Part shown: positions 1 through 64,000 of the stretch, in pieces
How positions within the stretch are numbered: the first letter of the stretch is position 1
Layout: the number at the start of each line of letters is the position of its first letter
DNA from: Phycisphaerae bacterium
GTDB taxonomy: Bacteria; Planctomycetota; Phycisphaerae; UBA1845; Fen-1342
NCBI GenBank assembly: GCA_963675745.2
Contig: CAXXWX010000024.1
Location: 1-64,000, forward strand
Length of the DNA: 64,000 nucleotides
Direction: 5' to 3'
The notes under the pieces: generated by a model
Told to the model about the DNA's origin: nothing
What the model saw: the letters and a program-made list of their open reading frames with translations, nothing else
Database searches by the model: none
Program-made: the position numbers and the translations under genes

Positions 1-197
1 TGATCATAGTTGAACCCCCACGGTACGAAGCGCTCACCGGATGGCTCCAGGACAAACCCGCGCGTACCGGCCCCAATGTACGTTTGGAGCGCCGACGCTG
101 ATCGATCGCCCGAGGCGGCGCAGCCCAGCGTTGTCAGGATGACCGGTGTCAACCCGGCGATTAGCCGAATGGGCGAGCGCTTCGTTATGTGCCTCAC
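1..197 (-). CDS. 5' part of a probable cellulase-family (GH5-like) glycoside hydrolase lipoprotein; runs off the window
   Basis: Not in the ORF track. Manual translation from GTG at 197: MRHITKRSPIRLIAGLTPVILTTLGC...RGFVLEPSGERFVPWGFNYD; lipobox-like TLGC; GAAGGGGA RBS upstream. Confidence 0.6.
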   Translation of the reverse strand, partial: MRHITKRSPIRLIAGLTPVILTTLGCAASGDRSASALQTYIGAGTRGFVLEPSGERFVPWGFNYD

Positions 198-300
198 CGT
201 TCCCCTTCATCGCCGCGTGTTGCGGACCTGCGTCGCATTGCGCGGCATCATCAAGGGACAAGGAATGTCGGTTCCCAATCAAGCAGTCCACGCTCCTGGG

Positions 301-1560
301 TCACCGCCTGCCACGGATGACGAGACCGTTCTGGTTACGACCGACGTACGATGCGCCGTCGGGTGAAACATAGCAGGTGTCGACCCAGGTGCCATTCGGA
401 GCGTCAGGGGCAGGCCAGCGCAACTCGAGTGAACCCTTGTCGTACGACCAAACAGCTCGGTCCACCGCGGAGTTCATCCGTCCTTCCGGCAAGAACTCGT
501 GATAGGCCTCCGCCCCGAAATCCACCGATTGTCTCCAGGTCCCCAGAAGATCGTCGGACTTCAATGGGCGCGGTGCCAGCGCTGCAGTACTGATCGGTTC
601 ACCGACTAACGGCCAACCGTCGCGTGCCCATATCAGTGGCCGGATCTGGAGTGTTGGTACTCCGCGCTCGCCCGCATCGTACATGTGATGCACCAGCCAG
701 TCGTGATCCCTATCCCGCAGGAGGCCGTTGTGGCCCGGACCACGCCATTCATCGTAACCCGCCAGCACCAGCGTGCCGTATCCTTCGAGCATGGGACGGC
801 CCTGGAAATCGACGTACGGCCCCGTGATGTCGCGCGCGCGGCCCACCATGATCTTGTAGTTGCTCGCCACACCTCGACAGCAGTGATCGAAGGAGACGAA
901 GAGGTAGTAGTGATCGCCTTTCCAGGTCAGGAACGGGGCCTCGATGGCGTGCCTCTGCGGACGGGCCGCCAAGCCGCGGATCGGCGCGTTCGTCGAGTGG
1001 CTTGCCCGTGTCGGGATTCAGACGAACCAGCTTGATACCGCCCCAGAATGAGCCCCAGACCAGCCTCGGTTGCCCCTGCTTGTCGAGCACGAGGCTCGGG
1101 TCGATGGCATTGAAGTCCATCTTATCCGGGAAGGATTCGATCACCTTGCCGTGATCCACCCATTTGTACTCGGGTGAAGACGGATCCAGCGTCTTGTTGG
1201 TGGACCAGGCCGATGCACGAGCGCTGGCTCCCGAGCGTCGAGACAGAGTAGTACAGGTGGAAACGGTCGTTGTAGTAGGAGATGTCCGGTGCCCAGTATG
1301 TGGCGCGCTTTCGGTATCTCCTTGTGCGCCCACGCCGGCACGTCCTCTGCGAAGACGCGCCCGATTCGCTCCCATTGCAGCCGGTCCTGGGAACGTCGCA
1401 CAGGAATACCGGCACCGCTGGAGAATACGTACCAAGTGTCCTTCTCACGGACCATGACTGGATCATGCACGTGGCGAATAGCGCCCTGCTGAGCCCAGGC
1501 CAGACTGCTCGCGGATAATAGCGCTAGGCACATACCCGACCGGATACTTCGACTTGCCAT
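301..1560 (-). CDS. GH43 endo-1,5-alpha-L-arabinanase with C-terminal extension, split by three frameshifts
   Basis: Signal peptide and VHDP (ORF 1141..1560), WAPDISY (1122..1466), NAIDP and WGSFWGGI (749..1435), IEAPF and GPGHN (301..972) appear in order in successive frames; breaks near 1300, 1203 and 985. Confidence 0.85.
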
Positions 1561-2040
1561 GCCTCGCTCCTCGGCTAAAGACCGGATACGATCGCCTTTC
1601 CACGCTGGTCAAGACCAAGACAGTTTAGCGGCGCCTTTGCGCCGCGGGGGCCCCTCGGAGGCTACACTGCAATTGTCCGCCCGACAACGTTTAGCCCGGT
1701 CAGCCGGACGTTGGGCCTGCGGATAGTCACGCATCACCTTCTCAAACACAGACCTACGCTGCACACGCGCCCCAGGCGATGGCGGTACGGCGTCAGGACC
1801 CAAGCCCGGCTTGAGCCGCCCCGTGATGCTGGTGTGGCATCGTCCGCCGGGCCCGTCCAACTATGCGCGAGCAGGGAGCAAGGTCAGGAAAGGGATCGAT
1901 ACGACGCGGCGAATTGAGCGCCGGCAGATGTACTGTCGTGAGAGCATGCCTCCCGGTCGAACCGGTGTCGTGGCAGGATTTCGCCCCAACCACTACGATG
2001 CTCCTAAGATTCCAGCCCAACGGACACATGAGGGTGAGCG

Positions 2041-2358
2041 ATGAGATTCGGTGTCCTGTCATTCTGCTTTGCCGTGTTTATGTTCCATACGCCGCCGTCG
2101 CTGGCTGACTTCGCCATCCGCGATGGTGATACCGTTGTGTTTCTTGGCGACAGCATTACGGCTGCCCGAGGCTACGACAAGACGATCGAGAACTACACCC
2201 TGCTTCGTTACCCCGACAGGAAAGTCCGGTTCATCAATGCCGGCTGGGGAGGCGACACGGCCGCGGGTGGAGCCGCCCGGTTTGAACGTGATGTTCTGGA
2301 CCAGGGGGCCACCCTGGTCACGGTGGCCTATGGAATCAACGACATCGGCTGGCGGTAG
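2041..2358 (+). pseudogene. Truncated secreted SGNH/GDSL hydrolase (N-terminal half)
   Basis: Signal peptide, block I FLGDSIT, block II NAGWGG, block III YGIND, then a stop; block V DxxH is absent. Confidence 0.8.
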
Positions 2359-3365
2359 ACCGTTCGCTCATCTAACTCAGCGCGCCGGGCCGCGAGCAAC
2401 AGATGGGCTGCTGGATGGTCGCCCACACGCCGCGCATAGCGGGCAGCCTTGGCCCTGGGCGAGCACGTCTCCCAGTCCTCGGTCTGAGCCAGCTCGCGAA
2501 GCAGGTTGTTGCTGAGCACCCTCACCGTATCTACCACCTCGCCGATTATCCGGTTGCAGGCATCCGCGATTGCGACGCACCGCCGGGCGCGCTTTTGCAG
2601 GTGTTCCGGCAGGTCTTCCGTATCCGCCGACTCGGCGTACGCTGTGAGCAACTCCCACGGAAGGTCCAGGTCCGATCTGCTGCTGGCGGCCAGCGGCGCG
2701 TATTGGCGGCGCACGCGCGACCAGTAGTCGCCACCGGACGGAACGGACACCAGGTGGAACTCCGGGAGAACCAGCGCTGTGAGCCGATTACCGTGTACCA
2801 CACCTGTATCGATCGCGTACACCAGCCCGTCGCGGATGAGCGGCTCACCGGCGCGCAGGTAGTCATGGTGTCCGACCACGACCGGCTTCGGGCAACGGTA
2901 ATGGTCGTACCATGGACCAGCGTATTTCTCAGTGATATACGCTTCACCGCTCAGTGTTCCGATCACGACGCCGTCACGCTGCGCCTCGAGCGGGATGCCC
3001 GGTTCGAGGAAGCCATGCACCAGAATTGCTTCCGGCAACTCGACGTGCCGCGGAAACGTCTCCATGAACATCAGCCACCGGGCGTAGCAGTCACCCAGCT
3101 GATGCTTGACGATCAGCTGCGACAGGGCCGGCCGCGTTTCACCACGCGCCGACCGGATGTGCTTGCGTTCGTGGTTGCCCATGAGCGACATTGCGTTCGG
3201 CGTATCGCGGAAGAACTCAAGCACCTTCTCGGTGTCCGGCCCGCGGTCCACGATGTCACCGAGCGCGATAATCTGGTCATCCACCATCGGCGCAACGCGG
3301 TCGATCAGTTCCTGGAGCTCGTCGAAACAGCCGTGGATGTCGCCGATGACAATGGTTCTGGGCAT
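2328..3365 (-). CDS. PPP-family metallophosphoesterase with C-terminal helical extension (3' end probably truncated)
   Basis: GDIHG, GDIVDRG, GNHE, VVGH and IDTG motifs. Confidence 0.9.
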   Translation of the reverse strand: MPRTIVIGDIHGCFDELQELIDRVAPMVDDQIIALGDIVDRGPDTEKVLEFFRDTPNAMSLMGNHERKHIRSARGETRPALSQLIVKHQLGDCYARWLMFMETFPRHVELPEAILVHGFLEPGIPLEAQRDGVVIGTLSGEAYITEKYAGPWYDHYRCPKPVVVGHHDYLRAGEPLIRDGLVYAIDTGVVHGNRLTALVLPEFHLVSVPSGGDYWSRVRRQYAPLAASSRSDLDLPWELLTAYAESADTEDLPEHLQKRARRCVAIADACNRIIGEVVDTVRVLSNNLLRELAQTEDWETCSPRAKAARYARRVGDHPAAHLLLAARRAELDERTVYRQPMSLIP

Positions 3366-3495
3366 TCAATCCACCGTGCGAGGTGCATCAGCAAGCATGC
3401 CGTCGTACATACATCCTGGTATCATGCACTGAGCCTATCCTACTTCGAGACTCAAAGGCGCCGCCTTACGGTGCAGGTGGCCTCGCCCCTTTCAA

Positions 3496-3800
3496 CTAGT
3501 CCAGGAAGGCCACATCACGCATTGCCGGCGTCTCCGTCTCCCTGTTCATCTCCACGCGGTGCCAGCCGGTGAGCGTGATCGTCTTGTGGGCGGGATGGCG
3601 CACGCGCCCGCGGACGTACACGTCGGAATCTCGGCGCATCACCTGCCAGTCCCACGTGCGCGCCAACGGCTTCCCTTCAAGCCACCTTGCGATACTCCGT
3701 CTCGGGCAGCCCGTTAGGATGGAACACGCAGCGATAGACAGTCTCACCACCGTGTCGGACCAACTCGTCGACGATGTGTGGCTTACACCGCGATCGCCCT
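3496..3800 (-). pseudogene. 3' remnant of a conserved hypothetical gene, frameshifted
   Basis: KPHIVDELVRHGGETVY...HPNGLPETEYRK continues in another frame as WQVMRRDSDVYVRGRVRHPAHKTITLTGWHRVEMNRE...VAFLD*, a C-terminus I recognise from uncharacterised proteins; no intact N-terminus. Confidence 0.6.
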
Positions 3801-3987
3801 GCGTGGCGACGTGGGCCACGGTTGCGGGACTCCCCCGCCGCCAGGATCTTCGCAACACCCGCCGGGCCGGAGGCCGGTTCCATGACGAGATAGGTACTTG
3901 CCTCCACGCGCGTCCAAGCGAAGAGGGTGGGCATCCGCCTCCGGTGTGGTAAACTGCTGAGACGGCCACCGTCTCCTGGGGTAACGA

Positions 3988-4590
3988 ATGTCTGCCGATT
4001 TCATGACCAGCGCGGTTATTCTGCGCGGCTTGCAGGATCGTGACAGCGATGGGGCTTGGCGCGCCTTCTGTGAACGTTATGAATTGATGCTGCTGAACCT
4101 GGTGCGTCGCGCGGGGATCCGTGACCAGGACGCGTTTGATGTCGTGCAAGAGACGCTGGCGGCTTTCGTCAGCAGTTTTCGGGAGGGTAAGTACGATGAG
4201 GCGCGCGGACGGCTGAGGGCATGGCTTAAAGGCATCGCCATCAACAAGATCCGCGAGGCGCGCCGGCGCCTCGGCCGGCAGGAACGTCAGGTCGCGGACA
4301 ACCCGGGCTCGACGGCTTTCATGGACCGAGTCCCAGACGATGACAACGAACTCGAAAATGCGTTCGAGGAGGAGTGGGAACAGGCGGTTCTGGCGGCGGG
4401 CATCCGGCAGGTCCGCACTGAAGTCGAATCACAGACCTTCGTCGCGTTCAAGCGTTATGCGATTGACGGCCAGACCGCTGACGCCGTGGCCGAGGAGCTG
4501 GGAATTTCGCGGGACGCGGTGTACGTGTGTAAGTCTCGCGTGCTCAGTCGCTTACAGCACTGGCGGACGGCCTTCCGCGAGAGTTGGTGA
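3988..4590 (+). CDS. ECF RNA polymerase sigma factor
   Basis: Region 2 DAFDVVQET...RLRAWLKGIAINK; region 4 VAEELGISRDAVYVCKSRV. Confidence 0.92.
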   Translation: MSADFMTSAVILRGLQDRDSDGAWRAFCERYELMLLNLVRRAGIRDQDAFDVVQETLAAFVSSFREGKYDEARGRLRAWLKGIAINKIREARRRLGRQERQVADNPGSTAFMDRVPDDDNELENAFEEEWEQAVLAAGIRQVRTEVESQTFVAFKRYAIDGQTADAVAEELGISRDAVYVCKSRVLSRLQHWRTAFRESW

Positions 4591-4739
4591 TAGATGTCGC
4601 CGCGCGGCTGCAATAGGTCGTCAGTGTTTACTGGTTGTGGAAGACTCGATTGCTCAGTAAGCCTTCTCGAGCAATCGCGTACTGAGAGAGTCTCGACTGG
4701 CGATTCTCGCCCAGAGCGGCGAACACAGGACCTGACGCA

Positions 4740-6527
4740 ATGGCGTGCTTGACCCAAGAGCAGATCGAGCAACTCGCGGGCGGGGAACTTGCACCGGCGG
4801 AAGCGGCCGAACTGCAGGCACACGTGGACGCGTGTAAGAGCTGCGGAGAGCGAATCGAAGAATGGCAGGCCTGGGAGGAGCTGCTCGGCGACGTGCGCAA
4901 ACTGCCCAGCGACGTGTTCACGACTGCCAGCGATGAGTGCGAGACACAGGTTGCAATGCAAGGGGACAGTACAACCGCGCTGACTGCCGCTGATCTCGAA
5001 GGAGCACCGCTGCCACGTCTACCCGGTTACAGGTTGCTCCGCGAGCTCAGCCATGGCGCTCAAGGCGTTGTCTACGAGGCAATCCAGGAATCGACCAAAC
5101 GCAAAGTCGCCCTGAAGGTGCTGCTGCCGGGCATTCACGCGTCCAAACGGGCCCGGAAGCGGTTTGAGCGTGAGATCGAGATCATCGCCCAACTGCGCCA
5201 CCCGAACATCGTGTCGATCTACGACGCCGGCCGGACACCCGAGGGCCGCTATTACTACGCGATGGACTACGTACGCGGCCTGCCGCTGCACCGGCACGTA
5301 AGGGAACAAAGCCTGTCGCTTGAAGCCACACTCAGCCTGTTCATGAGCATCTGTGATGCACTGCAATATGCGCATCAGCGTGGCGTGATCCACCGCGATC
5401 TCAAGCCCACCAACATCCTGGTCGATGCCGATGGCAGTCCGAAAGTCCTGGACTTCGGCTTGGCCAAGCAGCTCGCATCCAAGGCCGATACGTTATCGCT
5501 GACTGAGCAGATCGTCGGCACCCTGCCCTACATGGCGCCGGAACAGACGCGCGGCAATCCCGACGAGATCGACACGCGGACCGATGTCTACGCTCTCGGT
5601 GTGATCCTGTATGAGCTACTGACCGGCAAGTACCCCTACCCCGTGGTCGGCGAGCTGGCCGATGTGCTCCACCACATTGCGCAGACGCCACCGGAACGGC
5701 CCAGCCGGGCGTGGCTGACAGAGCAAGGTGTGCCCAGCAAAGGCATGCGCCGGCGCTCCCAACGCTGCCCGATCGAAAGCGACCTCGAGACGGTTGTACT
5801 GAAGGCGCTCGCGAAGGAGAACACACGCCGTTACCAGAGTGCGGGCGAACTGGGACGTGATGTGGACCGCTTCCTGCGCGGCGAGCCAATCGAGGCGAAG
5901 CGCGATAGCGCGCTCTATGTGTTACGCAAGATGGCCCGCCAGCACCGTTCGGCAACGGCGGCGATTCTGAGTCTGCTCGTCATCCTGATCAGCACGGGCT
6001 GGATCAGTGTGGTGTATCAGCGTCGCGCCTGGGCTGCTGAGGCGGAGCACGCCAAGACGGTGAGGCAACTGCGCCAGAGCGAGCACCAGCTCGACAATGT
6101 TCTCGAAGGCAAGCTCCTGGACCCTATCCGCACTGAGGTGATCCCATGGTTCCTGATGGAGTGGGAGGCAGGGCGCGATGAACGCGCACAGGCGATCATG
6201 GACATGGTGTCTCAGGAGTCGCCGCAGCGTCGCGTCATGGCGTTCCTCCTCGATGAACAGCGCAGGCCGGAAGAACTGCTGATCGAGATGCCGGAGCAGC
6301 ACAGGGCCCTGGCCTTGTTCGCGATTGGTGAACGACATATGAGGGCACAACGCCCTGAGGAGGCGCTGCACTTTTACTCCCTGTGCATGACGGCGAAGGG
6401 GCCAAGCATGATCAGGGCGGCGGCCGAGTCTCGGCTGAGCAGCCTGGCGGCGCAGCCTGCTGGTGAAGCTGGTGAGGAACTGGCGCCAGTCGACGCGCCC
6501 GAGTCTGCGGACCGAGGGGGGGAGTGA
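4740..6527 (+). CDS. Hanks-type Ser/Thr kinase with N-terminal zinc-finger (anti-sigma-like) domain and one TM helix
   Basis: HVDACKSC (HxxxCxxC); [26 protein letters not shown]; hydrophobic [20 protein letters not shown]. Confidence 0.95.
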
Positions 6528-6528
6528 A

Positions 6529-7362
6529 ATGATGCGCCGCAGTTCAGACGTTTTGAAGCCACGACGGGCATTCACGTTGATCGAACTACTGGTCGTCGTT
6601 GCCATCATCGCCTTGCTGGTGGCCGTCCTGCTCCCCGCGCTGCAGCAGGTCCGTCATCAGGCGCGCCGCGTCAAATGTCAGGCCAACTTGCGCAGCCTCA
6701 TGCAGGCATGGCACCTGTACCTGGATGAGCACGATGGACGCTTCCCCCGAGGGCTCAACCTGGATTACAACTACGGTGGCCAGCAGGGCGCCGGATCCCG
6801 GTTCTACGGGGCTGATCCACGCTTCCCGGTCCCCAAACCGCTGAACAGCACGCTTAAACTCGACCCTGTGCTTGGCACGCTCATTGGCCCCGCTGGTCCG
6901 CGTCAGGATGCTCAGGGGGCGGAGATCTTCCTCTGTCCATCCGATCGCGGCAGCGAGAGTGTTCGCCCCACGAATTTCGAGTATTACGGCACGAGTTATC
7001 GCACGAACCATCTGATCATCGGCAAGCTCCCCTTCAAATGGCCCGTGGATGATCCTTGTGGCCAGCTGTTCGAACGCATTAGCGCCCGTTTGCCTGAACT
7101 CAACCGCTCAAACATCGATGACACCAGCCGACTGATTCTCATGGGCGATGCCGGTTGGGTTGATGCATGGCGGATCGACACGGTCGAGCCCATCGAGTGG
7201 CACCACCATACGGACACGCACAACGCTGCATTCATGGACGGGCACGTGGCATTTACGTTGATTCGCAAGGGGATCCACACATGCAGCGACTATACGACGA
7301 TTCCGTATTCGGAACTCGCCAGTGAGGCTTACGATTGCCAGCAACCGGCACAATGGCCCTGA
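6529..7362 (+). CDS. Prepilin-type N-terminal cleavage/methylation protein (DUF1559, H-X9-DG type)
   Basis: [43 protein letters not shown]. Confidence 0.92.
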
Positions 7363-7586
7363 GCATGGTGGATGATTCGGGACTAACCTGCACAGCAGGA
7401 TCGCCGTGGCGATGGAAGGCTGCGTTTGAATTCTGCCGCGAATCGAGCCTATAACAGACTGAGGGTGGTACGCGCGCACTGGTGTCAACCGCCGTTATCA
7501 CGGTGGCCTCGGGGGAGTGTTCGCGTTGGTGGTGCCCGTAAAACAGGTGTGAAGGACGTGCTGCGTGGCACGAAAGAGGTGATCTG

Positions 7587-8258
7587 GTGAACAAGCGAGC
7601 ATGGACCGCAGCGATCGGATTCGTGATGACCAGCGTGGTGTCAGCATCGTTTGCTGATCGTATCGAGCCTCGGTTAGGCAATACGACCATCATGCGCGCA
7701 TCAGCCACCGCGTCAGTGACCTCGTGGGCCGCGCGGAGCGAGCAATCCGTGTACTCGAAGCTCGATATAGGAAGTGGCCTGCTCGTGCCCGGTGATGATC
7801 CAAACATGTATCTCTCACGCGACGACTACGTCAGCACGCTGCCGGTCGACACGACGGGTGAACTGGTCAAGCTCCAGTTCTTCGGAGGCATCGCAGACGG
7901 GAGCGGCGGCAGCACGCTGCTGTTCGACTTCTACGACTCTGACCAGCAGTACTTCAGTGGGCTCAGGGTCGACCTGCCGAGTGGCCAAACCGGCTGGTAT
8001 CTCTGGACGCTGACGCTGGATGTGCCAATCTCGATCCCGGCGGCGGGGATACTTGCGCTTGGCGTCGGCGCGGACACGTCCGCGGGTTGGTTCGTGAGTG
8101 CCGCCGCCCCCACGATTGGCACCACCGGCGATGCCCTGCCGGGAATCGATGAAGGCGGCGTGCCACAGAATCACAAGTTCTCGCTGATCGTGCCAGAACC
8201 CGCATCGCTGCTACTCCTGGCCGCGTTGGGCCTGCTGCATCCACGCAGGCGGTCATAG
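7587..8258 (+). CDS. PEP-CTERM sorting-domain protein
   Basis: Signal peptide; C-terminus VPEPASLLLLAALGLLHPRRRS. Confidence 0.88.
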   Translation: MNKRAWTAAIGFVMTSVVSASFADRIEPRLGNTTIMRASATASVTSWAARSEQSVYSKLDIGSGLLVPGDDPNMYLSRDDYVSTLPVDTTGELVKLQFFGGIADGSGGSTLLFDFYDSDQQYFSGLRVDLPSGQTGWYLWTLTLDVPISIPAAGILALGVGADTSAGWFVSAAAPTIGTTGDALPGIDEGGVPQNHKFSLIVPEPASLLLLAALGLLHPRRRS

Positions 8259-8605
8259 CCCTACGCTTCGGACATCAGCGCCTGCCGCGATCGGTGCCCC
8301 CGTTCACGTAAACAGGCGACGACGCATGACTTGCAACGCGGTGCCTGGTTGGCTGCGCCAGCGACATTGTCCTTTCTGATCCAGTCGCCGAGGGGGTATA
8401 TTGGACGTGTGGACCGCTCCGGTGGAGGGGAGCCGCGGTCGCCGCTGGCGGGGTGTGCTGGCCCGTGGCACAAATCTGGGGCAATTGGTGCAAGATCCCC
8501 GGGGTGGTCTGCAATAGGACGTCGGTGCGTGAATCGCGCCGCGTCAGTGGTGGTCGCTGCCGCAGGCTTAGCTGATCCAGGACAAAGCAAGCAGGAAGGT
8601 GGGCA

Positions 8606-11600
8606 ATGTCCGAACCACGAAACAAATGGCGGTACGCCGTGGCGATCTGGTTGAGCTGTCTGGCGGCTGGGGTGGCACTCGGTGGCGTGTGGTATGTCGA
8701 TGACGATGCGCCGAATGACCCCGGGCCGGGTGATCCGCTGATCAGCGACCCGAGCGAGGACGGATCGGCCACGCACCCGTTCGATGCGATTCAGGAAGCG
8801 ATTGACGCCGCTGATCCGAACAGTGGTGATGAGGTTGTCATCGCCGACGGGACATACACAGGATCGGGCAACAAGAACCTGGATCTTGGCGGCAAGGCGA
8901 TCACGGTACGCAGTGCATCGGCCGATCCGGCGCTCTGCGTAATCGACTGCGAGCGTGTCGGCCGAGGCCTCAACATTGACAGCGGCGAAGGCCCGGAGGC
9001 GACGGTCAGCGGGTTGACGATTGCAAACGGGACGGGTGTGCGGTGCGCGAACGGCAGCAATCCGACGCTGATCAACTGCGTGATCACGCGAAATGCCGAT
9101 GCCGGCCTGCGGTGCGAAGGCAGCAGTCCCACAGTGATCAACTGCGTGATCTGCAACAATGGGCCCGCCAACGCATGGTTGTTGGGGGGCGGCGGCGTCG
9201 TTTGCTTTGGAGGCAGCCCGACACTCACCAACTGCACGATCATCAATAACGCGGCGCGCTGGGTCTCGGGTAGTGCCCAACGTGGCGGTATCTATGCGAG
9301 CTCAGAGAGCGATCCTGTCCTGACCAACTGCATCGTGTGGGGCAACCAACCGCTGGAAGTGTCTGACGAAAGCAGCGTGCTGGCAATAACGTACTGCAAT
9401 GTGCGCGGGGGCTGGCCCGGCGTTGGGAACATCGATGCGGACCCGCAGCTTACGCCGGACGGACACCTTATGGCCGGTTCACCCTGTATCAACGCTGGCG
9501 ACCCAGCAGGGGACCATGGGGGGCAGAGCGACATTGACGGGGAACCGCGTGTGCTTGCAGGTCGCGTCGACATGGGCATCGACGAGTGGCTCGACAGCGA
9601 TGGCGATGAACTGCCGGATCGGTGGGAAGCGCGCTACTTCGGCGATCCACTGGCCGGCGATCCGGCGGCGGATGATGATGGCGATGGTCGGGTCAACCTG
9701 GACGAGTACACCGCCGGCACGAACCCGCAGCTCGGCCCCGCGACCTACTACGTGGATGTGACGGGCAGTGACGACTGGGACGGGCTCGCGCCGGCATGGG
9801 ATGGTGCGCACGGTCCCAAGGCAACGATCCAGGCTGCCATCGACGCCTGCGACATGTACGAACGTGGGGAAGTGATCATTGCGGATGGTGTGTACACCGG
9901 AGCGGGCAACCGCGACATCGACTTCGCCGGGCGGCCACTCACCGTCCGTAGTGGCGGTGGCGATCGTGATCGGTGCGTCATTGACTGCGAAAACGAGGGC
10001 CGGGGGTTCCACCTCCGCAGCGGCGAGGGAGCCGACAGCGTCATCGCCGGTCTGACAATCACGAGCGGCGAAGCAGATGTGGGCGCTGGTGTGCTCTGCA
10101 TACTCGCCTCACCGACGATCGTCGACTGTCGCATCAGCGGGAACACTGGGATCACCGGCGCGGGCGTGTTGTGCGCTTTCAGCAGTCCAACGCTACACAG
10201 GTGCTTGGTTAACGAAAACGCGATTACTCAGTATTGGGCTACCGGCTTTGGCGGCGGCATCGGCTGTTTCAGTAGCGCCCCCGTGTTGACGGATTGCAAG
10301 GTTGCCCGAAATCGCAATGCACTCTACGGAGGCGGGATCTACTGCGATCCGGATAGCCAGCCGCTACTAACAAACTGCATGATAGAGGCGAATGTCGCGC
10401 GAAGAGGCACCAATGATGCACGCGGTGGCGGGATGTACGGCGGAGATCCGGTGCTCGTCAATTGCGCGATCATCGGCAACTACTCCGAGGGGTGGGTGGG
10501 TGGCATTCACGCCGGCTCTGGTACCAGCCCTGTGCTGATCAACTGCACGATCGCGCAGAACAGGTATGAGGCTATCGGCGGTGGCGGCGATCCGGTTCTC
10601 GCCAACTGCGTCGTTTGGGACAATGGCGAGCAGGGCCTGGGCGGGCTCGGCGACGGCGCGGTCGTCGAGTATAGCAACATCCAGGGAGGCTGGCCCGGCG
10701 AGGGCAATATCGACATTGACCCACTCCTGACGCCCGACGGGCACCTGACGGCCGGCTCGCCCTGCATCGATGCCGGCGACGCGAGCTGGTTACCCCCGGA
10801 CACCTGGGACCTGGATGATGACGGGGATGTGCTTGAGCCGATCCCGCTCGATATCGACGGCGACGCGCGCGTGCTCGACGACCATGTCGACATCGGCGCC
10901 GACGAGTTCCTGGATAGCGATGCGGACGCGTTACCCGACTGGTGGGAGCTGAAGTACGTGGGTTCCGCGACCGGCGCGAGCCCGTGGCATGACCTGGACG
11001 GCGATCTCCTGCTGGACTCGGAGGAATACCTGCTCTACGGCAGCAATCCCGTTGGCGCAGTCTGGTATGTGAGCGATGACAGCGGCGAGGATACGTGGGA
11101 TGGTACATCGCGCACGTGGCAAGGTGATGCGGTCGGTCCAAAGCGGACGATCCAGGCGGCGCTGGATGTCGCTGACGACGGTGACTCTGTGCTGGTTGGT
11201 GCGGGTATTTACACCGGCGCGGGCAACAAACTGCTGGACTTTCACGAGCGCAGCATTGTCCTGCGCGCCTTTGAGCAACCTGGACCAACGGTGATCGATT
11301 GCGGTGGCTCCGGCCGGGCATTCCAGTCTTACGACGACTGGGGCGGCAGCAAAGTGCTCGATGGGATCATGATTCGTAACGGGAGCTCCGGTTACGGGGG
11401 AGGCATCCGCGTACGTACAGGGCGTTGGATGCTGCGGAACTGCACGCTGGAGGGCTGCACCGCCACCGGCTCAGGGGGGGCGTTCCACTGGGCTGGTTGC
11501 GTGCTTCGACTCAGCAATGTGATCTGTCGCGACAGTGATGCCCCGGAGGGGAGTGCCGGTGAGCTGATTGGGGGCGATGTGCGCCTCGACGGCCCTTTCG

Positions 11601-14600
11601 TCGTTGAGAATGGCGAGTTACTGGTCAGGTCGAGTGTGTGGACTGGTCCGGGGCGGCTGGAACTGGGAAGCGAGTCCTTGCTGCACATGGGGGATGGGTT
11701 GGGCCCTCTGGACCTGACCGTTTTCAATAGTGACATCACGGGCACGGGCGACATCTGGATCGAGTCGGAGGCGGAGTTGCGGATCGAGCAGGGGGCGACG
11801 GTGGACCTGAGCGGCTATACCGGCAGCGGTTGTGCCGACCCGAACCAGGCCGACCAGTGGGGCACGATCACGATCGAGGGGGCCTTGGTAGTCCGCGATG
11901 CCACGATCCAGAACACCAACGTCGACGTCAAGCTGGCCGACTTCGCCGGCCACAACGACATCGTCAACAACAACATCTCCCTGCTGGAGTCGAGCGAGGG
12001 CTTCGGCGGCGAGTTCTGGGTCGAGGGTAACTCGTTGATACGCTGTAACTACATCGTCTCCGAGGGTGACCGCTACCTGGACCTCGATCCCGACCCGAAC
12101 GTCCCGGAAGACCAGCGTCCGACGCTGGAGTACAACACGATCCACGTGCTGATCACACAAGGCGCCGGTGGCGAGCGCGGCGAGCTGCTCGAATTGCGGG
12201 CTCAGGACTACGACTGCGGCGGGCCGCATAACCCCGATTGCACCTCAGGTGCTTTCCAGGCCATCGGCAGCCCCGGCTTTACGGAGGACCCCTCAGAGAA
12301 CTGGGTACTCAAGACGCTGGAGATCCTGCCCGACTGCAAGCTCAGCCTGACGAACCGGCAGCATTTCGACTTCCAACTGGACCCGAACCATCCGGAGACG
12401 GTCTATGTCCACACGCTGAAGCTGCACCCGGGCGCGGTTCTGAACACGGCGTTGCAGACGCTGTACTACGAGAACTTGGTAGACGAGAACGACCAGGTGC
12501 TGGTGCGTGATCCGAACGATCCACATGGTTTGCTGGCCAACGGCAGCCGAATTGTGGATGTGCCGCTGTTGGGCTTCTCGCTGAAGGTCATTCCGATGGA
12601 GGATGACGAGGAGTTCCGCGTCCGCGTCCGCCGGCGCCTGCGTGATCCCAACGATGTGCAGCCCGATCCGACGTCGTCAGACCCGCCCTTGGAGGGTCTG
12701 ATCGAGCGCGTATCGGTCCCGCTGCCGGGTGATCCCAACAACCACGCGATGGAGATGCACACGCGCGCCCCTGATATGCAACCGGCCAGCTCGATCGCGG
12801 CCAAGGGTGCCTTTGCCCGGGCGGGCGAGGATCAGATCATCGTGGCGTTCGACTACCGCTTTACGGCGGCACCCGATCCCAACACAGTGCTGATCGCTCA
12901 CCTCAGCGACGCACCCGACGTCAGCGAGAGCCTGGTCGAGATCGCCCGGCTGTACCCGCCCCAACCCGGTTTGCCCGGTGCGGTTGGCAGCAATAGGTTC
13001 GCCACGTTCTTCGGTCGCTTCCCGCGTAATGGCTTGAACTTCCGCCGGGGGACGTACGTGGAGCTGAAGCTGCGCGGCGGTGACGCGGTGGTGCAGATCG
13101 ACAACTGGGACCCGCAGATCGTCTGTTCGAGCACCGATGACTGCGGTGACTTCGGGCCGCCGAACGGCGTGGCCGAAGAGGACTTCCTGTACGTGCTGGG
13201 CGAGTATGGTCAAACGCTCGATATCGCGGGTACCGGCCACGCGAAGTGGTGCCTGGACCAGGTCACGCAGGATGGCTTCATCGACCTGGACGACGTGCTG
13301 GTCTGGGACACGATCCTGAGTGATCCGTACGTGCTGGATCTGTGCGGTGGTGGTGACCAACGGTCGCCAGGGCGGCGTTCCACGCGTGGTCCGGTGAGCA
13401 TCGCGCCGAACCGGCTGGTGATCGCCGGCAAGCCGAGCGGGGTCGACCCCTGGGGCTACAGCTTGCAGGAGGACTTCCTGTATACCCTCGACGCGCGCAA
13501 CCAGAGTGCGGATGCGCGCTTGACGCCGGCCAGTGCACCGAGTGGGCCATTCAATCAGTATCGCGGCAACGGCCGGCTGCTCGTCGATCCTGTCGGTCGC
13601 GTGCACCAGTTGCACGGTGTGCAGGGACTGATCCGGCTGACAGATGCCCAGACGGTGTTGGCGCCGACGGTCACCCCGCTGCCGCAGGGCGACAGCCAGG
13701 TACGCGTCGGACTGGCCGTGATCAGCGATGTGCCGTACGGCGAGTCACTGCGGGACGCGGCGTTCGACATGCATGATCCGAACGTGCTGTACGTAGTGCC
13801 GGTGGAGGTGCAGCCAGCCACCGGGAACAGCTACCGGGCGGCCGCGCGTCTGAGACTGAGCGGCAGCACGTACACCGTGGAGCGGCTTTACGGTCTGAAC
13901 CCGGCGAATGATCCGACACAGAACGGCGACCCGCTGGAAACCTCGGTGGTCGACGTGCAGCGACTGAAGGAAATCGAGGTAGATGCGTACGGCAACGCAT
14001 TTGTGGTCAGCGGCCAGCGCCTGAACAACAACAGCTGGCTGCTGATCTACGACGCGGCCGGGAACGAGCAACGCATCCGGATATCCGATCCGAACTTCGG
14101 CGGCGTTCAGGGCCCGACGGCGTTGACGCTCTCCCGGGACGGCACACGCGCATACCTGGCCGCGTCGGCGACTTCGTACGGGGCGACCAGCACCACCGTG
14201 CGGCGTTACTGGATCCAGCGGGGTGTCAACCACGTGGTGACCGGCGTGCTGCATGATGCGCTGTCCGATGTGATCGTGATCGACAACATGCGGGACGTGA
14301 CGAGCATGGTTGAGCATCCCTGCACAGGGCGTTTGTGGGTGCTGGGCGTGATGCTGGAAGAACCGCCGGAGGGCTGGGACTGGTGGGGTGAGTTTGCGAC
14401 GTTCGACAGCGGCGATGAGATCTTCACGCAGGCGGTGCTGGCGGTGGTGGAGCCCAATGACACGCTCGTGACGGCCACGCCGCTGATCTGCCACGATCTG
14501 GCGTTGCCGATCGCCGCAGCGTTCCACGAGGCCGCGTGCGGGATTGGTGACCTGAACTGCGACGGCTGGGTGAACAACGGGGACATCGACGCGTTCGTCT

Positions 14601-14734
14601 ACGCGCTGTCCTACCCCGAGCAGTACGCCAACGAGTACCCAGGTTGCGACATCATGCTCGGCGACGTCAACGGTGACGGCTGGATGAACAACGGCGACAT
14701 TGATGCGTTTGTGACGGTGCTGTCGTCGCGGTGA
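8606..14734 (+). CDS. 2042-aa secreted protein: three parallel beta-helix modules, Asp-rich Ca-binding repeats, C-terminal dockerin-like domain
   Basis: Signal peptide; 3x (T/A)IQxA(I/L)D...GxYTGxGN; 2x GSPCIxAGD and DSDxDxLPDxWE; ends GDLNCDGWVNNGDIDAFV. Confidence 0.88.
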   Translation: MSEPRNKWRYAVAIWLSCLAAGVALGGVWYVDDDAPNDPGPGDPLISDPSEDGSATHPFDAIQEAIDAADPNSGDEVVIADGTYTGSGNKNLDLGGKAITVRSASADPALCVIDCERVGRGLNIDSGEGPEATVSGLTIANGTGVRCANGSNPTLINCVITRNADAGLRCEGSSPTVINCVICNNGPANAWLLGGGGVVCFGGSPTLTNCTIINNAARWVSGSAQRGGIYASSESDPVLTNCIVWGNQPLEVSDESSVLAITYCNVRGGWPGVGNIDADPQLTPDGHLMAGSPCINAGDPAGDHGGQSDIDGEPRVLAGRVDMGIDEWLDSDGDELPDRWEARYFGDPLAGDPAADDDGDGRVNLDEYTAGTNPQLGPATYYVDVTGSDDWDGLAPAWDGAHGPKATIQAAIDACDMYERGEVIIADGVYTGAGNRDIDFAGRPLTVRSGGGDRDRCVIDCENEGRGFHLRSGEGADSVIAGLTITSGEADVGAGVLCILASPTIVDCRISGNTGITGAGVLCAFSSPTLHRCLVNENAITQYWATGFGGGIGCFSSAPVLTDCKVARNRNALYGGGIYCDPDSQPLLTNCMIEANVARRGTNDARGGGMYGGDPVLVNCAIIGNYSEGWVGGIHAGSGTSPVLINCTIAQNRYEAIGGGGDPVLANCVVWDNGEQGLGGLGDGAVVEYSNIQGGWPGEGNIDIDPLLTPDGHLTAGSPCIDAGDASWLPPDTWDLDDDGDVLEPIPLDIDGDARVLDDHVDIGADEFLDSDADALPDWWELKYVGSATGASPWHDLDGDLLLDSEEYLLYGSNPVGAVWYVSDDSGEDTWDGTSRTWQGDAVGPKRTIQAALDVADDGDSVLVGAGIYTGAGNKLLDFHERSIVLRAFEQPGPTVIDCGGSGRAFQSYDDWGGSKVLDGIMIRNGSSGYGGGIRVRTGRWMLRNCTLEGCTATGSGGAFHWAGCVLRLSNVICRDSDAPEGSAGELIGGDVRLDGPFVVENGELLVRSSVWTGPGRLELGSESLLHMGDGLGPLDLTVFNSDITGTGDIWIESEAELRIEQGATVDLSGYTGSGCADPNQADQWGTITIEGALVVRDATIQNTNVDVKLADFAGHNDIVNNNISLLESSEGFGGEFWVEGNSLIRCNYIVSEGDRYLDLDPDPNVPEDQRPTLEYNTIHVLITQGAGGERGELLELRAQDYDCGGPHNPDCTSGAFQAIGSPGFTEDPSENWVLKTLEILPDCKLSLTNRQHFDFQLDPNHPETVYVHTLKLHPGAVLNTALQTLYYENLVDENDQVLVRDPNDPHGLLANGSRIVDVPLLGFSLKVIPMEDDEEFRVRVRRRLRDPNDVQPDPTSSDPPLEGLIERVSVPLPGDPNNHAMEMHTRAPDMQPASSIAAKGAFARAGEDQIIVAFDYRFTAAPDPNTVLIAHLSDAPDVSESLVEIARLYPPQPGLPGAVGSNRFATFFGRFPRNGLNFRRGTYVELKLRGGDAVVQIDNWDPQIVCSSTDDCGDFGPPNGVAEEDFLYVLGEYGQTLDIAGTGHAKWCLDQVTQDGFIDLDDVLVWDTILSDPYVLDLCGGGDQRSPGRRSTRGPVSIAPNRLVIAGKPSGVDPWGYSLQEDFLYTLDARNQSADARLTPASAPSGPFNQYRGNGRLLVDPVGRVHQLHGVQGLIRLTDAQTVLAPTVTPLPQGDSQVRVGLAVISDVPYGESLRDAAFDMHDPNVLYVVPVEVQPATGNSYRAAARLRLSGSTYTVERLYGLNPANDPTQNGDPLETSVVDVQRLKEIEVDAYGNAFVVSGQRLNNNSWLLIYDAAGNEQRIRISDPNFGGVQGPTALTLSRDGTRAYLAASATSYGATSTTVRRYWIQRGVNHVVTGVLHDALSDVIVIDNMRDVTSMVEHPCTGRLWVLGVMLEEPPEGWDWWGEFATFDSGDEIFTQAVLAVVEPNDTLVTATPLICHDLALPIAAAFHEAACGIGDLNCDGWVNNGDIDAFVYALSYPEQYANEYPGCDIMLGDVNGDGWMNNGDIDAFVTVLSSR

Positions 14735-14853
14735 TCGGCTGTGAGTTACTGGTGAAGCAGTGCTGTCTGGTGATCGAGACCGGGTTTGGATGAGCAACTG
14801 AGCTGGTGGGTGAATCGGTTGGAAAGGTGTGTGTGATGAGACGAGGGCATACC

Positions 14854-15267
14854 GTGAACAGGGCGTTTCACTGGGGATCGCGGGCCTGGGTGGTCCTCAC
14901 TGTCGGGTATCTGGCAACGGCGTGGGCCAACAATGCCCCGCAGGTTAGCAACGTCACCGCTAGCCAGCGCGGTGACGGCTCGAAGCTGGTGGACATCTCG
15001 TACAACCTGGCGGACGCCGACGGCGATTTGTGTACGGTCTGGGTGAGCGCCAGCAGTGACGGCGGGGCGACCTGGGCCGTGCCGGTCACGGCGGTGACTG
15101 GTGCGGTCGGAAGCGGCGTCACGCCGGGCTCGGGTAGGCACATCATCTGGAACAGTGCGGCCGACTGCCCGGGGCGTTCGGCAGCCAGTACAAGGTGCGC
15201 GTCTGCGCGAGTGATGCACCGCCGCCCGGAAGCATGGTCTTCATCCCCGGCGGGTCGTTCCAGATGA
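14854..15267 (+). pseudogene. N-terminal fragment of a secreted FGE/SUMF1-type protein
   Basis: Signal peptide, Ig-like VSNVTASQR...VDISYNLADADGD; after a frameshift near 15180, QYKVRVCASDAPPPGSMVFIPGGSFQM (FGE-domain start), then homology stops. Confidence 0.7.
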
Positions 15268-15659
15268 GGCCGACGATGATGATGACCAGCCGTGCCCCTG
15301 AACATCGGCGCCGGCATCGTTGGTCTGCGGGCCGCGCCGGTGCATGATGTCAGAGCGCCGCACCATCGAATCCGGGCATGCAACGTATCGCCAGAAACTG
15401 AACCACGCCCCCCACGTCACTCAGCTTGGGACTCCTACATAGGTCGCCAGCCGATACGGCGCATTTCCGCCATGTTGGTGAGTTTCCGGCAGACCAGAGT
15501 CGCCGGTACACGTCCACAGAGTGCCACAGAGACGCCGAGGAACGCCTGTGAGCGATTCTCTGGCGGTCCTAGGCAGGTCTCTTTAGCCCCCCGGTTCCGT
15601 AGAAGCCGCGATTCGGGCCTTATGGCACGCCAACGGCCTGTTGGCGTCCGATTCGGTGC

Positions 15660-15688
15660 TTGTGACGCGCGCGCCGATTCGATAGCAT
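15660..15688 (+). promoter_or_regulatory. Sigma70-like promoter
   Basis: TTGTGA-17 bp-TAGCAT; homologous copy at 40200..40228. Confidence 0.6.
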
Positions 15689-15776
15689 GGACGATACGCT
15701 TCTGCCCCCACGGGCACCGAGGCGGGGTGGCCACGCCAGGTGGGGGCGCACGTCGTGAATCGAGGAGGATTGGGGT

Positions 15777-16814
15777 ATGCGCAGAGTCGATCGGTTGATG
15801 GGGATCGTGGGTCTGGTGCTGGTCTGCGCGACCGTCACGCAGGCGGACATGGCGATTGACACCACTACAGTCGGCAACCCGGGGAACGACGGCGAGTTGT
15901 CCGGGCAAGGTGCCGGCGTCTACGGCCCGGACCGCATCTGCGGGACGGTTGACTACGCTTACGACATCGGTCAGTACGAGGTGACCGCCGGGCAGTACCG
16001 CGAGTTTCTTAACGCCGTGGCGGCGGACGACCCGCATGACCTCTACAACGCCAGCATGTGGTCGAGCAGTCACGGCTGCAAGATCGAGCGAACCGGATCG
16101 TCGGGCAGCTACACCTATAGCGTGGATCCTAACTGGGCTGATCGTCCAGTGAATTACATTTCCTGGGGTGACGCGGCGCGGTTCTGCAATTGGCTGCAAA
16201 ACGGCCAGCCGGGCCTGGATACCGCGGTACCACAGGACGCGAACTCGACGGAGGATGGCTCATACCAACTCAACGGGGCGATGACAGATGCTGAACTGCT
16301 GGCGATCACGCGTGAGGAAAGCGCACAGTGGGTGATCCCGTCGGAAGACGAGTGGTATAAGGCGGCGTACCACAAGAACGACGGTGTGACGGGCAACTAC
16401 TTCGATTATCCCACGGGTACGGATACGCCGCCCAGCAACGATTTGATCGACCCAGATCCGGGCAACAACTCGACCTTCTACGCCAGCGACTACACGATCG
16501 GCAGCCCCTACTGGCGCACCAAGGTCGGCGCGCACGAGAACTCGGAAAGCCCTTATGGTACGTTTGACCAGGGGGGTAACGTGGATGAGTGGACCGAAGG
16601 CCTTGTGTACAACGCAACCACTCGTGGTCTTAGGGGTGCGGCGTACGGCATAAGCGCCTATGGCGTCGAGAATCAGCATGCCGCGTTCCGTCACGGTGTC
16701 TACCCAACATACACCGGCAGCCACATCGGCTTCCGAGTAGCGCTTGTTCCTGAGCCGGCCACGCTGGTAATGCTGGCGTGTGGTCTCATGGTCGTGCTAT
16801 GTCGCCGGTACTGA
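15777..16814 (+). CDS. FGE/SUMF1 (C-type lectin fold) protein with PEP-CTERM anchor
   Basis: YEVTAGQY, RPVNYISW, PSEDEWYKAAY, DQGGNVDEW, GFRVA, then VPEPATLVMLACGLMVVLCRRY. Confidence 0.9.
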   Translation: MRRVDRLMGIVGLVLVCATVTQADMAIDTTTVGNPGNDGELSGQGAGVYGPDRICGTVDYAYDIGQYEVTAGQYREFLNAVAADDPHDLYNASMWSSSHGCKIERTGSSGSYTYSVDPNWADRPVNYISWGDAARFCNWLQNGQPGLDTAVPQDANSTEDGSYQLNGAMTDAELLAITREESAQWVIPSEDEWYKAAYHKNDGVTGNYFDYPTGTDTPPSNDLIDPDPGNNSTFYASDYTIGSPYWRTKVGAHENSESPYGTFDQGGNVDEWTEGLVYNATTRGLRGAAYGISAYGVENQHAAFRHGVYPTYTGSHIGFRVALVPEPATLVMLACGLMVVLCRRY

Positions 16815-16874
16815 CAGTAAGCAGGTGGAACGGTCGCCGTTGTCATCGGCGGCGTATCAGGCAAGGGGAGAACG

Positions 16875-18563
16875 ATGTACATGCGATTCGCGCGAGGCAT
16901 CCTGGTGCTGATTGCCATCGTCGGATTGAGTGGTCAGCTGTACGCGACAGAACGACACGTGCCGGGTGAATATCCGACGATTCAGGCGGCGGTGGATGCG
17001 TGTGACGATGGCGACATAGTGGTCCTTGCCGATGGGACTTACAGCGGACCAGGGAACACTGATTGCGAAGTGCCTCTGGTCACGATCACAATCCGTTCGG
17101 CCAGTGGCCCCGCTGCCTGCACCATCGACGGCGCCGGTAGCGCGTTGAACTTCCGTATCGGCGCCAGTGGTGTATCGCACGTGCTCGAAGGAATCACGTT
17201 TCGCAACTACGGCACTTCGCTCGCACCCCAAGAAGCCGTGTCCGCCACGTACGCAGTAATCCAGGATTGCAGATTCGTAAACAACGAAGCAATTCGCGGT
17301 GGCGGCGTTAATTGCACGAGCACGACTATCAGCGAATGCACTTTCGAAGGCAACACGGCCCACGAGCAAGGTGGCGCGCTCCACGCCTACAGCTCTGACA
17401 TCTACGCCTGCACCTTTGAGGGCAACACGGCCCCAACAGGTGGCGCCGCGTGGGTCCACCAAAGTAACATCTCACAAAGCACGTTCACGGACAATTCCGC
17501 AACCGTGTCGTGCGGCGCGCTCGATGCGGATGAGGCTACCGTGTCTGCATGTTCTTTTGTCTCGAATAGCGCGCCGAACTTCGGGGCGCTTTGTGGTTAC
17601 CGAGTGGATGTCACTGATTGCACGCTAACCGACAATATCGCCACAGAATTCGGTAAAGGCCAGGGCGGCGCGGCCACAGTAAGCGAGGGATATTTCCGGG
17701 GATGCCGATTTCTTCGAAACAACGGGTGGGATGGCGGCGCGGTGTGGACAGGCGTTGACTCCAGCATATACGGATGCCGATTCGAAGATAATCAGTCATT
17801 GGGGCGTGGCGGCGCGCTATTGCTCAAAGGGCCGGGTGACGTCGTCAATTCCATATTCACGGGCAATACGGCTGAGTACTATGGCGGTGCCGTGTACTAC
17901 AGAGGTGACACCCCTCACACATTTGCACATTGCCTAGTGATCGCCAACGTCAGCGCGGGTGGTGGTGGAGGTATTTACGGCGCCATAGGAACAGGGGGCA
18001 TTTACAACAGTATCATCAGAAATAATAACGCTCTGTGGGGCCACAATGTGATGCTTGACCGTGGCATGATAATGATATTGTCACATTCGAACATTGGGCA
18101 AGAGGAGAACGATGTGTACTGGACCGGCGGAGCGTTCCCTGCCTGGGGTGATGGTGTAATCGATGTCGCCCCGGGGTTCGTGGATGCAGCCACTGGCGAC
18201 TATCGCCTCACGCCGTCTTCGCCGTGCATCGACGCAGGTGACAATGCGAGCATTCCTCTCGACCTGGATGACCTTGATGGAGACGGAAACGTTGAGGAAT
18301 CTATGCCGTTTGACATCGCAGACAGCTTCCGCATCGCACGCGGTACCGTGGACATGGGCGCGTACGAACTTCCCTTCGGCGACCAGAACTGCGACAAGGC
18401 GTTCAACAACGGCGACATTGACCCGTTCGTACTGGCGATAACCGATCCCGCGTCATACGGCGGCGAGTATCCCGAGTGCGTGCATGAGTACGCGGACATG
18501 AACGCGGATGGGTTTGTAAACAACGGCGACATCGACACGTTTGTCGCGCTACTTGGCGGGTAG
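16875..18563 (+). CDS. Secreted parallel beta-helix repeat protein with dockerin-like tail
   Basis: HVPGEYPTIQAAVD; FxxN/GGA repeats; SPCIDAGD; GDQNCD...NNGDID. Confidence 0.88.
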   Translation: MYMRFARGILVLIAIVGLSGQLYATERHVPGEYPTIQAAVDACDDGDIVVLADGTYSGPGNTDCEVPLVTITIRSASGPAACTIDGAGSALNFRIGASGVSHVLEGITFRNYGTSLAPQEAVSATYAVIQDCRFVNNEAIRGGGVNCTSTTISECTFEGNTAHEQGGALHAYSSDIYACTFEGNTAPTGGAAWVHQSNISQSTFTDNSATVSCGALDADEATVSACSFVSNSAPNFGALCGYRVDVTDCTLTDNIATEFGKGQGGAATVSEGYFRGCRFLRNNGWDGGAVWTGVDSSIYGCRFEDNQSLGRGGALLLKGPGDVVNSIFTGNTAEYYGGAVYYRGDTPHTFAHCLVIANVSAGGGGGIYGAIGTGGIYNSIIRNNNALWGHNVMLDRGMIMILSHSNIGQEENDVYWTGGAFPAWGDGVIDVAPGFVDAATGDYRLTPSSPCIDAGDNASIPLDLDDLDGDGNVEESMPFDIADSFRIARGTVDMGAYELPFGDQNCDKAFNNGDIDPFVLAITDPASYGGEYPECVHEYADMNADGFVNNGDIDTFVALLGG

Positions 18564-18667
18564 CCGGCGCTGCTTGACAACTGGATACGCATGAATCACC
18601 GAGGCGCTTGCTCGATTGTTAGTGCGAAGCGAGTGGGCCTACTTATCGTCAAGGGAGGTACTCGACA

Positions 18668-19498
18668 ATGATCCGACGACCGATCATCTTTGCTATAGTA
18701 GTATCCGCGATCACGGTCACTACGCCGCTGGCTGTCGCGGGCAGCCTCGTGCCGATTGACCTGAACCCCGAGGAGGTGGTCTGCTTCCATGCCGATGCCT
18801 CGGCGCATGGGTTTGGCAGCGATACGGACTCTGACTCCGGCGTCAGCGCCGCACATGCGTTCGCCGAACTCTGGGACGATCCTGAATGGGATTGGGCAGA
18901 GGCCGACATCACAGCGACGGACGGCGACTCAGGAGTGACGCTCTGGTCACGCGTGCAGTCGGAGGGTCCCGCAGGGTCAATGCTGGACGCCAGCACATCA
19001 CTCGTGAGTTGTGATGTCGAGATCGGCACCGCACCTGATCTCCCGGCAGGTACCGCGGCGACACTTATTGTCGACGCTGAGGCGGAGGTTGTGGGTCCAT
19101 CGGGTGCCCTGTATGACGCAAGCTATTGGGAGTTTACGGTAAGTCGCGGCGCAGCTGTGTTAGTCAACACCGCATCGGAAGGGGAGTTCGGTGTAGCAGC
19201 CTACGCCGGCGAGACCCTGTCTCTCGAGTTCACCGAAGTGGGAGACACCAGCAGTTCGCTTCATGATGTATTCGGCCTTGAGATCACGGTCAGCATGCAT
19301 ATTGGCGGCTCCGCGGATCTGAACTGCGACAGCCTCGTTAACAACGGTGACATCGATCCATTTGTGCTTGCGATCACGCAGCCGGGACAATACGCGGTTG
19401 ACTTTCCCGAATGCGACATCATGAACGGGGACATCAACGGTGACGGTTGGACGAACAACGGCGACATCGACGCGTTTGTTGCGCTACTCGGTGCGTAG
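18668..19498 (+). CDS. Secreted acidic protein of unknown function with dockerin-like tail
   Basis: GGGAGG RBS, signal peptide, C-terminal ADLNCDSLVNNGDIDPFV. Confidence 0.85.
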   Translation: MIRRPIIFAIVVSAITVTTPLAVAGSLVPIDLNPEEVVCFHADASAHGFGSDTDSDSGVSAAHAFAELWDDPEWDWAEADITATDGDSGVTLWSRVQSEGPAGSMLDASTSLVSCDVEIGTAPDLPAGTAATLIVDAEAEVVGPSGALYDASYWEFTVSRGAAVLVNTASEGEFGVAAYAGETLSLEFTEVGDTSSSLHDVFGLEITVSMHIGGSADLNCDSLVNNGDIDPFVLAITQPGQYAVDFPECDIMNGDINGDGWTNNGDIDAFVALLGA

Positions 19499-19533
19499 CT
19501 CGCGCGGGTACACAGCGCGAGGAGGATGGGGTC

Positions 19534-20691
19534 ATGCGCAGAATAGCCACGCTGGCGGGGCTTGTGGGCTTGGTACTGGTGTGCGCACAGGGGGCGCACG
19601 CAGACGTCACGATCGACACCGTCACGGTCGGTGACCCAGGGAATGTCGATGACACACACGGGGACGGCTACGGCGGGGTAGCTTACAGGTACAACATTGG
19701 CAAGTTCGAGGTCACGAACAGCCAGTACGCCGAGTTTCTGAATGCTGTCGCGAGCGTGGGTGATCAGTACGGCTTGTACAACTTTAACATGGGCGGTGGC
19801 GGCTGGAACGATATTGGGGGCATCTCGCGTAGCGGGTCGGGGACGTCGGGTGATCCTTGGGTGTACGCCGTTCGAACGAACCGTGGCAACCGACCAGTGA
19901 ATTACGTAAGCTGGTATGACGCGCTGCGTTTCGCAAACTGGATGCATAACGGCCAGCCCACTGGCGCTCAGGGAGCACCGACCACCGAGGACGGTTCGTA
20001 CGACCTGTCACTGGGTGCCAGTGTGGTCCGCAAATCCGGCTCAAAGGTATTCTTGCCAAACGAGGACGAGTGGTACAAGGCGGCGTACTACAAGGGGGGC
20101 AATACCAACGCAGGCTATTGGGATTACCCGACACAGTCGGACGGGGACGCCTACCCAATGGCCGAGCCTCCGCCGGGTACGGAAATGGCGATCGGAAGCG
20201 CAAACTGGTACAACGACATGGGGCCGTTTTGGTACGTCGACCCCACGTATTACACGACTGAGGTGGGGGCGTACGATGCCAAGCCCTCCGATAGCGCCTA
20301 TGGGACGTTTGACCAAGCCGGCAACCTGTTGGAGTGGAATGAGGCCGATTGGTTTGGTGACGGATCGGCTCGCGGCGTGCGGGGTGGGTGGTTTGACTTT
20401 CTCGGCGATCACCTCATGGCTGCGGGATCCCGTAGCGCCGAATACCCGGACCGCGAGGACTACTATATCGGGTTCCGAGTCGCCGGACTTCCTGTGTTAG
20501 TGGTAGGTGACCTGAACTGCGACGGCTGGGTCAACAACGGCGACATCGACGCGTTCGTTTTCGCGCTTTCGTATCCCGAACTCTACGCCGATGAATACCC
20601 GGGTTGCGACATCATGCTCGGCGACATCAACGGCGACGGCTGGATGAACAACGGCGACATCGACGCGTTCGTCGCGCTACTCGCCGAGTAA
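19534..20691 (+). CDS. FGE/SUMF1-domain protein with dockerin-like tail
   Basis: GAGGAGG RBS; KFEVTNSQY, RPVNYVSW, PNEDEWYKAAY, GFRVA; GDLNCDGWVNNGDID. Confidence 0.9.
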   Translation: MRRIATLAGLVGLVLVCAQGAHADVTIDTVTVGDPGNVDDTHGDGYGGVAYRYNIGKFEVTNSQYAEFLNAVASVGDQYGLYNFNMGGGGWNDIGGISRSGSGTSGDPWVYAVRTNRGNRPVNYVSWYDALRFANWMHNGQPTGAQGAPTTEDGSYDLSLGASVVRKSGSKVFLPNEDEWYKAAYYKGGNTNAGYWDYPTQSDGDAYPMAEPPPGTEMAIGSANWYNDMGPFWYVDPTYYTTEVGAYDAKPSDSAYGTFDQAGNLLEWNEADWFGDGSARGVRGGWFDFLGDHLMAAGSRSAEYPDREDYYIGFRVAGLPVLVVGDLNCDGWVNNGDIDAFVFALSYPELYADEYPGCDIMLGDINGDGWMNNGDIDAFVALLAE

Positions 20692-20750
20692 CAGGCCACG
20701 CGACGCAATCACCTTCCCGCAGGCGCGCGTACTCGCGATTTGTACGGCGT

Positions 20751-22241
20751 TCAGCGCCCGTCTGCGGAAAGATCCACGGCGATCTCGGCGAACTGATCCA
20801 GCGCCGCCTGCAAGTCTTCGGCGATCTCGGCGGCGATCTCGGCCGGCGGTGGCAGGTTATCCGAATCCTCCAGGCTCTCATCGCGCAGCCAGAAGATGTC
20901 GAGATTCACCTTGTCACGCTTGATTAGCTCGCCGTACTCGAAGGGCCGCCATCGACCGTCAGGGCTCCGCTTCGGCGTCCACGTCGCCTTGCGCTCGTGA
21001 CGATTGGCCGGCTGGAAGCACTCGACGAACTCGTCCAGGTCCGCGCGACGTAGCGGTTTCGTCTTGAGCGTGAAGCGCATGTTCGTCCGCAGATCGTAGA
21101 TCCAGAGCTTTCTGGTCCACGGCGTTTCGCTGGCCGGCTTGCGGTCGAAGAAAAGCACGTTCGCCTTGACGCCCTGTGCGTAGAAGATTCCCGTGGGCAG
21201 CCGCAGGAGCGTATGTACGTCACATTCGTGCAGCAGCTTACGGCGGACTGTCTCGCCGGCTCCACCCTCGAACAACACGTTGTCGGGCACGACGATCGCG
21301 GCCCGTCCGTTGATCTGAAGCTGCGTCTTGACGTGCTGGAGAAAGTTGAGTTGCTTGTTCTTCGTGGATGCCCAGAAGTCGTCCCGCACCACGACCTGAT
21401 CCTGCTTCTCCGTCTCGCCCTCCTCATTGACTACCGCCATGCTGCTCTTTTTGCCGAACGGCGGATTGGTGAGCACCATTGCGAAGCGCTCGCCCGAGTC
21501 ACCGCGGATCGAATCGACGACCCTGATCGGGCACTCATCCGGGTCGATCCCGTGCAGATACAGATTCATCACGCAGAGGCGGGCCGTATTGTCGACGATC
21601 TCCCAGCCGCGCAGCGCCTCGTGTTTCAGGTGGCGTTTCTGATCCGGGTTCAACCGATGGTGCTTTGAGACGAACTCGTAGGCCGCCAGCAGAAAGCCGC
21701 CGGTGCCGCAGGCTGGGTCGCAGATCGTGTTGCCCGGCTTGGGCTGCATGCAGTCCACAAGCGCCGCGATCAGCGGGCGCGGCGTGAAATACTGGCCGGC
21801 CCCTCCCTTCACGTCCTCGGCGTTCTTCTGGAGCAACCCTTCGTAGGCGTCCCCCTTCACGTCGGCGTCGAGCGTGAGCCAACTCTCCCGGTCGATCAAG
21901 TCCACGATCAGCCGGCGCAGGTTGGCTGGGTCTTGGATTTTGTTCTGCGCCTTGCGGAAGATGATGCCGAGCATCCCCGGCTCTTTGCCAAGGCCTTCGA
22001 GCGTCTTGCGGTACTGCGTTTCGAGCGCGTCGCCGTCGAGCTTCATCAGTTTCGGCCACGAAAACCGCTCGGGGATGCCGCCGGGCTTGCTAAACGGCGG
22101 CTTCGACCGCTCATCGGCCATCTTCAGAAACAGCAGATACGTCAGTTGCTCGACATAGTCGCCATAGCTGAGCCCGTCGTCGCGCAAGACGTTGCAGTAG
22201 TTCCAGAGCTTCTGAACGATCTGCTGGGAGTGGTTGGTCAT
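20751..22241 (-). CDS. hsdM: Type I R-M methyltransferase subunit
   Basis: GQYFTPR, DPACGTGGFL, NPPFG; ATGA overlap with the upstream gene fixes the start at 22241. Confidence 0.95.
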   Translation of the reverse strand: MTNHSQQIVQKLWNYCNVLRDDGLSYGDYVEQLTYLLFLKMADERSKPPFSKPGGIPERFSWPKLMKLDGDALETQYRKTLEGLGKEPGMLGIIFRKAQNKIQDPANLRRLIVDLIDRESWLTLDADVKGDAYEGLLQKNAEDVKGGAGQYFTPRPLIAALVDCMQPKPGNTICDPACGTGGFLLAAYEFVSKHHRLNPDQKRHLKHEALRGWEIVDNTARLCVMNLYLHGIDPDECPIRVVDSIRGDSGERFAMVLTNPPFGKKSSMAVVNEEGETEKQDQVVVRDDFWASTKNKQLNFLQHVKTQLQINGRAAIVVPDNVLFEGGAGETVRRKLLHECDVHTLLRLPTGIFYAQGVKANVLFFDRKPASETPWTRKLWIYDLRTNMRFTLKTKPLRRADLDEFVECFQPANRHERKATWTPKRSPDGRWRPFEYGELIKRDKVNLDIFWLRDESLEDSDNLPPPAEIAAEIAEDLQAALDQFAEIAVDLSADGR

Positions 22242-23554
22242 TTGGATTTGCCCCACAACTGACGCAGGTAAAGCGCACGGGCAGAGCGCTCCCGGCGCCG
22301 CTTCAGTTCATCGATCGATGTCGGCAGGCTCAGGCAGGCTGCGTATTCTTCAAGACTCTGCAGCCGCAAGTCGTTGCGGAGTAAGCAGAGCAGATGAGGG
22401 TCGATGAATGACTTGATCAACTGCGCGATCTGATCGCGATGATCATCCGATCGAGCAGCGTGGACGTATTGATTACGATAGCAGCGAAGGTACTGCAGAA
22501 CGTCACGAGCGAGACCGCCATCCGGGAAAACCCAGGTTGCCCGATGGACGGTGTCCTCATACCTCGCGCCTACCGTGTTCGTTATCGATTCCAGGATGCT
22601 CCACATTTGCAGAAACGCGACGTTTGGGTCCGGTTTGCTTAGTGCTGCGGAATAACGGACGATTAGGCGACGGAGATCTCGGTGATACGGGGATTGCCGA
22701 AGTCTGCGCATTGCCCATCGCCGTTTCTTCTCGATTCCATCCCAGCCACGGCGTGGCTGGAATGGCTCTTGGTGCTCAGCGTAATCGGGCTCATACCAGT
22801 ACAGATCATCGACGGGCTTGCCATCCGCCGTGTGCAATGTGTGGAATGGTCCGACATGTATGACACCGAGGGGCTTGCGCCTCTGAGGGCCAGAGCTTAT
22901 AGACCACGACCCGTATGTTCCAAGAAGATTCCACAGCCCGGACAAGAGGCTCAGCGCTTCAAGGGCGCGATCAGCGGCATCGAAGATACTGCGTCCGGCG
23001 GTTTTGACCCGCACAAGCTGATGCCGGTTCCGGCGCGCCTTACTGTGGTTGCCTTCCCGCGCAAGCTCATATCGAAGGGCATCAGGGACGGGATAGCGAT
23101 CTCTAGAACGGAGTGGCGTCACGCGGCAGGTATCGATCACAATCTGCTTTGCAGGAAACGCCTGGACCGGCAATGATGTAACGAGATAAAAGTCCCTTTG
23201 TCGCTTTCGGAAATAGCTCGCTGCCCCCTTGTCTGCCTCGTGCAATAGAGTTGCCGAATCGATCGCGGACTTGCCGCCGCATCTCTTGATCAGCGCCAGC
23301 ATTGCCGAGCGAACGATCGAATTGGCGTCATGTCCATTGAGTTCCTGCCGGTTCGGATCGAGCACAACGACTGAGCCGAGCACCGCCTGCTGGAACCGCA
23401 GAAACGACATGTCGCCCCACGAGACGCTACCCTCGGTGTTGATGCTCGCGCTTCTTCCGATATCGGCAAGCAGGTCCTTCGGCGCATGCTTGTTGTCCTC
23501 ACCCTTGTAGGCCGCGCCCGTCGGTATGCGCCAAAACACGTAGCGTCTTCCCAT
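22238..23554 (-). CDS. Putative HEPN-domain (ApeA-like) protein inside the hsd operon
   Basis: FLQMWSILE helix followed by RNQYVH (Rx4H); coupled to hsdS and hsdM. Confidence 0.7.
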   Translation of the reverse strand: MGRRYVFWRIPTGAAYKGEDNKHAPKDLLADIGRSASINTEGSVSWGDMSFLRFQQAVLGSVVVLDPNRQELNGHDANSIVRSAMLALIKRCGGKSAIDSATLLHEADKGAASYFRKRQRDFYLVTSLPVQAFPAKQIVIDTCRVTPLRSRDRYPVPDALRYELAREGNHSKARRNRHQLVRVKTAGRSIFDAADRALEALSLLSGLWNLLGTYGSWSISSGPQRRKPLGVIHVGPFHTLHTADGKPVDDLYWYEPDYAEHQEPFQPRRGWDGIEKKRRWAMRRLRQSPYHRDLRRLIVRYSAALSKPDPNVAFLQMWSILESITNTVGARYEDTVHRATWVFPDGGLARDVLQYLRCYRNQYVHAARSDDHRDQIAQLIKSFIDPHLLCLLRNDLRLQSLEEYAACLSLPTSIDELKRRRERSARALYLRQLWGKSK

Positions 23555-25023
23555 TTACTTTCCCCTTCTGCGTCTTGGCGCTCTTCGTTTCGGCTTGCTT
23601 TGTGCCGCCCGCTTCTCACGCTCGGCAGCGATACGGGCGAGTAGGGCGCTTGCGGGTTCATCAGTCGGGTCTTGCTCGACGAGCTTGCCTTCGAAGGCGT
23701 CCTTCAGGATGGACTGACGAAGGCGGTTCGATCTTCGCTGTTGCCGCTTCAGTGTTGCTTCGGCCACGTCCAGCACCGCAAACTGGCGGCCCAATTCTGC
23801 GACTATGGCCTCCTGCTCCATCACTGGCGGCAACGGCAATGGCAGACGCTCGACACGAGTCTTGTTGAGCGCTGGTTGGTTATTGCCGGAGCCGACCCTG
23901 CGCGTATCTTCGTAACGGAATTGCAGCCAGTAGTACACGAACTCAGGCAGCATCTCCGACTGCGAGACCCAGATCGCAGCACAGTTTTGGTTGTTCGCTG
24001 CGTCGATATCCAGAATGCCGGCCTTCCCTCGCGTTCTTCCTTCTCCAATCATGTTCAGGATGACAGACCCTCGGGGATTCAATTGCGTACTCGATCCCGA
24101 TAGCCCGTCCGCCGTTATCAACTCGCGAGTTTGATTTATCCGGCAGAACTGGACCTCACCTGAGGACACCCAGGGGATATCGCCATTCCAGAAACTTGGC
24201 TTCTTGCGACTCGGAGTAGCCCCCACATGAACCGAGAAGCATTGACCGAGGCACGTCCACAGCCATCCACGAGGCAATTCGAACGATGGCACCTCGACCG
24301 GCCCCTCCGGCTCCGTGTATTTCGCCTTCCACTTGTCGTCCTTGGGCGGCTTCCCCTTGGCGGTCATCTTGGCGAGTTCGGCTTCTTCCCAGCGGCGGCG
24401 GCGCTGGCGGAGGATGCGGTCGAGGAGTTTGGGGGCCGGCTCGACATCGGGGTGGGCGGCGCGCCAGTCGGCGGTGAGCGCCCCCGTGCAGGCCGCCTTC
24501 AGCACCGCCGCCTTGTAGCGCTTCAGGTTCGCCTCCACCCGCCGCAGCGCCGCCACGCCCGCATCCAGCCGGGAGAACTGCTTCTCAATCTCGGCCACGA
24601 TGCGCTGCTGCTCGGGACGGGGGGCAACCCGTGCGGTGACCCCATGTAAATCATCCCGACTCAAACTTGTATCGCAGTCGATTGGTCGAATTGCCCGAGG
24701 CGCATGTACCTTAACTGGTGAGCAAAGAACTTCAGGTTCAGTGCCTCTCGGTGATCTGAGAAGAAGACGGTATCAATGGGCCAACTCGGAGTCTCAGACA
24801 AATAGACTGCTCCGACCGATCCCTTTCGGCCAACGACAATTGTCGGATGTTTGACAAGCGGCTCGGAATGGCACCCAACGATGCCGCTTGAGCCATATAC
24901 AGCGATGTCGCCGTCGCTGTTTCGGACGCGCTTCGTCAGCCCCTTCCCGTAAGCGAATGGGAGTACCTTTCCAAGCGGCGCTTCGAGCCAACCTGACGGC
25001 AGTTTGGAGTTGAATGGATTCAT
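23555..25023 (-). CDS. hsdS: Type I R-M specificity subunit, frameshifted near 24670
   Basis: LPSGW TRD1; EQQRIVAEIEKQFSRLDAG; LPRGW TRD2; LRQSILKDAFEGKLVEQDP. One added C restores STAIPSLSRDD. Confidence 0.92.
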
Positions 25024-25157
25024 GCCGCCAGCGCCTCATTCAGTTCATCCAGCAGCCGGTTGAACTCATCGCCGAAGACCTGATAGACCTTGCCGATGCC
25101 ACCCTCCTCGTTGAATGGCGTGTATTCGAAGTCATCCACGGTGATCGTCATGCTCGC
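25020..25157 (-). repeat. Second, diverged copy of the hsdR 3' end (direct repeat of 27028..27165)
   Basis: Encodes ASMTITVDDFEYTPFNEEGGIGKVYQVFGDEFNRLLDELNEALAA*, 40/45 identical to the HsdR C-terminus. Confidence 0.93.
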
Positions 25158-25168
25158 CGTTGCGATGC

Positions 25169-27031
25169 TCACTCCGCGCCCTCCCGCGGGGCAATGTACT
25201 TCTGGTCCGGATGGTTGTGCTCATCGGGATGGAGGTACGCGAGCCGGCCTTCGGTCAGCAGGCGCTTGATGTTCCGCGAGCGCAGGTGATTGGGTGTCTT
25301 GTGGGTCAGTGCGCCGATCTCCGCCAAGCTGAGCGGCCGCCAGGCGCAAAGCCCGATAATCATCCGATCCAGCTCCTGCGGCGTCGAACGCTTGCCAAGC
25401 GTGGCCAACTCCGCGCGCAAGGGTTCGGGCAACTCCGCGCGCAAGGCCTCGAACTCCGCGCGCAAGGGCGGGGACTCCGGGCGCAAGCCGCTTTCGTCCG
25501 GGCGCAAGGGTTTGGCCGTTGTTGGGGCACCCGGCGCCGCCAATAGCCGGACGCCGGGGAGGTAATACGTCGCAGCCCCCTTGCCGCGCTGCTCCAGCAG
25601 GCCGCCGTCCCGCAGACGGCGGAGACGGCCGCTGGCCGTGAGCGTGTCCACATGATTGACCGAGCGGTAGGCGGTGTTGTCGATGGCCCCCAACTCGCGC
25701 AAGACTATCAGGGCGCGCGCGTCGTAGTTGTCCAAATTGCAGTCGCGGAACTGGGACAGCCACTCCCAATCGGCGGGGCTGAGCAGGTGGATGACCAGGA
25801 GCCGGACAGTGAACTCGTCCCGCTCGCGATCAGACTCGAACAGCGGCTGGGTCAGATTCGCCTCCTCCATGGCCTCGCGCATGGCACGGATGCCGGTGCC
25901 CTTGGTCTCCGCGAAGCCGACATCGTGCAGGATGGCGGCGATCTTCGGGCTGCGCGTCTTCGAGCCCGGCTCGCCGAGACGTTCGTCCGGCACGAGGGAG
26001 TAGCCGGGGTTCTTGATTTCGATGCGATTGGCGTAGCGGATGATCTGTACGGGCTGATGCCGTTGATAGCTGCGGTGCATAACGGCGTTGACCATCGCTT
26101 CGCGAATGACCTTCCGCGGAATGAGCGGCACGTCGCGGCGCTGGATGCCATCTTCGGCGAGAGTGAAATCTTTCGGAATGTCGTCCAGGATCTGACTGAT
26201 CAGTTGGGGGATCGTGAGAATCAGCGGACCGAGCTTCTCGATAGACTGGTAGCGCTTGTCCGGATCGGGAACCCATTCGCGCCCCTCGACGCGGATGTAA
26301 TCCACTCGCGTCATGGGCAGGTGTCGGCGCAGGGCGATGGCCTTGCCGAACACAATGAGGCCGGCGATGGTCAGGCACGTGCGGTCACCAACGCGCGTTG
26401 TCGCGCCGAGTGCGTACAGCAGGTCTTCATCAGAGTAGCCGACCAGATCGCTCTCCGTGCCCGTCTCCACGCGCAACCGGCGATACTCCTGCAGTGCGCG
26501 CGGATCGACGTCTTCCAGCGAAGTATCCGGCAGGGCTACCTCGTCGTTCGAGCCTTGGCCGCGGGCTTGGAAGAACATCGCGATGTCATCATCCGTGCAA
26601 ACCTGGTCAGTCGAGCCAACGCGGCGAAACGCACCCTTCGGCAGCCCTTTGCTCTTGATGTAGATCGGTTTGTCGTGTTCTGGAGCCTCGGGAACGTGAA
26701 CCACCATTACGTTCTTGTGGTTGTACTGCTCAACGCGAATATCCGGGCGGATGGGGACGTTGAACACCTCGCGGCATTGCGTCGCCAAATCAGCCTGCAC
26801 CTTGTCTGGTTCTGCAACGCCGACAATCTCGTAGTCGGGGAAGAGCGCATCCTCCTTGCGCGCCGCGCCGAGCAGGATGTAGCCGCCACCACGGTCGGGT
26901 TCGTTCGAGAACGACGAGATCGTTTTGAGCACGCTCTTGCCGACTTCCTCGGCGCGCTTCGCTTCAATCTCCACCGACTCATCCGCGGAGCAGAGCTTCT
27001 GCCAAAGATCGTCGAACGATGGAATGCTCAT
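25169..27031 (-). CDS. AlbA_2/Schlafen-like domain + HATPase_c_4 + C-terminal wHTH protein
   Basis: ESVEIEAKRA...SFSNEPDRGGGYILLG; REAMVNAVMHRSY...IEIKNPG; GTGI. Confidence 0.85.
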   Translation of the reverse strand: MSIPSFDDLWQKLCSADESVEIEAKRAEEVGKSVLKTISSFSNEPDRGGGYILLGAARKEDALFPDYEIVGVAEPDKVQADLATQCREVFNVPIRPDIRVEQYNHKNVMVVHVPEAPEHDKPIYIKSKGLPKGAFRRVGSTDQVCTDDDIAMFFQARGQGSNDEVALPDTSLEDVDPRALQEYRRLRVETGTESDLVGYSDEDLLYALGATTRVGDRTCLTIAGLIVFGKAIALRRHLPMTRVDYIRVEGREWVPDPDKRYQSIEKLGPLILTIPQLISQILDDIPKDFTLAEDGIQRRDVPLIPRKVIREAMVNAVMHRSYQRHQPVQIIRYANRIEIKNPGYSLVPDERLGEPGSKTRSPKIAAILHDVGFAETKGTGIRAMREAMEEANLTQPLFESDRERDEFTVRLLVIHLLSPADWEWLSQFRDCNLDNYDARALIVLRELGAIDNTAYRSVNHVDTLTASGRLRRLRDGGLLEQRGKGAATYYLPGVRLLAAPGAPTTAKPLRPDESGLRPESPPLRAEFEALRAELPEPLRAELATLGKRSTPQELDRMIIGLCAWRPLSLAEIGALTHKTPNHLRSRNIKRLLTEGRLAYLHPDEHNHPDQKYIAPREGAE

Positions 27032-29784
27032 GCCGCCAATGCCTCATTGAGTTCATCAAGCAACCGGTCGATCCTGTCGCCAAACACCTGGTGGACCTTG
27101 CCCAGGCCACCTTCTTCATTAAACGGCGTGTACTCGAAGTCGTCCACGGTGATGGTCATGCTGGCGGCGATATGGTCCTTGATCAGCGTCAGCCAGCGCT
27201 GCTGCTCGGGCGTGAACGTCCGTCCCTGCGTCTCCTGTTCGCGCAACCAGTCAGCAAAGCGCTGTTCGACCACCTCGCCAAAGGGCGTTAGCGTCTGATC
27301 GTGGTCCAGAGCATGGCGGACGAGAGAAACGATGTCGGTCAGTTGCTTGCCGCCGCTGCCTGTGACCTTGGATTTCTCCAGCGTCTCGTAGGCCCGCCAG
27401 AGGCGCTCCGGCGTGAGCCCGAGCGGCGGCTTCTTGATGGCGTCGGCGAGTTCCTTGATTTCCGAGAAGGTCAGCCGGCGGCGATACGGCTGGCTGTAGA
27501 GCACCTGGAGCGCCGTGATTTCGTCGTGGTTGTCTTCGATGAACTTCTCGAAGCTCTCGACCGTCTGCTTGGCCCGGTCCTGGGCCTTGGCGTCGAAGCC
27601 GGCGTCGAGCAACTCATCCTGGCTGACCGTATCGATGGTCTGCTCGAAGGACTGCTTGATTTCGACGATCTTGTTGCGGACCTTCGCCTTGCGAAGTGGC
27701 TTCGTCGCCTCGGTAATCATCTTCGTGGCGGCTTGCTTGATTTGCTCGTCGGCGGGGGCGTCGGTGTTGTGTTCGGACTTGGCACGCTCGACCTGGCGGT
27801 CAACATCGAGTGCGGAGACGAGGCCGCCGACAATCTGCGAGAGGGACTGGCCGCCAGCGGCTTCCTTGATCTCGGCCTGCTGCTCTTTACTCAGGCGGCG
27901 TTCCAGCCGGGCGAGACGACCAGCCAACGACGAGATAACTTCCTCTTCGGTGCCGCCGAAGGCCACGGTCTCCATGAGCTTCTCAAACGAGACGGCTTTC
28001 TTGCGTTCCAGGGGCTGGGTGTCGGACTTGGCGGCTTCGCAAACGCCGACGGCATCGACGATGACGAAGTGGTCCTTGGTGCCGCCGTCGGGCGTGATCG
28101 CCTGAAAATCGGTATCGTTGATGACCCGCACGCCGCGGCCTTTCATCTGTTCGAAAAACGTGCGGCTCTTGACCGAGCGCATAAAGAAGACCACCTCCAG
28201 CGGCTTGATGTCGGTGCCGGTGGCAATCATGTCCACGGTGACGGCGATACGCGGCATGGGTGAGTTGCGGAACTCGGCGATCAGGTCTTCGGGCTTCGCG
28301 CCGGTGGTCTTGTAGGTGATCTTCCGGCAGAACTCGTTGCCCTTGGCGAACTCCTCCCGGACGACCTGCACGATGTCGTCGGCGTGGGAATCACTCTTCG
28401 CAAAGATCAGCGTCTTGGGCACCCACGTCCGCCCCGGGAACAACTCGGTAAACAAGGCGTCTTTATATGCACGGATGACCGTCCGTATCTGGTCAGGCGC
28501 GACGACGTCCCGGTCGAGCTTCCTCTCGTCATAGATCAGGTCTTCGTCGAGCTGCTCAAAGCGTTTGGCGCGGGTCTCACGATCGCGTCTGTCAACGTAG
28601 AAGCCCTTGTCGACCTTCGAGCCTTGCTCGGTGATGCGCGTCTTGATGCGATACACGTCGAAGTTGACGTTGACGCCGTCGGCGACCGCCTGCTCGTGGG
28701 CGTACTCCATCACGAGATTGCGATTGAAATAGCCGATGGTCTGCATCGACGGCGTGGCGGTGAGGCCGATGATGTGGGCGTCGAAGTAGTCGAGCACCTG
28801 CCGCCACAGGTTGTAGATCGAGCGGTGGCACTCGTCGGTAACGATGAAATCGAAGGTCTCGATGGGAATGGCGGGGTTGTACTCGACGGGGATCGGCTCC
28901 TTGGCAAGCAGCGGCCCGGAATCAAAAGTCGAGCCCTCCTCCAGCTCGGGGTCGAGTTCTTCGCCCTTCAGAATCGAGTAGAGCCGCTGGATGGTCGTGA
29001 TGCAGACCCGGCTGACCTTGTCGATCGTGCTGCTCTGGAGATGCTGGACGTTGTACAGCTCGGTGAATTTGCGTCCATCGTCCGGCGTGACGAACTGCTG
29101 GAATTCCTTTAGCGTTTGCCGGCCCAGGTTGCCACGGTCTACGATGAAGACGACCCGGCGGGCGTCGGCGTGGCGGATCAGCCGGTAGACGGAGTTGACC
29201 GCCGTGAAGGTCTTGCCCGAGCCGGTGCTCATCTGAATCAGCGAGCGGGGGCGGTTGTTGGCGAGCGACTCCTCCAGACTGACGATGGCGCGCTGCTGGA
29301 CATCCCACAGGCGGCCGGTGACTAGCGGCGGCATGGTGCGCAGGCGTTCCCTGAGTTGCTCGGTCAATTGCGCCCACTCGATCAGCGTCTCGGGTCGATG
29401 GAAGGTGAAGACCTCACGGCTGCGGGCGTCGGGGTCCAGCCTACTGGTGAAGCGCGTCTCCCGGCCGGTGCTCTCGTATGCGAAAGGCAGCGGGCGGTGA
29501 TAGGCGGGCAGGTTTTCCGGGAGCCCCTGTGTGTACTTGGCCGACTGGATCTCGACGCCCGTGAGCGTCGTGCCCTCGGGTTTGGCCTCGACCACACCGA
29601 TAGCCCTACCGCCAGCGTAGAGCAGATAATCGGCTTCGTCGCCGCCGGTGAGCGGGAACTCACGGATGGCGACACCGAGATTGGCGGTGATGTCAGCTTC
29701 GTCGCGGTCCTGCACCTGCCAGCCGCAGGCTTCAAGCTGCTGATCGATGCTTTTGCGGGCTCGCTCTTCCGGCGTCTTCGCCAT
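27028..29784 (-). CDS. hsdR: Type I R-M restriction subunit (EcoAI/EcoEI-like)
   Basis: ADY...VVEAK nuclease motif, MSTGSGKT, DECHRS, GLTATP, QMKGRG. Confidence 0.95.
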   Translation of the reverse strand: MAKTPEERARKSIDQQLEACGWQVQDRDEADITANLGVAIREFPLTGGDEADYLLYAGGRAIGVVEAKPEGTTLTGVEIQSAKYTQGLPENLPAYHRPLPFAYESTGRETRFTSRLDPDARSREVFTFHRPETLIEWAQLTEQLRERLRTMPPLVTGRLWDVQQRAIVSLEESLANNRPRSLIQMSTGSGKTFTAVNSVYRLIRHADARRVVFIVDRGNLGRQTLKEFQQFVTPDDGRKFTELYNVQHLQSSTIDKVSRVCITTIQRLYSILKGEELDPELEEGSTFDSGPLLAKEPIPVEYNPAIPIETFDFIVTDECHRSIYNLWRQVLDYFDAHIIGLTATPSMQTIGYFNRNLVMEYAHEQAVADGVNVNFDVYRIKTRITEQGSKVDKGFYVDRRDRETRAKRFEQLDEDLIYDERKLDRDVVAPDQIRTVIRAYKDALFTELFPGRTWVPKTLIFAKSDSHADDIVQVVREEFAKGNEFCRKITYKTTGAKPEDLIAEFRNSPMPRIAVTVDMIATGTDIKPLEVVFFMRSVKSRTFFEQMKGRGVRVINDTDFQAITPDGGTKDHFVIVDAVGVCEAAKSDTQPLERKKAVSFEKLMETVAFGGTEEEVISSLAGRLARLERRLSKEQQAEIKEAAGGQSLSQIVGGLVSALDVDRQVERAKSEHNTDAPADEQIKQAATKMITEATKPLRKAKVRNKIVEIKQSFEQTIDTVSQDELLDAGFDAKAQDRAKQTVESFEKFIEDNHDEITALQVLYSQPYRRRLTFSEIKELADAIKKPPLGLTPERLWRAYETLEKSKVTGSGGKQLTDIVSLVRHALDHDQTLTPFGEVVEQRFADWLREQETQGRTFTPEQQRWLTLIKDHIAASMTITVDDFEYTPFNEEGGLGKVHQVFGDRIDRLLDELNEALAA

Positions 29785-30076
29785 AACGCCCCCTTTACAC
29801 GCAACTTAGGGAGTTTCTGCCATTATGCGACCCGAAATCCGGATGGTCCAGCGCGCAGGTGGAATCGACCTCGCGTTTTGGGGCGCGGCCGCCGCGCATG
29901 CGGTGGCGTTATGATACGATCGGTGGCTGATGTGCCGCGTTCCACGCTGCTGAGTGTTCGTTCTTGCTATCGAGAGAGTGAGCACCGGGACCCAGCCAAT
30001 CCCCGGCATGTGTCGTCCGCGGCGCCGCCGATTGATCATCTGGTGGTCGGGCAACGACCGGAATCACGGTGACGCT

Positions 30077-31012
30077 ATGTTGAACCACGCACCCATGCTC
30101 ATACCTGAAGACCGCCGAATCCTCGAGGTGTTGTACGAGCTGGAGTTTGACCCGTTTCCCGGCGATCGTCATTCGCCCGGCCGGCGCGGCCCGATCAGCC
30201 CGGTTCCGCTGTCACTGATTGCAGCCGCGACGCTCCCGCAGGCGCGATACAGCAGGATGCCGCCGACGCTCGCGCGCCTCAGATACCTGGAACGGCTTGG
30301 CCTTGTTCGCGAAAGCGATACACACCGCAATCCAGACGGGGGCATGGTGTATATGCGTGACGGTCGCTTCATTCATACGGATTGTGAGATCGATCAGGAG
30401 CATAACGCGACAACGTACCGCGTGTATGCCGGAAGTCGTGACGAGCTCCAGCAGGCACGGACGCGCAGGGCCGACGAGCTCGTTGGCGATCGGGAAAAGG
30501 TCAGCGATGCAACTTATACCGAGGCATGGAATGATGCGTTATTCGATGTTCTGCCGGAGTTCAGGCGATTCGAGTTTTGCTGCTACGGCGAGCGCGAAGA
30601 GCCAGGTGGTCAAAGTCTCCCAGCGCGCCCGTCTGAATTTTGCAGGGCGTTCTCGTTAACGGAGCAGGGAGCGGCACTCGCGCACGAGCTGTTCCGGGAA
30701 TCTCATGGCTGCGCCGGCAAACCAGCCGCAGATGAGTGGGAGGCGCTGGCCCGGCTTGAGCGCGACATCCCGCCACTCGATCGGGCGAACGATGAATGGA
30801 GAAAGAACGACGATGCCGCTGAGATCGACGGTGTGAAAACGCGCACGTTGGCCAATTACCGAACCAAGGGCGCGGCAACACCTGACGGACGCTTCGGTCG
30901 CGACAAATATGGGCGAATCTGGCGTCGGGAGGGCACGAGGAACTCTCACCCTTGGTACCTCCTCTCAACTCTGAAGAATTCTCGGACAAGATTGCCGCAG
31001 AACCGTCGATAG
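30077..31012 (+). CDS. Hypothetical protein, possible C-terminal HTH
   Basis: Long ORF divergent from hsdR; AAEIDGVKTRTLANYRTKG resembles an HTH. Start uncertain. Confidence 0.6.
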   Translation: MLNHAPMLIPEDRRILEVLYELEFDPFPGDRHSPGRRGPISPVPLSLIAAATLPQARYSRMPPTLARLRYLERLGLVRESDTHRNPDGGMVYMRDGRFIHTDCEIDQEHNATTYRVYAGSRDELQQARTRRADELVGDREKVSDATYTEAWNDALFDVLPEFRRFEFCCYGEREEPGGQSLPARPSEFCRAFSLTEQGAALAHELFRESHGCAGKPAADEWEALARLERDIPPLDRANDEWRKNDDAAEIDGVKTRTLANYRTKGAATPDGRFGRDKYGRIWRREGTRNSHPWYLLSTLKNSRTRLPQNRR

Positions 31013-31052
31013 AACCGTCCATAAAACCGTCGATTCCACGGAATCGACGCTT
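31001..31052 (+). repeat. Three 12-bp-periodic direct repeats plus one inverted copy
   Basis: AACCGTCGAT (31001), AACCGTCCAT (31013), AACCGTCGAT (31025), inverted ATCGACGCTT (31043). Confidence 0.8.
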
Positions 31053-31132
31053 CGACCACGCCCGTTGCCGGGGGAATACTCCAAGTGCCAGGTTGCCGCG
31101 GTGGCAGCCGCTGTCCGCATTGGAGTGACATC

Positions 31133-31396
31133 ATGCCAGATCGAATTCACGCGCCGACTGCGGGTGACGGAGCATACGCCCCGCCATCGTTGCCCGCGCA
31201 GGAGTATCTCAACGCCGATGACTTGGCCCGGCGCTATAAGGCATCGGCTAGATCGATCTTTCGCTGGGCGGATCGTGGCCTCATGCCGCCCGGCACCAAG
31301 ATCGGCACGCTAAGACGGTGGTCGCGCCACGACATCGAGGAGTGGGAGCGGGGCGGGTGCCGCCCGGTTCGAGGCGGAGGTGTTGGACCGCGATGA
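31133..31396 (+). CDS. AlpA/excisionase-like HTH protein
   Basis: YLNADDLARRYKASARSIFRWADRGLMPPGTKIGTLRRWSRHDIEEW; GGAG RBS; ATGA overlap with the primase. Confidence 0.88.
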   Translation: MPDRIHAPTAGDGAYAPPSLPAQEYLNADDLARRYKASARSIFRWADRGLMPPGTKIGTLRRWSRHDIEEWERGGCRPVRGGGVGPR

Positions 31397-34085
31397 CGGT
31401 ACACCTGAAAGCCTCCGCCCTGTGGTACGCCGCCCACGGCTGGTTCGTACTCCCGCTGCACTCCATGCGCGACAGCGTCTGTACGTGCGGCAAGTCCGGC
31501 TGTAGCAGTCCAGCTAAGCACCCGCATACCAAGAACGGCGTTAAGGATGCCTCGGCTGATCCGAGCGTAATCGGGCGCTGGTGGAAACAGTGGCCCGGCG
31601 CGAATGTCGGCGTCTGCACGGGTGCCAGATCGGGGATCGTGGTGCTGGACATTGATCCGCGCCATGGTGGGGACACATCGCTAACCGCTTTCACTCAGGA
31701 AAATGGCGAGCTGCCGGAAACGGTCGAGGCCCTAACCGGTGGTGGTGGGCGACACTTGGCCTTCCAGCATCCTGGCGGCGTCATACGCAACCCTGCCAAC
31801 GTACAACCGGGGCTCGATGTGCGCGGCGACGGCGCCTACGTCGTGGTTCCGCCTTCGATGCATGCGAGCGGGCAGCGTTATCGGTGGCGTGCGGGACATG
31901 GTCCGCACGAGATCAATCCGGCGGAGATCCCGCCAGCGTTGCTCGAACTCATGACGGGCGTGCGTACCAGACAGACCACGCCGGACAAACCGATTCCGGC
32001 GGCCACAGAAGCCATCGCCGAGTTGGTGCGGGCCGGGCAGCGGTACGTCGCAGGTTGCGCAACAGCATCTGAGGGCGGCCGGAACAACGCGGCGTTCAGC
32101 ATCGCCGGCCACCTCGTTTCATTCGCCACCGATGACGGCCTGCGTCTCAATCAATCGCAGGTTCTCAACCTGCTTCGCCCGTGGAACGACCGGAACGACC
32201 CACCGATATCAGAACGCGAATTGGCGCAAGTGGTCGCCTCGGCGATAAAGAACGGCGCGCCGCGGTCGCCTCATGTTGTCCGTACGCGTACGCCCGGGGA
32301 TCCTGACAGAACTACCAGGGGCGTCTTTGCCAGCACTTCCCTGCCAACCTCGCCCGCAGATTGGCCTGACCCACAGCCGCTTCCGGAGGAGTTGCCACCG
32401 GTCGCTCCATTCGAATTCAGTCTGTTGCCAGATTCGCTGAGGCCGTGGATTGAGGACATCGCCGAACGCATTCAGTGCCCACCGGACTACCCCGCCGTTG
32501 CCGCGATGATTGCGCTCGCAGGCGTCCTTGGTCGCAAAGTCGGGATTCGGCCAAAAGCCAGGACGACTGGCTCGTCGTCCCGAACCTCTGGGGGGCGGCG
32601 ATTGGGTCGCCGAGCGTCATGAAGACGCCCGCAACTCAAGAGCCGCTGCGCCCACTGAGGCGATTGGAGATCGAGGCCAAGCAGTCGTTTGATGTTGCGA
32701 TCAAGGAGCACGAGGCCGAAGCACTGGTTGCGAAGGTGCGGCGAAAAGAAGCTGAAGCGGCCATCAAGACAGCGCTGAAGAAGGGTGAAGATGCGAGTGC
32801 CGTTGCCAGCAGAGCACTGACCGACAAGCCGGCCCACCCGATTCGGCGACGATACCTCGTCAACGACTCAACGGTAGAAAAGCTGGGCGAGATCCTGAAT
32901 GAGAATCCCAACGGCGTGGTCTGCTACCGTGATGAGCTTGTGGGCCTGCTGAAGTCCCTGGAGAAGGAGGGCCAGGAAGGCGCCCGGGCCTTCTACCTCG
33001 AGGCGTGGAACGGCATCGGCCGCTACACCTACGACCGCATCGGCCGCGGGACGGTCGACATCGAGCACGCGATCGTGTCGGTCATTGGCTCGATCCAGCC
33101 CGGGCCGCTCGGCGCGTACCTACGGGGTGCCCTCGCCAACGGCGCGGATGCCGATGGGCTGATGCAACGCTTCCAACTCGCCGTCTGGCCCGAAGTGTCG
33201 CGCAACTGGCACAACGTCGATCGATGGCCCGATTCGGCGGCGCGCCAGAGGGCATTTGATGTCTATGGTCGCCTCAATGCGCTCAATCCGGCAGAGGTCG
33301 GCGCTGAGCCTGACCAGGCGGATGCAGACAGCATCGCGTACCTGCGGTTCAGTCCAGAGGCCCAGGTAGTCTTCGACGATTGGCGTTCCAAGTTGGAGAA
33401 CCGCCTCCGCCGCGGCGACGAGCATCCGGCGATTGTGTCGCACCTTGCAAAGTACCGTAGCCTGATCCCGTCCCTGGCGCTGCTTATCCACCTGGCCGAT
33501 GACGGAACTGGACCAGTCGAATCTGAGCCGATCCGGAAGGCCGTCCGCTGGGGCGAATATCTTGAGTCTCATGCCCGCCGAATCTACGCGCCGGCCCTCA
33601 CGCCGGACGTTGCGGCAGCTCGCGCGCTCGGCCAGAAACTCCTCACCGGGAAGCTCGCCGACGGATTCGCGCTGCGCGACGTGTATCGCCATGGGTGGGC
33701 AGGCCTGAGTCGGCGGGAGGAGGTTGCGGCGGCTGTCGACCTGCTCGTGGACTTCGACTGGCTGATGACGACGACCGAGCCGACCGCCGGTCGGCCGCGC
33801 ACGACGTACTGGATCAACCCCAAGATTCACCGCACCTCCCTGGAAGGCACTGACAAAACTGACAAAGACCCTGCGGACGACCTTATGTCAGTTCTGTCAG
33901 TGCCTCACCAAGGGGGCCACAGAGTTGACACCGCCCGCGCCTCAGCCGATGGGCCGAGCGTCAGTCTCGGTGATTGCGAAGTTGACAATGGCTGCGCCGA
34001 CGGCGAGCAGCCCCCGGATGACGCTCGCTTCGCCCACATTCCGGAAGCCGCCGGCGCGGACGGCAGCGAGTGGGGGGAAGTCTGA
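31393..34085 (+). CDS. Primase-polymerase + PriCT + DUF3987 (YfjI-like) replication protein, frameshifted near 32555
   Basis: AKHP, ANVG...VVLDIDPRHGG, LDVRGDGAYVVVPPS, GGRNN; then NLWGAAIGSPSVMKTP, YRDEL, DGLMQRF. One added A in an A-run restores RPKSQDDW. Confidence 0.88.
33845..33905. repeat. Nested inverted repeat, candidate replication origin
   Basis: AGGCACTGACAAAACTGACA...TGTCAGTTCTGTCAGTGCCT (two ACTGACA units facing two inverted units). Confidence 0.75.
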
Positions 34086-34087
34086 TA

Positions 34088-34477
34088 ATGGCAACGCCCG
34101 ACACCGCCGCCGCGCTGCTAGCTGAACTGACGCGTCAGGGGATCGAGCTGCAGGCTCGGGGCAACCGACTTCGCTATCGCCCACGCGCGGCCTTGACGCC
34201 GGAGCTGGTCGAGCAAGTCCGAGCGCGCAAATCAGAGTTGCTCTCGCTGCTGGCTCCGGAAGACGACCAGACGTCGAACAGGGCAGCACAAACGGGGCCA
34301 GCGTTCCGCTTCTGCGACGGGCTGATGGCATTCGGGGACGTCTGTGCGGGGTGGATGCCCGCCGCGTGGGCTGAGGAGCTCCGTCGCAAGGCGGACCGGT
34401 GCGATGCCTACCGGCCGGATGTCGCAGACTACTACCGCCGCTGGGCCGAGGATATCGAGCAGCGTCTCAAGGAGTAA
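34088..34477 (+). CDS. Small hypothetical protein with TubC_N-like N-terminus
   Basis: LLAELTRQGIELQARGNRLRYRPRAALTPELVEQVRARKSELLSLL; 2 bp after the primase stop. Confidence 0.75.
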   Translation: MATPDTAAALLAELTRQGIELQARGNRLRYRPRAALTPELVEQVRARKSELLSLLAPEDDQTSNRAAQTGPAFRFCDGLMAFGDVCAGWMPAAWAEELRRKADRCDAYRPDVADYYRRWAEDIEQRLKE

Positions 34478-34648
34478 GCGTGATAGCCCATCTACACAGA
34501 TCCCGGCGGCGGGGACACAGCAGGCAGTCGAGCGACCGCACCAACATCGCGAAGAAAGCGGAAAACGACCGCGAACTGGCCTTGAGCTTTCCGGCTGGTT
34601 GAGCCTCAGTGTGGTCGTCCCGGTGGAGAGCCGGGGCCAGGACGAAAC

Positions 34649-36154
34649 ATGGGTGCCATATACCGCAAAGCCTACACCATGCCGCTGCCGGCCGGAGCCG
34701 AGATCTTCGACCGCGATGGTGTGCGGATGGCGCGCTGGCGGTTGCGGAACGGCAAGGCCCGCTCGGCGGAGGTGGTGCCCAACGAGAACGGCAGGGTCCG
34801 CGTCCGCGGGCGATCAGCTTTCTACATGGCCAGATACCGTGACGGGGCCGGCCAGGCTGTAGAAACCTCAACGGGCTGCCGGGACGAGATGGCTGCTCGC
34901 GCCGTGCTCGCGAAGCTCGAGCGCCGCGCAGAGTTGGTCCGAGCGGGCGTCATGACCGACGCCGAGGATCAGGTCGCCGAGCATGCTCATGTCCCACTGG
35001 CCAAGCACTTCGATGCCTACCAGCGGCATCTGACAATCAAGGGCGGTGCGCCACGGCGGGTCAAGATGGTCCGGGCACGGTTGGACCGCTTGGCCAGGGA
35101 ATGCGGCTTTGCCCAGTTGAACAAGATGACCGGGAGCGCCCTGGAACAGTGGCTCGCCGAGCAGATGAACAAAGGCATGTCGGCCGCGACCCGTAACGGC
35201 TACCGTGAGGCGGCGGTCTGCTTCGGGAACTGGTGTCGCCGAACGGGGCGTCTGACGCTGAATCCGTTCGCTGATGTCCCGCGGGCGGATGCGAAGTGCG
35301 ACCGACGTCATCAGCGCCGGGCGCTGACAGCTGGCGAGATCGATCGCCTGCTGCTGATCGCCCGTCTGCGACCGTTGGCTGAGTACGGCCGTGAGGTCAC
35401 GTGTGTTGCCCGGGAAGGGCGCTCACCGAAGAGCCGGGCGACGTGGAAGCGCGCTCCGCTAACCATCGAGAATATCCAGGAGGCCGTCGCCCGCGCGCGG
35501 GAAGCTCTGGAGACCACCCCGGCTTTCATCGCTGATCTCGAACACGCCGGTCGCGAGCGTGTGCTCATCTACAAGACACTGCTATTGACTGGTCTCCGGA
35601 AGGGTGAGTTGGCGTCATTGACGGTAGCTCATCTCGAACTCGATGGTCCGGTTGCATATGCCGTTCTCGACCCGGCGAGTGAGAAGAACCGACAGGGCTC
35701 ATCCATACCATTACGGGGCGACCTCGCCACCGAGTTGCGCGAATGGCTACGCGAGCGTCTGGTGAGACTTCAGGACGAACATCGTGCAAAGGGTGAGCCT
35801 GTGCCGGCGCGCTTGCCGGCCAGCACGCCGCTCTTTCGTATCCCATCCGGGCTATCGCGCATCCTCGATCGAGATCTCGCCGCGGCCGGCATCCCAAAGC
35901 GCGATGAGCGCAATCGCGTCGTGGACGTTCACGCATTCCGCCACAGCTTTGGCACGCATCTGTGCGCGGCCGGCGTGCCTCTCCGCACGGCCCAGGCGGC
36001 TATGCGGCATTCCAAGCCCGAGTTGACAGCCAACATCTACACCGATCCGAAGTTGCTCGATATCGCCGGAGCGATCGAAGCCCTCCCCGCGTTGGCGACC
36101 CTGGAGAGACACGCCTCGGCAACAGGCTCGTCTCTCGCGCGGAACGGCGGCTAG
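34649..36154 (+). CDS. Tyrosine recombinase/integrase
   Basis: TGLRKGEL, EKNR, HAFRH, MRHSKPELTANIY. Confidence 0.95.
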   Translation: MGAIYRKAYTMPLPAGAEIFDRDGVRMARWRLRNGKARSAEVVPNENGRVRVRGRSAFYMARYRDGAGQAVETSTGCRDEMAARAVLAKLERRAELVRAGVMTDAEDQVAEHAHVPLAKHFDAYQRHLTIKGGAPRRVKMVRARLDRLARECGFAQLNKMTGSALEQWLAEQMNKGMSAATRNGYREAAVCFGNWCRRTGRLTLNPFADVPRADAKCDRRHQRRALTAGEIDRLLLIARLRPLAEYGREVTCVAREGRSPKSRATWKRAPLTIENIQEAVARAREALETTPAFIADLEHAGRERVLIYKTLLLTGLRKGELASLTVAHLELDGPVAYAVLDPASEKNRQGSSIPLRGDLATELREWLRERLVRLQDEHRAKGEPVPARLPASTPLFRIPSGLSRILDRDLAAAGIPKRDERNRVVDVHAFRHSFGTHLCAAGVPLRTAQAAMRHSKPELTANIYTDPKLLDIAGAIEALPALATLERHASATGSSLARNGG

Positions 36155-36195
36155 CATGGCACGCCTCGGCGTAGCGCCCGCCCCATCCTTCCCGG

Positions 36196-36218
36196 AACCT
36201 TGCACTAAACCTTGCACT
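36196..36218 (+). repeat. Tandem 11-bp repeat, candidate integrase arm-type sites
   Basis: AACCTTGCACT at 36196 and 36208, between the integrase and the tRNA. Confidence 0.6.
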
Positions 36219-36324
36219 GACCAGTGGCTTTCCCGGTCGTTCCGGGTCACTTCCTGGCAAGACGGGCGATGTTTGAGGGGGTTTGGAGACGCGCCGCGGG
36301 ATCGTCGTAACTCGCGTCCACGTC

Positions 36325-36363
36325 AAAAGAAAGCCGCCGCTGTCAGCTTGTGACAACGGCGGT
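36325..36363 (-). terminator. Intrinsic terminator after tRNA-Gly
   Basis: Minus strand CCGCCGTTGTCA-caagc-TGACAGCGGCGG-CTTTCTTTT. Confidence 0.7.
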
Positions 36364-36369
36364 CAAACG

Positions 36370-36441
36370 AGCGGGTGATGAGATTCGAACCCACGACATT
36401 CACGTTGGCAACGTGACGCTCTACCACTGAGCTACACCCGC
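36370..36441 (-). tRNA. tRNA-Gly(GCC)
   Basis: GCGGGTGTAGCTCAGTGGTAGAGCGTCACGTTGCCAACGTGAATGTCGTGGGTTCGAATCTCATCACCCGCT folds as a cloverleaf; CCA not encoded; TATAAT at 36489..36484 upstream. Confidence 0.97.
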
Positions 36442-36812
36442 CTCGCGTTTTTACGGCCCGTGGATTGCTCCACCGGACCAGCTATTATACTCAATCGTCA
36501 GCGGCTGCAAGGGGGTTTCAGCGGAGATTGTCCGGTTTTGGGACGCGGACGGCGGCTCGCGCCGTAAATGCTTTGTAAATAAGTAATTACGGTGCAGCGA
36601 AGGGGCGGCGCGCTTCGCCGGTCTGACGCTCTATGAGCAGCGGTTGCATTCCATAAGTCTTGCGTCGTGCGGATGCGTCCATCACGCCGGAGTACGCGAC
36701 AGTCGGCCGACTCAACGCCGAGTTCGGTACCTCCGAGACGTCTTCCTGATGCCTCGTTCCTAAACGCCGCCATCTTCGCAGCACGCGCCCGAGCCGATAG
36801 ACTCAACACACG

Positions 36813-37469
36813 ATGGCAGAAGTCGCTGAACACATGCCGGTGACATGCACGGCGACGCCCAGCTACATCTGGGTCAAGGGCTGTGTGGATCGCTACGTCG
36901 CGCTCGTCGCGTTGTGCTGCGCCTGGCCGCTGCTGCTGGCGATCGCGTGGCTGGTGCGGCGTGACAGTCCGGGGCCGGCGTTCTTCCGGCAGGATCGCGC
37001 CGGTCAAGGCGGCCGACCATTCACGTTGCTCAAGTTCCGCACCATGCGCACCGACGCCGATCCGTACGGCGATTCGCCTCAGAGTGGCGCCGACCCACGC
37101 ATCACCCGACCCGGCCGGTTCCTGCGCGAATCCAGCCTCGACGAGTTGCCGCAGCTCATAAACATGGTGTGCGGCGATATGGCGCTGGTCGGGCCACGGC
37201 CCTTGTATATGTCGCAGATGCTGGAGTGGAACGAGCGGCAGCGTGGCCGGCTGCTCGTCAAGCCGGGGCTTACCGGCCTGGCACAGATCCACGGCCGCGG
37301 CAGTCTGACCATCGAGGACAAGCTGGAGCTCGATGTGCAATACGTCGAGTCGTGCTCACTGCGCACCGATGCGCTGATTATCTGGAAGACGTTCAGCAGT
37401 CTGTTTCGGCGTGAGGGGATCTACGAGGTCAGATATTCAGAAACGCGCGCACGCCGCGGCAGCGAGTAG
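36813..37469 (+). CDS. Bacterial sugar transferase (priming phosphoglycosyl transferase family)
   Basis: KFRTM, DPRIT, SLDELPQL, LVGPRP, KPGLTGLAQI. Confidence 0.93.
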   Translation: MAEVAEHMPVTCTATPSYIWVKGCVDRYVALVALCCAWPLLLAIAWLVRRDSPGPAFFRQDRAGQGGRPFTLLKFRTMRTDADPYGDSPQSGADPRITRPGRFLRESSLDELPQLINMVCGDMALVGPRPLYMSQMLEWNERQRGRLLVKPGLTGLAQIHGRGSLTIEDKLELDVQYVESCSLRTDALIIWKTFSSLFRREGIYEVRYSETRARRGSE

Positions 37470-37563
37470 GGCACTCCTCGAGAGCTTGCAGCGCCTCACG
37501 CCGCAGTCGGATGGAGACTGTGCAGGTGCGGTACAAGTTCGACCGTCTCGCGTGTATCGCACC

Positions 37564-37701
37564 GTAGCGGCCTGCGCCTCGCAGGCCGTCGACGCGAAAA
37601 GGCGTCTCCGATAGCCGCGCGTCGTCGCTATGGAATAGTGCTTACGATCCCCGGCGGCCGGCGAGGCGCCGGCCGTTACGCGCGGAGGCGCCGGCCGCTA
37701 C
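37564..37701. repeat. REP cluster
   Basis: GTAGCGGCCTGCGCCTCGCAGGCCG (+, 37564); GTAACGGCCGGCGCCTCGCCGGCCG (-, 37655..37679); partial copy (-, 37685..37701). Confidence 0.75.
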
Positions 37702-37744
37702 GCGCTGAGGCGAAACGTGCGAAGTGCGTCCAACGGAAACGGCG

Positions 37745-38638
37745 TCAGCGTGACGCCGGTTTCGTGAGTTGCAGATACGACTGCGTCAGCTCGTCTTTGG
37801 GCATCTCGGCGGCCGTGCGCTCAAACGCCGCGTACGCCGCGTCGAAGTTGCCGCGCTGAAACTGCATGAACCCCAGGAGGAAGTACTCGTCGGCGGTGGC
37901 CTGGCGCTGTGCCAGACGCGTGGCCAGGGCGTCGATGTCGCTCGCGAAGTTCTCCGGCTCGGGGTAGTAACGATCCAGGTTCAACGGCATGGCGACCAGT
38001 TTCGGCTGAAGCTGAAGCGCCCGCCGTAGAACCTCGGCCGCCTCCTTGTCATGCCCGAGCGCGACACGCGTCTGGGCGAGGTGCAGGCGGCAGGCGGCGT
38101 CACCCTGATTCAGCTCGCCGGCGAGCGTGAGGGCGACCAGCGCGGCGCGGAAGCGACCGGCGCGCATGTGCTCGGTTCCTTCGGCGAGGGCGCGTGCGTG
38201 GGCGCTCAGCAGGCGCTGCTTGCGCTTGGCCATGTCCCGTTCGTTGAAACGGCGCATGCGATCGCGGCGATACTCGTAACGTTGTGCCCGGTGCAGTTCC
38301 TGCCAGACCCTTGGCAGCGAGCGGTCGTAGGGGACGATCAGCGCGTGATTCCGCGCACGTGCGAACGGCCAGGGCGCGTAGGTCACAAACTCGCCGGACT
38401 CGTCGAGATAGGTGCGGTCGCGTGCGGGCGTGATCTGCTCCCTGGGCGGGACCACGGTGACGCGCGGCGGCGACGGCTGGCTGGGCGGCTCATCGGCGGG
38501 CACGATCAGCACGGCCGGTTGCGCTTCGGTTGGGGCCGGATTTTCGGCGGGTTGGGTGTCGTCGGCGAACGCGGGCGTGGCACACGCGATCACGATCCCG
38601 CCGCCGATCACCAGTGTTCTGAGGAGTGCGCAGAGCAT
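37745..38638 (-). CDS. Secreted TPR-repeat protein
   Basis: AAGGAGG RBS, signal peptide, TPR-like helices (FLLGFMQFQRGNFDAAYAAFERT). Confidence 0.85.
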   Translation of the reverse strand: MLCALLRTLVIGGGIVIACATPAFADDTQPAENPAPTEAQPAVLIVPADEPPSQPSPPRVTVVPPREQITPARDRTYLDESGEFVTYAPWPFARARNHALIVPYDRSLPRVWQELHRAQRYEYRRDRMRRFNERDMAKRKQRLLSAHARALAEGTEHMRAGRFRAALVALTLAGELNQGDAACRLHLAQTRVALGHDKEAAEVLRRALQLQPKLVAMPLNLDRYYPEPENFASDIDALATRLAQRQATADEYFLLGFMQFQRGNFDAAYAAFERTAAEMPKDELTQSYLQLTKPASR

Positions 38639-38849
38639 GAGCGTAACCTCCTTTTCGCGAAGGCGGTACACAACAGTATACGGCCGGCCGGCGCGCCGGG
38701 CGCGGACAAAACGCGATGGTTTGCCGTGACCGCCGGTGGTGCGGGCGGGGGGGTGATAGCCGTTGCATTGAATGTTGGGCCGGGCGGAAGGCTTGCGCCA
38801 GGCCACGCCAACCCATTAGTCCTGCTAGACTACACACGCGAGGATACAC

Positions 38850-40171
38850 CAGGGCGATTGCATCTAATTGTGATGGTTGAGGTGGGGGTTTGGGGGAGGG
38901 CTCCGTTGTTCTATATTTGTTAGGGTTGCGCTCGTTGGGCGTGTACGGTAGGGTGGCGGTGTACAGGAACGGCGAGGCCTCGCCAGCAACGTCAACCCGT
39001 TGTTGGAAGGAGCTGCAACATGGAAGTTGGAGCCCGCGCTGGCCTGCTGCGCCACTTTCGCGAACTCGAGGACCCTCGTGTGGATCGAACCAAACGACAC
39101 GCGCTCAACGACATTCTCACCATTGCGATCTGCGCCGTGATCTGCGGCGCCGACGGTTGGACCCAGGTCGAGTTATTCGGCAAATCCAAGCTTAAGTGGT
39201 TCCGCACGTTCCTCGACCTGCCCCACGGCATCCCCTCACACGATACCTTCGGCCGGGTTTTCGCCCGGCTCGATCCACGCCAGTTCGAACAGTGCTTCCT
39301 GAACTGGATGAATGCTCTGGCCGACAAACCGCTGGGCCGACTGGTCGCCATCGACGGCAAGACGCTCCGCGGCAGCTTCGATCACGTCGCCGCGCAGTCG
39401 GCGATTCACATGGTCAGCGCCTGGTGCGAACACAACCAGACGGTGCTCGGGCAGTTGGTCACCGACGCCAAGAGCAACGAGATTACTGCGATTCCGCAAC
39501 TGCTTGAACTGCTGGATCTCGATGGCGCGGTCGTGACAACCGATGCGATGGGCTGCCAGAAGGCCATTGCGGAAAAGGCGATTGCCTGTGGGGCCGACTA
39601 TGTATTGCAGGTCAAAGGCAACCATCCAAAGTTGGAGCGGGAACTGCAACTGTTGTTCGATGAATGCCGGCGGCAGGATCGCGACGCGGTCGCGCACGAC
39701 TATGCGCAAGACGTGGACAAAGGCCACGGGCGAATCGAGACCCGCCGCTGCTGGATGACAACCGATGTCAGCTGGCTGCCGGGTGGTGCGGCGTGGGCCA
39801 ACCTGGGTAGCTTCGCCTGCGTGGAGTCGACGCGAAAAGTCAATGGCGAAAGTTCAACCGATCGACGTTATTACATCAGCAGCGTGGAGAAGTGCGACGC
39901 CGGCCGCATGCTGGAGCGGGTGCGTGGCCACTGGGGCGTCGAGAACCAACTGCACTGGCGACTCGATGTAGTCTTCGACGAGGACCGCCACCGCCTACGC
40001 ACCGGCCACGCGGCGGAGAACTTCTCCCGGCTGAGCCGAATCGCGTTGAACCTGCTGAAAGCCGAATCGAGCAAGAAGGCCGGTATCAAGTCAAAACGCC
40101 TCTGTTGCGGCTGGGACCACGATTACCTGCTCAACGTCCTCGCCCAGGGAAATTAAGATGCAATCGCCCTG
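38850..40171 (+). mobile_element. ISAs1-family insertion sequence, 1322 bp
   Basis: Perfect 16-bp terminal IR CAGGGCGATTGCATCT; 9-bp target duplication AGGATACAC at 38841..38849 and 40172..40180. Confidence 0.95.
39020..40156 (+). CDS. ISAs1-family DDE transposase
   Basis: GIPSHDTF, AIDGKTLRGS, KSNEITAIP, DAMGCQ, HWGVENQLHWRLDV. Confidence 0.96.
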   Translation: MEVGARAGLLRHFRELEDPRVDRTKRHALNDILTIAICAVICGADGWTQVELFGKSKLKWFRTFLDLPHGIPSHDTFGRVFARLDPRQFEQCFLNWMNALADKPLGRLVAIDGKTLRGSFDHVAAQSAIHMVSAWCEHNQTVLGQLVTDAKSNEITAIPQLLELLDLDGAVVTTDAMGCQKAIAEKAIACGADYVLQVKGNHPKLERELQLLFDECRRQDRDAVAHDYAQDVDKGHGRIETRRCWMTTDVSWLPGGAAWANLGSFACVESTRKVNGESSTDRRYYISSVEKCDAGRMLERVRGHWGVENQLHWRLDVVFDEDRHRLRTGHAAENFSRLSRIALNLLKAESSKKAGIKSKRLCCGWDHDYLLNVLAQGN

Positions 40172-40199
40172 AGGATACACGACGATCACTCGTTTGGCC

Positions 40200-40228
40200 T
40201 TGTGATGTGCGCCCGCACTTGATATCAT
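40200..40228 (+). promoter_or_regulatory. Sigma70-like promoter
   Basis: TTGTGA-17 bp-TATCAT; homologous to 15660..15688. Confidence 0.6.
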
Positions 40229-40314
40229 AGATGCACGCTTCTACCCCCATGGGTACCGGGGCGGGGCTGCGCCATGCCCTGTGGGGGCGCACGTTGCAAG
40301 TTGAGGGATGGAAT

Positions 40315-40500
40315 ATGGGGGCTTCACAAGTTCGCGCGCTGTCTACGTTCGTCGTCGCTGCGGTCACTACGTATGTGACGCGGGCGACTGAGCGACATGT
40401 GTCGGGCGAGTATGCGACGATTCAGGAAGCATCATTTGCCTGGACCGACAGCTACACGGTCGTCGTCGCCTACGGCACCCACACCGGCGTCTTCAACAGA
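40315..40500 (+). pseudogene. Decayed N-terminal remnant paralogous to 16875..18563
   Basis: ATERHVSGEYATIQEA...TVVVAYGTHTG vs ATERHVPGEYPTIQAA...IVVLADGTYSG. Confidence 0.7.
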
Positions 40501-40583
40501 GCGCTGAAGTGTTACGTCCCGGTTTCTGCAGGTGTGCCACGGTCAGCGGCGGTCCATGGAGTTTCCGCAAGAGGAGGGCAAAT

Positions 40584-43481
40584 ATGCGCTCGCTATCACA
40601 CTCTGCTATTGTGATGCTCGCGGCCATGCTCGCCGTGGATGGCACGCGAGCTGCGAGCACGAGTGTCGAGTTTGCCGACGGCGTCACGCGCACTTGGGTC
40701 GGCGACGGCCTCTGGGCGAATCGCCTCCAAGATTGGCGCGTTTCAGGCGGGCGACTCGAGTGCATCTCGGGCGGCCTATTGCCGTTTCGCACCGTACACC
40801 TGATCACGCACGATCTGTCAGATCGAAACGAAGCGTCAGCGCTCTCGGTGCGACTGGGTTTGGTGGCGTCCGGGTCATCCAGGCAACCGGCGGTCGCGGG
40901 CTTTCTGGTTGGCGTCGGTCATGGCGAGATGGACTACCGCCGCGCGGCGACGGTCCACTACGCCGGCGCTGAGGGCGCGGGATGGCTTACCGGCATTACG
41001 CACTACGGACAGGTCTTCATTGACGACTTCGATGATGGATATGACCCGCCTGCGGCAGGTGGCCCGGGCCTTCCCGTGGACACCACGCTGACGCTCGTCA
41101 ACACACCCACCGGACCCGACACGATGTTGCTGCTTCTCGAAGCCCATGACACCGCGACAGGGACGCTGCTCAGCCAGACGTCACGAGAGGTCAGCGCGAC
41201 GTCGCTGGCCGGCGGCGTCGCCTTGATTCAGAATCCGGCCGGCGCCGAGACGCGTTTCTGGTTTGACGACTGGAGCCTGAGCGGCGACAAGGTTGACGCC
41301 CAACCCGATCGAGTACTCGGCCCGATTCTGAGTTGCCAGCACACGCTCAGCGCGCGTATGCTGACGTTGTCCGCACAGCTTTTCCCGATTGACGTCGCCC
41401 TGGGTGGCTTTGCGGAGTTAGAGGCCAACACGGGCGGCGGCTGGAGTGTTCTGGCCAGTGAGGCGGTCAGCCCAGCTAGCTTCGTTGTCACTTTCCGCGT
41501 CCCAGACTGGGACGACTCGCGCGATACGCCCTACCGTGTGCGCTACGACTACGAGGATGGGCCGGGCATGCCGCGCAGCGCGATCTACGAGGGGGTGATC
41601 CGCAGGGATCCCGTCGATCAGGACCAACTCGTGCTCGCCGCCTTTACGGGCTGCGACCCGGTCTATACCTCACCGGGCAGCGCCAGTTTTGACTGGCCGA
41701 CGGGGATGTACTTCCCGCACGAAGATCTGACCGCACGCGTCGCCGTCCATGATCCCGATCTCCTCTTCTTCTCCGGGGACCAGATCTACGAAAATCGCCC
41801 GTCGGGCGCCGATTACTCGGAACTCGAACGCGACTACCTGTACAAGTGGTATCTGTGGTGTTGGGCGTTTCGTGACCTGACGCGCGACACGCCTGCCATC
41901 ATTGTTCCTGATGATCACGACGTCTATCAGGGCAATCTCTGGGGCGAAGGTGGCATCGCCGCCACCATCCCAGGCGAGGGCGGCTACACCCAACCCGCAT
42001 CGTTCATCAATCTGGTGCATAACACGCAAACATCAAACCTCCCACCGCCGTATGACCCCACGCCGGTCGCCCAGGATATTTCGGTGTACTACACCGACGT
42101 GACCTACGGCCGCGTCAGCTTCGCGGTTCTGGCCGACCGTCAGTGGAAGCATGGCTGGAGGAACGAACCGCTGCTGCCGAGTTGGCTCACATCGGTCCTG
42201 ATCACTGATCCGCAGTATGACACTTCTGAGTTGGACGTACCGGGCTTGGACTTGCTCGGTGCGCGACAGCACGCGTTTCTCAGTGTCTGGTCGCAGGATT
42301 GGACCGGCGCCGACATGAAAGCCGCCCTTTCGCAGTCCATCTGGAGCCACCTGACCACGCACACCCACAACACGTTCAAGTATGCGGACATGGACTGCAA
42401 CGGCTGGCCGCAGACGCAGCGCAATATTGCCGTCGACTACCTCCGCCGCTGCTACGCCACCCACATCAGCGGCGACCAGCATTTGGGCTTGCTGGCCCAT
42501 CTGGGAATTGACGCGCATAACGACGCGACCTACGCGTTCATGGTGCCGTCGGTCGCGAATTTCTATCCCCGCCGATGGGAGCCGCTCGAATCGGGCCAGA
42601 ACCCCGAGCCCAACGCACCGACTTACACGGGCGAGTTTATCGACGGCTTTGGCCACCCGGTGACAGTGTACGCCGCATCGAACCCCAATGGTTCGGTAGG
42701 CTTCGAGCCGGCACACTTGCACGACCGCATGCCCGGCTACGGAATCGTGCGGTTCGACAAGTCCGCCCGGACAATCACGTATGAGTGCTGGCCGCGCTAC
42801 GCCGACCCGGGCGTGCATGCACAGTATGCTGGCTGGCCGCGGACGATCAACCAGGCGGACAACTACGCGCGCACGCCGGCGTCGTACCTTCCGCAACTCC
42901 ACGGACACTGCCTGAACGATCCCGTGGTCCTCGTCTATCAAGCCGGCTCGGGCGATCTGGTGCATGCGCTGCGTATAACGGGGGGCATGTATCAGCCCGT
43001 CGTGTTTGACGCCCCGGGCACGCTGTACGACGTCGTGGTGGGCGCGCCGGACTACGACGTGTGGTCAGTCTATTCGGGCATCGCGTCCGGCGCGTCGCCG
43101 GAGGATGCCGGCACGCTCGAGATCGCCGTGGACACGTTCACACTATGGCCAGACTTTCTAGATTGCGCGGGCGGTCCCCAGCGCGCGCCCTCGGCGATTC
43201 GTTGCGGCGTGCTCTTCGATTGTGATGGCGATACGGATATCGATCTTGTAGACTTCAGCGTCCTCTGTTTGGGCGCCATGGGCTCGTACGCTCACGGCGA
43301 CCTGAACTGCGATGGCTGGGTCAATAACGGCGACATCGACGCGTTCATCTTTGCCGTGTCATACCCCGACCAGTACGCATCTGAGTACCCGGGCTGCAAC
43401 ATCATGCTCGGAGATATCAACGGCGACGGTTGGATGAACAACGGCGACATCGACGCCTTTGTCGCGCTGCTCGGCGGGTAA
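40584..43481 (+). CDS. PhoD-family alkaline phosphatase-like protein with dockerin-like tail
   Basis: GAGGAGG RBS; FFSGDQIYE, PDDHDV, DCNGWP, ISGDQH; GDLNCDGWVNNGDID. Confidence 0.88.
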   Translation: MRSLSHSAIVMLAAMLAVDGTRAASTSVEFADGVTRTWVGDGLWANRLQDWRVSGGRLECISGGLLPFRTVHLITHDLSDRNEASALSVRLGLVASGSSRQPAVAGFLVGVGHGEMDYRRAATVHYAGAEGAGWLTGITHYGQVFIDDFDDGYDPPAAGGPGLPVDTTLTLVNTPTGPDTMLLLLEAHDTATGTLLSQTSREVSATSLAGGVALIQNPAGAETRFWFDDWSLSGDKVDAQPDRVLGPILSCQHTLSARMLTLSAQLFPIDVALGGFAELEANTGGGWSVLASEAVSPASFVVTFRVPDWDDSRDTPYRVRYDYEDGPGMPRSAIYEGVIRRDPVDQDQLVLAAFTGCDPVYTSPGSASFDWPTGMYFPHEDLTARVAVHDPDLLFFSGDQIYENRPSGADYSELERDYLYKWYLWCWAFRDLTRDTPAIIVPDDHDVYQGNLWGEGGIAATIPGEGGYTQPASFINLVHNTQTSNLPPPYDPTPVAQDISVYYTDVTYGRVSFAVLADRQWKHGWRNEPLLPSWLTSVLITDPQYDTSELDVPGLDLLGARQHAFLSVWSQDWTGADMKAALSQSIWSHLTTHTHNTFKYADMDCNGWPQTQRNIAVDYLRRCYATHISGDQHLGLLAHLGIDAHNDATYAFMVPSVANFYPRRWEPLESGQNPEPNAPTYTGEFIDGFGHPVTVYAASNPNGSVGFEPAHLHDRMPGYGIVRFDKSARTITYECWPRYADPGVHAQYAGWPRTINQADNYARTPASYLPQLHGHCLNDPVVLVYQAGSGDLVHALRITGGMYQPVVFDAPGTLYDVVVGAPDYDVWSVYSGIASGASPEDAGTLEIAVDTFTLWPDFLDCAGGPQRAPSAIRCGVLFDCDGDTDIDLVDFSVLCLGAMGSYAHGDLNCDGWVNNGDIDAFIFAVSYPDQYASEYPGCNIMLGDINGDGWMNNGDIDAFVALLGG

Positions 43482-43618
43482 CTGGCGGCGGGTGCACGTC
43501 GAAAGCTGAAACAGAAAAGGTGTCAGGACGGAATGGCACTGCCGCTTTTGTAGCAAGGACTTACGGCGTTTTCTGGCGTTTGGTGGACAGGAGTTCTGCG
43601 CGGGCCTGGTCGGAAACA

Positions 43619-44374
43619 GAAAAGGTGTCAGGAAGATTTTCTTGACGCCGTCGGCGGGTTTGGTATTGTAGCGGCATGGGACGACCGCCACGCATTACGG
43701 AGCCGGGGCTGGCGTATCATCTGCTGAATCGGCGGGTGATGCGGCTGCCGTTATTTCAGAAGAATGATGACTACGCCGCCTTCGAGCGCGTGTTGGCCGA
43801 AGGGCTGGCGCGACCCGATGCACCAAGTCTGCTGGCGTGGTGCCTGATGCCCAACCACTGGCATCTCGTCGTGCAGGCGGGCAAGGCGACCAACCTGTCC
43901 ACGTGGATGCAGTGGGTAACGGTCACGCACACGCATCGCTGGCATGCCCACACCGAGACGGCGGGTCAGGGGCCGCTTTATCAGGGCCGCTTCAAAAGTT
44001 GCCCCGTGCGGCAGGACGAGCATTTTCTGACCGTCTGCCGCTACGTCGAAGCCAACGCCCGGCGGGCCAAGCTGGTCAGGCAGGCGGAGGCGTGGCGCTG
44101 GGGCAGTCTGTGGGTGCGGCGCGGCGGCAAGTCGGCATTGCGGGGGTTGGTGCGGCCCTGGCCGGTGAGTCGGCCGCGTAACTGGCTGGCACAGGTCAAT
44201 CGGCTGATGGATGACGAAACGCTCGAACCTGTCCGGCTGTCGGTCACGCGCGGCGTGCCGCTGGGCGACGAGCGGTGGAAGCAGCGCATCGCCGGCCGCC
44301 TGGGGCTGCAAATCACACTGCGACCGCGCGGACGGCCGCCCAAGGACGCGCAAAAATCATCCTGACACCTTTTC
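43619..44374 (+). mobile_element. RAYT-type (Y1 HUH) element bounded by 22-bp inverted repeats
   Basis: GAAAAGGTGTCAGGAAGATTTT (43619..43640) and AAAATCATCCTGACACCTTTTC (44353..44374), one mismatch; extra left-end copy at 43508..43528. Confidence 0.8.
43676..44365 (+). CDS. REP-associated tyrosine transposase (IS200-like Y1)
   Basis: YHLLNR, CLMPNHWHLV (HUH), YQGRFKS, RYVEAN; TTGACG-16-TATTGT ends 6 nt before the ATG (probably leaderless). Confidence 0.92.
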   Translation: MGRPPRITEPGLAYHLLNRRVMRLPLFQKNDDYAAFERVLAEGLARPDAPSLLAWCLMPNHWHLVVQAGKATNLSTWMQWVTVTHTHRWHAHTETAGQGPLYQGRFKSCPVRQDEHFLTVCRYVEANARRAKLVRQAEAWRWGSLWVRRGGKSALRGLVRPWPVSRPRNWLAQVNRLMDDETLEPVRLSVTRGVPLGDERWKQRIAGRLGLQITLRPRGRPPKDAQKSS

Positions 44375-45952
44375 GGGGATGGCGATCCAGACGGTGGCGC
44401 CGCCGGTGGCGCGGTTTTCGCCGCCGATCGTGCCGCCGTGCGCCTCGGCGACTTTGCGGGTCACCAGCAGCCCCAGACCGACCGAGTCGTTGCGCGGATT
44501 GCGCTCACTCGCCCGGCCGAGGACAACCTGGCCGTCGGCGATCGGCAGGCCCGGGCCGTCGTCGCGCACCTCGAACCTGACATGGCCGTCGCGAAACTCA
44601 ACAACCACCTCGATCAGCCGCCGGCCGTGCTGAATCGCGTTGCGCACCAGGTTTTCCATGGCACGCATCAACCGGTGGCCGTCGGCGCGCAGCAGCGGCA
44701 ACCCCGGCGCGACATTGGCTTTAAGCTCGATGCCGCCGGCCTCCGCCATCGGGCCCAGCCCGCGGACCGTCTGGCGCACCAATTCACCGGGAGGCACCGG
44801 CTCGAGATTGAGATCCTGGCTGGACTCAAGCCGCGCGATCTCGAGCAGGTCGTCCGCGAGATATCGCACACGGTCGGCATCCATGCGCGCGATGCTCACG
44901 AGTTCGAGCGCTTCTCCGCGGATCGACGCCGCGTCTCCCCGGCGCAGCTTCAGTTCGGCGTTATCAAGGCAGGCGATTAGCGCGGTCAGCGGTGTTCGCA
45001 GGTCGTGGGAAACCTGCGCGATCCAGTCGCGACGACGCTCGTCGCGCGTTGCCAGATCATTCAGCAGTTGAGTAACGCGGCCGCGCATCGAGTTCATGGT
45101 CCGCGCCAGCAGCGCGATCTCATCGCGGCCGGCGGCATTGAACGGGCCGGGCAGTGGCTCGCCCGCTGTGACGGGCACGCCGGCGGCCTTGGAGAGTTGT
45201 ACCAGGCGACGGGTCACCATGAATGAGATCGCGGTTGCCGCCACGGCCGCGACGGCAATCACGACCAAAAACGCCATGGCGGCGATGATCGCACTCTCCC
45301 AGTTGGCGTACTCTCCCTCACGAATCGTCACCGGTAGCCCGGTTGATTCATCGATTTTCATGGCGACGGCGTCGTCATCCAGAATCGGCGTGCCGTCGAG
45401 CTCGCCCTGATATGCGTCGGGGCCATAGATGAGCGTGTTGGCATCCAGAATGGCCAACACCACCAAGGTGCCGGTCATTCCCGCGCGCGAGCGGGTTACA
45501 TGCACGGCGCGGGCCAGCCGATCGGAACCATCCGGAAAGCGGATGGTCGCCTCCGGATTGTCCGGCAGGGGGAGGCGGGTTCCGGGCGCGCACCACAGGA
45601 CGCCGGTTTGAAACAGGATGCGGTTGTCAGCATCGAGCCAGGCGAAATCCAGCCCCTCGTTGGTAAGCGCCGACGACACGACACGCAGTGCTTCGGGGGC
45701 GGGCAGTTGCTGGGCATCCTCGTCTGCGCGGGTGGTCACCAGTAGCAGGTCGGCAAGTGGTGTAAGCTCGTCGGTGCTCGGCAGGAAGACAACATACCCC
45801 TGGGAAGAATGTGGCAGCAGCCACTCATCAAGTGACTGCCAGAGCGATGGAGCCAGGAACAGCACAAAGATCAGGGTGACGACCAGCCAGAGCGCCAATT
45901 GCACGCTGAGTTTGCGGTGCCATTTGACTCGATCGGCGCCAATCCTCTTCAC
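44357..45952 (-). CDS. Sensor histidine kinase (HAMP-HisKA-HATPase)
   Basis: Two TM segments, DEIALLART, VSHDLRTPL, NLVRNA, DDGPG, GLGL. Confidence 0.93.
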   Translation of the reverse strand: MKRIGADRVKWHRKLSVQLALWLVVTLIFVLFLAPSLWQSLDEWLLPHSSQGYVVFLPSTDELTPLADLLLVTTRADEDAQQLPAPEALRVVSSALTNEGLDFAWLDADNRILFQTGVLWCAPGTRLPLPDNPEATIRFPDGSDRLARAVHVTRSRAGMTGTLVVLAILDANTLIYGPDAYQGELDGTPILDDDAVAMKIDESTGLPVTIREGEYANWESAIIAAMAFLVVIAVAAVAATAISFMVTRRLVQLSKAAGVPVTAGEPLPGPFNAAGRDEIALLARTMNSMRGRVTQLLNDLATRDERRRDWIAQVSHDLRTPLTALIACLDNAELKLRRGDAASIRGEALELVSIARMDADRVRYLADDLLEIARLESSQDLNLEPVPPGELVRQTVRGLGPMAEAGGIELKANVAPGLPLLRADGHRLMRAMENLVRNAIQHGRRLIEVVVEFRDGHVRFEVRDDGPGLPIADGQVVLGRASERNPRNDSVGLGLLVTRKVAEAHGGTIGGENRATGGATVWIAIPEKVSG

Positions 45953-46641
45953 GGCTCTTCCCGCAGGCGGTAGCCGACGCCCCAGACCGTCTCGAGGTAG
46001 CGTGGATCGCTGGCGTCTTCCTCAATCTTGGCGCGCAAGCGGCGTACATGCAGGTCCACGGTCCGTATGTCCCCTTCGTATTCAGCGCCCCAAACGCGAT
46101 CCAGAAGCTGTTCGCGCGTCCAGGTTCGCCCGGGATGACGAAGCAGAAACAGGAGCAGGTCAAACTCGCGCGGCTTGAGCACCACTTCGCTTCGATCAAG
46201 CCCGGCCACATGCCGCTCCGGATCGGCCCAGAGGATGCCGTGCTGCACGCGCCCCGGCCCAAACGCGTGCCCGGCCCGGCGCATCACACTCCTCACGCGG
46301 GCGATCAGTTCAGGCAGGTGAAACGGCTTGATCACGTAGTCGTCCGCACCGACATCGAGGCCGCGCACACGGTCTTCGGGCGCATCGCGCGCGGTGAGGA
46401 TAATGATCGGCATGCCCCGCCCGGACAGCCTCAGTGAACGGCAGAGGTCCAGCCCGTTGCCGTCGGGCAGGCCCAAATCAAGCAGCATCAGGTCATAATC
46501 GCGGCGCAGGGCCTGTGTGGCGGTGGCCAGCGACGTGCTGACGTCCACCCAGAAGCCCGCGGCGCGCAGGGCATCCAGAAGCTGCTTTCGGATGCGTTCG
46601 TCATCTTCGACCAGTAGGATTTCCGGCTCGTTTCTCGGCAT
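45949..46641 (-). CDS. OmpR/PhoB-family response regulator
   Basis: LLVEDD, LDLGLPDGNG, GADDYVIKPF, RTVDLHVRRLRAKIE, TVWGVGY. Confidence 0.96.
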   Translation of the reverse strand: MPRNEPEILLVEDDERIRKQLLDALRAAGFWVDVSTSLATATQALRRDYDLMLLDLGLPDGNGLDLCRSLRLSGRGMPIIILTARDAPEDRVRGLDVGADDYVIKPFHLPELIARVRSVMRRAGHAFGPGRVQHGILWADPERHVAGLDRSEVVLKPREFDLLLFLLRHPGRTWTREQLLDRVWGAEYEGDIRTVDLHVRRLRAKIEEDASDPRYLETVWGVGYRLREEP

Positions 46642-46797
46642 ATCCACCTGACAACCCGTCGCGACAGGCCATCCTGTGACACAACCCGGCGGTTGTTGGC
46701 CTGGGAACGCCTGATTCGCGCGACGCCGGCGCCATTGTAGATTTGCCGGGTGATTGTGGGTAACACGAGACCGAAGATGTACGCCTCAATTTCCTGT

Positions 46798-46830
46798 TTG
46801 GACACAATTTGGACACATATTGGACAAACC
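46798..46830 (+). promoter_or_regulatory. Three 11-bp-periodic direct repeats, candidate response-regulator box
   Basis: TTGGACACAAT TTGGACACATA TTGGACAAACC in the divergent intergenic region. Confidence 0.7.
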
Positions 46831-47027
46831 TGTCTGTCATTATGGGCTTGTCGGTTTTTGTCGGCATGCCCAATCCGTCATATCTACAAGAGACGGGCAT
46901 GTCACGTGAAGGAAGCGCAGCCGCGTACAGCGATGACAGTTTCCCGCGGCATGGGGTGCTGCGCCTCGTGCCGGAGTTGCCGCGCAGCTCACTATGCGCC
47001 GCGCAACCCATATGAGGAGGACGAGTC

Positions 47028-49802
47028 GTGAAACGGAACCCCGCACGTGTCGGATTAGCGATGGTGTGTTTACTCGCCACGGCCTGGATGGCCGGCGCGG
47101 CGATGAGCCCGGTTACGACCGATCTAGTCGTCGACGAGCCGGACCGCATGGTCGTGCATTACGAGTTCGGCGACTACCGATCGCGCCAAGTTGTGATCAA
47201 CGGGCAGGCCTATGAGGCGCTGCTGTTGAGCGGCGAGCCTCTCACGAACGAGTTGGGCGCCCCCGAAGTTCCGTACGTAAGTGACAGCCTGATTATTCCG
47301 GACAATGCCGAGATGGCCGTGACGGTTGTCGGTCAGCGGTATTACGAGATTCCGGCGGCGATCGTCCCGTCGAAAGGTGTCATCAGCCGTGACATTGACC
47401 CGGCTACGGTGCCGTACCAGTTTGGTGACGCCTACACGACCGATGCGTTCTACCCCGGGGTCGTGGCCGAGCTTGGCAGCCCATACATCCTGCGCGACCA
47501 CCGCGGCGCGGTGGTGCGGGTTAACCCGTTTCAATACAACCCGGTTACCGGCGTGTTGCGCGTATACACGGAAGTGACCGTTGAAGTCACCACGGTTGGC
47601 CCGGGTCAGGTCAACGTGCTGACGCGGCCAATGCGGGCGCGCGCCCTGAGCAGGGCATTCCACGAAGTCTACGGAGCACACTTCCTCAACTACACGCTGG
47701 ACAGTCGCTACGCGCCGCTGGACGAGCAGGGAGACATGCTGATCATTTGCCATGACGCGTGGATTCCCAATATCCAGCCGTTCGCGGATCACAAGAACGC
47801 CGCCGGCATCAATACAACGGTTGTCGGCGTATCGACCATCGGCAACTCGCACGCCGCGATCGCGGCGTATATCCAGAGTGTTTATGACACGAGTGACCTG
47901 GCATTCGTCTTGCTCGTGGGTGATCTGGCCCAGGTGACCGTGGCCACCACGCAGGGCGGATCGGGCAATTCCGGCCCGGGTGATCCGGTGTATGCCAAGG
48001 TGGCGGGTGGCGATGCTTATCCCGACATCATGCTCGGCCGTTTTTCGGCAAGTACGGCGGCTCACGTGGATACCCAGGTGGCGCGGACGATCGACTATGA
48101 GAATATGCCCGCCACCCAGCAGGACTGGTTCTGGAAGGGCACGGGCATCGGCTCGGCTGAGGGAGCCGGCATCGGCGACGAGGGGCAATCTGACACGCAG
48201 CACATCAACGAGATTCGCGGCTGGCTGCTGGCCAACGGCTATACGCAGGTGGATCAGATCTACGATCCCGGTGCGACGGCCGCGCAGGTCAGCGCCGCTC
48301 TCAATGACGGCCGGGGTGTCCTCAACTACTGCGGGCACGGCTACGAATTCGGGTTGAGCACGACCGGCTTCGATACGGGGGACATTGCCAGCCTCACCAA
48401 CGACAACATGTTGCCGTTCATGTTCCTGGTGGCGTGCGAACCGGGGAGCATCGACGAGACGGAATGTTTCGCCGAGGCCGCCATGCGGGCGACGAACGGC
48501 GGTCAGCCAACCGGCGCCATCGCTTGTTATGCCTCGTCGACTTTACACCCCTGGGCCGAGCCGATGGAAGCCCAGGATGAGTTTGGGCTTTTGCTCACAG
48601 ATCCCGCCGAGCCGTACCACACGATTGGCGCACTGTGCTACGCGGGATCGTGTTCGATGATCGACGATTACCCGAGCGTCGGGGCGTTGACGTTCAACAC
48701 CTGGCTCCTCTTCGGTGATCCGTCGCTGCGAGTCATTGGGACGATTACGCCTCCGCACGGCCTGGCGGTCTCGCCCGGCACCGGGTTGGCGGCTGAGGGG
48801 CAGCACGGCGGTCCGTTCTCGCCGAACAGCATCGACTACACACTCGAGAACCTCGACGACAGTCCGCTCACGTACAGTGTCAGTGCGACGCAGGCGTGGG
48901 TTACGGTAACGAATGGCAGCGGCACGATTCCCGCCAGCGGTTCCGCACTGGTCACGGTGGAGATCAACGCGGCCGCCAATACACTGGGTGACGGGGACTA
49001 TTCGGACACCATCACGTTCGTGAACGAGACCAACCACGACGGCGATACGACGCGCGAGGTCACGCTCACCGTCGGTGTTCCCGGTGTGCAATACCAGTGG
49101 ACGTTTGACAGCGATCCCGGCTGGTCGATGCAAGGCCAGTGGGCCTTCGGCCAGCCTATGGGACTGGGGGGCTCGCACGGTTTCGCCGACCCCAACTGTG
49201 GCGCATCGGGCACGAATGTGTGCGGCGTGAATCTGAATGGCGACTACTCTCTGACCACCGGCGGCCCGTACTACCTGACGCTGGGCCCGATCGACCTTAG
49301 CGATGTGACCGACGTGAGCCTGCGATTCCAGCGCTGGCTCAACACCGACTATGAGCCGTACGTCGTGTGTACGCTAGACGTATCGCGCGGCAGCGACATC
49401 TGGACCACGTTGTGGACGAACGGTGGCAGCGAGATAGTGGAGAACGACTGGTCGGCGCAGGAGTTCGACATCTCTTCAACGGCTGACGACCAGGCGACCG
49501 TCTACGTGCGCTGGGGCTATGAAGTCGGCAACTACGCGTACGCGTATTCCGGTTGGAACATCGATGATGTCGAGATCTGGGGGCTGGCGGCCGGCGGGTC
49601 GGAGTACGCGCCGGGCGACGTCAACTGCGACGGGTTGCTGAACAACGGTGACATCGACCCGTTCGTATTGGCCGTGACGGATCCGGCAACATATGTTGCG
49701 ACTTACCCGCAATGTGACATCAACCTGGCCGATTGCAACGGCGACACGTTGGTGAACAACGCGGATATTGACGCTTTTCTCGCGCTTCTGGACGGGGCAT
49801 AA
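47028..49802 (+). CDS. Peptidase C25 (gingipain-like) with propeptide, Ig-like modules and dockerin-like tail
   Basis: Propeptide (ILRDHRG, NPFQYNP), FVLLVGD, GRFSA, NYCGHG, VACEPG, LFGDPS. Confidence 0.92.
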   Translation: MKRNPARVGLAMVCLLATAWMAGAAMSPVTTDLVVDEPDRMVVHYEFGDYRSRQVVINGQAYEALLLSGEPLTNELGAPEVPYVSDSLIIPDNAEMAVTVVGQRYYEIPAAIVPSKGVISRDIDPATVPYQFGDAYTTDAFYPGVVAELGSPYILRDHRGAVVRVNPFQYNPVTGVLRVYTEVTVEVTTVGPGQVNVLTRPMRARALSRAFHEVYGAHFLNYTLDSRYAPLDEQGDMLIICHDAWIPNIQPFADHKNAAGINTTVVGVSTIGNSHAAIAAYIQSVYDTSDLAFVLLVGDLAQVTVATTQGGSGNSGPGDPVYAKVAGGDAYPDIMLGRFSASTAAHVDTQVARTIDYENMPATQQDWFWKGTGIGSAEGAGIGDEGQSDTQHINEIRGWLLANGYTQVDQIYDPGATAAQVSAALNDGRGVLNYCGHGYEFGLSTTGFDTGDIASLTNDNMLPFMFLVACEPGSIDETECFAEAAMRATNGGQPTGAIACYASSTLHPWAEPMEAQDEFGLLLTDPAEPYHTIGALCYAGSCSMIDDYPSVGALTFNTWLLFGDPSLRVIGTITPPHGLAVSPGTGLAAEGQHGGPFSPNSIDYTLENLDDSPLTYSVSATQAWVTVTNGSGTIPASGSALVTVEINAAANTLGDGDYSDTITFVNETNHDGDTTREVTLTVGVPGVQYQWTFDSDPGWSMQGQWAFGQPMGLGGSHGFADPNCGASGTNVCGVNLNGDYSLTTGGPYYLTLGPIDLSDVTDVSLRFQRWLNTDYEPYVVCTLDVSRGSDIWTTLWTNGGSEIVENDWSAQEFDISSTADDQATVYVRWGYEVGNYAYAYSGWNIDDVEIWGLAAGGSEYAPGDVNCDGLLNNGDIDPFVLAVTDPATYVATYPQCDINLADCNGDTLVNNADIDAFLALLDGA

Positions 49803-49999
49803 CCGCCTCCCGCGGGACCAATGCCGGCCGGTGCCGTGGTCCGGCGACCGGTGCCGGTCGGCAACCCCGCGCGCGATGACGATCTGGCGATGGTCGCGCG
49901 CGGCGGGAACGGAAGCGTATTCTGAGGCCCTGTCACTAGTGGCGGGGCGTCCTTACCGCAGTCACGCACGAAAATACCGACACTCTCGGGAGGATGAGT

Positions 50000-52841
50000 A
50001 TGACTCTCAGCACGCGATTGTCTGTGATGAGCATCGGCGTATCCCTGTTGGTGCTGGCTGGTGCCGCCGCGGCGCTGGCCGATGAGGTTGTTACCGCCGA
50101 CTACCGCTTCGAGCGGCCCGACGTTTCCACTGTCCGAATCGGCGCTGACGTGTATGACCGGGTGACGATTCCCGCCTGCTCGAACGGCGGTCAGGTCGGT
50201 GAGCCGGCGCTGCCCCGCGCGCGGAGCACGAATCCTGCTGCCAAGCGGCGCCGACGTCTCCAGCATCCGCGTGATCTCAGATGAAAGCGTGCTGTTGGGC
50301 GATGGCTACCTGATTGAGCCGGTTCCAAAACCGGTCAGACTCTCCGCCGGCCCCGACATGGCCGCCGTGCCAACGCCGGATCAGACGATCTACGCATCGG
50401 CGCAGCCTTTCCCTGACGCGGAATTCGAGTACATCGGCGTGCAGAGTTTTCGTGGCTACCAGATTCTGACATTGAAGCTGCGGCCGGTGTCGTATGTTCC
50501 CGCGACCGGTGAGCTGCGCTATTCGCCGCACTTGCGGGTTGTGGTTGAGACCGTACAAACCGGGCGCGTGGCGCCGCTATACCGCGGGCTCTTGTCGGAT
50601 CAGGCGGAAGTCCGCGCCAAAGTGGACAACCCTCAGGTCGCCCGTACGTACGCCGCCACTTCCACACGCGGTCCGCGCAGCTACGATCTGCTGATCATCA
50701 CGACGCCGACGTTGGCCCCGGTCTTCGCGCCGCTCAAGAGTTACCACGACGCTCACGGCATGCCGACGGAACTTCACACGACAACCGACATCGGCAGCGT
50801 GAATCCGGATGACGTTCGCGACTACATCAGCGCGGCCTATGCCAGCGACGGCATAACTTATGTGTTGATTGGTGGCGATGATGACGTGATTCCGGCCAAG
50901 GATCTATACGTGAGTTCGTTGTCCGGCGAAATCGAGTACGCGATGCCCGGCGACATCTACTACGCCTGCCTGGATGGCACGTATAACTACGACGGTGACG
51001 CCAGGTGGGGGGAGCCGACCGATGGGCCCGGCGGTGGTGACGTCGATATGGTTGCCGAGGTCTACGTGGGGCGGGCTGCCGTCGGCGACACCATCGAGGC
51101 CGCCCGCTTCGTGAACAAGACAATCTGGTATCTCGAGGGTAACCACGCGTATCCCAACAAGGTGCTGCTGGTCGGCGAGTACCTGGGCTTCGGAGGCGTG
51201 TCTGACTACGCCGCCAACACGTTGGAAGAGCTGATTGACGGCGCCAGCACGCACGGCTATACGACCGTGGGTATTCCCTCCGCCGAATACGACTTCGATG
51301 AGCTTTTCGAGCGCGACATGTCGTGGTCTCAGGCGACACTCGCTTCACGGATCAACGGCAGCGTACACACCCTCAATCATCTGGGTCACGGGGACGTCTC
51401 GTACGCAATGAAGTTCTACAACAGCGACGTCCTGAGCGATCTGACCAACGAAGATCTGTGTTTTGTCTATTCGCAGACCTGTCTCGCCGGGCACTTCGAC
51501 GGTGCGGATTGCTGGGCCGAGGCAATGAACATCAAGACCGACTACGGCGCGTTCGCCGTGATCATGAACGCCCGCTATGGCTGGGGCGAATGGGACTCGA
51601 CCGACGGACCATCGCAGCGTTTCAATCGTGAGTTCTGGGATGCCGTCTATGCCGAGTCGATGCCGCAGTTGAGCCGGGCAAATCAGGATTCAAAGGAAGA
51701 CAACCTGTACCGGATCAACGAATCGTGCATGCGCTGGTGTACCTACGAGCTCAACCTGTTCGGCGACCCGACTGTTCCGATCACCGGTGTGACGCCGAGT
51801 GGCCTGCGTGTTGACCCGGCCGACGGCTTCTATGCTGAAGGTCAGGCGGGCGGGCCGTTCGCGCCGGACAGTGTCGACTATACGCTTGAGAATCTGTCCG
51901 ACGCCGCGCTCACCTATGAAGCGACCGCAACGCAATCCTGGGTCACGATCGTGAACGGCACGGGGGTGATTCCGATTGGCGGCACGGCCATAGTCACGGT
52001 TTCGATCAACTCGAATGCCGACGCGATGCCAAACGGGAGCTACCAGGACACGGTTTCGTTCGTCAACCTGACCGATCACGATGGCGACACGACGCGCCCG
52101 GTTACACTTAAGGTCGGTGTGCCCACGATGCAGCACGCGTGGACGCTCGACGCAGATCCCGGTTGGAGCATGGAGGGCGAATGGGCGTTTGGCGCGCCCT
52201 CCGGCCAGGGCGGCGGTTCGTACGGATTCGCCGACCCATCCGGCGGCGCCAGCGGCACCAATGTTTTTGGCGTCAACCTCGATGGCGACTACTCGCTGAC
52301 GACGGGGGGGCCGTATCACCTCACGCTCGGGCCGATCGACCTGACCGACATGAGCGAGGTGAGCCTGCGCTTCCAGCGCTGGCTGAACTGCGACTACCAG
52401 CCCTACGTGTCATTCATGGTCGAGGTTTCCAACGGCGGTGATTGGGAAACCGTCTGGTCAAACGGGAGTTCTGTCGTCACGGAAAATTCCTGGTCGGCAC
52501 AGGCGTACGACATCGCCGCGATCGCCGACGACCAGCCGGCCGTGTCGGTGCGTTGGAGCTATACGATTAACAACTACGCGTACGCGTACTCCGGATGGAA
52601 TATCGACGATGTCGAGATCTGGGCTATGGCGGGCGGTGGACAGTCATACCCGCCCGGCGACCTCAATTGTGACGGCGTGTTGAACAATGGCGACATCGAC
52701 CCATTCGTAATGGCCGTCACGGATGCCGCCGGCTACGCCGCTACGTATCCCGCTTGCGACTTGATGCTCGCCGACTGCAACAACGATGGTCTGGTTAATA
52801 ACGGCGACATCGACGACTTTATTTTGGCGCTGGGCGGCTAA
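50000..52841 (+). CDS. Second peptidase C25 with dockerin-like tail, frameshifted near 50215
   Basis: Signal peptide in ORF 49994..50284; removing one C restores EPALPARGARILLP; YVLIGGD, NHLGHG, QTCLAG, NLFGDP. Confidence 0.9.
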
Positions 52842-52872
52842 GCCGGAACTGGCGTATCCACCCAGCGGGCAC

Positions 52873-52910
52873 AGAACGGCGCCGGGCTCATCGGGGCCCG
52901 GCGTTGTTTT
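52873..52910 (+). terminator. Intrinsic terminator after the protease pair
   Basis: AACGGCGCCGGGC-loop-GCCCGGCGTTGTTTT. Confidence 0.7.
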
Positions 52911-53108
52911 GCGCCGGTGGCCTGTGGGACGCACGCCGCACATCGGGGGCTTATGCCGCGACTGTTTCACGCCGGGTTGCTGAGCAGCGCATGGTCGGAC
53001 CGTGAGTGGAAAATTCGCAGCCCGCCGGATTGCTATTGAGAAACCGGGCTTAACTGCGTCTAATGGTCGCGCGGACGATCTACCGGTTCGTGATGAGGTG
53101 AACACGTC

Positions 53109-54308
53109 ATGAAAATCATGGTCGCGTGCGAGCTGCCCGAGTCCGCCATGGACGAGTTGCGCCGGCTCGGCAGCGAGGTGGTGGTCGAGACAGAGCCGAC
53201 AACCGCGTCGCTGGCTCGCAGCATTGACGGCGTGAGTATTCTGATAGTCGGCCAGACACCGGTCTCTCCCGACGTCATCGACCGGGGGACGGCGTTACAG
53301 ATGATCGTGTGTGCCGGCATCAGCGGGGCGACCATCGCCGTGGATGAGGCATCGGCGCAGGGGATTTTCGTAACGCACTGTCCGGACATGGATGCGGTCG
53401 CGTGTGCCGAGATGGCCATCGGGCTCATCCTCGCCTTGGACCGGCACATCATCGATAACGCAATCACGCTGCGCGAGGGGCGTTGGGATCGGGGCCGCTT
53501 CCTTGATGCGCGCGGTTTGGCGGGGCGCACGCTGGGTGTGCTGGGAAGCTGCCCGTTTCGGCTGGCCCTGGCCGAGCGCGCCCAGGCCTTTAAGATGAAG
53601 GTGCTCACCTGGATGGCCGAACCGAACCACGACGCCGCCAGCGATTGCGGTATTGAGCTGTGCAACTGGCCGCGCGAGCTTGCCCGACGCAGTGACGTGG
53701 TCGTGGTACACACGCCGGTCGGGCACGGCTACGATCAGGCCATCGATGACGATTTCCTGGAGAGCATTCAGGAAAACGCGCTGCTGGTACACATTGGCGA
53801 TGTCAGCCTACTGGATGAATCGACGCTGGTTGAGTTGGTCAAGAGCCGTAACCTCAAAGTCGCCCTGGATGTCTACCAGAGCGAGCCAGCCGGCCCCAGC
53901 GGCAAGATTCGCTCGCAGTTGCTCAAGCTGCCCGGCGTGATCGGGACCCATCACATCAGCGGTGCGACCGAGCAGGCCCGGCAGGCGGTTGCCGACGAGG
54001 TTGTGCGCATCGTGTCGGCGTTTCTCGTGTCGGGTGAGGTCATCAACGCGGTCAACCTGTGCGAGCACAGCCCGGCGATGTGGCAACTGGTTCTGCGCCT
54101 GCGCGATCAGGTGGGCGTCATGGCCAATATTCTGGAGGCCATCCGGGCGGACGGGATCAACGCCGAGGAGATCACCAGCAAGGTATTCCGCGGGGCCAAG
54201 GCCGCATGGTGTACGATCGCGCTCGACGAACGGCCCAGCAACGATGCGCTCAAAGCTATTCAGGCGCATGGGGATGTGCTACACTTAGAACTTCGCGCCG
54301 TCATGTAG
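53109..54308 (+). CDS. SerA-like D-2-hydroxyacid dehydrogenase homologue with ACT domain; motifs degenerate
   Basis: LAGRTLGVLG, ALDVYQSEP, THHISGATEQA, C-terminal DQVGVMANIL. Confidence 0.85.
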   Translation: MKIMVACELPESAMDELRRLGSEVVVETEPTTASLARSIDGVSILIVGQTPVSPDVIDRGTALQMIVCAGISGATIAVDEASAQGIFVTHCPDMDAVACAEMAIGLILALDRHIIDNAITLREGRWDRGRFLDARGLAGRTLGVLGSCPFRLALAERAQAFKMKVLTWMAEPNHDAASDCGIELCNWPRELARRSDVVVVHTPVGHGYDQAIDDDFLESIQENALLVHIGDVSLLDESTLVELVKSRNLKVALDVYQSEPAGPSGKIRSQLLKLPGVIGTHHISGATEQARQAVADEVVRIVSAFLVSGEVINAVNLCEHSPAMWQLVLRLRDQVGVMANILEAIRADGINAEEITSKVFRGAKAAWCTIALDERPSNDALKAIQAHGDVLHLELRAVM

Positions 54309-54399
54309 GCGTGTGACGGCGGCCACCCGGAAAAAACGCGAGCCCAATGACGCCGGCAACCGCCGGCGCGGATGCGGGTATAAGGGCGTGCGAGGTGTC

Positions 54400-55490
54400 A
54401 TGATACGCGGCTACAACTCTCTTACAGCTCTGCTCGCCCCGATACTGGGTATCGCTTTATTGTGTGGCGGCCCGCCGGCCGGCCGCGCGGATGACGCCGT
54501 TGAAAGCGCCAGACCGGCGTTGGCGTCGATCTGCTGGCGGTTGAGCGTCTGATCACGCCCCAACACCCGGTTCGCGTGCGTTTCCTGCTGCACAACCTGA
54601 CGGGTGAGTTGGTCGAGCTGCCGCTGACATGTGCGTTTGACGCCGGCGCGGGGGTCGCGCTGCCGTTGGAGCTGGTGTTCGGTATACCCGAGCAACCGGC
54701 GTTGCAACTGGCCTTCGAAGCTGAGAACCCCGAGTTCCTGCGGCCGCCGGCGTACGCGTCAGATGCCGAAGCGGTTGGCGGCATGCTACGGCTGGCACCG
54801 CACGGCACGCTCGGGACCGAGATCGACTTGCAGCCGTTGCACACGGGGTTGCGCTATACCGGGCTGCACCGGGTGATCTGGCGGCCGTTGGATGGGCGTT
54901 TCGGCGAGGCGGTCGTTGACCTTCGCATCGAGCCCCGCAAGCAGGCGCTGCTGGTCACCGATTATGGCAAGCTGACCTTTGACCTCTGCTATGACGAGGC
55001 CCCGCTGAATGTCGAGAGCTTCCTGGAGCTGGCGGGCAGCGGGTTTTACGACGGCAAGACTTTTCACAAGATTGTCACCGGCATGGCGATTCAGGGCGGC
55101 TGCCCGTTGGGCAACGGGCGCGGCAAGCGGCCGGATGGCAAGCTCATACCCGCGGAATTCAACGCCACCCCGTTTGTGGCTGGCACGCTGGCGATGGCGC
55201 GCAAGGGAGATGACCCGGACTCGGCAAGTTGCCAGTTCTTCATCGCGCTGGATCGGCTTCCAGAGCTCGATGGCAAATACACGGTGATTGGTCAGGCGCG
55301 CGATGAAGAGAGCATGCGCACGCTGAAGCAGCTCGGAGAGATTCCCACCAACCGCAACTATCTCCCACTCAGCCCGGTGCTGATCCGCTCGATAAACCTG
55401 AATCCGATCGACGCGACGCGCTCGACGCGCCTGGAGTTGGGGGGCACGCAGAGTGGCGATGTGACCGCGGATTCCGAGCCGGATCGGTAG
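54400..55490 (+). CDS. Secreted cyclophilin-type PPIase with extra N-terminal domain, frameshifted near 54520
   Basis: GFYDGKTFHKIV (Lys where the catalytic Arg normally sits), IQGGCP, GTLAMAR, SASCQFFI, LDGKYTVIG; signal peptide in another frame. Confidence 0.85.
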
Positions 55491-55631
55491 TGATGATCAG
55501 CGTCAATTTGTGTGCTTGCGGCGCCTGCCGCCCCTGAATCAGACGTTTCTGCACGCCGCATTGCCCTCGGAGCATGGCCGACTGAGGGGTTGCCCTCCGC
55601 GCTCAAAGGCGAAGCGCTGTGGCCGCGCGGC

Positions 55632-56081
55632 TCACTCCGTTTCGTCGTCCCACTTCCCGTGCATGTACTCGTGCAGGTAGCGAATGGTCTCTTTCTGTTC
55701 GGCTTCGCTGGTCTCGACGATGTCGCCGATGGAGATCATTCCCACAAGACGCTCGTTCTCGACGACGGGCAGGTGCCTTATGCGGCGATTGCGCATGACG
55801 CTGCGGCACTCGTCTGCGGTGGTTTCAGGGGCGCAGACCGCCACCGGTGACGTCATGTAGTCCCTCACTTGCCCGGCTACCGGGTCGCGTTGACAGGCGA
55901 CGATCCGGTTGAGCACATCCCGCTCGGTGAAGATGCCGACCACCTTTCCCTCGCTGGTGACCACCAGCGCCCCGATGTGATGTTCGTTCATGGCCTCGGC
56001 GGCCTCGAGCACTGTTGCATCTGATTGAATGCTGATCACACGGTGCGGTTTCTTGTCGAGAATCGATTTGACGGTGAGCAT
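55632..56081 (-). CDS. CBS-domain pair protein
   Basis: HHIGALVV, GIFTERD, RIRHLPVV, GMISIGDIV. Confidence 0.93.
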   Translation of the reverse strand: MLTVKSILDKKPHRVISIQSDATVLEAAEAMNEHHIGALVVTSEGKVVGIFTERDVLNRIVACQRDPVAGQVRDYMTSPVAVCAPETTADECRSVMRNRRIRHLPVVENERLVGMISIGDIVETSEAEQKETIRYLHEYMHGKWDDETE

Positions 56082-56209
56082 TTTTCGGCCTCCCGATTCG
56101 CAGTGAGCTGAACCTTCCGCCAAAACGTGTCTTGCGTGCATGCTGACGGACAAGCGGCACGGCACCCTCGCCAGATTCTAGCGGCGGATCGCAGATAAAC
56201 CAGCACTAC

Positions 56210-56725
56210 CTACCAGCGAGCGGACGAACCACGGCTCGCGGTCCTCGCTGCGGAGAGCCACGGCAACGCCGTCGCGGTCGCGGCGAGCAAGGCGGCAGCA
56301 AAAGCCGTCAGCAGTCCGCCGAGCAGCAGGCTGGCGGCCGGCTCCGCACTGCCCAGCCACAAGCGCACGTGAGCAGCGAGGACAAACTGTGCGGGCAGCG
56401 CCATGATAAATGCGAGAATCAGCCGGACCAGCCAGATATTGATGCGAAAGACGTCGCGGTTACTCGTCAGCAGCAGCGCTGTGAGCCCCAGCGCGAATGC
56501 ATGGATGCCCAGCGGACCCACACCGCTGAAATCCTGCGCCAGGCCGACCAGAAAACCGGCGATGCGGGCGTCGTCGCGCGGCGCGCGGAGACCGTAAACC
56601 AGTGCGAGCGCCAGGAAAAGATCCACCGGCGGCTGGCCCAGCAGTCGCGGGTCGAGCACGTTGACCACGGCCGTTTGCAGCACGTATGTAACCAGCAACG
56701 CGATGCCAAGAAGGGCCCAGGACAT
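56210..56725 (-). CDS. mreD: MreD-like membrane protein
   Basis: ~170 aa, hydrophobic; LQT, VDLFLAL, GFLVGLAQD...PLGIHAFAL. Confidence 0.75.
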   Translation of the reverse strand: MSWALLGIALLVTYVLQTAVVNVLDPRLLGQPPVDLFLALALVYGLRAPRDDARIAGFLVGLAQDFSGVGPLGIHAFALGLTALLLTSNRDVFRINIWLVRLILAFIMALPAQFVLAAHVRLWLGSAEPAASLLLGGLLTAFAAALLAATATALPWLSAARTASRGSSARW

Positions 56726-56750
56726 GGATAGCTGCAACCTCGCCGGGTTC

Positions 56751-56883
56751 CGGCCGACTCGGAGGTCGACTGCCGCATTCCAGAGTGAACTACGTTTGCC
56801 TGTGGCGTCCGACCCCGAGTCGGACGGTTTTAGCCAGCGTGCACTCTTTTGAGGTCACGGCCGACTCGGGGGTCGGCCGCTAC
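56751..56883. repeat. REP cluster (three palindromes)
   Basis: GCGGCAGTCGACCTCCGAGTCGGCCG (-, 56751..56776); GTGGCGTCCGACCCCGAGTCGGACG (+, 56802..56826); GTAGCGGCCGACCCCCGAGTCGGCCG (-, 56858..56883). Confidence 0.8.
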
Positions 56884-56901
56884 GCCATTAGGTAAATCGT
56901 T

Positions 56902-57471
56902 CTAGGGTGAGGTGCTCACGCCGGGCGACCTGAAGCGCCGCGGGGGATATTTGATGACGCGACCGTCCAGGCGCTCGTACTCCACGCCGATCTCGACCTC
57001 GCCGCCGCTCAGATCCAGATCCTTCGGCCAGCGGAGAATGAACATATACGAATAGCCCATGGGCGACATCCGCCGCACGCGGAAGCCCATGGCCTCAGCC
57101 TCGTTCATGCGCCATTCGTGGGCCAGTTCGCGGCTGGTTGTGTTTGTGCCACGGTCGCGCTTGAGCTTGTATATCTTGACGACGATCGTGCCGGAGACGA
57201 AACAGCCCTTGGACTTGAAATCGGGCGCCGTGCCGCCTGGGGTAAAGAGGGCAACCATCCGAAATCCGACCGCGCTGCCCATCTCCAGCAGCCACGGAGG
57301 CTCGCGCCAGTATGTGTAGATCGCCGTGATATCGTCGCGGGTGGCCACGTCCCTGGCGTCAAAAATCTCACCCGTGGCCGGTGGCGCCTTGGGGGGGGTC
57401 GCGCATGAGGTGGCAAGTAAACCTGCGAGTACACTACTGAGCACAAGCATTCCGGCGCGGCCAGAGGGCAT
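56902..57471 (-). CDS. Hypothetical lipoprotein
   Basis: GGGAG RBS; hydrophobic stretch then LATSC lipobox. Confidence 0.75.
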   Translation of the reverse strand: MPSGRAGMLVLSSVLAGLLATSCATPPKAPPATGEIFDARDVATRDDITAIYTYWREPPWLLEMGSAVGFRMVALFTPGGTAPDFKSKGCFVSGTIVVKIYKLKRDRGTNTTSRELAHEWRMNEAEAMGFRVRRMSPMGYSYMFILRWPKDLDLSGGEVEIGVEYERLDGRVIKYPPRRFRSPGVSTSP

Positions 57472-57517
57472 CAACACTCTCCCGTTTGTCATCGCATGCT
57501 GATGCCGCGGTCCGGCA

Positions 57518-60500
57518 TCATGGCTGATCGTGTCCCAGCCGCGCGATCGGCAGATCATAGCTTACATCAGCCGGGTCGTTTGTGTGAATCTCGCGCCGCA
57601 GTGAGCGCAGGTTACCCAGCGGGCCATACTCTTCGCTGCCGACCTCTTCGCGGATTTCCTGGATGTCATCCTTGGGGAACGGCCCCAACTCATCGTATTC
57701 ACCGGGCAGCAGGTTTTCGGGCTGCACGCGCAGGTTGTTCATCAAGGGGTTGGTCAAAACATGTTCCGGCAGCGTGCCGGTGGCGTCGCGCGCGGCGACC
57801 GAAATCTCACGATAGTCGTCAACCGTGCGGATGATGCGCGGCGTCATGATAATGAGCAGTTCGGCCTTTCTGGTGGTCGTGTCATCATAGCGGAAGAGAT
57901 TCCCCAGCACCGGGACGTCGCCGAGGACCGGAACCTTGGATTCGGTGCGTTCGTCTCGTTCCTGGATCAGGCCGCCGAGCACGACCGTCTCGTTGTCGCG
58001 CACAGTCACGACGGTCTCGGCCAGGCTCTCCCGGAAGATAGGCGCGGTCAGGCCCGGGCCGACCTCGATGGTCGAGTCGGTCAAGTCCGAAACTTCCTGC
58101 GTGATCTCGAGCCGCACATAGCCGTCGGGGTTGATCTGCGGCGTGACGTTGAGCTTGATGCCGACGTCCGACCGCGCGACCGACGTGGTGATCTGGCCAC
58201 CGACGGTGGAAGTGCTGCTCCCCGATACGTACGGCACGTCGTTGACGACCTCGATTTTGGCTGCCTGGCCGTCCATTGCCACGATGTGCGGTCGACTTAG
58301 CACGTTCAGGCCGGTCTCGGTCTGGAGCGTGCGGAGCAGGAAGTTGAAATCGCGGCCTGTGATGGTAAACGAGAAGCCACCCAGCCCGGTGCCGACGGCG
58401 CCGATGTCCGTTCCGCCGACATAGTCGAACGTGGTGGTGTCGGACGGGCCGGCCGCGGCGAACTGAAGATCCTGGAACGCGAACTCGACGCCGAGTTCGA
58501 GCGAGTTCTCCATGGTGACTTCGACGATCAGAACCTCGATGCTGACCTGGGGAGGCGGCTGATCGAGTTCATTGACGATATCGAAGACCTCGGTCTCGCG
58601 GCGCGGATCAAAGCTGATAATGACGCGATTCGAATCTTCCGCGGCGATCGCGACGATCTCGCGTTCGAGGCGGCGTTGGGTGGAGATGTCATCGCCGAGC
58701 TCGTCAAGCAGCGTTTGCTCGGCGTCGCTGTAATCGACAAGCGATGCCACCAGGCTTTCCACGGGCGTGTTGCGGGGCGCGTAGACGACCGTCTTGCGCT
58801 CCTCGATGGGTTTGCTGTCCAGTGAGAGGATCAGCTCTTCGGCGATGTCGAGATAGCCGGGCGTACCGGCGGCGATCACAGAGTTCGTGCGCACGTCGGT
58901 GTTGAATCTGATCTGCTGCCGGCCGCCGGCGCCGAGCGCCCCCATCGTCAGTTGGCGCTCTTCATTGTCATCGCCGGTACCCTGAGACGTCTCCTCAAAC
59001 AGCGGTTCCAGCATCTGGACCATCTGCTCGGCGTCGGAGTTGCGCAACGGGAAGACGCGGATCGTCGCGTCGCTGGGGATGATGTCGATGGCGGCGACGA
59101 GCGATTCCATCAGCGGCATGCTCTCGGCGGGCGCGACGATCATCAGCGAGTTTGTGCGCAGGTCGGCGGTAACGACGATGTTCTGGCGCATGGCCTTGAA
59201 GGTCTGCGGTCCGAGATCGGGATGCTCGGTCTGGAAGATGAGCATGACGTCGCGGAGCGTGTCGCTGCCGCCACCGCCGCCCCGGCCGCCGCCGCCGACA
59301 GCGCCGCCCTGGCCTTCGAGGATGTTCATCAGCAGGTCGCCGGCATCTTCGGCGTCGGCCTGCTTGAGCTTGAAGCTCTTGACCACCGCAACGGCCTGCG
59401 GATCGATGTCGTCAAATCGGCGCACGATATCCTCGATATCCTCGAGCAGAGCCGGCGGGCCGATTGCGACAATCGAGTTGGTGGTCGGCTCATGCGTGAC
59501 GGTCAGGTCAACATCCTCGCCGGTGTTCTGGAACAGGTCTTGCAAGCTGTCGGCCAGCTCCTCGGCGCTGCGCTGCCTGAGCGGCAGGATGCGCGTCATG
59601 CGGCCGATTTCCGAAGGTTTGTCCAAAATCTCGATCCAGCGCTCGATCATGACCATGTCTTCGCGCGACGCCGCCAGCAGCAGGCTGTCGGAGATCGGGT
59701 CCGCGGCGATGTGGATCGGGGCGCCGGTCAGGTTCGACTCCTGGTCCGACAGCGTCTTGTCGATCATGTCGTTCAGGCGGGCGGCCACATTGGCGGATGA
59801 GTTCAGCCGCACCTTGACCACCTTGAACTCGACGGTCGGCTCGAACTGCTGGTCGAGGTTGGTCACCAGGTCCTTGGCTTCCTCGAGGTAGTCGCGCGTG
59901 CCGGTCAACACCAGCGAATTGCTGCGCCCGTCGGCGATAACACTGAGCGTGTCGTTGGCTTGCGTATCGGTCTTCTGGCTGGCGTCTTCCTTGGCGTCGA
60001 AGACCTCCTCGAGCAAACGCTGGAGCTTGATCGCGTCGGCGTATTCGAGCGGGCGGAATTCGGTTGTGACGATGCGGTAGCTGTCCGCCGCGTCGAGCTT
60101 CATCACCAGCTCTTCGATCATGTCATAGACGTCGTCGTTGGCGAAGACAACCAGGGAGTTCGAGCGATCATCGGCCTTCACAACGGCCACGTCGCGTTCC
60201 GTGCCCGTGTTGCCCATGGTCTCCGCGCGTTTCTCGAGCAGATCGGTGACTTGCTCTTCGATGGTCGATGACTGCACGTTCCGCAGCGCGATGATGTGGG
60301 AGTCGATCCCGAGATCGGTGCTGGGCCGGTCCATCTCGGTCACCAGCACGTTGACCAGCTTGACCGCGTCGGTGCGGCCGATGGCGAACAGCGTGTTGCT
60401 GCGGGCGTCGTGCGAGAAAGAGACCTGGTAGGGCAGCCCCTTGGCCGCCAGTCCGGGCGGGACCGGAGGGAGAATGCCCTTTTCGAGACCGCCGCCGTCA

Positions 60501-63500
60501 CCCTCGGACGGCCGCTTGAGGGCCGCCTTGCCGTCGTCAAAGACCTTCTCCAGCACCTCGGCGACCTGTTCAGCCATCGCATAACGCAGGGCGAAGGCCT
60601 TCACGTCGGTCTCGGCTCCGACCGGCAGCGTGTCGAACACCTCGACCATCTCGGTCAGGGCCTCATTGTTCTTCTTGGTCGAGAAAACGATGATCGAGTT
60701 GGTGCCTTTCTCGGGAATCAGCCGGATGGGCTTTTCCAAGTCAAGCGGCGGCAACTCGCGGCCGTCGGGGGCCGTCAGGCTCAGTTTGCGCACCGCCGGC
60801 ACGCCGGGCTCCTTTGCCCCGGCGGCCTTGCGGGCGGCCTCCTGCTCGGCCTCGATCATGTCGGTCAGCACCTTGGCGATGTCCTCGGCCTGGCCGTTCT
60901 GGAGACCGACGATCAACATCTCGCTGTAGACACCCAGCCGCTCGCCTTCGTCAGCCAGGTCCACATCGATGGCCACTACGAGCTCGGTGATTTCCTCGAT
61001 ATCGGTCGGCGTGCCGATGATGAGCAGGCTGTTTGAGCGGTCGATCGCCTCGAGCGATGCCTGCGACTCCTTGGGCACCTCGCGGATGCTGTTGAGCCGT
61101 TCGATCACGGGGGTTAACTGGGCCTTGGCCTCGCTGGCGCGCACGTGGGTCAGCGGGATCGTGGCCACCTTGTTCTCGCCGCCGGCGCCGACCACGTCGA
61201 TTCGTCTGATGATGTCTTCAATCTCGACGAGGATGTCTGTGGGGGCCGCCACGATCAGCGAGTTACTGCGTGGTTCGGCGGTCACGCTGAACGTGTCGTC
61301 GCCGCCCCGCGCCTGGATCAGGCTCTTGATCGTCTCATCTACGATTTTCTGGATGGCGTTGGCCTTGGCCTGATCGAGCTTGAAGACGCGAATCTCGGAT
61401 ACCCGGGCGACCGCTTCCATGCTGCGCAGCAGTTGCTCCAGGAACGCGAGATCGGCGGCATCACCGCTGACCATGAGACGGTGGGGGTCAAGCTCGGTCG
61501 CCGTGACCTCGCCCTTCAACCGCCCGCTTACGCCGGACAGGTCGGGTACACCTTCGACGGCGTCGGTCTCGGCGGGGACAACAGGCGGCTCCTCTGCTAC
61601 GGCGCGGGCCGCCCGCGGGCGACGGACGCGCGGGGTCTTCGGCTGTTCATCGGCCGGCTGACGCTGCGCCAGGTAGGGGGCAGGCGCTTCGTTGGCCGCC
61701 CCTTCTTTCTCATCCTCCTCGGCTGGCTCAGCTTCCCGCTCGACCCGCTTCGCGGTCCCGGCATCAACATGTACCGAGGGTTGAATCTCGATCACGGATG
61801 GGGGCGCCTCGATTGTGGATGCGGGAGTGGTAACCTCCTTGGTCGTCTCCGGGGCAACATCGGGCATCAGTTCGGCGGCCAACGCGCGGCGCGCTTCGAG
61901 CCAGGTGCGTCCGGCTGGTAGCCGTGGCGCATGCGCCGGCGCGCGAGCTATCGCCTCATCCTCGGCGACCATCAGCGAACGTCCGATTGTGGGCTGATCG
62001 GCCCGGCGCGCGCGGCGTGAGTCACGCGCCGCGCCGTAGCGCTGCAACATCCCGGCGTCTTCGCGCGGGCGCGTCGGATTACGCGTGGCTTTGGGCGCGG
62101 CCTGCTTCGCGGCGGAGCGCGGCAGACGTCCGGCGCGTGCCTGGTCAGTCAGGTCACCGGTCACGTCATCGACGAACTTGGCGCCAAACACCGGCAACAA
62201 CAGGGTGGTGCCGACGAACAGTTGCCCGGGGGCGACGTTGAGATCGCCGGGCACTGGCGGCAGCGCTTGTGAAGGCACGACCCACGACCCGCGCGGCCGG
62301 CGCGAGCCGCCGGTTGGTCGGCGCGAGGGAGTACGGCGGGGAGTCGAGCGTCCGCCGCCGCTGCTCTGCTCCTGGAGCTCATTGATCATTTGGATTGCGT
62401 CGGTCGCCGTGAGGTTCTCGAGCTCCCAGATAATCGTCTTGTACTCGGTGCGGCCCGCGAGCTCGATGATCTGCTGGACGGTCGTGTCGACCATGCCGTA
62501 CAGCGTCGGGTCGCCGGCCACGAGTAGCGCATGGGCGTCTTCGTCATAGCCGACGGCGACCTCATTGGCGGTGCGGTTCTGTTGCGTCGCCATGATGGTC
62601 TCGCCGCGATTGACCAGGTCTTCCACCTGCTGGGCGAGCGCGACTAGATCCTGCCCGTGAGGAATCGGGATGATCTTGATCTGATCCATGAGGATCTGCG
62701 GATCGTCAAACTGCTGGACGAGGCTGCGGATGCGCTCGACCTGGGCGGTCGTTCCGCTCACGACCAGTGTCTTGGCGTTGTCGTTGGGGACCAGGTGTGG
62801 GCCTTCCGACGCGCCGGCATCGCGCCGCCGATCACGGCCGCGGCCACCCTCCTGCGCGCTCGCCGTACCGATGAACTGGCGGATGTAGCTGGCCACCTGC
62901 GAAGGTGGCGCGTTGTGGACTGGAATCGTGACCGGCGTCATGCGCGTGGCCACCATTTCCTCGAACGGACGGATCACCGTCTCCGCGACTTCGTCGATGT
63001 CCTCGGCGATACCAAAGACCATCACGGAATTAGTGGTTGTCTCGGGGACGGCGTTGACCTTGAGCTCACCGGCGCCCGTACCGCCGCCGGGAGTCGTCGA
63101 GCGTCGGCCGCGTCCCTGTCGCCCTTGCGGCTGAGCGCCGGCAGCGCTCACCGACATGCTGTTAATCGCGTCGGCGACGATGGTGGCGTCGGCCAGCTCC
63201 AACTCGAAGACGCGGAAAGCGGTCTTGAGCCCTGAAGGCGTGGCGACATCAACGCTTGCGAGGACTCGCTCAACAAACAGGAACGTCTTCTCAGAGCCGA
63301 CCACCATGATGCTGTTCGTGCGGGCGTCGGGCACAACGGTGAACGGGTCGAAACTCGGCATGTTGCCGGTTATCTGCGACATCTGCCCGTATTCCTGGAT
63401 CGCGCCGTCGAGCGAGGCTTTGACGGTGTCCGCATCAGCGTGTTCGAGCGTATAGCGGCGGATCTGGAGCATCTCATCGGGCCGGTCGAGCAGGGCGACC

Positions 63501-64000
63501 ATTTCCTCGATCTGCTCGAAAACGGGATCGGAGGCGCGCACCAACAGCTTCTGTGCGTTTTCATCGCCAAGGATGACCGTACCTCCGCCGGTCGCACCGC
63601 TCGTATTGCGCGATCCGCCGCGGACGCGCCGGTTGCCACCACCTGTGGAGATGGTGGTGCCGCCGAACATCTGGCTGAGTTTCTCGGCGAGCTCCTCGGC
63701 GTCGGCATACACCAGGTCGATGTCACGGAATGCCTGGCGGGCGCCTTCATCAAAATCGCGAATCTTGGCGAGGATGATCTCACGCTTATCGAGCGGACCC
63801 CATACCACAATCGCATTGGTCGACGGCTCGGCGACGATGCGCACTTCCGAAGTCGCACTGCCCCCGACAGCGCCGCCGCCGCCGCGGCGTGGGGCCGCCC
63901 GCCCCGCGCCCTGCTGGCCATAGATCGCGGTCGCCACGTCGGCGATTGACTGCGCGTCGCCATATTGACACACGTAGGTCTCGGCCTCGTTGATCATGCC
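57518..64000 (-). CDS. Giant secretin (GspD-like); 5' end beyond the window
   Basis: C-terminal secretin domain (QVSIEVLIVEV, GIKLNVTPQI, TVVLGGLI, KVPVLGDVPVLGNLFR, ELLIIMTPRII) preceded by 18 Secretin_N-like repeats; frame open to the window end. Confidence 0.93.
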   Translation of the reverse strand, partial: GMINEAETYVCQYGDAQSIADVATAIYGQQGAGRAAPRRGGGGAVGGSATSEVRIVAEPSTNAIVVWGPLDKREIILAKIRDFDEGARQAFRDIDLVYADAEELAEKLSQMFGGTTISTGGGNRRVRGGSRNTSGATGGGTVILGDENAQKLLVRASDPVFEQIEEMVALLDRPDEMLQIRRYTLEHADADTVKASLDGAIQEYGQMSQITGNMPSFDPFTVVPDARTNSIMVVGSEKTFLFVERVLASVDVATPSGLKTAFRVFELELADATIVADAINSMSVSAAGAQPQGRQGRGRRSTTPGGGTGAGELKVNAVPETTTNSVMVFGIAEDIDEVAETVIRPFEEMVATRMTPVTIPVHNAPPSQVASYIRQFIGTASAQEGGRGRDRRRDAGASEGPHLVPNDNAKTLVVSGTTAQVERIRSLVQQFDDPQILMDQIKIIPIPHGQDLVALAQQVEDLVNRGETIMATQQNRTANEVAVGYDEDAHALLVAGDPTLYGMVDTTVQQIIELAGRTEYKTIIWELENLTATDAIQMINELQEQSSGGGRSTPRRTPSRRPTGGSRRPRGSWVVPSQALPPVPGDLNVAPGQLFVGTTLLLPVFGAKFVDDVTGDLTDQARAGRLPRSAAKQAAPKATRNPTRPREDAGMLQRYGAARDSRRARRADQPTIGRSLMVAEDEAIARAPAHAPRLPAGRTWLEARRALAAELMPDVAPETTKEVTTPASTIEAPPSVIEIQPSVHVDAGTAKRVEREAEPAEEDEKEGAANEAPAPYLAQRQPADEQPKTPRVRRPRAARAVAEEPPVVPAETDAVEGVPDLSGVSGRLKGEVTATELDPHRLMVSGDAADLAFLEQLLRSMEAVARVSEIRVFKLDQAKANAIQKIVDETIKSLIQARGGDDTFSVTAEPRSNSLIVAAPTDILVEIEDIIRRIDVVGAGGENKVATIPLTHVRASEAKAQLTPVIERLNSIREVPKESQASLEAIDRSNSLLIIGTPTDIEEITELVVAIDVDLADEGERLGVYSEMLIVGLQNGQAEDIAKVLTDMIEAEQEAARKAAGAKEPGVPAVRKLSLTAPDGRELPPLDLEKPIRLIPEKGTNSIIVFSTKKNNEALTEMVEVFDTLPVGAETDVKAFALRYAMAEQVAEVLEKVFDDGKAALKRPSEGDGGGLEKGILPPVPPGLAAKGLPYQVSFSHDARSNTLFAIGRTDAVKLVNVLVTEMDRPSTDLGIDSHIIALRNVQSSTIEEQVTDLLEKRAETMGNTGTERDVAVVKADDRSNSLVVFANDDVYDMIEELVMKLDAADSYRIVTTEFRPLEYADAIKLQRLLEEVFDAKEDASQKTDTQANDTLSVIADGRSNSLVLTGTRDYLEEAKDLVTNLDQQFEPTVEFKVVKVRLNSSANVAARLNDMIDKTLSDQESNLTGAPIHIAADPISDSLLLAASREDMVMIERWIEILDKPSEIGRMTRILPLRQRSAEELADSLQDLFQNTGEDVDLTVTHEPTTNSIVAIGPPALLEDIEDIVRRFDDIDPQAVAVVKSFKLKQADAEDAGDLLMNILEGQGGAVGGGGRGGGGGSDTLRDVMLIFQTEHPDLGPQTFKAMRQNIVVTADLRTNSLMIVAPAESMPLMESLVAAIDIIPSDATIRVFPLRNSDAEQMVQMLEPLFEETSQGTGDDNEERQLTMGALGAGGRQQIRFNTDVRTNSVIAAGTPGYLDIAEELILSLDSKPIEERKTVVYAPRNTPVESLVASLVDYSDAEQTLLDELGDDISTQRRLEREIVAIAAEDSNRVIISFDPRRETEVFDIVNELDQPPPQVSIEVLIVEVTMENSLELGVEFAFQDLQFAAAGPSDTTTFDYVGGTDIGAVGTGLGGFSFTITGRDFNFLLRTLQTETGLNVLSRPHIVAMDGQAAKIEVVNDVPYVSGSSTSTVGGQITTSVARSDVGIKLNVTPQINPDGYVRLEITQEVSDLTDSTIEVGPGLTAPIFRESLAETVVTVRDNETVVLGGLIQERDERTESKVPVLGDVPVLGNLFRYDDTTTRKAELLIIMTPRIIRTVDDYREISVAARDATGTLPEHVLTNPLMNNLRVQPENLLPGEYDELGPFPKDDIQEIREEVGSEEYGPLGNLRSLRREIHTNDPADVSYDLPIARLGHDQP

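Follow-up and report, generated by a model that had tools for sequence, protein, structure and literature searches.

The window, by which we mean the whole stretch of 64,000 nucleotides analysed here from a Phycisphaerae bacterium, carries on its minus strand a predicted type I restriction-modification (R-M) operon in the order R-S-M (Table 1). HsdR combines nuclease and helicase domains with a C-terminal domain, HsdM is an N6 methyltransferase, and the NCBIfam matches of the R-M proteins lie below the family cut-offs and give no subfamily. Between hsdR and hsdS are a Schlafen/ATPase gene, referred to here as the cargo, and a second copy of the hsdR 3' end, referred to as the orphan tail. An ATGA overlap links hsdR to the cargo (27028-27031) and another links the orphan tail to hsdS (25020-25023). 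A first-pass annotation had described this layout, with its two overlaps, an 11-bp spacing between cargo and orphan tail and an ATG at 25151, and re-examination of the sequence gave the same picture. It had also regarded hsdR as left intact, and the nuclease, helicase and C-terminal domains do lie in one frame of 918 aa. There is no integrase inside the operon; a tyrosine recombinase gene at 34649-36154 adjoins a tRNA-Gly gene.

Table 1. Features of the R-M operon in the window, in order of transcription
Feature	Positions	Strand	Remarks
hsdR	27028..29784	-	918 aa, intact; EcoEI_R_C (PF08463, 1e-45), ResIII, HSDR_N
Functional hsdR 3' end, upstream repeat copy	27028..27165	-	TGA overlaps cargo ATG; likely the end of the incoming allele
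Cargo	25169..27031	-	620 aa; SLFN_AlbA_2 + HATPase_c_4 ('Schlatpase')
GGGAGG Shine-Dalgarno-like site	25180..25185	-	7 nt before GTG 25172, within the last codons of the cargo
Mini-ORF, 50 aa	25020..25172	-	GTG overlaps cargo stop, TGA overlaps hsdS ATG; predicted translational relay
Joint, cargo stop to hsdR homology	25158..25168	-	11 bp
Orphan hsdR tail	25020..25157	-	45 codons + stop; PF08463, 3.5e-8; likely the end of the resident allele
hsdS	23555..25023	-	as assembled, 24661-25023 (120 aa) + 23555-24664 (369-aa frame)
Second embedded gene	22238..23554	-	438 aa; GC3 0.64, lower
hsdM	20751..22256	-	N6_Mtase, HsdM_N; likely ATG at 22241

The two tails form a direct repeat of 138 nt that is 82% identical and has a spacing of 2008 nt. 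They differ at 25 bases, with synonymous differences in 17 codons and non-synonymous differences in 5, which agrees with the earlier description of 40/45 identical residues and many synonymous changes. The orphan tail is the sole second copy of an hsdR end in the genome (tblastn E 4.9e-18), and its length, identity and E value rule out a chance repeat. Repeats of comparable size and spacing are not unusual in this genome (127 pairs, each 100-300 nt long and within 0.5-5 kb), so the notable feature is that the repeat is an hsdR end and not its size or spacing as such.

The orphan tail was originally assigned its own start at ATG 25151. That codon is present, but GTG 25172 is the likelier start; it is in frame with the tail, overlaps the cargo TGA as GTGA and has a strong ribosome site (GGGAGG), whereas no site of like quality is near ATG 25151, which we therefore disfavour. 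The resulting mini-ORF likely hands ribosomes from the cargo to hsdS. This fits the earlier proposal that the orphan tail could couple hsdS translation, as the mini-ORF is suitably placed and in-frame joints are over-represented across loci. The GTGAGC start at this 11-bp joint also occurs in the joint of the same cargo at another locus, L031, and probably derives from the hsdS start of the donor. As assembled, hsdS itself is broken near 24668, where one base appears to have been lost. The first-pass annotation had overlooked this break; both pieces match Specificity_I, in different frames. If this frameshift is real, selection for coupling has lapsed in the window. The second embedded gene, between hsdS and hsdM, had no match in Pfam, PADLOC or NCBIfam and no hsd remnant at its flanks.

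The cargo has an E-x4-E-x-K motif at residues 18-25 and SSFSN, a Schlafen box, at residue 39. It thus combines the domain order, the E-x4-(D/E)-x-K motif and the Schlafen box that mark a Schlatpase, and is likely a putative RNase-type defence effector; PADLOC gave only partial matches, to its SLFN-pAgo and Aga models. Stand-alone Schlatpase genes have been reported in type I R-M operons (bioRxiv 10.64898/2026.05.29.728809). The proteins described there have the two Pfam domains of the cargo as well as its nuclease motif, but defence and tRNA cleavage are demonstrated in that report for an Argonaute fusion, whereas the window cargo stands alone. Travel with a tail is not obligate for this gene, since orthologues at L190 and L191 (81-83%) have no hsd match within 1.5 kb. 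More distant homologues (52-56%) lie 3' of hsdM, without a tail, at L192, L193, L195 and L196. The composition of the cargo gave no sign of foreign origin (GC3 0.81 versus 0.83 in hsdR and hsdM) and a plasmid search gave no cargo match at 1e-50. The hsdR tails on plasmids came from four records with one tail apiece.

The first-pass annotation had treated uniqueness to this assembly as fatal to its reading; that condition does not hold, since the layout turns up again elsewhere with many different cargos, also in stacked form. Duplicated tails were found in 12/136 other genomes with a window-type hsdR end, from Phycisphaerae, Nitrospirota and Verrucomicrobiae. With a less sensitive single-protein query of a Planctomycetota sample, two close tails were found in 0/28 other genomes. 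The cargo between the tails varies and consists of defence or toxin-antitoxin genes, sometimes stacked, and L031, L063, L093, L105 and L261 have three tails apiece. A profile search for tails detected none at 23 of 41 cargo insertions; L140, L255-L259 and L264-L267 were not counted as tailed R-S slots. Orphan hsdM heads, the mirror image of the tails, occur at 15/71 loci, with a query that did not select for them. Where hsdR adjoins hsdS directly, an RTGA overlap is usual (80/87 loci), and because of this overlap there is no gap for insertion between the two genes. Empty alleles were seen only in more distant relatives (L032-L035). On a 122-row hsdR tree the tailed state required 19 changes (at least 14 forced) versus a mean of 23 after shuffling. 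Our searches of open-licence article texts brought up no account of either orphan hsdR tails or relay mini-ORFs.

To understand where the two tails come from, we compared their divergence. The window pair has a dS of about 1.3 and a dN/dS of 0.05, with 6.5 non-synonymous differences versus about 45 expected were half of the divergence neutral. The orphan is 91% identical to the functional tail of L031 versus 82% to its own hsdR. These data support the idea that the two tails are different, long-separated functional alleles. Across loci the nearer tail belongs to another locus in 21/26 pairs. All 26 orphans end in LAA, as do 85/86 hsdR ends adjacent to hsdS, and the upstream hsdR ends in LVA or LVS in 12/26 pairs; in the window both ends are LAA.

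The joints between cargo and tail were also informative. The distance of the tail's 5' edge from the stop codon ranges from about 20 to about 200 nt, and several mini-ORFs open with the donor's hsdS start fused to the hsdR tail. At L100 the mini-ORF start matches, over about 30 nt, the hsdS start of untailed L077, with cargo identical in kind; the mini-ORF of L067 corresponds to the N-terminus of the hsdS product at L059; RTGACGGC is common to L039 and L048; and the second mini-ORF of L031 has an hsdS-like opening stretch, LPAG. RTGA joints were in frame and open in 18/19 cases. Counted by cargo family, with L260 merged with the DUF4062 cassette, the figure was 10/11 (binomial p 1.3e-4 versus 1/3; this null is approximate, the loci are related and the cargo ends were chosen by hand from ORF lists). 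The bias persisted without PemK (p 3.6e-4), whose ATG is native to hsdR, and loci collected after the pattern was first noticed showed the same pattern. There is no in-frame start near the cargo stop at 7/32 joints, and the joint at L053, a locus in a complete genome, is out of frame. The in-frame mini-ORFs have 24 to 131 codons and an N-terminus that varies freely. In-frame joints thus appear to be favoured, which is consistent with a translational relay.

From these observations we think it probable, though well short of certain, that the spare tail is the resident hsdR end, stranded by an insertion of the type called homology-facilitated illegitimate recombination (HFIR) and retained for the hsdS start and as an in-frame relay. 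Incoming DNA carrying another hsdR end and a cargo would recombine by homology within hsdR, and its other side would join illegitimately just inside the resident hsdR 3' end. As the hsdS start overlaps the resident end, that end would have to stay in place, and an in-frame mini-ORF would carry ribosomes from cargo to hsdS. Once present, the two tails could act as homology arms for deletion, for stacking by more insertions and for transfer without hsdS replacement. The tail family has the variable non-homologous joint on one side and the successive arrays expected of HFIR, and the downstream-shifted resident remnant is seen family-wide in the end types and the donor and derived pairs. For the window we infer that shift, along with the recombination events and the foreign copy; selection for frame and actual translation are proposed on the same footing. 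Along the window hsdR we found no identity switch that would mark a crossover, relative to six relatives at 72-81%.

The first-pass annotation had instead proposed that a foreign unit of hsdR tail and cargo entered by using the conserved tail as a landing pad. Its view that the tails come from different alleles stands; a dedicated pad as the origin does not. As an origin we regard it as unlikely that a preformed circle of cargo and tail, or a tail-cargo-tail fragment, entered by RecA crossover in the conserved tail at reusable sites. For such a route speak the same DUF4062, PemK and ParDE cargos and joints on hsdR branches parted by untailed relatives, and the Schlatpase, DUF4062, TPR and RAYT cargos that occupy the first or second slot depending on the locus. 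However, scattered presence fits repeated loss equally well, and position shifts are also expected from successive displacement. In the window as in L031, the tail stop lies 149 nt beyond the cargo stop, which would suit one ancestral unit, but the first 56 nt align poorly and in L031 look hsdS-derived, which weakens this match as proof. Compared with matched controls, repeat pairs show greater likeness in their 5' halves (mean +0.12 versus -0.02), and long identical blocks occur at L141 (62 nt) and L153 (35 nt), and also at L095 and L105. The 5'-half likeness and the L141 and L153 blocks are not predicted by one-off HFIR and favour later tail-to-tail recombination. The window pair, by contrast, has no 5'/3' identity gradient and a longest identical run of 11 nt, and no excision joint was seen among 15 listed of 58 matches in a public run. 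A landing pad would also require a tailed donor, leaving first origins unexplained. Against a dedicated pad are, further, the variable 5' edges, the hsdS starts in the mini-ORFs, the mirroring hsdM heads, the insertions at which the profile search detected no tail and the close cargo orthologues outside R-M operons. The best reading is that the landing-pad role is a by-product and not the origin. Once in place, the tails would probably permit excision and exchange, as the scattered distribution and the identity blocks at some loci suggest.

A more far-reaching possibility, which we put forward tentatively and think more doubtful than not, is that the tailed units are integrase-free cassettes. 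Each unit of cargo and tail would bring its own homology arm and relay. Defence and toxin-antitoxin genes could in this way be stacked, lost by excision or transferred between the hsdR alleles of different genera while hsdS stays in place, and purifying selection would act on the mini-ORF frame and possibly on a restriction-tuning peptide. Integron cassette arrays are likewise built of units of one or two genes that can be stacked, many of which encode defence or toxin-antitoxin functions, with repeats between them. The tail loci differ in having no integrase in the operon and no fixed recombination site, and their repeats are coding homology of variable length.

Two other explanations were considered, both very unlikely. 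One is a local tandem duplication of the hsdR end with cargo inserted between the copies and divergence in place. In a tree of the 138-nt tails, a branch (78/93) has both window copies on the same side, which does not reject a common local origin, and the tandem origin could also draw on the 5/26 pairs in which the own hsdR has the nearest functional tail. But the low dN/dS at such a dS would demand long protein-level selection on a spare copy, the long branch on the tail tree is the functional copy and not the orphan, and most pairs have their nearer tail at another locus. Slightly less probable still is that the 50-aa peptide is functional, for example by imitating the HsdR C-terminal helix as a decoy, binding to the methyltransferase and thereby damping restriction. 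The near-functional sequence kept in orphans and the short tail-only proteins found repeatedly in databases would fit this, as would the model of a confidently predicted helical domain (pLDDT 88.6) in which the tail accounts for the long terminal helix together with the last of the short ones; no solved structure like this C-terminal domain was found by sequence or Foldseek. Rare residues are slightly enriched in orphans (29/1161 versus 104/6493 in functional tails, p 0.04), with none in the window orphan, and this slight decay leaves room for peptide-level selection. Against a peptide role, mini-ORF length and N-terminus vary freely, invariant residues are broken in some orphans (G20D, P14L), the L252 and L253 orphans are frameshifted or interrupted, roughly nine in ten loci have no orphan, and the tail spans only a quarter of the HsdR C-terminal domain.

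That the assembly fused sequence from two strains at the repeat is scarcely credible, even with frameshifts close by, a contamination estimate of 6% and no piece joining orphan to hsdS among those same 15 listed of 58 matches, because a separately assembled contig from the public run spans 25074-27391 gap-free with 14 letters different, linking the hsdR body, the cargo and the first 84 nt of the orphan, and because L031 has the same layout of cargo and tail, while a complete genome (L053) shows the general arrangement. That contig probably comes from the same sample, which makes it an assembly check and not an independent occurrence.

The mechanism has been described before, at T6SS and Rhs loci; the setting is new. 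Sequential displacement by HFIR there, a process that is reported to be rare, has a one-sided homologous anchor and a variable illegitimate joint, pushes the resident 3' part downstream and builds arrays by repeated events that are later moved by ordinary recombination, all as proposed here (Kirchberger et al., 2017, PMC5361080; bioRxiv 10.1101/2021.05.28.446156). The T6SS and Rhs loci retain an immunity gene, whereas the tail loci retain a non-toxic hsdR end with the start of the next gene and a frame-biased joint (PMC5361080). Long target duplication of R-M genes likewise leaves long flanking direct repeats with no integrase; the repeats often cover start or stop sites and R-M genes are possible targets (Furuta, Abe and Kobayashi, 2010, PMC2853133). 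The window agrees with that description in repeat length (>30 bp) and insert size (<20 kb). However, inserts in that study are R-M genes with tabulated repeats mostly >90% alike, whereas the window insert is one Schlafen/ATPase gene, without R and M genes, inside an R-M operon, and its repeats are too divergent (82%, dS about 1.3) to be copies of one empty-site target.

Candidate defence genes known to lie inside type I R-M operons number in the thousands, and the genes nested in type I R-M, BREX, DISARM and Hma systems are, like the window cargo, of defence type and on the same strand (Payne et al., 2024, bioRxiv 10.1101/2024.01.29.577857). In a word search, the main text of that preprint contained neither 'recombination' nor an account of flanking repeats, and it gives no entry route. 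PrrC, RloC and the Campylobacter rlo genes are also defence-type genes nested between hsd genes. In EcoKI, a stop-start overlap before hsdS has been proposed to couple hsdM and hsdS (Roberts et al., 2012, PMC3510504). The window has a similar overlap, but in the order R-S-M, and coupling would pass via a stranded 50-codon copy.

Together, these data suggest that the tails are a readable record of how embedded defence genes likely enter type I R-M operons. The rule at RTGA overlaps would be that an insert survives if the end of the upstream gene is restored and ribosome flow downstream is kept. The frame bias would then indicate that a 50-codon ORF is selected for where it lies and not for what it encodes. 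Tails and hsdM heads mark the borders and the order of inserts, and they also flag unannotated cargo as defence candidates, such as a 550-aa gene in L031.

On the minus strand of the window, the operon reads hsdR, cargo, orphan tail, hsdS, a 438-aa gene and hsdM. The first-pass annotation had described an 11-bp gap between cargo and tail, ATGA overlaps at hsdR/cargo and tail/hsdS, and two tails with many synonymous differences, and all of this was seen again. The tail repeat is 138 nt long and 82% identical, with 40 of 45 residues identical and 17 synonymous versus 5 non-synonymous codon differences; the orphan tail is the sole additional hsdR-end copy in the genome. A frame of 50 aa (the mini-ORF) runs from a GTG at 25172, which overlaps the stop of the cargo and lies 7 nt downstream of a GGGAGG, to a stop on the hsdS ATG. 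A contig of a public run, probably from the same sample as the window, covers 25074-27391 without gaps. As assembled, hsdS is broken into two frames by what looks like the loss of one base near 24668 (24661-24670). Because a nearby prim-pol/DUF3987 gene is also split by a frameshift (31318-32622 and 32475-34085), an assembly error in hsdS is plausible, and both frameshifts may be long-read errors.

Features of the tailed operon in the window
Feature	Positions	Strand
hsdR	27028-29784	minus
Cargo gene, 620 aa, SLFN_AlbA_2 + HATPase_c_4	25169-27031	minus
Orphan tail, a copy of the final 45 hsdR codons	25020-25157	minus
438-aa gene between hsdS and hsdM	22238-23554	minus

The orphan tail layout is real and recurs in roughly a tenth of the loci of this hsdR family. 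Searches by tail alignment, which enrich for orphans, brought in 77 loci from genomes (best 80 of 183) and 80 from metagenomes (best 80 of at least 255). An hsdR end was present in 151: hsdS was out of view in 23 and adjoined hsdR in 87 (80 of them by a stop-start RTGA overlap), 18 had cargo and tail, and 23 had cargo without a profile match to the tail, two of these with micro-tails of 24-26 nt. Genome samples give a fairer rate. At least two tails at one place were found in 1/33 Phycisphaerae genomes with a match (G646, counted once with locus L031), 7/64 genomes in the phylum of genome G778 and 4/39 in the class of genome G779; pooled, with centre genomes excluded, this is 12/136. Eleven new tailed genome loci were fetched and all were confirmed; hsdR is truncated in one (L254) and the orphan is broken in two (L252 and L253). 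A single-protein search of Planctomycetota found the double tail in 0 of 28 genomes. The loci nearest to the window are, by record title, Phycisphaerae. On an hsdR tree of 122 rows, 25 of them tailed and the "untailed" ones including loci that have little DNA downstream, the tailed state requires 19 changes, of which at least 14 are forced, versus 23 when shuffled. Loss would explain the scattered presence as well as gain.

A homologous anchor on one side with an illegitimate second joint, proposed for T6SS arrays in the accessible text of PMC5361080, would produce both hsdR tails and truncated hsdM heads, and predicts the following four features. The 5' edge of orphan homology varies from ~20 to 200 nt upstream of the stop. 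For cargos found in both tailed and untailed loci, the mini-ORF opens with the hsdS start of the untailed locus (~30 nt in L100/L077, longer in L067/L059 and a few codons in L039/L048); the second mini-ORF of L031 also opens with an hsdS-like stretch. LAA is the ending of all 26 orphans compared and of 85/86 hsdS-adjacent hsdR ends, versus LVA or LVS in 12/26 upstream ends, which marks the orphan as the hsdS-linked end and the upstream end as the cargo-linked one. Finally, on the far side of hsdS, 15/71 loci carry truncated hsdM heads before cargo and a full hsdM (L050, L051, L057, L058, L059, L064, L066, L072, L074, L076, L098, L099, L103, L107, L134). These are the mirror image of the hsdR tails; several have stops or insertions, and L064 stacks three. 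Orphan hsdS 3' ends occur in L059, L080 and L107. By analogy, we infer that anchoring with an illegitimate joint may be the origin in the window itself, where the GTGAGC start of the mini-ORF is common to the L031 joint. Short palindromic elements, which we take to be REP-like, lie in-frame at many hsdS N-termini (for example the hsdS starts of L043, L059, L067, L122 and L170) and at some joints, and may supply illegitimate joints.

The two window tails appear from their sequences to be alleles. The orphan shares 91% identity with the functional tail of L031 and 82% with that of its own hsdR, and the window hsdR body is 78% identical to L031. Between the window tails dN/dS is 0.05 at dS ~1.3, with 6.5 non-synonymous differences observed versus ~45 expected under neutral drift for half the divergence time. 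Against reading them as alleles, a tree of 20 tails places both copies on the same side of a branch with support 78/93, the functional copy being the long branch, and no crossover was visible along the window hsdR.

The first-pass annotation had expected recombination between the repeats to excise the cargo. In 26 tail pairs, similarity is higher in the 5' half (0.83) than in the 3' half (0.70); the mean difference is +0.12, versus -0.02 in identity-matched functional-tail pairs (p 2.6e-5). Identical runs reach 62 nt in L141 (equalled by 0/72 controls) and 35 nt in L153 (by under 1 in 1000 of 1879 controls). This gradient and these runs suggest that, in some loci, tails have undergone conversion or crossover with each other, but the window pair has neither sign.

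We scored 32 joints whose upstream gene could be identified, leaving out L037 (its last cargo lies on the opposite strand), L089, L252 and L253 (broken tails), the first and third tails of L093 (upstream gene or end outside view), L094 (cargo frame enters the tail), L140 and the second of L165 (outside the R-S slot) and the first of L254. At 25/32, a start open to the tail stop lies between -14 and +12 nt relative to the cargo stop, and 18/19 RTGA-overlap joints (10/11 cargo families) are in frame. The p value of this bias (1.3e-4 against a 1/3 null; 3.6e-4 without PemK) is indicative because cargo ends were hand-chosen and loci are related. Decay in orphans exceeds that in functional tails only slightly (rare residues 29/1161 vs 104/6493, p 0.04); some orphans have lost invariant residues, and their length and N-terminus are free. 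These data fit selection on the frame and position of the mini-ORF, much like the hsdM-hsdS coupling proposed in the available part of PMC3510504. They are also compatible with a role for the peptide itself, though such a role is improbable. The tail closes a domain predicted to be helical, and a search of solved structures with this domain gave no match. The database also has several tail-only proteins of exactly 50 aa with unrelated N-termini (P0001, P0005, P0009, P0010, P0014 and P0016), which may reflect search or gene-calling limits.

Cargos include ParDE, PemK, MazE/PIN and YefM/YafQ pairs, YhcG, DUF4062-HATPase-Fic-like, IrrE-like, TPR, HAD, GIY-YIG, PDDEXK_3, AAA_21, Fic, Abi_2, RloB and a REP-associated transposase, the last a tyrosine transposase (L100:10141-10968; L077, L093). 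Cargo moves without tails, since close orthologues of the window cargo lie outside R-M operons, more distant ones follow hsdM, and 23/41 inserts have no detected tail. L031 carries an 81% orthologue of the window cargo in second position, after another cassette. A tailed cargo of 550 aa in L031 (L031:10187-11839) had no match in Pfam, PADLOC or NCBIfam. In some cargos the final codons resemble those of hsdR (FNEVLA, LNEALAS) or the frame continues into the tail (L097:9960-9983, L105:9960-9986, L094:10154-10222), as if tails had been fused to their C-termini. Short repeats of 21-24 nt lie in the C-terminal linker of the window cargo (25403-25515).

The window arrangement would work in the same way as displacement arrays formed by homology-facilitated illegitimate recombination. 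It resembles insertion with long target duplication (PMC2853133), but departs from that class on two points; an integron was rejected as the class. The cargo is a "Schlatpase", a kind of gene already reported in type I R-M operons in the accessible text of bioRxiv 10.64898/2026.05.29.728809, and is embedded in the sense of Payne et al. (bioRxiv 10.1101/2024.01.29.577857, as far as its available text goes). Among the main texts of open-access papers searched, none described orphan tails of hsdR that serve as relay ORFs. The new, testable content is the frame bias of joints and the donor/derived pairs.

The 438-aa gene had no match in Pfam, PADLOC or NCBIfam, has low GC3 and is a defence candidate. 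An integrase and a tRNA-Gly lie ~5 kb from the operon. Prim-pol, DUF3987, tyrosine integrase and tRNA-Gly fall within 31318-36441, and an exact 82-nt copy of the tRNA-Gly 3' end with downstream bases is on another contig (C27, 21211-21292), which suggests an integrative island, perhaps with the R-M operon as part of it. Three secreted-type genes (16875-20691) have a common C-terminal repeat of ~180 nt, presumably dockerin-like, with many further copies in the genome.
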